DNA of 64,000 nucleotides from Balanoglossus misakiensis (Eukaryota > Animalia > Hemichordata). A program made the position numbers and the translations under genes. The notes under the pieces were generated by a model. The model had not been told where the DNA came from. It worked only from the letters and a program-made list of their open reading frames with translations, and made no database searches. This document shows positions 1 through 64,000 of the stretch, piece after piece. Within the stretch, counting starts at the first letter, position 1. Every line of letters begins with the position of its first letter. Where the stretch lies: positions 4,469,244 through 4,533,243 of the forward strand of contig CM082597.2 in assembly GCA_040954595.2 (NCBI GenBank), in the 5' to 3' direction.

Positions 1-68
1 GACATTCATGATTCATTCTCAATTGATTTTTCATTGTAAGCCAACTTCAATAGGTACAAACATGTTAT

Positions 69-254
69 GTTCCAACAATTAATTATACAATAATCACAGT
101 TACATGTATGAATGAGATTAAAACAATATCCCTTAATTGCATGTTAACATAACTAATTTAAAAAGCTAATTACACATGTTCCAACAATTAACTGTCTCAG
201 AAATCACAGCTATAGGGAGGAAATTAAAACAATATCCCTTAATTGCATGTTAAC
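69..254 (+). repeat. Local ~110-bp tandem duplication (2 diverged copies)
   Basis: GTTCCAACAATTAA...AATCACAG...ATTAAAACAATATCCCTTAATTGCATGTTAACA occurs twice. Confidence 0.75.
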
Positions 255-2422
255 AATAACATCACAAATTCAAAAAGCATTTGTATTGAATACTGCAAGA
301 TTGACTTCACTTTGAATGTATTAACTGTTGCTATGACAAGATATTTAGACGTGTGTGTTGGGTATAGTGTGGTTTGTGTGGGTACTGCATTCAAATTGAC
401 TTCAATGGTATTTCTCGTATGCTCTGTTTCACAGGTGTCATCCTATGTAGTTTTAAAGCTTGATGCATTAGTACAGGTCACAAGTCAGATGTCACAACGT
501 CACTACGAGGATTCTAGATAACAACGATTCAATACAACTATCAGATTATAGATGAGACAAATTGGACACAACAAATAAATAAATACACACTGCTGATCTA
601 ATCACTCCAAACATTGCCAATGACACTTGGAACATTAAAAACATGATTACATAAATGACCGCAAAATCAAATATTGCCTATTGTTGTAAATAACGTCATA
701 CCAGCCAGCATATTCACCAGATAAAACTAAGTGGTATTTTGTAGGTGTAGTCTGGCTGGACGTTTATTCACACTCCACATAATGTAAATCAGTGGTGGCC
801 TATTTTTCAACTCGTAAAATCGTACACATAAAACGTAAGATATGTCGCACACTTGCTACATGTACATGTCAAACCTCCTCAAGGAAATGTAGCTAAATAT
901 ACATCCTCCCCTTAGACACAATTATAAATGGATAAACCATTTAATAATGGGGGGAGGGGAGGGGGAAGCTGGATGAGCAAATCTATTAAAGCACAATCTA
1001 CCCCCCCCCCCCCCCCTCTAAATCTTTTTTCTCTACAATATACAGAACCTGATATAATCATAAGCAACAGAAATTCTTTATCGTCACAAACCACTTTAAG
1101 GTGATAAGGTTTTTTAACATGTGCATTTTTTTGCTCTTGTTGGAAAGAATCCAAACACACTGATTACTATATGTGCAAATATCACAACTCACCTGTTTCC
1201 TATAGGATTTTTACAACCTGGCATTTTAAAAATATTCAAACCTCTTTAGCTCAATTTTTGATCCATTTACTCATAATATTGTGGAATTATACACTGGGCA
1301 TTCAAGCCACCCTTTCCTCAGAATTCAGTAGTCCCAACATTTATGAGAAATTGTCATAAATCTGTCAAAATTCTCGCAAAATGAATAAGTAGGTTTTAGT
1401 CGTTTAAAAATCAATATCTACATACACAGCCTCCACACCTGGTCTCGAACATTAAATCGGGAAATTTCGAGAATTTTGGACCCATACATAGGAGTTAAGA
1501 CATTTAAATTGTATCTGTACATTCATACCAAACTTAGACTCTATGGATTTCAAATCACGCAACTGACTCAACCTAATTTCGGAGAAGACTTAGTCTGGAT
1601 ATTGTCACAAGTTTGATAAGGGGTACGGTAAGTTAAGCTGTAAGGGTAAACAGTGGGGGTTACACAAACATACCAGAGGATAACTTATTGCATCCTAGCT
1701 AAAATAACCACCTCTCAATATCGCGATCCCGAATGACCTTTGCCTCAGAAAACATATTTGAGTTTGTTGTCCTTCCAGATTAAACTGTTCTTGACCTGTT
1801 AGCTAAAGGAGTGGATGGGTGCATCTGATAATTTTGTTTTTGATAAACAATTATGTGCTAACAAACAACGATTCTATTGTTCGTCCCTATTGTAATGCCC
1901 TGGGCAATGTCGTCGCCCCTTTAAAACGTACACATTTTCCAATTCTGAGCAAAAGCTTATTTGGTGTGGTAGACTTGATGATGTCAAACTAACCCACTAA
2001 GCTCAACTGAATAGTACATTGGGATGAGGTCAGGAAACTATTATAAAACATTCTGTTGGAAAATACAATGTACGACGTGATCTCCATGAAGTGAAGACAT
2101 AACAATGCAATCAAAATAGAAAAGCAACTTAAAAAAAGAGGCAACCGTCCCTTTATGTTCAAGGCCCGTTGCCTAATTCCACTTAAAGACTGCGTATTAC
2201 TAGTATAACAATTGGTGGCTGTTTGTAAATGCCTATCGACCACCACGAGCAAAGTTTCCTTCGAAAGTCGTATTTCATTGTATAAGAATTGGATCACCGA
2301 CGTCATTGTATTATTCGAATGTACCACTTTTAGTCAAGCACAATGATTTAACGACATCAACACTGCATTGGTCGGGCATTTGGCAAGACTCCGAGGCAAA
2401 GCGGAACAATATAAGGAAGATA

Positions 2423-2633
2423 TACTGTAAAACACTTTATTTTTGCGAGTCGAAATTTTCGCGATATCGAGAGTTGCCACTGTTACGCGAGGAATAATTT
2501 TCGCGTTCTCATATTTCACTGCAGCTAGTTATCTCCAGAAAACATTTTACACGACTTTTAATTTTCAAGTTCTTTTGGCTCTCGTGTAGTTTGCGAAAAC
2601 TTAATGCTCGCGAAAATAACCCGTTTTACTGTA
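2423..2633. mobile_element. ~210-bp MITE in TMEM145 intron 2 (TA-flanked)
   Basis: Imperfect TIRs TACTGTAAAACACTTTATTTTTGCGAG and CTCGCGAAAATAACCCGTTTTACTGTA, with internal TTTTCGCG/CGCGAAAA sub-repeats. Confidence 0.7.
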
Positions 2634-3075
2634 TGTGTTGCAACACGGATCCCTCAGTTTATGTTCGACAGCGCAATAACAACATCACTCTCCTCGTGTT
2701 ACTCTTAGCATGAGTACAAACGTCACCACTCTGACGGATTATAAGTGTATTATATACTACATATCTTCAATTCAAAATATTTCCTGTACGCTACATTCTA
2801 TCATGAATGTATCCAATATATTCACGTCACTGTTTGGATTTTGAAACCCAACACCGAGATGTCAGCTGTCACGTCATCGCGGACGTAGCTGAGGTCGTCT
2901 GTCGTGGCAAATCAATACCCCATAAAGGTCTGCTTTTAGGGAACGTTGGGACGCAAAGGGTTATCTGACAAGGAATATCGATCTGTAGGGTGCCAGTCAC
3001 TGCTTTGACTCGACCGGCCAGGGTCATTCAGGTGTGTGGTGTAAAAAGAAAACATCGGTTACACATATGTCTTAC

Positions 3076-3150
3076 CACTGGATACTCGAAGTGAAACCTC
3101 AGCCTTCCTACGTCTGATAGGAAACAGAATCTCTCAAGGAACTCCCAGTC
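3076..3150 (-). CDS. TMEM145: TMEM145 coding exon 2 (75 nt)
   Basis: Acceptor TCTCTCTGCAG and donor GTG|GTAAGA. Translates in phase to DWEFLERFCFLSDVGRLRFHFEYPV, closely matching recalled human TMEM145 [25 protein letters not shown]. No exon 3 found in 1-3075, so the gene continues left of the window. Confidence 0.92.
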
Positions 3151-3351
3151 CTGCAGAGAGACAGAACCAAAGCTTACAAACACGTCAACGGTTTGTCGAT
3201 TTCAGAGAGATTGTGTACATTTCAAATGAAATGTTATGAACATTGACGTTTTCGCAACACTGTAACAGACAACGTAGACGTACCAACACCATCTCATGTG
3301 GTTATTAGTTCGACATCGCAACTGACAACCACAATTGACCCGTGAACTTAC

Positions 3352-3471
3352 TGTTTGTGTCTCGAGCGTTCCTGTCACGATCTTACTGGAGATCAAATGG
3401 ACGGAAGAAAGTAGTAAAACCGCTGAGATGTAAGTACGGACAGCCGTACCACACTGCACAGCCGTCGCCAT
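3352..3471 (-). CDS. TMEM145: TMEM145 (GOST/GPR180-family membrane protein), coding exon 1 with signal peptide
   Basis: ATG in an AAAATGGCG context at 3471. Encodes MATAVQCGTAVRTYISAVLLLSSVHLISSKIVTGTLETQT (hydrophobic leader, then KIVTGTL, compare KYVRGNL of human TMEM145). Followed immediately by a phase-0 donor GTAAGT at 3351. Confidence 0.88.
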
Positions 3472-3526
3472 TTTTCACAGTTCGGTGGATTGTCAGTTAA
3501 TTAGCATATTTAATAGAGCGTTGATA

Positions 3527-3551
3527 GTCACGTGGCTTGTCGCTAGGCAAC
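3527..3551. promoter_or_regulatory. TMEM145 proximal promoter: E-box plus RFX X-box
   Basis: GTCACGTG (3527-3534) and GTCGCTAGGCAAC (3539-3551), 56-80 bp upstream of the ATG in a CpG-rich patch. A full CRE TGACGTCA lies at 3765-3772. Confidence 0.6.
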
Positions 3552-4445
3552 CACAAATAAATACCCTGGCCCTGTCTTCGCACTTTACGGTGGCGGTTTG
3601 AAACGCGCAAATTCGCTGTTTATTTCTTTCGTTTGAAGAACAAATCATAAAATTGTGGGGACATAGCATACAGAACGAACATTTATTTAATTCCGAACGG
3701 CATAACTGTCCACTGTCTTTCTAAAACGACCGATTTAGCCATGAATATACACTACGTTTTGGAGTGACGTCATGAATTGTGACGGGCTTAGTGGTGCACT
3801 CGGGAAATCTTTCACTGGTTTCGTTTGCATATTGTCAATAAATATACAGTGAACATCGCAACTTTAGGCCTAACTAAATAACGTGGTTGCTTTATTTGAA
3901 ATTGGAAAACAATTTTCGGGGGAGGATTTGCTTTCAAGTTTCATTCGCTTTACAAGAACATTTATTTGTTATCTACTCTTGAATAATAAAGCGATGAAAA
4001 TCGTATTGGGTCATATTTGATTGTTGCCTAAACGTAAAGTTTGAGAGGATTCGGCCAATAAATTCTGCTAGCTTTAATGCGAACAGCGGAGATAAAGCAT
4101 AGGTACAGACACCGCGCTGCCAAGGCTTAGGCCCCTATCTCTATAACTGACAGATCTCCATTAGATATTGGCTGAATGCACTCAAAGATTGATTGTCGCT
4201 TGTCACACCTGGAGTGCCGTGTCGCGAGGGTGAGGCAGAGGGCTTGATTATTATCACGTCTTGTTTTGGAAAGAATGACGTTACATTCAGTGGCGTTATT
4301 ACGTAACATGACAGAAGTCATTCCCGAATGGCACGGTACAAACATGCGCACCTATGGCATCATGGGTACTAGTATGTCAAACACTTGCTTGTCTGAGAGA
4401 ACAATATGATCGATCAACAGCGCTTGAGATGTCGCGCCAACAGAA

Positions 4446-4726
<281 letters not shown>

Positions 4727-6189
4727 ACCTCGACGCGGCAATAGCTCTCCTAAATTGAACACGGGAGCTTAAAGTGGCATAGAAGAATTTGAGAATTCTT
4801 CCAAAGACTAGCCTACTACGAGTTTTATCTTTACATGCATGTTTTTCCCTGATAATATCCGGTATCACTTGTGGGTTAAAATTCTGCGAAGGCCAAAATG
4901 AGTTGAGGTGTGTGGGACGGAATACGCGATGCGGATCTCATATCCATAATCATTTGAAAATGATCAATACATGTAGGCTACTCCTATTCGGTTTTAGATA
5001 TTTCATGTCGCCGCCAATACACATGCTCGACTGTACTGATTGAATTGAAAGATGTGTATTGAAAGAAATGCATTGAATTCGAAAGAATGCAATTATCGGG
5101 GTGCAATTTGACGAGAGCTATACACTTGAAAATTATTCGCAACTACGAAATAAATTGCATATTGGAGAAGAAAAAAAAACTGGAAACGGACTTTTTTATG
5201 TAGAGCAGTGTCACCTGGTGGTCAAAACTAGCATATGAAGTATAAATGGTATATAATAAAACTGAATCCGGTGCGATAATGTTACACATTTAAAATTTAT
5301 AGAATAAAAGAGTTTCCATCACATTTGCGTGTAAGCTTGTAGGAGATAAAAACGAACGCAAAAACGTGTTTTTAGAGCACTGACATAACTCACAGGGTGT
5401 GGTTCGAATTTTAGGGATGCCTAAGACATGAAAAGATTATTATCTTTGCGGACATGAGGTTTTTGACGTTGCTACACACAAACTGACAACAACTGTACGT
5501 AATAGCTTGTCGGCCAGCTCCAATGCATGCATATACCATATACATGTACTCCAAAATGTCATTGTACAGGAAATGTTGGTGACATTATTTCCTGAACAAA
5601 ACCCCGAAAAAAAAAACGAAGCGTGCTGGTATACAAAAGATTCAATCGTTAGCGGGCGCTCCAGTTGAGCACTCGGCCGCACCACCGAACCAAACCCGAG
5701 TGTCGAGGTTGACGACAGAAGACTGGTGGAACGTGATTTTAATCTGGATTACGCTGGTCCTATTTGTTTGCCGTCGTCTAGAAAGTAGTCAAGGGCCCTG
5801 GCTTGAATTAGCCACAAGTTTCTATGTTTTCATTCCACGAAATTAAGATTTACTTCTATAAGAGAAAAAAAATCGTTTACAAATGTTCGCAGGACATACA
5901 AGTCAATGACTCTGCATATGCTCATCACATCTCGTGCATCATTTTGCGCCTCCTATCGACTGTTTAGTATATACCATACCGCCCTTTCGTTTACAGTGCA
6001 AGGTGCGGGCTTTCTTGATCGTGCAAATAACGAGCAAAGTGTGACGTCTGTTTTTTTTTTTTTTTTTTCATCTGCAGTGTATTTATTCGGCCTGGTGACG
6101 AAGATGCAAATTGATCATGTGACTTATGGAGATTCCGGTCACGTTCATTGATGCGGCTGGGTGTCGGTGACACATATATTGCTCTCAAC

Positions 6190-6210
6190 AACACCACCAT
6201 CACCACCACC

Positions 6211-6244
<34 letters not shown>

Positions 6245-6245
6245 T
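6190..6245. repeat. (CAC)n(CAT)n trinucleotide microsatellite
   Basis: Directly visible. Confidence 0.95.
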
Positions 6246-6321
6246 ACAGTATTATCACACAATGTTATTGTCGTTGTTGCTGCTTCTGCTGAAATATTCG
6301 CATTTGCACGACACACTTCAA

Positions 6322-9300
6322 TAGTGTGGTATGATGTGTATTCCCGTAGGATTTTTGTGCTAAAATTGATTTTTTTGCTGTTTTGGCTTCTATGGGGACC
6401 CAACTACCCGAAAATGATGGGGTGCAATTTTAAGGGCCCCTCCATCATATTTTTATGGGGAGGAGGGTACTTCCGTTTTGTGGTATGATGTGTATTCCCG
6501 TAGGATTTTTGTGCTAAAATTGATTTTATTTGCTGTTTGGCTTCAATGGGGACCCAACTACCGAAAAATCATGGGGTGCAATTTTTAGGGCCCCTCCATC
6601 AATTTTTTTTCGGGGGGTCTCTTCTGTTGTAGTCACTCGAGGATATTTGTTCACCTATTTACTCTATCATCATGGGAATTTGGGCTACAATTAATTTGTT
6701 TTTGTTGTTTTTGCTTTGGAGGGGACAGGGGACCCACCTGGCCAAAAATAATAGGGTGCAAATTATAGGGCCCTCCATCATTTTATATTGGAGGGGGGGG
6801 GGGCACTTCCCTTTTGGCCACTCCGAAGTTGTTTGTTGGCCTATTTACTCCCTTCTCATAGAATATTTTGCTAAAAATATTATTTTTCTTTGATGTTTTG
6901 GTTTCAATGGGGCTCCACCAGAACTAAAATGATGGGGTTCAAATTTTTTGAACCTTCCATCATGTCTGGGGGGGGGGGGTAATCATCTGTTTTTGCCACC
7001 CTGAAGATACTTGTTCACCTATTTACTATACGGTTAGTATTGTCGTGGTATTTCTTGCAATTTGGTTTGCTCCTCTGGCTTGAATGCAGACTGACTGCCG
7101 AAAAGTGATGGTGTGCAAAATGTTGGACCCCTTTACCACATTTTTTTGGTGGGGGGGGGGGGGGGTTCTCTACATTTGCTTTCGCCAACCCGTTGTAACA
7201 GTTGTTTTTTAATCGTTGATTTTTTCGTTTATTCTAAATTTAGTATACTAAGGTAAATTTAAAACTCCTTTATATATAATAAAGTACATAATGTGTATTT
7301 TAGTTTATTTTCCGAGCTACAGTCCCATCTCATAAAATGAACCCTTGAGGCACCCTCCCTACCACGGAAGGTGCAATAAACAACCCAAGAAGCATAACGA
7401 TTCTTTTCTGATATCTTGGTATTCTCAATCATCATTTTCACAAAAACCAGTTCTGTTTGATCTACTCATCGTCAGTGTCGTTATCTTCAAGAACATTTTC
7501 CCTTAATTGGTTTTCAGTCGCCACCATAGCATTTGCAGAGCGGAGTACATGGTAAATCATTCTTTGAGCAACTGCAACGTCCCCTACAACCTGCTTTGCA
7601 GCCACATTTGATAAGCTCTAGTACTGCCTATGGTGCAGGGAGAGCAAGACATTTTACTGGATAAAACACGCCATTCTCCGATTTCCACCCATTCTTTTCG
7701 ATTGGTGGAAGTTCAGAACAATTTGTTGCGTATGATTTATCCCTCATTGTGATGAAGGGGTGGCACCGTTTTACCAGATCACGCAAATCTTGTTTTTATC
7801 TGACATATTAATTCTGTAGTTTATTGCAAAATGGCCAAATAGCTATCGATCTGGAACGTAAAACGCGGCTTACGGTGCTAAGGAAATAGCCAATATGTAT
7901 TTAGTAATAAAACTGAGATGTAGTTCACAAACTTGTTTTATTTTCAGTAGTATTGAGCTACAAAATGAGCCCCAAATTTGATATTGTTAATGTTTACCAA
8001 AACAAGTTTTAGAAGTAAGACATAATTCAAGGGCTTTTTACAGCACTATTACGCTATTGACATGAAAATTTTGAAAATACTATTTTAAAATAGACAATAC
8101 TTCAACTGATATGTACTTTACAGGCTTTATTAACGACAGTATTTAACTTTGAAATGAGTTCAACTGAATATCGTTTTAATACCCTAAAAAACAAGTGTTG
8201 AACTAAAACGTACTTCAGAGTTTTTGCACAGACTGATAGCGGTGAGAATTTTAGTACAATGGTAAATAACTCAGACATTGATTGTGCTACGAAAGAATAA
8301 ACAACTCTTAACGACAAAGTTCACATCTACACAGACTTTCACTAATTGCCCCGGGAAAGAGAAAAAAGAGTAACCCTAATACATTATACTTTTTGGTATA
8401 GCCTAGTATACTATACTTTTGTAAACCATTGAAAACATGAGTGTGGTGATGAGTTGGGTGGCGGTCCAAGGTGAGGGGAGGTATATTTTGGAGGGGAGGT
8501 ATATTAGTCCAAATCAGAGAGATATTTAGGTTGATTTGTTAGTGTCATAATTCAACTAAGTATGTTTATAAAACTAAGATAGCGCTGTAGTATATGTGAC
8601 AACTGATACAAATGTAGGTGACTGATATGTTTACCCCATAAACCGTCTAATATTTGAGATTCCCAAAATGTGGAGAGGCCCTAAAATTTGACCTCCCTCA
8701 TTTTTGAGCAGTTAGGTCCCCATAGAAGTTTAAAAAAAAGGAAATTGGAAGAAATCCTTTACAAATACACATGTCACACTATGAAGGTTAGATCAATGAA
8801 CAAATATCTCCAGGGCTGCTAAAACTAAAGTGACCCCCCCCCCCCTGCAAGAAAATGTGATGGAGGGGTCCAACAAATTGATTTCCATCATTTCGGGGAT
8901 GTTTATTCATCATTGAAACCAAAACAGCAAACAAAACAAATAACTATTAGCCAAAACTCCTACGAGAATACACGAAATAGGCGAATAAATACCGTTAAGA
9001 TTGTCGAAATGGAAGTGCGCCCCCCACAAATGTAATAGAGGGGCCCTAAAATTTGCATGTAATCTTTTGTGACCAGGTGGGTCCCCATTTAAGTCAAAAC
9101 AGCAAAAAAAAATCTTTAGCAGAAAATTCTACGAAAATGGAGTAGATAGGTGAATAAATATCTTCGGGGAGGCCAAAACAGGAGTGACCCCCCCCCCCCC
9201 AGAAAAATATGATGGAGGGGCCCTAAAAATTGCACCCCAACATTTTCGGGTAGTTGGGTCCCCATTGAAGCCAAAACAGCAAAAAAATCAATTTTAGCAC

Positions 9301-9498
9301 AAAAATCCTACGGGAATACACGTCATACCACAAAACGGAAGTACCCCCCCCCCGAAAAATATGATGGAGGGGCCCTTAAAATTGCACCCCATCATTTTCG
9401 GGTAGTTGGGTCCCCATAGAAGCCAAAACAGCAAAAAAATCAATTTTAGCACAAAAATCCTACGGGAGCTGTTTTTCTTGACATACCATACCGCACTA
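6322..9498. mobile_element. Non-autonomous Academ-type DNA transposon (3177 bp) with ~850-bp modular TIRs
   Basis: Termini TAGTG(T/C)GGTATG...CATACCGCACTA. 4-bp TSD TCAA at 6318-6321 and 9499-9502. About 6322-7190 is the reverse complement of about 8660-9498, and each arm has ~5 tandem 153-187-bp units. An internal Cys-rich transposase remnant is present. Confidence 0.88.
7462..7806 (-). pseudogene. Academ transposase remnant (C-terminal Cys-rich/CXC domain, with a probable fused N-terminal stub)
   Basis: Reads FITMRDKSYATNCSELPPIEKNGWKSENGVFYPVKCLALPAP*AVLELIKCGCKAGCRGRCSCSKNDLPCTPLCKCYGGD, then an acidic tail DNDTDDE* in a shifted frame. It has an in-frame stop. Upstream MSDKNKICVI starts at the ATG at 7806. 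Confidence 0.8.
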
Positions 9499-10999
9499 TC
9501 AACACCCAAATACTAGTACCTTCTCAAGTCCGTCAGAATCACGGTCCTTTGCACTGCCAAGTGATGACAACCGACTACAGTTTATTGACCCTGACCCAGA
9601 TATTTGAATATATAGGTTAATTGTGTAAGCGGGAGTAGCCGAATTTTCAAGGAAAGTCTATTGTATGTCTCATAAAAGGATCATAAATTACGATGTGTAG
9701 AATGTATTAGCTACCACTGTGGTTCATTTCGGGTTATTTCATTAGCCTCAACGTAAAAATATGGTATGGTATTCGAATACATATAAGCCCTGTTATCGGC
9801 TAACATTATATCTAATGCCATTTTCCAGACACGCATTCTACGTCATTGTGTGGCTGGTACTTGATTGGTCGAAAAAATCGTCGTGGGCGCAGATGCATAA
9901 ACCCATTTTGTCCCATTTTCTATAATGCCCTATCTTCTATCCTTAAGGTATTTTATATCTACTTACGTCTGTATTAACCTAATTTTGCAATCCCTTCATT
10001 TCGCTGTAAAAGTCGCGTGGAAGGGTAGGGGGGGGGGGGGGGGGGTACGATAAATCTTCAGTAAATTAGACTTGTTTCCGACCTACCTTATTGAAACCTG
10101 GCGATTGTAAGACTCTAAACATTTTTGAAAGGTGTCTAATTTTACGATGTTTTGGCGTCGCAATCAACCATACATAAAAAGAGTAGATTTTCCTACCCTG
10201 TTGCGTTATAACATGCTCCAAACTTGGGTGCAGATGATCCAATATTTCTATGGCAACTGCCACCAATGCTTCTATTTGTTGTCCTACAGAGTATTGCTAC
10301 CCCGGCTATCAAAACGAACCAAGTATAATCCCCTAATCCCTTTTTTTGTCAGCACAGGTTGAGCTACTCAACTTTAAAAAAATAATTTTATGAAATGTCA
10401 AATATTTCAAAAATTTAAGGATGAATCACCCAGTTGCCAATTGTCCACTTTCTGTCTATGAGGGCGCCAACATTACATCAGGAAAGTCCGTACTGCCATC
10501 TACGTACATGCAGCTGTGTGCCTTTGTTGTATGTAAATGCAAGTGTAGCCAAGTCAGAAAGGCACCAAGTGTAACCATTGCAACTATCAGGACAATGTCG
10601 CATTGTTACTTTGTATCACAATATGTGTCAATGCCAACATGTTGTTACTTTGTATCAATGAATGGTCATTTTGATACATGTACTGGTTACTAGTTGCCCT
10701 CAGCTGTGTTCAAGTATAATGCTGGTGCAGTGCTCTTGCTGATACTATCCCCGCCCATAATATTGGTGATTCAAATGATATCTAATGGCAGCTCAAAAAA
10801 ACAAAATTTTGACATTTCTTGAGTATTTTGCTCTGTATCAATTACTGCTTCCCAATAAAATATAGTTCATTACACAGCCCACAAAGTATATCAAACGTTT
10901 TTATCACTGAAAATTGAGTTTGTGCCTGGTTTTAAATTCACTTTGAACCATAACAATCAATGGAAATCACACATACACATGGACACATACAATTTAATT

Positions 11000-11042
11000 A
11001 CAAAAACACACACAAATATTAGACATTTTAAAGTATTTTATT
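11000..11042 (-). terminator. Candidate polyadenylation signal of the let-7-C host transcript
   Basis: AATAAA on the minus strand (11042-11037), followed ~20-40 nt later by a GU-rich element TTTGTGTGTGTTTTTG. Lies downstream of the miR-125 exon. Confidence 0.55.
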
Positions 11043-11951
11043 GCAAAAATAATCATGTTTCACTATTAATGTTAAACACAATTGACTGAAATTGTCATAC
11101 ATGGTTCTTCATGCAGTTTACACAAATTAGAAAACTTGAATGAAGAAAAGCCAAGTATAAATTTCACATGGCAAAAAAACTGTAGTCTAACTCCATTTTG
11201 TGCAAAAACAAGATATTTGATTTTCATTACAGATACAGCAACTTTCTTCCGTGTTTGCCAATCTGGTTGTGGACCATTTAAACAAAATACATGCAGTAAA
11301 TTGTCCAGACAGACACACCCAGTCCCTACATGAGATATCATATCTCTATTTGGTGACATGTATGAATATCACCCACATCAAAACATTTGGCATACCCATG
11401 CATGCAATGTTGTATAATTATCTATTACACTATACTTCCCTTCCTGATCAGACATATCCGAGTAGCAGCCTTTTTTCGGGAATGGGGGAGGAGGGGGGGG
11501 GGACTGATATAGGTCTGATACAAAGGCTTCAATGAACAAATTGCACCATGCTATGGGGTCCCAGTCTGACAACAAAAACAGGTAGACAAAACGTCGGTGA
11601 CATCATGTTCTATTTTTAGGTTTGTATGGTGATCAATGCCTAAGAGTTCGTCAACCCAGACATACAAAAAAATTTGCAATGCTAATAGAGTGCGAGAGAA
11701 ATCAGAAAATAAAATGCATTTGTGTTGCAAAAAGTGTTAATAATAAAAAAAGAATGAACAAGTCTAATCTAATGAAATTGCACCATTTCAAATAACGAGG
11801 CTTTGCACCCAGACACCGGAATGATATATCATCTTGTTTGAAAGATGTGCTGACCTGAAATGTCTGGTGCTGGGGATCTGTGATTTTAACATTTTATGTT
11901 GGTATGTAAATTCCATGTTACTAATAAAATTTTGCTCAAATTCAAACTTAC

Positions 11952-11997
11952 CACCCCTCCGATTTTCAAAAGAAAGGATTATAATCTGATACACAGA
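11952..11997 (-). ncRNA. Candidate 46-nt host-gene mini-exon
   Basis: Acceptor TGTTTTATTTACAG and donor GTG|GTAAGT. The next acceptor CATTTCAG is at 11855. Confidence 0.45.
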
Positions 11998-12672
11998 CTG
12001 TAAATAAAACATTTATATTATAAAATTACATTCCAGAGAAATGATTCTGATGTCATTTTTAGTTTGCGTACATGTTGAAATGTGGTTATATTTATAAGAA
12101 ATGTGACATCATTGTATTTTGTCTTCAGCCATCACCCTTATACCCAGTCACTCATAAATACCTAGAGTACTGTAAACTAATGATAGAGCATATTTTCCCT
12201 CTCATTTAAGCAGAGAAATAGTTGTCTCATCTATCAATGATACGTGCAACTAGCCACTCGTCCAGAGGCAACACATGGCCAGATCTCTGATCATAAAACA
12301 TAACTGTATAAAGTCGGGCAGAGAAATTGGCTAGTACATTTTTTTTTGCATATGCTAGCAAGCTCTAATTGTAAAATATAGAAGAATATTTGTTTTTTTT
12401 GTACAAAAAATATAAAAGACAGAGTTGCCATATGGTCTTGACTAAAATGGAAATTATTATGGTTCATTTGGTTGCTATGGAAATGCATTTGTTCTGGATC
12501 GATCAGCACACCATGTTCAAAAGAACAATTTTGCCAACTGACAAAATATGCTATAAAATAAAAAAATATCTAAAACTGTGTTTTGGCTTTCAAATGAACT
12601 GATACTCAATGAAGTGGCATACTTTGAATTTCCTAAATGACGTTATTGTGGTCTCCTTGCTTGGGATCTTAC

Positions 12673-12946
12673 CTCAGATTTCTGATCTGCAGCCGTCAAT
12701 CTTAAATCTCTTCCTGTTGGACGATTTGAGAATGCCACCCGGCTCCTGAGCGGCTAACCTGTGAACTGTGGGTACCTTCACAAGTTAGGGTCTCAGGGAT
12801 AGGGTAGCACTGAACTGCATCATGGGTAAAGATCACGGCGACCTTGAGGTGGACATTGTGACTGAGGTTGAAGGTCAAATGCAGCATTCAAAATGGCTGA
12901 GCCCAGTGGTCTGCTCACTTCACAGTACAGCTGTGTATATCTCCCA
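12673..12946 (-). ncRNA. 274-nt host-gene exon containing the pre-miR-125 hairpin
   Basis: Strong acceptor TGTTTGCTCATTCTGTTTCTTACCTTCTTACCAG and donor GAG|GTAAGA. All three frames contain stops. Confidence 0.7.
12741..12799 (-). ncRNA. mir-125: pre-miR-125 (lin-4 family); mature 5p 12799-12778
   Basis: Exact UCCCUGAGACCCUAACUUGUGA. Loop AGGUACCCACAGUUC. 3p arm ACAGGUUAGCCGCUCAGGAGCC pairs with a 2-nt 3' overhang. CNNC (CGUC) begins 18 nt downstream. Confidence 0.98.
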
Positions 12947-13311
12947 CTGGTAAGAAGGTAAGAAACAGAATGAGCAAACAGCATGGAGTAAGAATGTATA
13001 GACAGAAGAGATCATGAGATATGTGACCTATGATGTGTGAGATAGAGTGATCAAGTAAACTTGACAATGAAGGCTATATGGAGAGTAAATAAAAGCAAAG
13101 CATTTGGCTGCCAATCGCCAACACTTAAAAAGGGACCCCAAAGATACTGAAAAATTGGTTTGCAGGTGTCTAGATGTTCCATAATTATCTGTGGTGGGTA
13201 GGTATTCAAGTATGACTATAGGTCATGTAGTTATCTTATAGGAGTTCCAATAAACAAGGGACTGGAAAGCTATTCAAAATCTTTAAATTATACATGGTAT
13301 TGTTTTCAATG

Positions 13312-13401
13312 TCAACCCTTTCACCACTGGTTCCTTCTTTAGAGGTCCAACCTTACAGAAAACAATAGGTTTTGACTGAACCATAATGGTGAACGGGTTA
13401 A
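13312..13401. mobile_element. ~90-bp piggyBac-like (TTAA/CCCTT-ended) mini-MITE
   Basis: TCAA-CCCTTTCACCA...TGGTGAACGGG-TTAA. A second family member at 39887-39972 shares AGAAAACAAT.GGTTT. Confidence 0.6.
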
Positions 13402-16400
13402 ATTTACACTGACTTTAATGTGAAAGTGAAACTACAGGAACATCTTATGGCAAGTACCTGTACATGCTCTGCAGGTTATTAACTCTGACTACATGATGTC
13501 AATTTTATGTCTAATCCCTGTGTAACACATGCAAAACTTCCAGGACTTTCTGATTACGCTACAGCTATACTGTGTTATGCATGAAGCACTATTTGCACAT
13601 CAGTAAGTGTGAACGTAATAGTCTGTCTCCTAATACTGCACACTGCTACAAATCCGTGTTTGCCACTTCATACAGTACGTTATAAATTCATGGAGAGTTG
13701 GCGGAATAAAGGTTAAACCTGAAAGATTCATGTGTAACTCTTATAGTCCGATTTGTCCCTCTTCTGGTCATTATTTATTGAAGTAACAAGTGTCTGCCCA
13801 CTGGCAAGACACAGTTAGCTAGCCCAGTTTTTTGAGAGAAGGGGATTTAAAGGCCGACAATCGTCTTATTACACGCAAGTGCCTAATTTTGTGTGTAACA
13901 AACATTATGTCGCATCGAAACTGTCTCTCAGCAATGGCTGCTACCAATCACACTGAAAATTCACAGCTGTGTACTTTGATGTATGTATTTTTTCTCCTAA
14001 ATTTTGCTACATTGTAGCAAATTGATGGAAAATAACTATGCCTGTGATAAAAAAGTAACAATTGATTGTTGCATGATGTATATAGTGACACAATGTAACA
14101 CAAAGTTGCAATATTGTATTGTTGCATGATGTATTGTTTGATACAAAGTATCAGCACTTTGGCAATACTGTACATTGTAACAATTTTTGGCTTGCTATCA
14201 AATATGTTCTACAGGCCTAGGACCTACAGGGGATGACTGGCTAACTTAGAAAAACCAAGTATCTACGGTTATTGCATATGTAAATAATCCATGCCAATGA
14301 ACTGCTTTGTAACTATGAACAAAGAAAAGACGATGAATATCAAACTGACTTTTCTGACATGATAGAAGTTACCAAATCAAAATCAGAAGGCATGCACTAA
14401 AGAAATCAAATGAGAAGCCTCCTGATTGGTCAACGTAATTTGCCCTAAAATCATCTCTTTGCTCCAATTCAATTAAATATTCACGCTTGATGACTTGTCA
14501 TTTACATATTTCCTATCCTATGACATCTCTGTATATCTTTAAGTCAAAAAAACACACAAAACTATGATAATTACACAAATGTGACAACTATTTTGGAGGA
14601 TATGTTGACGAACAAACATTTTTGACCACAACAGATTTGATGAGACAGACACATTCACAGAAAGGTCAGCTCTTGTGACGCAAGTGTAAATGTTTAAGGA
14701 GTAACTGGTTGTCTGCCTCTATTGATTAGCAGACTCGAAGGCCGTTGTCGCCACCACGATTAATTTAATGTCTGCCTCCCACAGCAAAAAATCCCGTAAA
14801 TATTTTCAGATTTTTTTTAAAGAAACGAAGGAAATGATGGAATTTACTGAACTTTATCTTGTTCTAAAGTGAGATAAAAAACATCAGTATGTAGCTTTTT
14901 AAATTTAGATTTTCCAACTCCTATTATAAGTCCCCCCCCCAAAAAAAAATAATTCTATTTGTCTATACCTTCTGTAATATACTATGTAAAAAAAGTATCT
15001 GTATCTGTTCAATGCATTTTTACTCCATCACCAGTCACATGACCTTTTGCTCTTGTCACATGCATCATCTGTGCACTCGGCATCCAGACATCATGTGACC
15101 AGACCTCAACTTTGACCTCAACTAAGTTCAAATCCAGTTGAGAGCCATAATTCCTAACATTATAAACGACAGATTCGCTTTGTTAACAAGACAACCCTGC
15201 CCTTGTAATGTGCTTGTGTTCTCTATCACTATGCAAAAGAAAAAAAGTCAGACAAGAAGTGAAATTTACAGCGCCATGGAATTCATTCTGTCTGCTATCA
15301 GAATTAATCTGTTCTGAGATGGAAACCATCGCTGTCACTGTATCTGAGGAGATAGGCGTTTTCTTCCACATGCATGTAATCATACTCCACCACAAATATT
15401 TCCAACACAGCGAGGCAAAGCTGCAATCACGATAAAGTCATCACCCATTTATCACTCCACTGTGGTTTAACCCCTGTGGGTTTCTATGCCCGGGTTGCAC
15501 CAATATGCAGGGAAAGAGGGAAGACTTATTTACAAAACCCCATCCTTTTTCAAAAAAGTGTGATCGAAAGACAACCAGGGCTAAATCAAAGCATGGATTT
15601 GACAGACATGAATACAACCACGGTAATTTTATACCATTTGGGTGGACGACATTATCTGACACCAGTGTTCTACACAGGATATGCCAAACGGACTTAATCT
15701 ACAAAGCTGTCATGCACACACGTACTGTCTCAGTCCCACTTCCCATTTTTAATTCATCGACAAAATGCACATGATCAAATTTCACTCTCTCAAATCTCCA
15801 TTTTTCATAAAATCTTTAACGAAGACGAATTTCATTCAAGAAATCAAATCCTAATTACCTTACATAAATTAAAAACTGCATTTTCATCAACAAAGAAAAA
15901 CTGTTTACGTGAGGGGGGGGGGAGAGTCTGCAGACAGAGGGCAACTGAGGTCATACATGCCGATAAATTTCAGTCTAAATACCTGAATTGAAATTCTCCA
16001 CTGAATCATTAGATGTTCAACTTTACTACCTATTTATAGTCTTTTGTGTAATTTCAAATGGTATGTTAGTGTGTTATGCAACTGCTATTTAATCAGATAC
16101 TTCTGCAAGCAATGTTTTATGTTAAGGATTCACTAATTGAAAATGTATTAGGATTAGGTTATGTTTGAGAAAATGTTTTCACTTACAAAACAATACAAAC
16201 TAGCAGATTGTTTTGTCGCACAAATTAAATGCTAAGAATAACCTGCCTAACAATGGGAAAATATGAGTTATTTACGTGATGGGTGTCGACGGCAACACTG
16301 ACCTAAATAAAAATCAGTTATAACTGCATTCTGTAGACTTTTATCGCATCTATTTAACCTAAATAAAAATTCGCTTTTCATGCTGAGAGATAGTCTTGTA

Positions 16401-19400
16401 TTGCCCCATCAATTGTCATCAATATAGTATAAGAGGTGTTCGCATATCTCCAAAATTATTTAGCTCACAAAAGTAGCAGACTACACAGTTTTGGCGGGAA
16501 AGCATTCTGTACCAGCTAAGCCGCAAACTGTCTGCGTTTAAGCAAATATGAACAAGTCAGTAGGGTAAAGGTTTAGCACGACACGTGTGATTATCATATG
16601 CTAACGATCTCAAATATCCATCATATATCGAAAATCCTCGGCGGTTATTACACTACAAAGTTCGGCGGGAAATATAATGTCTGCCCTCTGCCTCGAGTTC
16701 ACCTCAAATGACCTTTCAAACAAAGTAGAGGTCACCACTGCCTTTTTTAATGTGTCAAGCTGAGGAAGTTGACAGTAAAGCCTTAATGCCCAGTACTGAC
16801 AGTGACATATTACCTCAGCAACGAAATTTAACCATCTGAAGGTAAAAAATGTACATATCCATGTATTCTAATATAAAATTTGGTTCTCGAAATTTGAATG
16901 AGCCTGTTGCAGGTCATTGTCAAAACTAATCTTGTGCCAAATGATCCATATACCTACAATTACAAACATTTCACTTGATTCAAATATCCCATTTTTTTAT
17001 CACTCCCTACGTGACCATAGAAGAAAAGATTTTTCAGTATGCATTTAGCTGAAAATGGCTAAGATTCTGGAAGAAAAATATCTGTTTTGGACAATCGCAA
17101 ATAGTATTTTACAGACAAGCGAGTATAGAATGTTTAAGTCTATGCAAAAGGACAGACACACAGACATTGTTGCCGAAGCGTCTAGAATTTTTCATCCCCT
17201 ACCGTACACTCAGCAAATAACTCTTTGGAGAGGGCTAACGCATTCAAACACTGGAAATTCTCCAACCATGTCAAGCTTTCTTCAGTCTTGACACAAAACT
17301 AATACGCCTTTTTAGTGAAAATCTGCCTTTTCAGCGAAGAGGCGTCTTCATATTAATTTCGCCCCTGGTGCATCAAATAATTTGAAAGTGCAATGTCTGT
17401 CTGTCTGTCCCCATTTCGGTGAACAGACTGTGGCAGACGCCGACATCATAAAACAAATACTACATTTTGTTTGTCAATGCGCATGATGAATAGGCAGACA
17501 TAACAGGCGACCTTTTGACCTAGATAAAGCTGAAATTCACTTCCCATGCATTGAGTATAGGTTACTTCTTCCTCACAGACTACTTGTTAATTTTTATCTT
17601 TAAAAAAATACACCTGTCTGGAAGGCTAGTTTTCCTATAAATGTTGATTTAATTTAAATTTGCGAGAATCTCTGAGGCCTGTTTCTTGCATAAGGATACA
17701 CTGGAGGTTGAACTGAAATGTCGGTATGCAGATTTTAGGCGGGAAACCCCTTGACGGTTAACACATGCAAAAAAACGTCATTTTGATATTTCGTAAATTC
17801 AAACGAATTCTGGAAGTGTAGGAACGAGACTTCATTCTGTAGATTTTACAGACAGATGAAGAAATTATAGCGTCGGTGATTGAACTAGTCTGCATCTGAT
17901 CACTTCTCTCAGCATGAAAAATAAAGAAAGACAGACGCAGCTGCAGGTTGCGATTTCCATGCACCACACCCCTGCACTGAATGAATCTTAGAATAACCCT
18001 ATTCTCTGCTGATCGGTAGAGTCCATTCTTGTGCTAAATCGGGTAAGTTTATGTACATGGTCTGACTAAGTTTCACCGATCTCAATGTTATTTCTTCAAC
18101 TGTCATAAATCTTGCCCGTCTTTACAGATAGGATACGTAATGGCTAACTACAATATAAAAATGCACTTTTCTGCATTGAAATGCTGATATTATAACACAC
18201 TATTTGACACAAGTGAAACAAAAAGTGATACATGTCTGCCTGCCAGACAGGTAAAAAATTACCAAGGGAAAAACAGATTTTCCCGTTAGAAGAAACCGAG
18301 AGACACCCTAAGTAGACACCACTGAATATTTGCATGGAAGTATTAAACTCGTGCCTCAATGAAATATCTGCATGTTTAAGATGTTGGAAAATCTCGCAAT
18401 TCCGAATCCTGAACTGTCATTTCACCCCAGGCACCTGTCCTTGATTGGCCAGACATTGCAACTAGGCCATAGAATACCGAAGAACCGAGCAGAAAATTTG
18501 ATTTTTTCCCCTATCCTGTAAAACAAGCAGTCGACAGAAGTCTGACCTCTGTGAAATGCAGACGTGTACCTATGCCCTCAATTTCACATGGAAATCAGTA
18601 AGCTTTATAGACTACATGCATGTTAGTCGGCTTGACCTAAAAAAAAATTCTACACTGCTGATGTAAATTCCCCAAAGCTACTAAAACATAACTGACGCAG
18701 TTCTAATTACAAAACGTAACAGACTGGTATTCCAAATGTTCTTTTTTCTCTCTCAGTCGATGACCGAACGCCCTTACCTTAAACATATGAAAGACCGTCA
18801 GTCCATTTTTGTCAAACCTCAAACTCCATTTCGATTAAAGAGACGCAAAATGCAGCCGGATTTCTCGGCAAATTTCTCTTGTTTTCGCAGACACTCAACC
18901 AACACCTCATCTTCGCAAGCATCTAATCGCCATGACGATGATGTAATCTCTAGTTGTGGCCACTTGTAGCCAGCAACCCATTGGTGTCTGTACGTTAGCT
19001 GCACCTCCCTCTAACCCAGCTGGCGCAAAAATATAGCCTGTCTAGACGTTAATATAATCAGGGCGATGGACTAACCCCCTAGCTTACTGTCGATTGTGAA
19101 GTACAGCAGGGATAGGGGTCCAGGGGGGTCAACTACCATTGGCTCTCATAAGTTATGCTTATTGCACGGTGCTGTAATATTAAAACAAAGCCAAAAGCGG
19201 TATGCAGAAGCAGTAAGCAGTGAACCCAGTATAGGGCGATGTTTTCAATCACAGTGGTACTGTCTGATTTCACAGACATTTTCCAACAAGCCAACATATC
19301 AATGCGCGGGCAACAGAAAACGTGTTGGTTACACGACGACTTTCGTGCAATGATATTTTACTGTTTGTCATCATTAGCATGCTAAACGGGACTCAATGAA

Positions 19401-22131
19401 TGAATGTCTCAACAAACAAAGACAACCTCAGAATTGGCAACGGAAATGCAAGCAGCATTCTTTCATGATTTCATCTGAGTACAACGACCTGTAATTTTTG
19501 GGGTGTCTCAAATAATCATGATTTCTCAATCAGTACATCCAATTCTTTTGTTAGATCTTGGTCAAAATGCTATGAACACAGGCCTGAGAAACACATACAT
19601 ACCAATATGCAAGCATCACAGATGATTCGAAAAAGCAAACTCACATTTTAAAAGAAATCAACGAACTCTAGTTATCACCTTCTGCCAACATTTCACTTAC
19701 TGATTTTGGAAGGACACTGCAGTAAATTTGACAGTTCATGAACTCAACTTCACTAAAACTACATTACTTCCATAATACAGTCACTAAAGAGAAGAGAAAA
19801 CATCAAAACACTGGAGGAACAAAGATGACATTTAACAAATGCAAAGCTCATTTCTCGCAAATTCATAAATTTCTGACATAAAATCAGACAGAACCTCAAA
19901 CAACGTACATGCTTTCACTTATAAGCACCTCAAAATATGCTCAGACAGGTTTTTTTTCTTGCAGGCAATTCAAATGCCGTGCGATTGAATTCATTAGCAA
20001 CATAATCTTTCACTGAGAGTTCCAGCACGTATATCGCATGTTGGCGTATTCAAACAATGTGCCACACCTTGAAAGCATCAGTCAAATTCGTCTGTCGGTA
20101 CGATTTTTTTGTTTCTCATTGAAAATTTGACATGAAAAATTGTGACACTTGGGTAGTTGTGGCCAATCGGTCAGTGCTAGATTCACTTTGGAGTAAAGAA
20201 ATCGCCTCGCGTGTCGTTTACACCCCTTCTTTTCAAAAGTGTAGCCGGAAGCACCCTCGGTGGGACAGAGGCCGTGCTAAATGTGTCCGTAAGCGAGCTA
20301 CGGTTGGATCTAAACCGACCGAGAAACCAAAAGATGACTCCTGAAGGTGAAATGCATTTAACACCTTCAATAGAGCACCAGATTTAATCCGCGATGGCAA
20401 GAATCGCACCAAAATCGGGTATTAAAATTTCGACACAGGCAAACACCTGGAATTGAAATAGCCAACAGTTCAGAAGAAATTGTATACAATGTGTACAAGA
20501 GAATGTGTAAAATAAACAGTAGATTTTTGCACGGCCCAGAAAATCTGGTGACCCAATGCCCACCTGTCAAATAATGAATGAGGAATCATGGTACACTGAG
20601 ACATGGCAAAGCAATTGTTCATATTAGAAGCCATTTCAATCGTATCTCGTCTAGTCTTATTAAAATTGTTCGAAGAGAACATTTCTCTTTCTGCAGGATT
20701 CTGGATTAACATATCTGCATGGAAAATTTCATGACCACCCATCCCCCTAGAGATGGAAGGAAAAACACTCCAGACTCAGACAAGAGGTACACGAAAGGTT
20801 CTGAGATAAACCATTTAGGAGCAGTCACTGAAACCTCACACATTTTACTTGAAAACATGCTCAAGTATGTGGGTTAGTGGCTACAACCTACGATTACATA
20901 AATTTCATAAGTTGAGCAATATCTTTAAAGGCAGTGTCATGCAGAAAAACCCATTTCTTTTTGGCAGAGTATTTCTCCTGTCTGCCTGTTGAGGGCGCTA
21001 TTCAATCTACCCTGAAGACGTTTTCGAAGAAACGACAAAATGTGAATTGTCTGCATAATGAATAGGTTTTTAGCTTAAACTGACCAAACTGATCATTCCT
21101 AACCGTCAATATAGGAAACTGGTCATCTGACTTCAAATGTCCAGAGTGCATAGTCATTCCACCTTCAACTGACCAAAGTGGTCATTCTAACATCATGGCC
21201 ACAGTTGACATTCCAGCAAACAACCCAACTCTATTGCCATTTGGCTAAATTCACTGTTTAGTTCTCTGCAAAAGCGTTACAGACCTAAGTAAAGTTACAC
21301 ATTCTCAACTCAACAAGATTACCCCTACCGTAATGTTCATCAAAATGGTATGACCTCTCCGTTAATAATGGATGATGCCGCTATCATAAATTCAATAGGG
21401 TTGTTGGACATCATTTTTTTTCAATCATGTTTAATTCACACCCTGTGTCCATTTCCAAGAAATGGTTATTCAATGTTCTTTCTCGCTATCGGCTCAGACT
21501 TACATGCACAATGAAGGCCAGGTTGAACAAAAGCCATGTTTTTCATTGCACTTAAAACTATGTACTGACCTCGCTCTCAACTGAATGGAGCATACTAATC
21601 CCTCGACAGGTTTCCGAGAAATCCTTCATGGATTCCATGAAACCAGATGTCAAGGAAACTAAGTTACCCCAGCTGAGTTGAAATTAATCAACTTTACCAA
21701 ATAGACTGACTTCCACCGTTATACTACATTTCATTGGTTTTTGATTTAGTTTGGTTGTTTTATAAAGTTTATTTCATCAATCCCGAAAGAACAAATTGCT
21801 ACAGCAGAGATCGTACTGATTGTTGGTTACATGAAGGGAGTTTGGTGAAGAGCGCCCTCTTTAGGCAGACTTGCTTAACCTGTACATGTGCCAATTTCAC
21901 TGAAATTTCTCCATCCTTCAGCTCAGTGTCTCATAGATCACACAGGTGCTCCCCATATAATATGCAAATATGTACATTACAATCCCATCCCCCCCCCACC
22001 AGCCAATCACCCTTTTTATCCACATCTCTGCATCTTCCCCGACCCCACCCCCAGGGGGAGAAAGTCTCACGGAATATTAATCAGTTTGCCGTCCGTTGCT
22101 GCCAAGATCGGTGCGTATTCTCCCGCCCCTG

Positions 22132-22199
22132 GGAAAGTTAGCAAGTTGTACAGTTATCTCCCTAAGGTATAGCTCTCAACTATACAACCTACTACCTCA
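22132..22199 (-). ncRNA. let-7: pre-let-7; mature 5p 22199-22178
   Basis: Exact UGAGGUAGUAGGUUGUAUAGUU. Loop GAGAGCUAUACCUUAGGGAGAUAA. 3p arm CUGUACAACUUGCUAACUUUCC. Lower stem CUGGG/CCCAG. Confidence 0.99.
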
Positions 22200-22669
22200 C
22201 CCAGAGAGCAGGCAACAAAACCTAGAGTTACCGTGGTTATGTGTCCTAAACTGTGTCCATGGCAACACTGATCACTGCATCCTTTGCTAATAACTGTCCT
22301 CGATTCGTACCCAGTTCTGCTCGGTATCTCCTGTGAAGCACCGTGTCTGTCTGCGAGATGATTTCCCTATGGTAAGATGTGTCTCCTGTTGAAAGTACAG
22401 TCAACCTAGGCACACAGCAAAGTATCCACGGGTTAATACATATGCCCGCTAGTTCTTCCCAGCACAATGCTGATTTAATCTTCAAGTATGACTTATAATT
22501 GCCATGTCCTCCGTTATTTGTAAGTGCATCAATACAGATTTTATCTGAATGCAGTTCTGATCTGGTCTTCCTTCGTCGCTAAAAAAAATCTCGTTCTGAA
22601 ATCCCACGTCTACTCTGTCTGGCTATGACTGCATTTGCCATCGTCCATGTCGACCACAATCATCTTGTG

Positions 22670-23385
22670 GAAGATCTTGAATGGTAGATGATCAGGCATC
22701 TGCAGTTTTGAATGGTACATAATCTTGCAGGTCGAATGGTAGATGGTTTTCTTGGTTGAATTGTAGATAATCTTGCTGACAAATTTTAGATGATCCTGCA
22801 GGTTGAAAGGTAATGATCTTGCAGGTTGAAAGGTAGATGATCTTGCGGGTCGAATGGCCTAGATGATCTTCCTGGTTAAAATGGTAAAATAAAATGGTAG
22901 ACGATCTTGCAGGTTGAAAGGTAGATGATCTTGCAGATCGAATGGCCTAGATGATCTTCCTGGTTAAAATGGTAAAATAAAATGGTAGACGATCTTGCAG
23001 GTTGAAAGGTAGATGATCTTGCAGGTTGAAAGGTAGATGATCTTGCAGGTTAAAAGGTAGATGATCTTGCAGGTCAAATGGCCTAGATGATCTTCCTGGT
23101 TAAAATGGTAAAATAAAATGGTAGACGATCTTGCAGGTTGAAAGGTAGATGATCTTGCAGATCGAATGGCCCAGATGATCTTCCTGGTTAAAATGGTAAA
23201 ATAAAATGGTAGACGATCTTGCAGGTTGAAAGGTAGATGATCTTGCAGGTCGAATGGCCTAGATGATCTTCCTGGTTAAAATGGTAAAATAAAATGGTAG
23301 ACGATCTTGCAGGTTGAAAAGTAGACAATCTTGCAGGTTGAAAGGTAGAAGACCTTACAGCTACAGGTTGAATGGTAGATGATCA
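22670..23385. repeat. Minisatellite: 24-bp monomer (AGGTAGATGATCTTGCAGGTTGAA) with an 88-bp higher-order repeat
   Basis: The marker GGCC(T/C)AGATGATCTTCCTGG recurs at 22856, 22944, 23080, 23168 and 23256 (spacings 88, 136=88+48, 88, 88). Edges are degenerate. Confidence 0.95.
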
Positions 23386-24307
23386 CATTGCTTCTGCTGG
23401 CAGCCATAAGTGTATTCCATATTGCTCATGTTGTTCTTTAATACAATCAATATGCTTCACTTCATCACAGTTGTGTTGTGTCGGTCAGGGCTCTTTATAA
23501 CTTCATCTACCTCATTCTGACGTGGATATCCATAATTTAATCATCTGTAGATCAAATTGCAACTCAATTCTGTCTTCACCTACTCTCCTCTCGCTGTCGT
23601 TCTATACCGAACTGCTAATTATACCAAATTTTCTTAAAATTCAAAGGGCAGCCATTACAACTGCTACCATCCAAGCACATCGCGGCAAATGTCTTTAAGG
23701 CACACACCAAAAATCATCCAATCACACCCAGCGTTACATATACCCACTCAAGGCAGCCTCCATCGTCCAATCACTCCACACCACACAAAACCACGCCATC
23801 ACTACCACCCACCAACGTCTCTTATTCAAAGCGTACTTTGACCCTTGTCAACAGCTGTGTGCTCTGCCTGACACATCAACATCTGATCTCTTTTAATTAT
23901 TAGTCTGCAAATCCAGAAATATAATTATTGCCAGCACAAATGCACCTAGTCAAAACACAAAAGTAAACACAAACACACCCACCATCAACAACAGGTCATT
24001 GGAATTGGAACAAATTAGACCAAAACGTCCACTGAACATTTATAAAGGGTATGTGCAACCTCTGCCAACAAACACCATCTGGTAATTTATCTAAATGTGT
24101 ATTTTGCAATATTTTCGACTTGAACAGTGGTCTCATATCTCTATTAATATAACCAAATATTAGCCATTGATCATTTTCAAAACAGATGTTCAATCTTAAC
24201 TTGGAGGTTACTGTTTTTCCTGATAAATATAGATTAGAAAAATACTATTAAAACAACTATTTATTTTTATCCTTATAAAATGTTTAAAATTAAGTGTAAT
24301 TTATCTG

Positions 24308-24468
24308 TACAGTAAAATTCCAATTATCTGAATTGTTTGTTTATCCGCACTGCTGTCATGTCCCCCAATCGTATTGTTTACGATCGTTATCCGAATAACC
24401 AAACTGTCTGCATATCCGAACAAAATCAATGTCCCCCTGTCAGTTCGGATAATTGGAGTTTTACTGTA
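24308..24468. mobile_element. ~160-bp pogo/Tigger-like MITE
   Basis: TA|CAGTAAAATTCCAATTATCTGAA...TTCGGATAATTGGAGTTTTACTG|TA. ~23-bp TIRs, TA TSD, internal TTATCCG sub-repeats. Confidence 0.8.
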
Positions 24469-24812
24469 CTGATTTCTAACACAATGTTTATTATGTATTC
24501 AAAATATTAGGACAGACCAATTTACTGATTACTTTTGGTTTATCATCATTTTCTTTTTTTTTTCTGATTACTCATCAGTCATACGAGTTCTACACTGGGC
24601 AAAATCAACGACAGACTATTTCAAATTACAACAGAGTGGCCGTGGTGGCATGATAGAAGTTGTCAAATTAAAGAATGCAAAAAATACAACCATAAAAAGC
24701 AAAAATTGTGAAGTTATACGTATCACATATGGGGAATGTGTCGTGCTTTCTGGAAATACGTCGTCTGCTCTGGGACCTACACAAAATCTCCCATCACATT
24801 TATCAATCTGGC

Positions 24813-24828
24813 AGGTCACGTCAGGTCA
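24813..24828 (+). promoter_or_regulatory. Perfect DR4 nuclear-receptor element
   Basis: AGGTCA-CGTC-AGGTCA, between miR-100 and let-7. Confidence 0.5.
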
Positions 24829-26879
24829 CCATTCTACTGTTACCATGGTGACAGACAGTGCCAACCAAACCCTGTCTCATCGCATCCACCCCAACTGAAG
24901 CGCTGAAAGGATTATTCAGCATTTCGTATACAATTTGGCAAAGACCGCTTTCTTTGCGACTAAATTACCCAGCATTCCACGGGAGGGAAGCGAGACAGCG
25001 ATATCTTTGTTCTTGCGAGCGTGATGCACGCCGACATAAAACATGGTGTAACTTCATCAGTATTCAACTCTTGTAGTCTCTACACTCACAAAAACTACCC
25101 TCTGATGGGTATTTTCGCCAAATGTCACTTAATTTTTAATCATTCATAAATCGGGAAATGAGACACCCAGCCCATCAAATTTACAATCTAATAAATCTTT
25201 GCATTCTTCTACTATTTGGGAATATGAATATACCGAGAGAAAAAAATGAGATTTATCATTTCCATTCTCAAAAATTTCTCTGCAGTTACTGATATCACAG
25301 AATTTCATTGGCATTTTTCTCTTCAAATGATGGAAAAACAAACATGACTGAGTTCCCTTTAGCATAAACTGCTAAAGTTTATTCCCTGATTTATTAAAAT
25401 ATTTTTGGCAATGTTTGTTATTTCTTGGAAAACTTTATTTATAAACTTAAACAAAACAAAAACAAAACAGTTTTCTCTTTTCTCATAGACGGATATGAAA
25501 CAAGTGTTCATATTAATATTTGATTTGTAACTGGATCTCATATTTTTTTAAACTGTTATCAGATTAAATTTCAGTTTAATATCAATGTTCAACCATATTA
25601 ATTCTAAATTTTTAATATCCCACTTCCTGCGCAGAGACACACCACTGTTCCTCTGCATAGCACTGTCTGGCTGGCCCCCATCAACTGTCATTTGACCTGC
25701 AAAGGACACCGACCCCTTCGCGGCCGTGCTGTCCACCCCCACGCAGACAATGGTACCAACTGTCTGGCTTGCAGACAGTCAACAATGGCCGACCAGGTTG
25801 CCCTTCAAACAATGGAGATTAGCTCCCCTGTAGGGCAGGCCTGCTGCGAATCACTTCAGAGCCAATACTTCAGAATAAAAAAATCTACCATTCTGCTTGT
25901 ATACAAAGCTTTGCATACAATCCAGCCTAACCCCAAAAGCACCCACAATACATGTCGTCCGTCCGGCTCAATACGGACCACGGGATGTAAAAAAAAAATC
26001 CATGTCAAAGTTCAAAGGTGAATAACAACTGACATGCTCTGAATACGTAAAATGCCTATAATGCTAAACCAGTGTTTACAAGTCTAATAAACTTCAGAGG
26101 CGGTCCCATTGTAAATACCACTATTTCATTTCATTGCATGGAACTCAGGATTATGTATTCATGTTCTGTGACTGTAAATATTAACCAAAGTAAATATAAC
26201 TTTTCTCCTGGCACCTGTATTAAAGTTTACATTAATATTCCTAACTAACCTATTTCTAATCTAAGTTTATTAATTTGACAAACCTGATCTTGACAACTGT
26301 AAGGTTTGAACTATTTGCTAGCTCTGTACCAAGTAAAATAGTAATAAGACTAAAGCTTAATCTAAAAGACAAAAAACATATTAAATTTTGTGCTCTTATA
26401 TGCCTGGTGTGTATAAGGCTATGAATGCCTTAACACAAATTGTACATAAAAATATGTACTTTACTGTAAATATAGGAGATGTGAATAATTATATGAAAAA
26501 TAAAATACATGTATATACTGTAAAGTGTAAAATATTTAGAATAAGCTGCTCGCTTTTTAGCGAATGTTGATTTCCATTAACAAATGGATTTTAAAATAAA
26601 GAAAAAAGTTTAAATTAGCAGATTATTAATGAGGAAATTAATTTACCAATACTAACATAGGATTAATTGTGTAACCTTTGGCTCCGGAAGTTCCAGTTTC
26701 CTATAAAAAAAGTTCCGGGATTTTTTCCCCTGAGCTAAGAATAACATGGGAAGTTGCTAAAGTTAAAACTATAACTTCCTATCTTAAAATAAAATTTGGG
26801 TCAAAGCAATGCGATGGATTGGTCTGGTCTTGGCAAGGTTCATTGTATTGGAAGGGCCTATGTCCATGTGTTGGCAATG

Positions 26880-27212
26880 ATGCTAGAATCTCTATGTAAA
26901 TTGATGCCTTATAATGCTACAATGTACATAATTGCAAACAATGTGGTTGTTACTTTGTGTTACAATGTACATAATTGCAAACAATGTGGTTGTTACTTTG
27001 TGTTACAATGTACATAATTGCAACAATATGGTTGTTACTTTGTATTACAATATACATCACAGCAAACAATACTTTGTTACTTTTTATCACATTTCAAGCT
27101 ACTTTTGATTTACTGATTGGCAGGGTCTCCCTGAACAGCAGGAATAATGTTGATGGTTTGTTTATAAACAGAAAAGTCGCTCATGAGCAGTTCGGATGAC
27201 TCTCCCCTTTAA
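26880..27212 (+). mobile_element. Truncated TTAA-ended (Kolobok-like) repeat with internal 43-bp tandem units, copy A
   Basis: About 4 units of ACAATGTACATAATTGCAAACAATGTGGTTGTTACTTTGTGTT, then TTGGCAGGGTCTCCCTGAACAG...CTCCCCT|TTAA. Homologous to 31367-31722 and 53800-54024, which are in the opposite orientation. Confidence 0.7.
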
Positions 27213-28663
27213 AAACAAGTAAGATGTAGCTCTTACATAGGCAGACCACAACAAACAAACAAAAACAACACGATTTCCTGTTTGCTTTTTGATTGAGACG
27301 AGGTAAAATTGGTAGAATTCCTTTCTGGGAAACAGAAAGGAATAATAACAGTAAGGTTGTGGAATGTTCATTGATGGGTTCCCTCCATCAGTAACGGCCT
27401 TTCGAGAGCGTAGGTCAGATCTCGGCAACACCGAAGAATTTTGCGGTCAGCAGGAACGCGTCCACTATTCTGGCGGGAAAACGAATGTGGTGGAACTTGC
27501 CAACTTGGCCGGCATTCAACTATGTTGCCATGGCTACTGGAAACCAAAAACCCGACCCAGGGGGGTGGTTTTTGAAAAATTCCATAACTTAACAGGAATG
27601 CACTCTGATCGCTGTGGGCTGCATTTTGTCTTATTTATAGTCTTGGTATGGCTCGGAGCTCCTATTGTAATATCCATTTTGCTTCCTGCGGTTCAGCCAA
27701 TCAGAGACGTCTACGTCACTAACTTTGCAAGACAGAGGAAGTAATGTGAACCCTTAAAATTCATCGCTCCCTGCTTTAACCCTATCATGCAGGTTCACGA
27801 AGTCCTACTTTTTAGCACAGTCACAACTGTCACAATTTGATCTTTCTAAAGTTGCTTTCAATTAAAAATGAATTGAATTTTGTCTGTTAACTTCTAGATA
27901 TAAACCAACAAAAGAATTAACAAGAGGGTAAGCAGAAAACACTGCAGGTATCTCTATGGAATGTTCTGTGTACTCGAAAACCACTGCCTACCACAATCTG
28001 GTCATGGTTTTTTTCTCTTTCATCGTCTTTCAAGCGGAGAAAACCACATCCTTCTCGGATTCCGGGAAGGTTTTTGGCCGCTGTCTGGGGGTGTGGTGTG
28101 GTACGGGGGTTATATTTAGCCGGTGTTTACACAAGAGAAAGTTGAAGCGCTTTCAGATGAAAGGGTTCAACGTTCTCTCGATGGAAAGCTTTCTTCTGCC
28201 GCACCTCAGGTGATCAGACGTGGGCGATGGGGGGCGAGTGGGCACAGTGCATGCTCTGGGGAGGGGGAGAAGGTCCCGCTGACCGGATGGGCGTAAAAAA
28301 AGCAGCGATGCGTCAAAAGAAGTGCAAAGTACGTGAATAAATAGAATGAAGGAATGAGAAAGCATAAGAAGAAAGATGACAAGTACATACCTGTCTGCAT
28401 CCATTCTTCAAACTTTTGTCTGCGAAGAATTTATGTTCGTGATACTTTCACTTTCAAACAGTAATTTGTTAATAATATTAAAAATACGGCCCAAAAATGT
28501 TCCTATCATTGCAAAACGCATTATCATTTTCTTTATCTATCTATCAATCCATCTTTATATTTCACACATTTTGAAATGTTTTGCCTGGCATTTCTTGATA
28601 TGAAGTACGCTGTACTTGACTGATGCAAATTTTGTCAGCCAGCTGTTAGATGCCATGACGACA

Positions 28664-28722
28664 TAGACCCATAGATGCGAGCTTGCGAGCTGAACCCAAA
28701 CACAAGTTCGGATCTACGGGTT
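28664..28722 (-). ncRNA. mir-100: pre-miR-100; mature 5p 28722-28701
   Basis: Exact AACCCGUAGAUCCGAACUUGUG. Loop UUUGGGUUCAGCUCG. 3p arm CAAGCUCGCAUCUAUGGGUCUA. Lower stem UGCCA...UGGCA. Confidence 0.99.
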
Positions 28723-28765
28723 TAAGCAATCTGGCAGATGCCACTCTGCACTCAGTGTCACTTAC

Positions 28766-29042
28766 CTCCTTTTCTCTTAATCCACTAACTGCGCCCGGTT
28801 CTTGTCAATTTTTTCAATTTCTACATTTGTCCGAGAACTTCCAAAAAAATTAATACTTCTTTTTTAAAAAGATACATCCTGGTCAGTTGCTGACCTGATT
28901 ACTGAATTTTTTTTTTTTTTTTTCATCATAGCCAATCAGATTCGATCATCAAAGTTGTGCCACTTCATTTGGTATTCGCTCATTACTAATGCAGCCAATC
29001 ACAGTACGCTACCAGATAACAAGCCCAAGTTCTCGGAAATGC
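28766..29042 (-). ncRNA. Candidate host-gene exon immediately upstream of miR-100
   Basis: Consensus donor GAG|GTAAGT at 28765. Either an internal exon (acceptor AATTTTCAG at 29043) or a first exon (Inr-like TTCAGT at ~28904 with CCAAT boxes at ~28932 and ~28994). Confidence 0.5.
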
Positions 29043-31005
29043 CTGAAAATTCATCACGTCCAATGCTGCTAATTGTGTTTGGGTCTTCTGTATGATCTTT
29101 CAACTCTACTCTTTGTTCTCTTTGACCTATAACATAAACAAACAGATAAACAGACATGAGGATGGTTGTCACATACAAGAAGTGTCAAAACTACACGATT
29201 TATATGCTTGTGACTTACGATTACTATTTTAAAAGGGTATATGTAAAAATTATGATCATTGGTATTTTATAAAATGGTCTCTTATTTACGATGGTACAAG
29301 AAATTTATTTATTTTACACCACCTTTTAAGGAGTAAATTACATTATTCTTTAGACTTTTAATGGGATTTTACCAAAGTTCTGCAAAAAGGAAATGTTTCT
29401 GTTTAATGCAGATGTACAAACACACTGGAAGATATACACAGATGTTGGGAGTTATTGAAAAAGGCAACATTCGGTATTGGAAACACGTATGCACAGGAAA
29501 TCAAATGTCTGGTGAAATCCTATTTTGTTTTCTAGTGGCACATGGCTCACACAGCCTACGGCCAAAACCCGCATCAAGCTTTGCAGCTAATTGTGTGACC
29601 TGTTATCTCCATTTGACGATGATTAATGCAGATGCGACCACTGGCCTATCAGAGCCTGACTACAAAACAGGTTTATAAAAGCTGTGTTTGAGACAAGCAA
29701 TGTGATTGGCCGTCGTGGTGTGTGCGACAATATTCTGATTTCTGGCCATAAATTAGATATTCTCCCCTCCCCCTCTTCCAAATTTTATATTTTGATATAA
29801 AAATATTCTGTCATTCCATTTTGTTGTCATCTTTGGACTACCAAGCAACCTTGCCCTCAACTTCCGACTGTCAATCAAATTTACATATTCCCATATATAG
29901 TTAAAGGGGTGTATGCAATTGTAATTTTTCCAGCCCCCTGTCTCGAAAGTCTATGATTTTCCTGGTCTAGTCTGGCATCTGCATCTAGGTTTATGCCAGA
30001 GACACTGCTAATAAATATGCGTATATAGGATGATTATATCGGTCTGACTGCAGATTTAGAAGACTTGGCCCGACCAAGCAAATGTTCAAATGACATTCTG
30101 TGGTTGTAAAATTTTATTGGGTCACTACAGACTGCAGTCCCCCAAAGCAATGAGAGTTGTTGATTTTAGTGTGCTTATAGGTAGCCAGACAGGGGCCGGT
30201 GGATTTACGACCATCCAATTATTGACCTATTTACATTTTGTCTGCCTGTAATTAAGAGTTATGGCTGAGAAACTATCTGTCACGGAAACTGCTGTTTGTA
30301 GGCGATCATCAACTCTCACGTAGCAGAGAAATTTCTTCAATCACGGCGCACTTTTCTGTAGCAATACTAAGGTGAAGGACTAATCAGAGATTTTTTTTCA
30401 AAAATAGTGATTTTCCACTTTTTTACTTATTTATAACAATGTAAATGAACTATACATTACATGAGTAACGAGATGATCTTAAAAATGTTTCAATAATTTG
30501 CATGAAATGGAAATGAACTGTAAACAAGCTATTCCTGTCCTAGATTTTTTGGGAGAAACACGGTGACCTCAAAGCTGGTGTTTTACACACAGATTAAATG
30601 GCTTCTGGGTTAAATGAGGTTAATTAGTCTGGGCCCTCCCATTAAAATAGGTCTACCTGACACCATGGAAAGTAAACTATGAGGTTCCGATAATCTACCC
30701 TACCTGTGGTAGAGTGACCCATATCGCCTAACTGAAATTGGCAAGGAATACCCCCAAAATTTCTAAAATGATTTATTATACATGTATTGTAACAATGCTT
30801 CCCCCGAAAGCCACTGAGTCACAGTCACGTACAGAACGTAATCTTGAAACCCTCATGGTCTGGACAGCCTCGGGCTAGATATACATGGACCAACAATCAG
30901 AAACCTTAAATGTCCACTTGTGCGGGTGGGTTTACATGCACTTTAAAAAGAGGCCGACTTGAGATTTCCATCAGCGACCCAGTTACACAGATGCATACAT
31001 GACAC

Positions 31006-31027
31006 GGGTCAAGAGGTCAAGAGGTCG
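31006..31027 (+). promoter_or_regulatory. Tandem DR2/DR2 nuclear-receptor element
   Basis: GGGTCA-AG-AGGTCA-AG-AGGTCG, 2.3 kb upstream of miR-100. Confidence 0.5.
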
Positions 31028-31366
31028 GCGTCACTGGTCACAGTACACGGCAATCACCCTGCCTGTCAAAACCGAACACGTGTTTGCCCCACAAACACCC
31101 GGCTACGTGACAAAGATCTGCATTCCGTCGGTTTTCCGTTTGACAAGTGTGCCGGCAAATCTCTCCCTTCCCTATCCCGTATCCACATCACAGCTTCCCT
31201 CAAGTCAAACTCCCCTGGAAACAAATTTCCCTGCACAGCATAACTGACCAGCAATGGTACCGAGAACAAACGGTTTATTAACCAACAGGTAATGCTGAAC
31301 CACATCACCAGTGAACCATAGACCAGTAGTGCTGGGAAAGACAGCTCACTAGCATTAAATTTCAAG

Positions 31367-31722
31367 TTGAAGGGGAGGGTCGTCTGAGCTACACATATGT
31401 GACTTTTTTCTTTATAAACACACCATCAGCATTGTTTTCACTGTTCAGGGAGACCCTGCCAACCAATACATGTTATATCAAATTAAAAAGTAACAATGCA
31501 ATTGTTTCCCATGATGTACAGTGTAATACAAAGTAACAACCACTTTGCTTGCGATGATGTACATTGTAGCAGTTATGATGTACATTTTAGCAGTTACACT
31601 ACAGTGTACTACAAAGTAACAATTACATTGTTCACAGTGATATACATTGTAGTACAAAGTAACAACCATTGTTTTCAATTGTGCACATTGTAGCAGTTTA
31701 ACTTTGCAAGGGCTTGCTAGCA
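31367..31722 (-). mobile_element. TTAA-ended repeat family, copy B (inverted relative to copy A)
   Basis: CTGTTCAGGGAGACCCTGCCAA (31441-31462) is the exact reverse complement of 27117-27138, followed by CAAAGTAACAACC units. Confidence 0.7.
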
Positions 31723-31780
31723 ACTGTGTCCTGCAGCCGCAGACAGAACGACACCTACCCTTTAGTAGAGATCAGAGACT

Positions 31781-31937
31781 AGGCCAATATCTGACAAACC
31801 ACTGACACAGTGCCCCCTTTTGGCCAATAACACATCACCACTGATGCAGTGTCACATTTTGGCCAATAGATACCACTGATGCAGTGCTGCCTTTTGGCCA
31901 ATCTGACACACCAATGATGCAGTGTCCCTTTGGCAAT
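31781..31937. repeat. Degenerate ~35-38-bp tandem repeat, ~4 copies
   Basis: CCACTGATGCAGTG...TTTTGGCCAAT units. Confidence 0.8.
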
Positions 31938-32552
31938 CACTATGGTTAGGAATTTTGCTGTAATAATATCTGGCTCTAGGTATAGCCTTGGTATCAACTC
32001 ATTTTAATTCCACAGGAATTTTTATTCTCCATCGAATTAAATTACACATTTTATGAAAACTGTAAAGTGATTATGCCATTAATAACTGACCAGAAGAAAT
32101 ACTGACCTACAAACATAAATTTAGTCTTTGGTGCATGTACACGTGGCAGAAGGAACTGTGGTGATTTTTTCTACATGACTGACTGCAATGTGTGGGTGTA
32201 TTGCCTTATCAATACAGCCATGTTTCCATATCCTCTACACATTGCCATGTTTCTTTTTTATTAATTTACCATACCACCCACACTTTGGTTCGACCCAAAT
32301 GCTTTCACTAAAGTGGGGGACCGGGAGGATTAAAATGTTAAGTCATAGTAAAGTAAGTCAACTCTGGCCCAGAAAACCACTTAGAAATCTGTCATGGTAA
32401 ATGTAAAATAACAACAAATGTGAAAGGATGAATTTGACAAGAAACAACCAGTTTATAGTCCATAGTTTACATTTAGCAAACAGAGTAGCAGACAGCTGTC
32501 ACAATATACAACAAGGGAGATCTCAGGCCACTGACCTGGTCAACCTTGTACT

Positions 32553-32575
32553 TCACCTGATATGACCTCTGACCT
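32553..32575 (-). promoter_or_regulatory. Composite DR1+DR4 nuclear-receptor element
   Basis: Minus strand reads AGGTCA-G-AGGTCA-TATC-AGGTGA. An additional TGACCTGGTCA lies at 32532. Confidence 0.5.
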
Positions 32576-35500
32576 TCCCAGTGCTAATGACAATAACTTT
32601 TCCAGACCACAAGTCAACGGAATGCACCTGCCATCTTATTGATACAATTGTAAACTTTTATCATTCAAATATAATCTATGAAAAACTGCAACACTTTGAA
32701 ATAGTTGTGGGAACTTTAGTGGCCAGAAGTCTCTGTATTTATCTGGTTGTCTGAAATTTCATATTGGGGAGACTTCATTGCTAAACTGTTCACTAAACTA
32801 AATCCTGGCAAAGCAGTTACTGGTTAATATGAAAAAAGTAATGTTGACATGGCTGAAATGAATGTTTTCCATCCGTTCAGACTTCACAGGGGAAAGGAAA
32901 AAATTTGCAAAAGTGGGTCGTGAAATCAATCTCGGAATTTGAAGTATCTGTGACAGGCATTACATAGTGTTTCAAACTGAACCTACTGGCCTACTGTTGT
33001 ACAGAGAGGGGTCTGTTGTAAGCTAAAAATAACACCCAATCCGACGGCCAGAGAGTCTAGCCCCTGCATGTGGCTGATATAGGACTCTGTAACACATGGG
33101 TTTCGGAGACAGCAGGCCAGACAAAACGTACGTGAGGTCACGGAGTGATCGATGACTATAAATCTGGTGGTGAACCCTTTGTGTGGAGGAGGGTTCATGA
33201 GTTTTAACTATCAAGCGTGTTTCTTCGTTTTATCTCAGATCCCTGGTGTCTGGACAAGTGGAGCCCACGAGGCGGTTGGTTGGTTGGTTGCCACGGCGAG
33301 AACTTGCGCTTTCGTACGTGGGACGCCCACGCGACGACTGGACGTTGATCGCGCCATAGGACTCTTAAGGTGGCTGGCACTGTGCTTACAATATACCTTT
33401 AAGGAGTACCTCTAGCCGCCTGTGATGTCAGACTTGACCAAACAGACGAGGTGCAACCGGAGCGGCTGTTATGAAGCTCGGCACGTAAACGATGTTTGCG
33501 TACGGTTGCGTAGAACCGGGCATTTGTAGTCTGCGCATGCATGGTCTCCATCAAGCGCGCTGGCATTTTGCTTAGAATCTGACATATTACTCAAGCTATA
33601 TATCCACGCGGCTTAAACAAACGCGCACAAAGAGGTGAGGTGAATAACACAGTGGGTAGCTACCTTAAAAATTATTCAAAACATTATCGCGCAATCGTCA
33701 ACGTGAAATCACACACACGACGCCCGGAAATCGCACCGGAACCTCAAATTACAACTGTCATCAAAAAATCACCTAATTTGCTTCAAATGGGATTCTCGCC
33801 AATAACTCGGAACTTGACAGAAAAAGAAACGTATCTTATACTTAAGACCTCTGGAAGGATAATGGAAGTCACGATATCCCGTCACGACACCAAAAATCGC
33901 GACTCGCCCGTCCTCCAATCAGGTACAATAGACTTCGAAATCTACTCGTGCCGTCGAACAGACTACACGGCAAAATGAAATAACGCGTTCAATTACCTTT
34001 GCTGAAACAACTAATCCAAACACCGCAGAAGTTAAAAATCTATGTGAACCCGGTAGCACGCGGAGGGACGCTGGGCGACGAAAGCTGCAAAGGTTACTCG
34101 CAGACAGTCGACATGCCCCATGGAATGAAAATGAGATCACGTGAACAGATCCCAACCCACCAATGAGAAGCCGGCAATTGTTCGTAACTGTTGACAAATG
34201 ATCAATTTATGAATCACACCATAGAGCCTTCATTATTCTGTTTCTAACTTTAAAATCAATGTCGAATTTTTGTAAAGCATAACTATAATTCAAAGTATAA
34301 GAGGCGAGAATACTAACGTCGGCGCGAGACGTTTGACTGCGTCAAAAGACGAACCAAGAACAATCTGTTTCTCACTACCACTAAGAAAGAGGCCTCACTA
34401 AGTGATAGGGTAAAGCCTCCTGCCCTTCTGAGTCAAAATTTACACACTGCCTGCGAGCAATGAGAGACCAGACAGACATTAAACTGACCCGCTGACCCCA
34501 GCGACCTAGCCCCCATCAATGAATTGAAACCATGGTTATTTATGGATTCCACGGTGGCAAGAAATCCCCTCCCAGACTGACGTCCCGCGCGGCAGGCAGG
34601 CATCGCCGGCCATTTCTGGGGCAAACAACAAGATGGCGGCCGCGTATTGACTGGCCGCGATGAATCCAGAACATGATGATCGAGTCCTGAATTTATCAAA
34701 GCGCAGACAGGGGTACAGTGACCCGGATTTCACAGAGGAAGATCAGACGGTGTCAAGCTGAAGGTCTGCCTGATAAGGAATTGAAATAAGACAGGCAGGC
34801 AGCTAGGAGTTTTACTCTTCTGTCTGTTTGGCAGCACATGTAGGCATAGCACGTGGCGTACAACATAATCACCTGATTGTCCGCGATGGGTGCGGCGCAC
34901 TATCGGAACCAAATCGAACGTCTGAAGTCAAAATGTTTTTCAAATGTGTGCACAGAAAAATCACACTGGGTATGTCAAAATAGGAAGCTTAGTTATAAGT
35001 GCACCGACTCACTGCTATGGTGAGGTTCAAAGAATAGAACGATGGAGAAAATTTCATGCAAGTCAAAATTTGTGTCTGAAGCGATCCCTGCACCGAAACC
35101 GCGGCGACACCAATATGACCGATGGTACAGGAGGTCCGTCTAGATCAATGAAATTGGAGGATGCGGTGTCTATCCCCCCTCACGACAGTGTCCAAATATA
35201 CCAGAAGGCAGCCACCCACCCACTCAGTCGAATGCAATGGCGGGAAGCCACCTCAACCACAAACGTCACAAAACCCACCCACAACCACAAACGTTTCAAT
35301 AAAACCAATGTACAAAACAGTCGTATTTAAAGAAATAAAACTCCACTGCCTTGGAAACCCGCACGATTGACAAGGCTGGCCGAAATTAGGAAACAGGGCA
35401 GAGAAAAAGACTACAATCAGAAATAAGCACATGGCACTAAATCATATGGTGACGTCATTCTACACACACCTATAGCATATTGGTAGGTAACTCATGTACA

Positions 35501-38500
35501 TATATAGTTGACACACTAGAGGAATTGTTAACTTGACAGATATTGAACGCCAGCTCCTTGCTCTGACAGAAATTTCCTTCCTACTTTGTAAATAAATTAC
35601 TTATTAAATCTTGAGATATTTACCACTAAATATACCAAAATGCCCAAAATAGGGATAATAAATATATTGGGAAATTTCACAGATTTTGCGTTTGCGGAGG
35701 CGATATCACGTCCGCGTTTTTTCTCTGTCGCGGCAGACACGCGCGGCCAAAGGAAGAAACGGTTAGAAATTCGAAGGTACTGATGGATACTCACAGTGTC
35801 CTAATTTCCTGCACATTCATTCATAGCTACGGCGGCACTGAGTGACCAGGTCAAGCACTGAACATACATATACATCCAGTGGGCCCAGACACCCAGCTTG
35901 CAAAGTCACGGTCCCCACGACGACCGTAACCGGCGACCACGCCGGCCAACGAATCCTCTGTTCAACATGGCGACCTGTAGGCACTGGTGCGGTGATCGGT
36001 CGATGCACAATGCATATGTAACCGGTAAGACCCCGCCACTTGTAGGCAGTGCACTATGGGTTTTGTCATCCACATTTGAAATATTTTCAGACAGTTCAGA
36101 CGCCGGCTGAATACTAATCAGCTAGGTGGTCCTACTGTGTCATTTACGAACGAGGGGTGTGCCAGGCCAGGTCACCGGGTCACAGATCTTAAACTAGCCA
36201 GCCTTTTCATCCGGAACCACCTGAATTATGTCACCATGACAACAATGGTATGACTCACTACAGCCGATGAGTGACCACAATGGACGTCTGGCAGGGCAGT
36301 GACTCCCGCATCTCACCCACAAACGGTTCTCCCCCCCCCCCCTTTCGCAGACACAATGGAACAGTCGACAGCAAAGTTGACAGAGGAAAGAAAAAAACTT
36401 GCACACTAGTCACAGGAAAAATCTGACATATCACTGGGAAGGCGAAGCCGGCTAACGAGCATGCGTTCGACGAGGAAAGTCTACTGACCAATCACGGAAG
36501 AGTCTTGACTTCACTGAATGAACAATGAGCAAGCATTAGATTTTTACAGTGAGACAGTTTCTTGATGAATTGCTCTCGCCGATGTACCCCTCCATCAATT
36601 GTCTAACGACGACATCCACATTATCTCAAATAATTCCAAAAAACGAAAAATGTCTGCTTAAATTTTCAGTGGTTTTTCCATCAGTCGTGATCAATAATTT
36701 AAATCAAATAATTTTATATCATCTGAGCTTGCAACTTAGAAATATAACGCCAACGGTTCAATTTAGCAAAACCCAGAGAAAAAATATCCAGAACATCAAA
36801 ATTTTGGACTACGCACCTCCCATGTAATATACAAGGTCTATGTGTCTGGTATATTACAAACTAAATTAGGTCAAAATGGACATCTTCACAGAAACCCTTT
36901 CAAATCCAATAAGAATGTACGTTATGTAAAACTGCTTCAAGAAAATGAGCTCCCGGAGTAAATCCACCCTCGGATGAAATTACAGTTATCAAAATTCTAC
37001 AAGCAGTCCGAGACAATTACGCGGAGAAACCATATTCCAGACATCACGTTAAATTACCCACATCTCGTGTACGCCTCCCAACGCCAACAGAATCACTCAT
37101 CTGAAATTCTCATTTTTTTATCTTCAGAGGATTTATTTTTTTGCCTCTCTGGCACAGTTGCCTTGGTTTGACCTGCGATTTTTTGTGTGTGTGTGTAGCC
37201 AGTCAGACCACGCAACGAATCAGCAAACAGGGCAAACAAATTAATATACCTGTTTTCTTTCCAGGCACTTATTCATGTCAAACTGCCAGACATTTAAATT
37301 AACCTCTGCTACTTAAATATATCACAGGCAGCTGATTTGAACTTTACTCCGTCTTGTGAATTTTTATCAGAAAAAAAATGTTCTTATATTCTTTATTTTA
37401 TAAAATGCATTCATGACTCATTCAATATTTGAAATAAATTTAAAATATACTGCAAACTGTCACACTGCAGTCTACTGGGAAACGGTTTCAATTAATTTTG
37501 ATCAATACTACAATTTATAAAATAATATAATTATATTGAACCAAAGTAAATTGTGCATACAGCTTAACCTGGTGTCATGGAATATATACATTACCCTTTT
37601 TAAAGAATGTGTATTCTCAAATTTATATATATAGCTTTGTACGTACTTTACCTAGGTCAGCTAACCAGATTTGTACAAAATGGCATTTCTAAGCTGCTTT
37701 GAAACTTCTAGAATGCATCAAACATGGTGGGGAATAAATGCCTCTTTTGAAATAACAGAAACAACGAGAAAAAAAGAAGGTGGAAAAAACAGCTGCTTAT
37801 AAAAGCATTGCGTGTTTTTGTTGACAAAGGCTGACATTTCAAAACGCGATACAGGTCAATCATACCCCATCTTTAACCTACACAAAGCCGGTTTTATTTA
37901 TATAACTGCTTTTTATACAAAGTCGCAAATTTTACTTAAAAATTAACAGATATTAATGAATTATTTAAAAAGATCTAAATAAATTGGTAGTGTAGGATAA
38001 CTTAAGGTCAGAAATGCCCAGAGTTGAAAAACAGAAACGTTTTTGAGGTCAAATTTTGAGTACAATGCGCCAGACACAACAAACACCCGTAACATAGTAA
38101 ATAACACTATAGACTCTGTGACCTTTGACCCAGGGTTTTAGTTACTGCAGATGAGCAAGGGCTGAACAGAAACTTGCCATTCCAAATACTTTTCATACCC
38201 CTCCTATCAAGTTAGTGAAAGCTTTCTCATACGCCTTGATAACATTGTTTCAAACCTATAAAACCACTCCAAGTTCAGTATTATCTTTAAAATCTTTAAA
38301 AATCATAATACCAAAGTTCATATTTTGGTAAGCAAACATCCAATTGCTAAGCAATGGTTCACTACAAATAGCGAACAACGACACTTGCACATGTATGTAA
38401 AATGCATGTGCATCGCATTTTTAAGGTTTGCTTCATTTCATGTTTTCCATTTCTTGAAATCTATATCATGACCAGAATCTGTACATGAACACTGCAGCAT

Positions 38501-39681
38501 TTTAAATGATTTTTATAGCCTCGGCAGAATGGGAGAATAAGGGGCAATGATTGATTTTACAACCCTGAGTTGAATGACTCAGTAGTGGTCGTCTGTGTCT
38601 GAGCCACTCCCCCTATTTTCCCTGTGGTACGGTCCGTGGGTGCTGAGAAAAGAACCAGTGTCTGAACCAAGAGGGAATGCTGATGGGGGTGAGAATAAAC
38701 AGCTATGTTGTCTTTGTTTGTTGTGATTTATTCAATTATTGAACAAGTTGTGTACAGCTGATGCAGATAGCCACTTTGCCTGGGTTTACACAGGGGGGTC
38801 GCAGCCACTTGAAGCAACACCAGCATGCTCTTCCACCTAACAGCCAACCTCCCTCCAGAAGACATTAACAAGTGCAGTGGGGGACTTTTGAGGACAAAAT
38901 TTGCATGACAATACGCACTGACATTTCGCTGGCTACCTTCGGGAATTTAAGTAAAAAATAATACATGTAATTTCACCACAAGGGAAAATGTGTATTTTTC
39001 TTACGCATTATACTGGTACATACCTGCTGAAGGTTCACAAAAAACATCCATACTATTTTTGGACTGAGAATGTGAAAGTGGTAAATCAAGGATTCCTTTA
39101 AACTGTGATAGATTCCTCGGGTCATCAACCTGCGGTCAATTACCTCTGCATGTCACATCTCACAGTCAATTTTATGTGCTTCATGGAGACAATAAATCTC
39201 TCTGGGTACCAATGATTTTATTCCATGCTATACTTTAGGAGTATAAAAAATAAATTGCGCACTGGCATACCAACTACGTACCAACACGCGGCCCCCTGCT
39301 GTCATAGATACGAAACTGCCTGGATATTAAAGGTATTCGGTCACATCTAATTTACATATGCCTATATATGGTCAACAGGGTGTGTCTAACGTTCTAATGA
39401 CCATGTGTCTGCCACCAACTGAAAATCTGTGAATGGTTTAAATTTGTGGTTAAATTTGCATAGATGACTGTATATTAAGAAAGCTTGTCCCAATTTTATT
39501 TCTCAGGCTTTTCCGAAATTAAACCAATGACCTAATCGTAACTAATAATCTCTTCAGAATATTAGATGTCCACAAATCAAGACTATTTTAGTATACATGT
39601 ATACGAGGCAGTGAGATGCTTGTGCACTGTCGTGATTATCTGATGTTAAATTTACGAATCCGGTTTGAGTGAAATTGGTAT

Positions 39682-39717
39682 GTCCCTAAATCTGAGTCAG
39701 TCCCTAAATCTGAGTCA
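39682..39717 (+). repeat. Perfect 18-bp tandem duplication containing AP-1 motif TGAGTCA
   Basis: GTCCCTAAATCTGAGTCA x2. Confidence 0.9.
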
Positions 39718-39886
39718 AGAATTTGCTGAGTGATTAGAGAAGCCAGGATGAATGTGATATCACATATCTTGTTGTATCTGACTGGCTTCGTACGATTTAT
39801 GTCTTTTTACGTCATTTTTTGCATTTAACTGCATTTCACAAATTGAAAAATGAATACAATGAACGGATATCTACCTGACTTACCTA

Positions 39887-39972
39887 GCTTTCACCCCAGT
39901 TCCCTTGTTAGAGATTCAACCTTATCATAGAAAACAATGGGTTTGAACTAAACCATGGGGTGAAAGGGTTAA
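39887..39972. mobile_element. Second copy of the ~90-bp piggyBac-like mini-MITE
   Basis: CTTTCACCCCAG...AGAAAACAATGGGTTTG...ATGGGGTGAAAGGG-TTAA, homologous to 13312-13401. Confidence 0.55.
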
Positions 39973-42900
39973 GAAAGGACACTCAAGGTGACCTTGTATG
40001 CCAAGGTTACCCTCCCCCTCCCCCCCCCCTTTCGCAAACAGAAATAAAACTGGCAATCTTTCTACTTCATTCGAGGCTGGCTGCTCACTTCTGTAACATC
40101 AAAGTATATATAATTAAATTGGCAATATGACCCAGACGCCGTTTCAAGCTAATCCCCTCAACCTGGTAAATATCACCACGTATCACCCCGTAAAATTTGC
40201 CGAAGTTCCCCTGGGCAAAGACCAATTCTTTAAAGAAAAGTGCAAAACACGATACTACACTGAGATTCTCATTATTCCATTATTTCCAAATCCATTCAAT
40301 GATTCATTTTTCAGAGTGCTTTCCCTAGACAGTAAGTGTACGTGTGAACACTGCGAGCTGAGTTGAGGCAAGTGGGATGATGAAATCACAAATGGAACAC
40401 AGTGACTCCCACTCATTATTACAGAGAATTTTTTTTACTGAGTTACTGTCTACCTGATAATCCAAATTAATTTTGGACGGCTTCACATACCAGGTAAACA
40501 CACAGTGATATTGTTCAGAGCGTTACCCTTGCAGGTAAAATACTTCCAGGTTCCGCAGTCATTTCACTGGGGTTTCCCTTAGCGCACCGTTGTAACAATT
40601 CATGACCAGAAACAAGTATTTTTTTTTTTTGGGGGGGGGGGGGGGGCGCCTTATGAAAAAAAACAATAGCAAGGCATCATTACATTATTGTGTCACTACA
40701 TGTCGTTGTAAGAATTGGACACTGGGCTTTCGAAGAGATCATAATTTCTTAATCTCTAAAGGCTGTATTATCAATGGCCGCTTAGTCTTGACTTAGAGGG
40801 CGCACTTCATCACTGGAGTGCCATTTTGACTGAGAGGGCGCACTACATTCTGCGGTGAGCCATACTGTCTTCGAATTTAGTGACGTGTCAGGTTCACCGA
40901 CTTGAAGAATATTATTTTGACTTCGAGATATAATCACCAGTGGTGTGGTGTTAAAGACACACGAACAAGTATAAATGTGTCATCATTTATACCTGCGTAT
41001 TGCCCTTAACAAAAAAACACAGAATCCAAACTATGGTGGACAACTATGCAGTAAAATTGCATCGGATGGTTTCATTTCAGGACTGGCCCTCATTGTTTCT
41101 CGCAACTTACAAGCTTGAAGTGCAATGACGTGTGACCAAGTGGTGTATTTGACACCGGGGTTACTAGAATGTTGACTGATAAAAGAACATTAATTTTGCT
41201 ACTTAATAGTGAACCCCACCTGTAATGAGGCATACCAGTATCCTAGCAACATAACCTAAGGGGGTGTACCACCCATGGAAATTAAACTGTCTGATTGCTC
41301 AGGCTTTACATCCATGGGTCTGTGTGTTTAACCTTTCCACATAATTTTAACGCATATAAGCCCTTGCAACCAAAACATTGAAAACGGTACATCTTTATGA
41401 AAAAAAAAAACTGATATGAAATAGAAAGAGATATCTGCACAATAAAGGTAGTATCAAACATAATTAATAGATAAAGGGCAGCTAGAGAGAGACTTTGTCC
41501 CTTTAAGTGAATTTTTTTCTACATCAGTCATGAAGTAAAAATAAAATATTATTTTAGGCAAAACTAATCAATCGGGCCAAAAATAATCATCGTGTCTGAT
41601 CTCAATGTTTGTGACAGGTAATACCAGACACTGACAGGTCGATTTGTCTTTATCCTCTCGGCTAGTAAATGGAGACAAAGCTTGAATATTATGGCGTATC
41701 TGCGTCTGCATACAAATTACTATACAAGATCTCAACATGTTCATTGAGAACACACATATTCTTCAAATGCAAAGCGATTAAACTTCTCATTTTTTTACAT
41801 TGTCTGCTGCTGACACTACCCTCTTATTTCAACTGTTTTGGGGGAAAAATAAAATTTGATTATATCAAAAATAGCCTGCCATTTTTTTTACAAATAGGTC
41901 AACTCGAACTTCTGTATATAAACAAGTTACAAATAACTTGATAAATGTATTCTGGTTTTAAAAGGAATTCTTTTATTACAGTAGAAAGGAATCTAGTTCA
42001 CCAGCTGGACAATGCCACATAAAAAGCCTTCAATTTCTAGTTAGGCACGACAGCCGCCATCTTTCATGGGTATTTTGTCTCTGATTGTACAAGAGTGACC
42101 AACCGTACCAGTGACATGCATGTCTTTCTGGTACATGGCTCAGCACTGCTCATATAGGTACAACACTTCATATTTGAAAAGCTTTCAGTAACAATGGTAT
42201 GTGCACACAACACCTGCCCTAATGCTGGCCCCCCGAGACTACAATTCCCTTCAAACACTTTTCCTCCGATTTTGTGAAATTTTCTCTGAAAATTAGCATA
42301 ATTTTCCTCCAAATAGTCATAAAAGTGTCATCTTAACTTACCAGTATGAGCAGAATTTGCAATTATGGTAAAATTTCAGAAAAGTGGCACTGTCCGTTAA
42401 AAAGTTTAAAAAAATTTTGGCGGTAAAATAGTGAAGGTTGCAAACATATGACGTCATCGCAAGAGGGTCTTTCACATTGCTTTACCGCCCAAATTTCTTC
42501 CTTCTGAAATCTTACACCTTGACTATGTTTGCTTGCTTTTATCACAGATTGACAGGTGCTCTACCCTTTCATAACCACAATTTGGAATAACCCATATGTT
42601 CTCTATGGCATGGCCAGAACAATTCACAGAAAATGGGGATGAACAGTTAAAAAACGTGGTACTATGATGTACTCGATACAAAGTCATCATATATCTCCTT
42701 CAAACACATGGACAGGTCTGTGTGACATGCAATCATATCTGGGCTGTCTCATGCAATCATACTGCCTTGGTATTAGTGTCTTACAGCGGGACCTGTCTAA
42801 ATTATTAATTTGGCGAATATTGATCTCCCGTTTGACAAGAAATTTTGCCATTTGTTAAGTCAATAGCACACGTGGCGCGTCCAGCTGTCTTTGAAAAAAA

Positions 42901-45182
42901 GGGCGTCATGTCGCCAGACTTCAAGTTCAATATATCGGTTTGGTTTCACCGTTACAACTGCCTAACGCTTCAAATAGTTTTCAGACGTCAAAAGAAACTC
43001 TTCTGAGAAATAATCAGGCTTTTGACAGAACTAGAGTCGCTAAGATGTAACAAATTTGGCAGAAATATGTGCAATCCGCGATGACCACGTAACATGGCAC
43101 ATACTGAGGTCGCTTCGATGGCGTGCTCTGTGATAAAGGTATGTACATTAAAGCGCGGTGTGTCTCCACAACCAACAGGAAGTCGACGAACAAATACGGA
43201 AAGCAGAAACCAACCTCCTGACAGCCATGCCGGTCGAGGCATTCCCGATAAACCGGACCACCGGAATGTTGAACTCCTGACATCCACCGGAATACAACCA
43301 CCAGAGTTCACTGTCCGGAAAAAAAAAATTCCTCCAGAGGTTTTCTGACAGCCGGGGTGCGTGGACCTAGTATCCTGAAGACAAAACCTCTTTCTATATT
43401 ACGTAATATGTCTAGACGTAGTGGCCCTGTCATGAGAATAATCAAACATGGGATAAACCAGCTGATGCCCTTGAACATGAATTAGTCTGTACTGTACTGT
43501 CAACTCACTGCATGTACTATATAATAGGCTTTCTCAAAAAACTCAATCATCACTGGAAGGCAATTTGATTTACTTGCATTTCTAGAAGCCTTAAGGATGT
43601 ATGACAGGTAAAGAAAGTATTCTATCAGTGTCAGATCTGTGGGTAATGTTTCATGGTTTTATCAAAAATCTATATTAAAATTAGACAGTACAATAATCTA
43701 GGTCACTGTACTTTAGCATTGTTGGAAAATTGTTACAACAAGAACCAATCAAATGCCATGGCAAAACTAAGCAAATGACACAACCAAAAGTAACCAATCA
43801 GATGACACTAAACTAAGTACAAGTAGGAAACAGCCAACACCAAAATTGCCAAGGTTAGCCTGACCTCAAACTATACAAGCTGGATTTATCATATATCATA
43901 ACATCGTCGTAAAACCACGACCTGTTTACGGCAACTACTACGCGCTACCGCCAACAGGCCGTGGTGGATTTGGAAGGTTTTCGCGGATCCCAGCGTCAGT
44001 TCCAGCAGCCAGACAAAGGAACCAATCAGAGAGCCCGTCTCATAAAACTGCATAACTTATTTAAATGACAGTGCAAAATGGCGGATTTAAAGCTGACAGC
44101 AGCCGAAGAGCTCGCGATAAAACGACTACTGATTGGCTAATTCCAATGTCGTTTCTCATGAATAATTCATTAGTCTACGTCCTAAATTCCGGGGTTCCCT
44201 ACTGTAATCTGCCAGAGCCCGTTTTTTGCGTAGCTCCGCGGAGCGGAAACACGGTCGGCTCTGGCTTGCGAGAATGATATCATAAATACTAAACTCAATA
44301 TCCTGCCACAGAATACTACAGTATTTCTAAGGTTTCAGCGGATGCTTACATACATGTCACAGCGAGGTGGATTTCATAAAATTCTCTGTGTATCAATTGT
44401 AGGCAGACACTGACAGGTTGTCAGTAAAAATTCAGGAAAAGTAGGGCTAGGATATTACAAACAGAAACATTTTATTTCAAAAAAATCATTGATATTCCAG
44501 TAGATTTTGCAGCAACTTTCATGACCGGTTGCATAAATGTACCTGACCTGATTCCAAGATTATTAATCACATATCAGAGAATGTCAGTCTTCGGCTAGAT
44601 GTGGCTAGTCTGGTGTGAAATAAGAGAATATAGGCCCATCTTCCTCTCTTACAAAATTGTCTGGCATTTTTTCTTCCAGTAGAATCAAACTCAGATCAGA
44701 ACCGGTGAGCTGGCTGATGAATGGAGGGACCCGAAGAAGTCTTCCCATCGGCAACCGATGACAAATCGCATCGTTCAGAGGAAAACACGTGACAGACCTC
44801 TTCCAGAAAATGATCACGGTGCGGCCATGATAGAGAATCGACATAGGAAGGGCAAGAATCGTGAAAATAAAAGCACGACAAGAGGCTTTATCCACTCCTT
44901 CACCAGTACAGCTGGCCACACCAGAACATACTGGCTTTGTTACGAGGGAAAAATAGTCAACTGATGAAAATACAGCAAAACATGACTGCCTGCAGTAGAC
45001 ACACTCAGGGCTGTCACATCCCTACAAAGGACTGTAGTAAGAAAGCATGGCCGACTACACTTTTATCAAGTGACATGACTTTCATACACCCCTGTCTATG
45101 GTGACAGATATCCCCTTTCTGAGAACTGACAGCGAGGTACCGATCGAACAAAGACACACGACAAGAGAAGCAGCGAGCTTAC

Positions 45183-45345
45183 CGTGTCTCAAAGCGGTCG
45201 ACGACTGAAGGGAGAGTTGGGAGATCCTGCATTGACACGAAGCGTTGGCGGGAAACGGTGATGAGGTCGACCACTTTACTCCCGGGTCACGCAAATCATT
45301 TAGGGTCAAACGACGGACAGATGGAGGGCGCTGATTGGTGGACGG
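45183..45345 (-). promoter_or_regulatory. Candidate alternative promoter/first exon of the host gene
   Basis: CpG-rich. CCAAT (CTGATTGG, ~45331), GGGTCA half-sites, E2F TTGGCGGGAAA (45245-45255), and donor ACG|GTAAGC at 45182. Confidence 0.35.
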
Positions 45346-48300
45346 ACGGTTGAAACGCACAAATTTTGCAGAAGCAACGAATTAAAATCTAGTACAGACA
45401 AAAATCCGGGGACAAGATATATGCTACATTAAAATAAAGATTTAATATGTTCTTTGACTGTATGACAAATTGTACGGTTGTAAAAGTTGCAGACGACAAG
45501 CGAGTGACGCCCCCCCCCCCCCCCAGACATATTACTCTTGACCTGTGATTACATTCGACTCTTTACACAACCACCCCCGCAAAGCTCAATCCCACGACTT
45601 AAACCTATAATATATTGACCCCATCAGAATACCTTGTGGGTTGATCCCCTCCCCATCATCACATGGTACAGTCCAAATTATGACCATTTTGGGTTTTAAA
45701 TCAGTTTATAAAGTTTCTCTGGCACTCTCAGTTTTTTCATGAAAAAGAGGTGGAGAAGTTCAAGACAGGGTTTACTTTTAAATTATTTGTTCCTCAAATT
45801 GCCATCAATGTAATCAGAACTAGAAAATAAATTGAGACTTCAAACTGTTCACGGCATATCACAAGGCAATTAACCCTTGATAATTTATTGGGACACTAAA
45901 TGAAACCTTTTGGCAACTTTCAGTATTTCTGTTCTGCATATCAACTAGTTTATTGTTCTGCTCTCTACAAAATATGCTGCAGCAACTTCATGGCACGCAA
46001 ATGCACTGGAGGAAACAAGAACACACAAACACAAAAGCAAGGCATTATGGGAAACTTTTCCCATAGATACTGTCTGATGAACTCAAATCAAACCTGTTAT
46101 CAAGTTGGGGCTACTCTTCAATTTCATTCCTGACTGTCAAGAAGAACTGTACCTATAAAAAAACACAGCTGTGAAAATCATTTTATATCTGCATCACAAA
46201 AATACACTATATTCACTGAAATACACTGATTGATGAAACCAGAAATTTATTCCCATTTTCAGGAACTTCCCCTACCATCAATATCCTATTCAATAAAAGC
46301 TGACCCACACATGTTCCAGAAACACAAAAGCCGACACTGGAAACATTGACAATTAATCATCAAATTCATGAGTGTAGCAGCCCAATAAAATGTCTAATCC
46401 AGGCTGGTGTATAATTTTCATGTGTTAAATTTATACAAACTGTTTTCACAGCTGCTGACCCTATCTCAGAACGAAACTTTCCTAATGCATCAAAATTTGT
46501 CTAAATCGCCTGATTTAGTTTCAGATCTTTCTTCTGTATATTATATAAGCTTTAAATATTCAGTAATCAGCTTCCCAGAGTTTTGGCTCACCCCCCCCCC
46601 CTCCCCTCGCTATCCCATACCAGCAACAGCCATCTTTTGTAAATAATGATTCATGATCACGTTAGAGGTACCAGCCCAGCTAAAAATAGTTGCTGTCAGT
46701 CTGACCCAGACAGGTACCTTTTGACAACTTAACAAGTAATTTTTGAAATTACTGACTGCTCCAAAACGACAAAAAATGTACAGCCAAAAAAATAAAAAAA
46801 ATAAACTGGATAGACAGAACATGACAAACTCTCAGTAACACACATAGGACCCAGTCTGACACAAGACCAGCTGGGATGTTTGACTGGATTAAAAATTTAT
46901 TTTTACAGAAACAGTAACTTTATACATATATCAAGGGCCAATTTAGACTAAAATACCAATAAGATCTTAGTACAATCGAACTTAACACTTCCCCACTAGC
47001 CAAAGAACCAGCCATTTAGGGGTCATATTTTACCGAAGAAATCGCCATTAATTGCCTCTTAATCTATTCTACAAGTAACCAAACCCTAGTTTGTATAAAT
47101 TGATCCGACCTGAACAAGGAATTATTTTGTTTTATTTATGTCAAGTCAAAACTGTCATGGACTCCTATGGGCCGGGTTACACTTGGGGACACTGTCCGAC
47201 ATCGGAATTGCTAGAGAAAATGCTCGATGCAAACTATCTTATTTAAATTCCTAACCCCTGGCTCTCCGATGTTTCACTCTAAATAAAGCAAGTAATGTGA
47301 AATCCGAGAATCCTATAAAACTTTCTGCAGACTAAACAATCTTTCCCGGCGTTTGTTCGTTCGAAGTTGAGGGAGAAAACTATAATTACGTACGGTTTTC
47401 AACAACAACACAAATGCGGAAGAAAGTTTATGGTGGGCGCCATCTTGGATTTTGATCAGGGGCTTATGACCGTCAGTGCAACATGCACCCAGACGACCAT
47501 TTCATCTCTCCCTTTCTCGTTTACAAGAATATCGCTAGCTTGTTTTGATATTCTAAAATAAACATATTAAGCGACGACATAAGACTAGATTATACGGTGA
47601 TTTCACCGGTCAGATCGCCAGAAAGTGGCTGGAAATGCGTGAAAATTTTTGCAACACAAGCTTGGCTAGTCGATTTCAACCAACGCTCTCCTCGCTGATT
47701 TATCAGACCTGTGCATAACATACACTTCGCTATAATACTTTTCTGACAACCGTTTGATATTTGGAAAGTCAGACATGAAAAACCATGTATCGTCCTACAC
47801 AAGCACGTCTCACAGCTAATATAAACATTATTTTTAGCGCCAAACCGCGATAAATGATGCCGACTCGATCAGAGCCTAGCTAGCCTACACCGACGACGCG
47901 CAAATTATAGTGTACAAATACGAACTACCCCACATTTAAAATAAACATCACTCCGTCTCCGGAACCCCAAACTTCGCCCCAATTTTCATGATAAAAATTA
48001 AATATCTACAGAATACCGTGCATCACACGAACAACCTACGAACTCGAGGGAAAAGTCAAAAATCGCTCAAGGAAAGCGACATACATTTGCAACGAACATT
48101 AAAATTTACACGGTGCGCCACACCTATGATGAAGAATAAGTACAAGTCTGATTTTATCCTTCTGAATTCCGAGTACTTAACCTCGCATACGAATCTATTT
48201 TCTAATTACCATGTATATGTCCTTCCCATTTTAAAATGCCATCGCATTTTGGGACTGGAAATTACAGGAAATTCCGAAACATACCTAGCCGCGCGTCGGT

Positions 48301-49522
48301 AATTATCTAAGATAGCCATTTCCATTTCACCAAACATCCTGAAATTGACGCATGCTTGCAATCCAGTGAAACTATCGGTATGGAGGTTCAACAAACCTAT
48401 CAATTTTGGCGGTTTTTCCACCGGAAAAAAAAGTATCAGATCAGATCTGCAGACAATTTCAAAACTCACAATGCTACTCTCGGTGACCCAGACATGAACC
48501 CGCGCTGTTCCGCATTGCAAATATTATTTGCGTCTTCAGCTTGGCAATGTTCCACAACATAAAGTCTACCACAAGATTCCACGTGTTTGTGGTATGTACT
48601 GGACATCAGACGCCTTCGAAACCCACGTCGGGCTGTTAAAATTATATATTTTTCTTCATTGCTTCATAGATTCTCCAGACAACTTAGTATAGTCTCAAAA
48701 TTCGCGCGTAAAACCAGGAAATGTAGGGCATGACCGGTAAAATACAAATAATGACCTCCTTTCTACATTTTGGCACGCGACTCCAAATATTTTGTTGATA
48801 TAAATTATAAATTTCGTATTTTGGCCAGTTTTGCAAACGGTAGCAGACTCAGTTATACATTTAAGAGTTTACAGACACTCACAATTTCTCCTCTATATAT
48901 ATGTACCCTAAATATTATCAAAGCGATCAGAAATTTAGTATATTCAGTGAAGTGATATATTATCTTCTCAGCACACAAGTACCGGTTGCAGTTTTAAAAT
49001 TTAAGTGGTTCCCGTTGAACTTAAACTCTCACCAAAAATCGTTTGTCATGTCCAGTTTATAGACTATAGATCAGAATAAAGAGGCGGAGAATCATAGAAA
49101 GGGTTCTCTATATTCAACACGATATCTGTCGATGGAGTCCACCACTTTCATTCTGGCTCGGACATTGCTAAAAATAAACCCGGCTTTTCATAAACGAATG
49201 CGGACATATATTTTGTTTAATTTAGGGAATAACCTGTCTGTTTCTGCGTAAGAATAAGAATTTTTAAAACATCACTAGTTGATATTACACTGAGAACATG
49301 CTGATCAAACTCCCAGCTGTACAAATATGATATATACGTTAAAAAAATTTGAACTGTCTGAGGTACCGGGTTTGTGATTTTTTAAGTAGTAGATTTCAGA
49401 TTAACAGAAAAAGGATGTCTACTGCCGCTCGAATCGTGCGATTTACGAAAAAAAATCTTGCTGAAACGCGATCCAGGGAAATCTGTGATATGGCTTAATT
49501 TCAAATATTGTCAACGACTTAC

Positions 49523-49715
49523 CGGCAAGCAATCGGGACGCCAACGGTCTCTATAATAGTACTTGACAGACCGGCTGTGAACAGCTGAGTGGGGCGACCA
49601 GACAAGGCGACCCCTCGCCACAAGCGAGCTGACATTGACTATATGCAAATTAGAGATACGACCGCCCGCGGGTTGTGGGAGTCTGGATTAGTTTCAATCC
49701 CGGCCATTGGCTGGT
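49523..49715 (-). promoter_or_regulatory. Candidate distal promoter/first exon of the host gene
   Basis: Donor CCG|GTAAGT at 49522. Upstream octamer ATGCAAAT (~49643) and CCAAT (CCATTGGCT, ~49703) in a CpG-rich island. Confidence 0.35.
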
Positions 49716-50672
49716 CCTTCTAAAAGACCTAGTACCGAATACTTGGGAAAATTACCGGCCATTCGTAAATTAGCTTTAATAACACCATCTAGCAGTCTGC
49801 AAATATTTTGATATTTCCGTCGAAATAATGAAAATGCACAGGCTGTATCACCAGACAGGCAGACGACGCGTCAATTCTCCCAACCTGTTGTCACTGTTGA
49901 AAAGAGATGGGCGGGCGAAAAAACCATTCAGCGCTGCAGCCAAATGGTCACGTCTGTCAATCAGACTGACACCTCGCTTCGCCAGACGTCTAAAAAAACG
50001 GTAAATGCAAAAGAGGGCAATACGGCCGCTTGAGATGCGGTACTTCGCCATATCAAGAAAGTAGGTCGCGTCGAATCACTTTCAAACATTTCGAGCGCCC
50101 GCGTCCCCGTTACTATAACAACACGGTGAACCTACACGCTAGCGCTATCAGCATGATGTAACATACACATACGGCGCGCGCGACCAGCTGGTTACTATTT
50201 AGCATGGTACGCTATGATACCAAGGTGCGTAAAGCATGCGTTGAGGGTTGTATAACCAACCGTTATATTAATAGAAATTAGCTGTGAACTGTACAAAGTA
50301 GATTCACAGTTAGGATTAAAACAATAGCTGCTAATCAAGAACGTACTTGATCAACAAACCTGCGAAAGCGCCATTACGTAACATTACAAAATAATCGACA
50401 TGTCTACGTTCGGCGCATGCTGTCTGGTCGTGACGCGTATGACGCCGGTTCTTTGCTAAAACACTGCGAGCATCGATAAACCCGAACCGTCCAATCCAAG
50501 CATGATGGTTTGCCCGACACGGTCGACTTTACATGTCTGTTAACAACCTCAGTGCATGCAGTGGGTCTGATATTTCGTGGCACGAGTCAGTCCCAATCAG
50601 CACGCGACTGGGAGCAAGCTATGTACAGCCCTAACTCGCAGCGTTATTTATGGGGTATAGGCTCTACTACAT

Positions 50673-50885
50673 TGTTTTATCCGATATTTTCCGTGTTTTA
50701 TCCGATATTTTCCGTTTGCCATACATGCAATTCAAGTTCTCAGCTCATCACACACACCTTTGGAGCAAATCAATCAATCAATCATTCAATCGATCGATCA
50801 ACCAATACAAACAAACAAACAAAGAATAAATAAATAATAAATAAATAAGTAAGTAAATAAATAAAGCAATCAATCAATCAATGTA
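50673..50885. repeat. 21-bp tandem duplication followed by compound (CAAT)n/(AAAC)n/(AAAT)n microsatellite
   Basis: TGTTTTATCCGATATTTTCCG x2, then tetranucleotide runs at 50770-50885. Confidence 0.85.
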
Positions 50886-53799
50886 ATAAACAATCACACA
50901 CCTACCCAATCACCCACCAAGTTACATAAATTTCACATAAAACTGTCTATGCATAAGTCAAAGACCTACCTGGACCATGACATCCATATCTGTGCAACCA
51001 TGGCAACAACGACACAGGATATATATTGCTTCCTTCTCGGACGCCATCTTCTCCCTGCCCTGGTGTCGCCAGGATACGCCAGGTCACATGACACGAAATT
51101 TTATTTGTTCTGTCTTCAAGTTCAAAAACATCAATGTCTGGCCTAGTCCCTCCAAATTCTTATTATGTGAAAGTACATTTTATACTTAGGCCTAGCGTCT
51201 CAGGTAGTGCTGTTTCTTCGTTCTAATTAGTATTCATATGTCGGTCAGTTTGTCGGGCCTACCTCTATCATTAACACGAGACCCCCCATCCCCCAGTTTG
51301 CTGGATGATCATCAGAAAGGCGTGCTGTACGTCCCTTGAGAGAGATTTCTTCTAGTGATGACTGGTATGCGTTGATACAAGTTCTGCAGGGCAAAATCGT
51401 CCTTTGAATGGCAGATTGGAACACTGTTTGTCATGATACACATACTGAGAACTTTATGGCACCAGATTCTTTTGATGAAGTCGTTTCTCTTGGTCCGCTT
51501 TTGCTAGCAAGCCAGTCTCGCGTCACGTGGTTGACGGTGCTGCGCAGGTAATCGGCACACATTCTCAGAATCTATCTTGCAAGTGGGTGTATTATGCGCA
51601 CGTGACAAAAGTCCACCCAATTCAAACAAGCGCGGCCCATAAACTTGAAATACCCTCCCAAAGAGCCGCACTACGACAGGCCAAAAATCCTAACAGTCGC
51701 GTGGGAAAACGTGTAAGACTACGGAGAAAGTTGGTCATTGGTAGCACTTAGCGTGAGAAACTTCACATTGGTAGTCTAGAAATGCCAAGACAGCAACTAT
51801 TGTTGAGCTGTAAGCTGGAGCAAAGAGGCTGGTGTTGTTAGTGTCGGTGACGTGTGTTTGTGTTGTTGTTGTTGCTATTGTTGTTGTTGATGGTGTCCCT
51901 CCATCAATCTACCATCTTGGGGTGCAGGTCGACAGTTTATCATAATCGGTAACACATGCGTACGACTCTTCCCGTCACGGGGAATACGTCATCACCCACC
52001 ATAGTATACTATAGATGCACCATACGAGTCCATTTGGGGGTGGCCACCACTATTGGCCGAAGTTGCCGGTTGCCAGCGTCCAAGTAGTGCGCCTCTCTAT
52101 GTCCGTGGACGAGCTGATTGATTGGTTGAGCTGGCGTCGGCGCTGAAGGCGGCGTCATGGCAACAAGGCGCAGCGTCTCAAGGTCAAGTCCCCATATGTA
52201 ATGACGCAATCCTCTTTATCAGGGCGACAGCAAAGTCTGTTGCGAAACGAAGTCGGGACATTCGAATTCGTCAAATGTTCTGACAATGGGTCTTGTGTAT
52301 TCTAAAGATAATGTATAGAAAAAAAACCTAAATCAGTTAATCGTTGAATTTTAAGATTTTAAATCACTGAATTATTGCATATTTAGTTCAAGATATAACC
52401 AACTTTATATTACCATCCCTGCATTAATTGTGACACAGTGTCTCCGATCCCATGCCATGGTATTTATAAAATCCGAGTAAACATAGCAATGTCGCTTAAT
52501 ACTGTCTGTCTCTCTGTCTGTCTGATATTGAAGGCAGGTAGAGCAGACATATTTGTAGCAAAATGGAGAACCATTGTTGCTTTTGTTAGTAAAATGATAT
52601 CCTTTCATGGTCGAGTTTGTTCCTGCGATTTCCACAATAATACAAGGATACACAGTGGCTAACTTATCTAAGAATGCTTATCATTGTTATGTTAAACAGC
52701 TGCCATTGTTTTCTAAACTAAGTAACGCGGTCATTGTTTTTAATTGTTTGGGGAAGCTCACTCAGTCGACCGTTAATTTCGATGGCATGAACCTACTTTA
52801 GAGGAAACCAATGATATTATAAGTTTTGTCGATGACGGTGGCCATTCAGAATTTATGTGATTGCTATATTTTGAGTCTATAAGGTTTCTTGAAAATTTAC
52901 CCACAAATTATTATTTTTCTGGTAATATAATATCCGTGAATGTTTTGTTACTCAGAGCTCGTGTATAGATATCGACAGTTTATTTCTGTCCTATTATTGT
53001 TAACACACGGGCCCTGTCTTCACTTTCCAGGCAACACGACCCATTCTCTTACCCCACCCTGATTTTACTATTTGCTTTACTGTCTGGCCGACACTCTGTC
53101 TGTCACCCGCACATGCCTTGACATGTTCAACTAATTATTTCCTATCATTCTGTCGATATCTTCTTCTGTCTGTGACGGCCCTGGGCATATTTCATCCGGT
53201 TCATTTACATATTTCCTACACCGATCGATCAAAATTTGTCAAATTTTATGTCTGATTATTTTGTATTGCACTTTACGACCTAAATAGTATATGAATATTA
53301 CAATTGACTGTCTGTGTGTCTGTCTGATTGTCTGTCCGCATTTTGAAAAGCATCCAGTATTGACGACATTTGCCAGAATCATCACAAAATTAAAACAGGT
53401 GATTTAGCCAACGACACCTTTAGAATAGGCATCGACAGAACAGCACAACGTGTATCAACGTCACAACCGTGCAATTTCGGAGTCACCATAGCCACAGGTA
53501 GGAAGTTCCCTTCAAACAGGGCCTACAATTCCCATTATCGTCCTAAAGGCGGTGTTGTAAGACACAGTGGATTGGGTGGAACATATCATGCTTTATGGCC
53601 AGACTTCAGTCACAATCCGAAACGTTGTTTGAAATGCCCCTAAAATTACCGAAGCAACTATCTGGAAAACATGAATACGTTTTGCTCGTAGGGTCTGTCG
53701 CGAACAAGTGGTCGTCAGTATGTCTGTCAACGTAGGTGGACGCCCGCCCTCTTTCTGTCAATCATTTTCTCAGCCTTTACGCTCCACAGCTGCCATATT

Positions 53800-54024
53800 T
53801 TAAGGGGGAAGGTCGCAGACACTGCTCATGTGTGACTTTTCTGCCAGGGGAGACTCTGCGACGCCATCCAATACATGGTGTATCAAAGTTACTTCAAAAT
53901 GTGATAAAATGAACGACGCATGCATTGTTTGCAATAATATACAATGTATTATAAAGTAACAACCATGTAGACTGTTTGACAGGATGTTCATTGTAGCAGT
54001 TTCACTTTGAGCGCCTACTAGCAA
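53800..54024 (-). mobile_element. TTAA-ended repeat family, copy C (degenerate)
   Basis: TTAAGGGGGAAGGTCG...ACTGCTCATGTGTGACTTTTCTG...CAGGGAGAC and ...AAAGTAACAACC...CATTGTAGCAGTTT...CTAGCAA match copies A and B. Confidence 0.6.
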
Positions 54025-54222
54025 TTAGAGGTCACGCTGACATGAACAGACCTAATTCTTTGGGAGGTTAAATAATAATTGTATCACAACGATATACATT
54101 ACCATATTAATTAATTAGATTAAACTATGCCAGGCAATCGATGGATTTGAGCACGAGTTTACCACGCAGTACAGTTATCATCAAAATGGCTTGGTATTTT
54201 CGTTCTCATTTGTAGGTCATTG

Positions 54223-54225
54223 TAT

Positions 54226-54272
<47 letters not shown>

Positions 54273-54275
54273 TTT
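54223..54275. repeat. (TTTA)n microsatellite
   Basis: Directly visible. Confidence 0.95.
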
Positions 54276-57200
54276 TCTGAATAATATGGGCAGGTGTCCA
54301 AAGCTGCCACCAGAGAGGGCGCTTTATAACTGACCACGCACGAGAGAGACCAGACCAGCACACATGCGCTATCAGTATTTTAATGAGTGCGAGGATATTA
54401 TAAGTAATGTCACCTTTAGTTTTAATCCAATAGTGCAACTCCCAGGCGAACAGCGATAGACATCTTTGAGCATATTTTCTGTCTGTCTGTAGTCACGAGT
54501 CACGAAAGCTTAAACAGCTCCGAGCGGTAACGCCGTCTGGAGAACCGAGCTGGGAATCTTTACGAGATGCTGCTGAGACGACGATGTGAGCGTGGTTTAT
54601 ATTGTCGGCAGCTTGTCAACTGTCAACGGCGTCAAGATTCTGACTGACAAGGATCGCATGTCAAAAAGGAGCGGGAGTTTTGTCCTATTATAACACGCTA
54701 ATAATCACTCGTCGAGTAGTACAGAGGCGTGTTGCACCACGACACGGGTCTCGTCCATCAATATCTGCACTGCCCACGCCCGGCAACGCAACCCCCCCCC
54801 CCCCCTCCATTTTTCAACGTTCTGCCCCCAAAACAAAAATGCAAGCAACAATATGTTTATATGGCTTTGTTTTTAGACTTGGGGATTTCTAATTAACCGG
54901 CCTTTAAATTTCGCCTATTTTTTACGTAAATGACCTCAAGATATTTAAAAATGTCACTAGAAATCCCTAATAATTGGGGATTTTTGAAGTACATGTATAC
55001 AATTGGAGCCTATACATGGTTTTGAACTTTCGAATCCCTGTTTGGGAGTACCCCCTCCCCGGGACAATCAACCACAATTTGAAGTCTATGAAGCTATCCA
55101 TTACCATCATGCACGATAACACAATTGCCTACCGGGCCAACATGACCGCAAACGTTAACCGCAGACAGACGTCAATAGACTGTGACCTTGACATCAAAAG
55201 CCCTGCAGTGCCCGTGGGGATTAGCGCGATTATCGCCCCATTAGGCAAACCTCTTTGTGTTCCTATCGACTTAAACGACTTGCGGTTGGATGGCCATACC
55301 GCGCTCACTAGAGCCTGGATGATGTGTGTACTTGGCCATAAGCTCACATTCCATGAGCTGCAACTCGATAAAAAATAGCTTGAAATAACCTCGGCTATGC
55401 TTTCAATTCTGTCTATTAAATGATATTGAACACTTATGACAAAATTGCCACTATATATGAAAGAAATAAGACAGTTGATATGGTATCCCTTAGGTGTCGC
55501 GTCAATTTTTGATCAACCTATACCCCCTTGTTACGTAATAATAACACGTCCGCCATGTTATTAGTACTAGGATTGAATTGAGCTGCATCGGTGATTATCG
55601 GTGAACCTCGTCGTTGTCGGTAGAAAGCATCATAGTTTTTTGTCGATGAGGGCGTTATCAAGATACCCACGGTGATAATTATAGCGCAAGTCCACGTGGT
55701 CGTCCCCTCGATCGAATGTAGATGGTGCATGTTTCTAGAAATAGCAGCACGTCGGCAGTTGACTTTGTTAGGAGAATTTTTTGGATAGAGAACGAAATTG
55801 GGTGCATTGTGAACACTAGATGGTTCTTTCTGCTGCAATTCCATTCGTTTGTGTTCCGTGATGTCGCGAGCATCATAGGCCATCGTTTTCGGAGACAATT
55901 TGTGTTGGGATCAGTCATGTAGACTTCTATACAGAGACCACCATAATGTACAATTAGTAATTGCAATTTTTGTCCCCATAAGAAGGGTGTTATTCCACCA
56001 ACTCCACCCATGAGACATACACATGTGGTTCATACCCATGCATGCACGATTCGACGCACATTTCGACGCTTGATGATGGACATCCTGAATAACGGAAGGA
56101 ATGCGCCCCCTACGTCAATATTGCGGTGATAATAACCGGAAGTCAATAACTTCAACTACATCTGGTTACAGCATGGTACATTTGTATTAGCAGTTGCAAT
56201 ATAGTAGCAGTTTATGGGGGTATTTCGTAGAATAATAACCTATATTGCAAATAACAGATCCTCTGGTGAACCGTTGATCATCCTGACCTAAACATTTCGA
56301 ACTAAATTAGCTCATTAAGTAATATTGCAGGTGCTTTTCATTAAAACAGATATGAACGCGGCCAATAACCCCCCCCAATAAATCCTCTATCAACCCCCCC
56401 CCTCCCCCAAGAAATCAAATGGTTCTCTCCTAATAAGTAGATATCGATGTACCGGTGATTGGTTCACAACGGAACAGCACAGGTCATGTGAAGCAGCTGT
56501 CTGGGTCACCACAGATTAACACATCCACTTCACTGGGCAAAACACTGTGGGGAGACACCATTTGCATATTGTCTGGAGCAAGCTCGCGAACCACTCAGAC
56601 AAACGTAACAAGATTACATACATGCATAGCATAACGGATATTAGACCTGGCGGTACCTTCTACATTGTACAATTATAATCTATTCATATGTCACTGAATT
56701 ACAACATAGACCACTGTAGGCCAGCTCCCAAAACAGCCACCACCAACTGTGTCCAACGTTTTAAATACATGTTTTTTTTTACTTGTTATACAGTTTTAAG
56801 AAATGTAGGTTTCTTGGGCATGGTTTTCCAGAGAATGCCGCCGTCCTTGGCCCACTTAAAAGTCGGTAATTCCAACGTAATAAGTCAAAATAACGAATAA
56901 TCAATTAACTCGCAAATTAATAATGGATTGCAGTCGGATATTTAAATTACACAACATATACAAACAACAGAAGCGGAAATTGTTTGCAAGTCATGACAAG
57001 ACTACAAAAGTGTCTGGCAACAATATTCTGGCATGTATGCAGTTGATATCGACACAAAAGGCAAACTCACCGATTCCATTTTGATGGAAATTTCCCTTCT
57101 GGTATAGAAAAGCAAGTGCGCAACCACTAGTTTCTTGGTCTGTTACCTGAAACACGTTAAAATAAATGAAAATTTGACTTGCTATCACAAATTATACATG

Positions 57201-60200
57201 TTGGTGCATCGTTTGTTGTTATCCGAAGTTTCACCGTTCAGCAAGATAAAAGTAAGTACAAAAGAGGTAACACATACAAAGTTTGTGCGCATATTCTATT
57301 TTGATTGCGAGAAATACGCTTTTAAAAGGCTCTGCGTGTGTCGACGAACTCAGCTTTTGCGATAGCTCAATATCTCAAATTGTGGTGTAGGATTTAGTAA
57401 ATTAAAGCGTGTTGGCGGAAATGGCGGCAGATGCCTGCTAAAGAACGATCTGTGAGAGGTTCTGAGGCGTCAAAGATTTCAAAGCGCCGAACGACGGTAA
57501 AGAAGCGCTAAAACCGCGGCAAGACTGCAAATGCTCAAAGCTAGCTAAAATTCTAATAGAATAAAAGCGTGGTGCGTGTAACTCTCATTTGCGTAGATAA
57601 TCGAGACTCGAGTGGCAGTGTTCATAGCCAGACAGGACAATTTCGTACTGGTGGAAACTATCTCGTTCTTTCTGTCTTTTAAATGTGAAAAAATGTGTTT
57701 CCTCTAACGATGTCGCGTCCTTTTCTGGACAAATAGCAGCAGCGGCGTTGAGCGAAACGCCAGTTCCTGATGTACCAACTAACAGCAGGCGGACATGACG
57801 GCAACATTCAATGATTTTCGCTCAGATACACATGTGTTGCGATTATTGTTTTCTTGTCTGCTCATTGATCTGATTGGTCCATTGCCTGAGTTACAGCTGT
57901 ATAATTAAGCTTTATCAAGGGTATATGTAAATTGTAACAACGCTTGTGAATGGCTACGATGAAGTGAATGCTGGAACAATGGGCAACATTGACGACAGAG
58001 CGCCATATTGAGTCGCCGATATCATCTGCAGTTTGGTCGTTCCTTACCGTGGTATCCAGACCGCAGTGTGTTTTAGATTCACATACAGGGCCTAGACACG
58101 CAGTCTACTCTCGTCGTTTTTGAAAAAAAATTGCATGGCAATAGAAGTCAAAATGCGATGCCTCGGCAACGAGCTCACCACATGGTCTTGACTCTGACGT
58201 TGTTCAAGTCAATCACCTTACGCGACACACTACTGATTGGCCGAGCAACGACCAGGGCGTTGCTAATAGTTGGAAAATAATTAGCATTAATTAGCAACAT
58301 CTGTTCCACGGTAATATTTAAAGTTGCGTTCCGTTGTTGTTTCGTTTCCGTTGGCCTAACTGGAGAAGATCTGACTTGATCAACTTGGTAACAAATTCAG
58401 GCGCCCGTATCTGCAATACCATTAATGAACAGCCTCATTAAGGCAAATTCAAAATGATTTCGAAGCACTTTCGATGACTTTACCATCGACTGCCTTCGCT
58501 AAGAACATTGTCTGGCGTCGTGCTCCAATTGCCATGCAGTATTCGATATTCGACTGATGTTTCGCGATGCATGCTATATGAGGGGGCGCATGAAAATGGC
58601 GCTATATGTGTTGACTATTTTGGTGATATGGGTATGGGTGGGGTGGTGCTATGCAGTGTTAGCTCACTACTAGCGTTAGGAGTTCGTCACAGACATGATT
58701 TCGTTACCATCCCGCCACTTTATACACCGCTGGTTGTCATAATGGCGGATCATGAAATGCCAAGTGTTTGCAGACAGACCATACGTGACGAGGAAACTGA
58801 TACACAGATCACAGTAGGCAGACGACAATTTGTACTGACTTTGCACCACTTGGTCACACATTTTACGTTCTCCGCTATATGTATGGGCAAAATGAACATT
58901 TATTTCTTGCTAGGGTAACTGTCTCTCTATCTACAAGTTGTGGGCGTTCTAGATTGATTGAAGATAGACAATGAAAAGTAACGACGGTAAACACTTTAGC
59001 TTGATAATTTAGTGCCCCCCCCCCCCACAAACTCTGTGCATCCAATAAATTGAATGGATGGATTACGTGTGCATTGGTTTTTTTTCCGACAAGTTATCAA
59101 ATTCCGTAAAAACTGCTGGCACGTTACAGAATTTACGAATCGCCCTTCTGTTTTAAGAATTCCATTAAAGTCTTCGGGATATCTCGATAAAATGTAGGTA
59201 AATGTGAAAGAATACGAAATTGTGTTTTATAAGCAAAGACATTATTTTAAAAAAGGTCGTTCTCCTGGTCATGGCTTCCTTCCAAAGAAACGTCGGCGAC
59301 GAGTGTTTTTTTACCTGCGGTCGTCGTCAAGCTAATGTAAGTTACACATAATTGGCAAACCGAAAAAAGGTCGAAGCTTTTAAAGTGCAGGATGTGGGTG
59401 GCGATCAGAAACAACTCAATTTGGCCCAGTAGGGCTTGAGAATTCACGACAAAGAACTGTGTACACGTCAAAAATGGCGACGCATGACTGTAAGTTAGGA
59501 CAGTCTGTCGCCGTGTGAATCTATTACACGTAGTTTGTGTAGACTTTGCGACAAGGCAGCTGCTGCCGTTTCGATGTGACTTCACCGAGCCAGAAATGTC
59601 GGGTGGATTTAGAGAAAAAATAACGACGTTTGAGTAGACAGACAGTAAGACGAACAGGCCAGACATGATGTGAACTCACAGCAATTACTCATGAACAGAC
59701 ACACTTGAGGAGTCGGATCGATAATCAATTCAGGATGAGATTTGAATTCACAAACAGGACAACGTAGCCCTTTCAAATATTTCCTTTGGATTCACATTCT
59801 CTGAAGGGAAATAAAACACCTTGCTCGTCTGTGCAGTCTCAGACAACATGAAGAGACGCTTTTTTTGTTCTAGGCGCAGAAGGAGGCCCAGAGTAAATGG
59901 GGTATACCGTTCTGTCTACTACTTCTCTGTTATAGAACAGAGGAATGCAATAAAACAGTTTCTATATCGATTAGACCTCATGTACCCCTCTTCAGTAATT
60001 AAGCAATTACAAACGCAATTAGTGTATTGAATTTTCTCAGAGAGCAAATGTCAAGAAGTTCACTAACCTCCACCTATTCTTTTTGTTTGTTGTGTCTGCA
60101 GTCTCGTCAACAAATCGTTAACATATTGCAAGCCGGTGACCGTCTGGCCTCGACGTGGATAGTTCATCGACCTGACGACATGTTCTGTCCTGACATAACA

Positions 60201-63200
60201 ATGGGTCTCTCAACCATGTCATCCCTATATACACGCCAGACCCCCCGCGTCGCTACAATCCTATCTTTGTCTCGTTTATATAAAAGTCGCTGTCTACCAT
60301 GCTCTCCTTTCCACGGTTACGCCCATTTTAATCCTAATGTTACTTTTTCTTCTCTAACGTTCTTTTCTTTCCTAATATTATGATGCTATTAATAAACTCC
60401 ACTAACCCCCCCCCCCCCCCCATTTTTCTTATTGACTTTCAAATTGACAAAGCCGAACTCAAGAAGTTTTATGCCATGTTGCTTATTTCGACTGAAATGA
60501 AATTCTGTGTTCTGTAAAGAAATGGTATCAAATCCTTTGGGTGCATAATAACATATTTCGCTGGAATATGATATTTTAATATCAACTACAATTGGCATCT
60601 CCCGGAAAATGATCGCTATTTATAGATTAATTTTGTTTATATCATTCGCCAACCTGGGCGATATCTACCACTGGCCAAGTCAACCGCACACATCACCAAT
60701 GTCATCGTTTGAGGCGCACTTTAAGCATGCTCGACCGATCAGCATGTAAACAGTGTGCATTGAAGTTAGCCCGAGTAATTTGCTGGGTCTGATGAATTTA
60801 TAATTGTGTCAGTCATACTTGCATATTTGGATGATTCTAATGTTGAAAATAAAATCATGCAAAAATGCAAAAAAACGGGAAGCTAGTGGGGCTTTAATAA
60901 CAATTTGATGCTGGGTTGATCAGCACGCTCAACAGTTGGTGAAATGTCGCTCGTTTAGGTGATTGTGTTGTTCATAATTTCAAAACGTTTACAGTAACAT
61001 AAGTTACTTGTGTGGAAGTAATTTGTGAGATAAAATCTCTGCATATAGACGAGCAAGAAAACGCGCAGAGCAGGACAGCGACCCCACTGGTTCTTATCAA
61101 CAGTTTCCCTTGGTAGAAGGGGTATTTACAGGGCCTACTTTTGCCAGGAGAAGCCGCCTGACAGAGAAGTTCCCTCGTGATTCATCTCCAGCTCGTCACA
61201 GTCCCATAAAAAGCAGTATTTTGTCTGACCCCAAAACCACACAGGTCAGCAGCCGGCGGTTACCGCTGTCTGTCAATGGAAGCGATACAACGCCAGCGCC
61301 TCACTCGACTGGCTGCCGAACTTTCCGCGCGTGACCGACAGCCTGCCCGCGTTTCTCCCGCCATTGCAACTGGGGTCAGGGGTCACACACTTGCCTTCGC
61401 AACCAACCGACTGAGGTCATCAGTAATACTTGCGCGAGACCAAAATTAATGTGAAACGTCTGCTACGCATATCGGCCCTTCTACATCTGTTGCTAGCGTG
61501 CGACAATCGACACTAGCTTGAATACATATTTGTAAATAACACATTAATTTGCTGACTGACAGAAGCTGTGACGTCACTCCAAACGGACCAGAGGCAGAGA
61601 TATACAATAGATGACAAAAAACAGCGAAAAGACAAGTTACTCACGAAGTTTTCGTGTCGGTAGGCTACCTTGACAAAAAAACGACGTGCTGTTAAATTAT
61701 ACAACGAGAGCTGAATTAAATATATCCCAACATTGTCCCCTTTAATATTTATTTCCATTGCACATCAATTCGATTTATTCGAATTATCAAGATATCCTAA
61801 TATATTTTTCTTCATAGTACGGTACCAATCATATTCTTCGCGAGCTTTGATACCAATGTCTGAAATCCTGTTCACTGTTATTCTCAAAAAAGCAAATTTC
61901 ATTACAGTACACATGCAGGTCAGACCATTGTCTGGTAGCCGAGAGAAAGAAATTTTCCAGACATGCAAACTGGGACACAATACGACATTACCCTAGATAC
62001 TATTCTAGTCTAAACAGTTGATAAATTACAGCATCGCGATACTGCCGCGACGCGCGTATGGCACAAATTCTGAGGCCACACCCGGTGACGACACAAACTG
62101 CTGGGCAACGACGTGTCGGATGCTCAGAGGAATGTGCAAAAACCACGAAAATGCAATTTTTCTTGGTATCCTTTGAAGGTGAAGGAATGCAAGACGGTGC
62201 AAATCGCCATAACAGAAGCAATGTCAAGTGTCATTGTTCACTGGGTGACGTCACATATATGGAAATAATGACAGCTTGATTATCGAACGTTTCGACTTCC
62301 CAAATGTGCCCAAATCTCAGAATTTTCAGAATTTAATATTCAAGATGCTTTTTCTATGATTTTTATCATTTCCGTCAAAATGCACTGTGACAACCACGCT
62401 CGGAAATAGTCATATTATTTGTCTCTTTGGGATGGGTGGGTGTTTCCTCTACAACCCAACAACATCCAGAGTGTTCCCCACCCCTATGAAAATGGTACAA
62501 CCGTGGCAGGACGAAAACTATTTACCTGTTGTTTTTAGGTCTGGTTATTGTCACAAAAAAAACTAGGCGTCTGCATTTATTTTGTCTGGCAGACTACATT
62601 AATTAGGCCATGGAACACATCACAACACGTTTCGTCTGGCACCTCTGGCGACCTTTCAACACTCCAGATGCAACACGGTCTACTGAATTGAAAATCTGTC
62701 GAAATATTGAAAACGGTCGGGTTATTTGATTTCTAGTGGCTCGGGGATTAGTGAAACCGCTGATGTTTTTAAGTCTGTGATCGTTATGAAACGAGAGAAA
62801 ATAAGATTGACCGGGATTAGGAGAGATAGTAAACCTGTGTACCGCCAGGATCGAATATTTGCATTCAAATTGAACGGATGTCTTGTGCAGACGACAATAT
62901 TTGTCTCGTCATAATTTGTGATCAGTTGGTTTCGCGCCAATTTGGTCACTGTTTTTACTCTGACACGGAATTTTTCACACGTGTACCATACATCCCGAAA
63001 TACTTTCCTCGTCCGTACATGATTGTATACCAGTCTTTCTGATAGTGAGAGAAATGGGCCAGTATTACCCCCAACTGTTGTCTCGAATTGTTTTTTTTTC
63101 AGCACACATGTATATACTATTATTGTTATGACCTAAATTCTGTCCAGACTAAATCATTTATCATCAATATACATTTTTCTGTGACAAGTAGAATAGAACT

Positions 63201-64000
63201 TTATTAAATAATATTGAGAAAGTTGTGGCTAATCATACTTAACAATTGCGTTTCCTATTAAAATGTTTCAGAAAACGCCCAGTATCGATTTAGGTCACGA
63301 TTTGTTGTCGGTAGGACGAAACAATGCCTTGTTGGAGAAAACAGCGCCCCTTATACTTGGCACAACAAGTGAACAACTTCCGGAAGACCGGCCGACACTC
63401 TCCCATCTGTACAGGTAGCACATGTGTATTCCCTAACGCAACAAGACCTGCATGCCGATGACTAGCAATAGAATATTTCGTGAATGTCTGCAAAGAAACG
63501 CTTGCAGACGGTCGTTGACGTTGCGGTGACGTCACGAAGGAACCTTTAAAGATCAATTCATTTCCCTGGCGGTTATGATAAAAGGCACACATTTCCTTTC
63601 TCGTCTGGCGCGCGTGTGTCGCCATCTTTTCCAGAGCAGTCTGTCGTCTGAATACAGGAGCGAAATAATTTTAAAATATCGGTTAAGCCGCTACAAGATA
63701 AAGAGAACACACAGACCCTCACGTCAGCCTATTGCTCCAACTTTAATCTACCTTCTTATCAGATGGAAAATTGCAATTTCTTATAATATTGGGTGTCGTT
63801 TGGCGCCTTTTCGTAACCTGGCGACCTTGGCTGCTGATAGCTGAAGCGCGCCAGATGGTCACGTGTTGCAATCCCGTCATGGTAGTCGTAGATGTTGAGG
63901 TTGTCTCCGTGCAAAAGTTTAAATGTGAGCACCCTTAGGCCGAGTTTTGAAATAGCCATATCCCGATTCGTATCTGGTATCAGAAATTTACTTCTGGCGA

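What the first reader, a model, noticed from the sequence alone, without database searches (positions are those of the whole stretch)
12741..28722. Complete, widely dispersed miR-100/let-7/miR-125 developmental-timing cluster in ORF-free DNA
Seen: exact canonical mature miR-100, let-7 and miR-125, each in a hairpin, co-oriented on the minus strand in the ancestral order. miR-100 to let-7 is ~6.5 kb and let-7 to miR-125 is ~9.3 kb. Known: this cluster is the bilaterian heterochronic let-7-Complex, compact (~1 kb) in Drosophila but spread over kb to tens of kb in the human MIR100HG locus. Inference: a vertebrate-like dispersed layout in an invertebrate, leaving room for separate regulation of each hairpin. 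The ORF track does not show it.
Basis: partly seen in the sequence, partly recalled or inferred. Interest (0 to 1): 0.85.

Follow-up and report, generated by a model that had tools for sequence, protein, structure and literature searches.

The report
Ordinary, widely spaced let-7 microRNA cluster

Summary
miR-100 (28722), let-7 (22199) and miR-125 (12799) lie on the minus strand in ancestral order, 6,523 and 9,400 nt apart, each in a strong hairpin (z -5.7 to -7.2). Their mature sequences match published ones exactly. The cluster is already reported in acorn worms, and this scan met it before on other DNA (e1-7469698, e1-9365002). The wide spacing is long but neither new nor vertebrate-specific. 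Parhyale has miR-100 and let-7 within a co-transcribed 9.3 kb. Published cockroach coordinates span 63 kb, though that paper's summary table says 6.3 kb. Insect cluster length tracks genome size. Amphioxus (2.5 kb) and vertebrate locus A are compact, so this expansion is likely independent. Separate regulation does not need distance, because the 1-kb fly cluster is already differentially processed. One likely consequence is that the spacers exceed the ~2-kb reach of Microprocessor cluster assistance, so each hairpin should be processed on its own. Two untested leads remain: strong splice signals predicting a 274-nt exon around miR-125 (an acoel precedent exists), and a fourth hairpin 0.5 kb behind let-7. 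No RNA run was available, so expression and co-transcription are untested.

The parts
28664..28722 (-). pre-miR-100 (59 nt, 3' end inferred from fold); mature 5p 28722-28701; 12-bp lower stem, basal UG, apical UGU/GUG, downstream CNNC
   Evidence: motif definitions recalled
22132..22199 (-). pre-let-7 (68 nt); mature 5p 22199-22178; GGAG in the 24-nt loop (LIN28 zinc-knuckle motif, recalled); 3p arm identical to the printed cockroach star sequence
12741..12799 (-). pre-miR-125 (59 nt); mature 5p 12799-12778; 10-bp lower stem, apical UGU/GUG, CNNC at +18
12673..12946 (-). Predicted 274-nt exon holding the whole miR-125 hairpin: acceptor AG at 12948-12947 (rank 13 of 3,534; 81-nt AG-free, 78% pyrimidine lead-in) and donor GT at 12672 (rank 9 of 4,184)
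   Evidence: prediction only, approximate recalled weight matrix
28760..28768 (-). Consensus splice donor (GT at 28765, rank 2 of 4,184), 43 nt 5' of mature miR-100
   Evidence: not seen in miR-100 loci of other animals
28385..28393 (-). Second predicted donor (GT at 28390, rank 12), about 274 nt 3' of pre-miR-100
21574..21683 (-). Candidate fourth hairpin about 0.5 kb 3' of let-7: 43 bp, -46.8 kcal/mol, 7 G:U pairs, z -5.6 on the cluster strand against -2.0 on the other; no Rfam family; stem longer than a canonical pri-miRNA
33001..36500 (.). CpG-rich block (o/e 0.95 against 0.43-0.59 over 12.7-33 kb), candidate promoter region 4-8 kb upstream of miR-100
   Evidence: promoter role inferred
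22680..23384 (.). 24/88-nt minisatellite in the miR-100 to let-7 spacer
26911..27212 (.). Copy of a dispersed repeat with 43-nt units; an inverted copy at 31367-31723 lies on the other side of miR-100, and a partial copy at 14043-14182

Best explanation
[quoted passage not shown] Shown: identity, order, strand, spacing and folds. Inferred: transcription starts in or near the CpG-rich block at 33-36.5 kb. Drosha/DGCR8 and then Dicer release the three 5p miRNAs, which act on developmental-timing targets as in other bilaterians. The spacers grew under weak constraint, independently of the tetrapod expansions, much as cluster length tracks genome size in insects. Because both gaps exceed about 2 kb, the help that fly miR-125 gets from its neighbours is likely lost, and each hairpin carries its own processing features. 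Unequal output would come mainly after transcription (LIN28 on the let-7 loop, editing, possibly splicing).
For: Exact matures, folds and Rfam hits. The cluster is reported in the acorn worm, and the ancestral state was tight, with expansion in tetrapod loci C and D. Invertebrate spacings in print: Tribolium 100 bp, Anopheles 3.8 kb, Parhyale 9.3 kb and co-transcribed; cockroach coordinates span 63.2 kb. Cluster length correlates with genome size, r2 0.874 in six insects. L030, whose let-7 hairpin equals the printed cockroach precursor, has no miR-100 in 6,883 nt upstream and no miR-125 in 8,926 nt downstream. L001 has a miR-100-like hairpin at -4,576. Assistance fails beyond about 2 kb (review) and fly miR-125 depends on neighbours. 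All three hairpins have 10-12 bp lower stems and CNNC at +18/19. Minus-strand AATAAA is rarer than plus-strand inside both spacers (2 vs 7, 6 vs 12).
Against: The miR-100 to let-7 gap is in the upper tail: 14 of 16 distinct let-7 hairpins with a visible miR-100 have it within 1.1 kb (short contigs bias this). Hertel calls invertebrate clusters typically tight. The cockroach paper's own table S7 gives 6.3 kb, ten times less than its coordinates. Self-comparison marks only 1.5% and 15.6% of the two spacers as repeats, so insertion-driven growth is not shown; a genome-wide repeat library was not available. The genome size is unknown. AATAAA runs the other way upstream of miR-100 (6 minus vs 1 plus). 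Co-transcription was not tested.
Confidence: 0.72

Rival explanations
1. The long transcript is spliced so that the distance is partly undone. miR-125 sits in a 274-nt exon (12946-12673). A donor at 28390 would remove let-7 in a 15.4-kb intron and bring miR-100 and miR-125 to about 420 nt apart, while the donor at 28765 would make miR-100 intronic too. Splice choice would then set the ratio of the three miRNAs.
For: Donors of rank 2, 9 and 12 of 4,184 and an acceptor of rank 13 of 3,534 lie next to two of the hairpins. Only 2 exons can be built from the top 15 donors and top 15 acceptors, and one holds miR-125; the chance for any of three hairpins is about 2%. The chance of a top-10 donor within 100 nt of two hairpins is 0.26%. 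In the acoel Hofstenia an 834-bp intron between let-7 and mir-125 was confirmed by RT-PCR, and introns were predicted in 63 of 116 clusters (preprint).
Against: The tests are post hoc and use an approximate recalled matrix. Other strong sites lie in the spacers (donors 18777 and 20563; acceptors 20748, 27326 and 15929), so the pairing is a guess. None of 19 miR-100 hits in other animals has a donor of score 6 or more upstream (16 had the full 150 nt). Neither of 2 miR-125 loci has a strong acceptor. Drosha often cuts during transcription, before a 15-kb intron is complete (recalled; raised as a hypothesis).
Confidence: 0.2
2. The cluster is linked but transcriptionally uncoupled: miR-125 (or let-7 plus miR-125) has its own promoter in the spacer, as human miR-125b-1 does.
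For: Human MIR100HG has a proximal promoter for miR-125b-1 alone (review) and at least three start sites. The 9.4-kb gap is close to the 10-kb boundary beyond which co-transcription becomes less certain.
Against: No CpG-rich block lies between let-7 and miR-125: o/e stays at 0.35-0.76 per kb against 0.9-1.16 at 33-36 kb. The predicted acceptor before miR-125 implies an upstream exon.
Confidence: 0.15
3. The cluster has a fourth, lineage-specific miRNA at 21683-21574, close enough to let-7 to be helped by it.
For: In a 90-nt scan of both strands (8,522 windows) the four most stable unbranched hairpins were let-7, miR-125, this one and miR-100. It folds far better on the cluster strand (z -5.58 vs -2.03; 7 G:U pairs). 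Amphioxus has a fourth member in its cluster.
Against: 1 of 6 shuffled 64-kb strands gave a hairpin as stable, and two non-miRNA hairpins in the real strand are more stable at a 115-nt span. There is no Rfam family. A 59-63-nt precursor would leave a 20-21-bp lower stem and no CNNC at 16-19. No look-alike was found in the 37 loci or in the scan's notes.
Confidence: 0.2

Closest known systems
[quoted passage not shown]
   Same: Same three genes, order and strand.
   Different: That paper gives no hemichordate distances in the sections read; its supplements could not be read.
Drosophila let-7-Complex (PMC4005697, PMC4691827, PMC9247461; passages read)
   Same: Same members and order; a polycistron.
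   Different: 990 bp against 15,982 bp here; the fly's neighbour dependence of miR-125 is unlikely to work across 9.4 kb.
Human MIR100HG and MIR99AHG clusters (PMC3384580 section 8; PMC5945639 passages)
   Same: Multi-kb gaps, the larger one before miR-125; GGAG in the let-7 loop (motif recalled).
   Different: 46 and 50 kb before miR-125, all intronic; the expansion is placed in tetrapods, so it is separate from this one.
Parhyale (9.3 kb) and Blattella germanica (coordinates span 63.2 kb) clusters (PMC5111886 passage; PMC5121899 passages and supplements 1 and 6)
   Same: Invertebrate clusters spread over many kb; identical mature sequences in Blattella.
   Different: Parhyale lacks mir-125; Blattella table S7 conflicts with its coordinates.
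Hofstenia let-7/mir-125-a spliced pri-miRNA (bioRxiv 10.1101/2024.12.01.626237, section 15 read)
   Same: A splice acceptor between let-7 and miR-125 (predicted here).
   Different: There the intron is 834 bp and RT-PCR confirmed; here any intron would be many kb and is untested.

Membership tests
miR-100/let-7/miR-125 cluster (let-7-Complex) | All three mature miRNAs present | tested here: met
miR-100/let-7/miR-125 cluster (let-7-Complex) | Same strand, order miR-100 then let-7 then miR-125 | tested here: met
miR-100/let-7/miR-125 cluster (let-7-Complex) | Each mature on the 5' arm of a pre-miRNA hairpin with lower stem | tested here: met
miR-100/let-7/miR-125 cluster (let-7-Complex) | Rfam family match at curated cut-off | tested here: inconclusive
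   met for let-7 and miR-100; miR-125 21.1 bits against a 47.5 cut-off
miR-100/let-7/miR-125 cluster (let-7-Complex) | One polycistronic primary transcript | not testable with these tools
   no RNA holder listed; only indirect sequence hints
miR-100/let-7/miR-125 cluster (let-7-Complex) | Small-RNA reads with precise 5' ends | not testable with these tools
Vertebrate MIR100HG-type dispersed cluster | Vertebrate origin and tetrapod expansion | tested here: not met
   let-7 3p arm equals the printed cockroach star and differs at 3-4 positions from the vertebrate-type loci (vertebrate label recalled)
Canonical pri-miRNA (fourth hairpin) | About 35-bp stem, 11-13-bp lower stem, CNNC (criteria recalled) | tested here: not met
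   43-bp stem, 20-21-bp lower stem, no CNNC in place

The most novel reading that the evidence does not exclude
Splicing re-compacts a dispersed let-7 complex. Alternative donors on either side of miR-100 (28765, 28390) join to an exon that carries miR-125 and loop out let-7, plus an undescribed fourth miRNA, in a 15-16-kb intron. Splice choice would then switch neighbour-assisted processing on or off and set the ratio of the timing miRNAs in a non-chordate deuterostome.
Probability: 0.12. Interest if true: 0.55.

Novelty: new member of a known kind. Interest (0 to 1): 0.18.

Why it matters
As it stands it adds one data point to a known pattern: the let-7 complex expanded separately in several lineages, here likely in a hemichordate, while amphioxus stayed compact. 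It would matter more if the miR-125 exon is real, because the acoel preprint's proposal that splicing tunes this cluster across Bilateria would gain a long-intron test case with exact junctions. A fourth miRNA would be a small addition to the hemichordate catalogue.

Tried and rejected
No whole genome is held, so there was no repeat masking, paralogue search, genome size or independent taxon check. The sequencing-run search for 20000-29900 gave 'no RNA holder listed', so no reads were laid. The miR-125 22-mer found nothing in viral or prokaryote genome contigs. No second let-7, miR-100 or miR-125 copy exists in the window at up to 5 mismatches, apart from the miR-100 star arm and the miR-100/miR-125 cross-match. 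The plus-strand Rfam hits mir-3596 and mir-10 are the antisense images of let-7 and miR-100, and the hits at 935-1027 come from G/C runs. Coding genes: 0 of 34 frames hit Pfam. Conserved non-coding elements: blastn of the window against the 37 loci gave 40 hits, all at the three hairpins. Conservation of the splice signals in other animals was not found. Hemichordate coordinates were not found in the library (searches; MirGeneDB 2.1 paper). They may be in miRBase or MirGeneDB, or in the Hertel supplements (unreadable), the millipede figure and supplements (mostly not searched) or the preprint supplements (not consulted). One search (with 'Blattella' and 'genome size') returned nothing. The scan's notes had nothing near this place or in relatives.
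Full report
Observation. Each occurs once, with about 1e-8 expected by chance, and equals by eye the Blattella germanica mature printed in PMC5121899 supplement 1. The 5' ends are 6,523 and 9,400 nt apart; the whole span is 15,982 nt. The hairpins fold at z -5.74, -7.19 and -5.92, with 0 of 200 shuffles as stable. Rfam passes let-7 and miR-100 (as mir-10) at the curated cut-off; miR-125 scores only 21.1 bits. Of 38 open frames of at least 100 aa, 34 were scanned and none hit Pfam.

Organism. No genome is held. The let-7 3p arm equals the printed cockroach star sequence and differs at 3-4 positions from the loci I take, from memory, to be vertebrate. CpG o/e swings between 0.2 and 1.3 per kb, like the mosaic methylation of invertebrates (recalled). 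Earlier notes on this genome call it a likely acorn worm; I could not test that, since the window has no protein gene. Hertel et al. report the ancestral cluster in the acorn worm.

Is the spacing unusual? It is long but not new. Hertel et al. call protostome clusters typically tight, place the expansion to 46-50 kb in tetrapod loci C and D, and describe locus A as compact throughout jawed vertebrates. Amphioxus holds four hairpins in 2.5 kb. Dispersal is therefore not a vertebrate trait, and an expansion here is likely independent. The Parhyale paper gives mir-100 and let-7 within 9.3 kb and co-transcribed, against 3.8 kb in Anopheles and 100 bp in Tribolium. The cockroach coordinates (1024563, 1027262, 1087715) give 2.7 kb and 60.5 kb, a 63.2-kb span. 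The same paper's table S7 lists 6.3 kb, which I read as a likely decimal slip but cannot settle. That paper also finds cluster length correlated with genome size (r2 0.874, six insects) and infers little constraint.

My own sample. An exact let-7 search of metagenome contigs gave 37 loci with 29 distinct hairpins. miR-100 (up to 3 mismatches) was visible in 16 of 29: within 1.1 kb in 14, at 4.6 kb in L001 (a real hairpin) and at 9.4 kb in L025. miR-125 was visible in 2 of 29, at 640 and 708 nt. Among the 9 hairpins with miR-100 and at least 2 kb downstream, 8 showed no miR-125, which may mean distance, loss or divergence. Six loci share a let-7 hairpin equal to the printed cockroach precursor; the longest, L030, has neither neighbour in 6,883 nt upstream or 8,926 nt downstream (Rfam on 15 of the 37 loci). 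Short contigs bias this sample to short distances, and some loci are probably let-7-only clusters. The window's first gap is thus in the upper tail, but gaps of the same order or larger exist in invertebrates.

How it likely works. A minus-strand non-coding transcript most likely covers all three hairpins, as in fly, Parhyale and human. Sequence hints are weak. A CpG-rich block sits at 33.0-36.5 kb (o/e 0.95) upstream of a CpG-poor body (0.43-0.59). Minus-strand AATAAA is rarer than plus-strand in both spacers (2 vs 7; 6 vs 12), but the reverse holds just upstream of miR-100 (6 vs 1). A review puts the reach of Microprocessor cluster assistance at about 2 kb, and fly miR-125 falls threefold without both neighbours. 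At 6.5 and 9.4 kb such help is likely lost. All three hairpins have 10-12-bp lower stems and CNNC at +18/19; miR-100 also has basal UG, and miR-100 and miR-125 have apical UGU/GUG (motifs recalled, cut sites inferred from folds). The let-7 loop has GGAG, the LIN28 motif as I recall it. Separate regulation does not need the distance: the 990-bp fly cluster already yields very unequal levels through ADAR editing and hairpin structure. What filled the spacers is not shown; self-comparison marks 1.5% and 15.6% as repeats, including a 0.7-kb minisatellite and a dispersed repeat.

Lead 1, splice signals. With an approximate recalled matrix, the minus strand has a donor at 28765 (rank 2 of 4,184) 43 nt before miR-100, another at 28390 (rank 12) after it, and an acceptor at 12948 (rank 13 of 3,534) with a donor at 12672 (rank 9) framing miR-125 in a 274-nt exon. 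That acceptor has an 81-nt AG-free lead-in, the most pyrimidine-rich of the top 20. Post hoc chance estimates are 0.26% and about 2%. An acoel preprint confirmed an 834-bp intron between let-7 and mir-125 by RT-PCR and predicts introns in 63 of 116 clusters. Against: other strong sites lie in the spacers; 0 of 19 miR-100 hits elsewhere have such a donor and 0 of 2 miR-125 loci such an acceptor. I put the miR-125 exon at about 35% and the full re-compaction model at about 12-20%.

Lead 2, fourth hairpin. At 21683-21574, about 0.5 kb behind let-7, lies a 43-bp hairpin of -46.8 kcal/mol that favours the cluster strand (z -5.58 vs -2.03). It ranked third of 8,522 windows, between miR-125 and miR-100. 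But 1 of 6 shuffled strands gave one as stable, two non-miRNA hairpins beat it at a longer span, Rfam has no family for it and its geometry is not canonical. About 20%.

What I saw of each paper. PMC3384580: abstract, sections 7, 9 and part 1 of 2 of section 8; supplements unreadable. PMC5121899: passages, supplement 6 whole, rows of supplements 1, 3, 5 and 7. bioRxiv 2024.12.01.626237: section 15 and passages. Passages only: PMC5111886, PMC5054118, PMC3247247, PMC4987109, PMC7523956 (most supplements not searched), PMC4691827, PMC4005697, PMC5945639, PMC13686912 (a review; its primary sources not read), PMC9247461, PMC8728216, bioRxiv 2024.07.19.604269. Searches gave no paper with hemichordate distances; databases I could not reach may hold them.

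Verdict. A real, intact, expected member of a known cluster. The spacing is worth recording but is not surprising. Interest 0.18. No RNA data could be laid, so expression, co-transcription and both leads remain untested.

Noticed in passing
window 6325-7162 and 8671-9467: Two arrays of 152-177-nt units in opposite orientation, up to 98% complementary, around a core of about 1.5 kb; looks like a foldback-type mobile element (label recalled).
   Followed up: no
window 26911-27212 and 31367-31723: Inverted copies of a dispersed repeat (79-85% complementary) flank miR-100 at about 4.2-4.6 kb apart and could pair in a long transcript; further copies near 10.6, 14.1 and 53.9 kb.
   Followed up: partly
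window 21574-21683, minus strand: Strong strand-biased hairpin behind let-7, candidate extra miRNA.
   Followed up: yes
window 47000-64000 and 2000-6000: CpG o/e near 1, in contrast to 0.2-0.8 over 10-33 kb, suggesting unmethylated and methylated domains.
   Followed up: no
window 1-64000: No Pfam hit in 34 long frames across 64 kb: the cluster seems to sit in a gene-poor stretch.
   Followed up: partly
PMC5121899 supplements 1 and 6: Cockroach cluster coordinates span 63.2 kb while table S7 lists 6.3 kb; this value feeds the paper's genome-size correlation.
   Followed up: partly
L001 (let-7 at 3001-3022, minus): Long-loop let-7 with a diverged miR-100-like hairpin 4,576 nt upstream that Rfam misses at the cut-off.
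   Followed up: partly
L034, L016, L006: miR-100 within 200 nt of let-7 but no miR-125 in 10.0, 5.7 and 4.9 kb downstream: distance, loss or divergence.
   Followed up: no
window 20746-20564 and 49893-49523, minus strand: Two other predicted exons with strong sites, possible exons of the host transcript.
   Followed up: no
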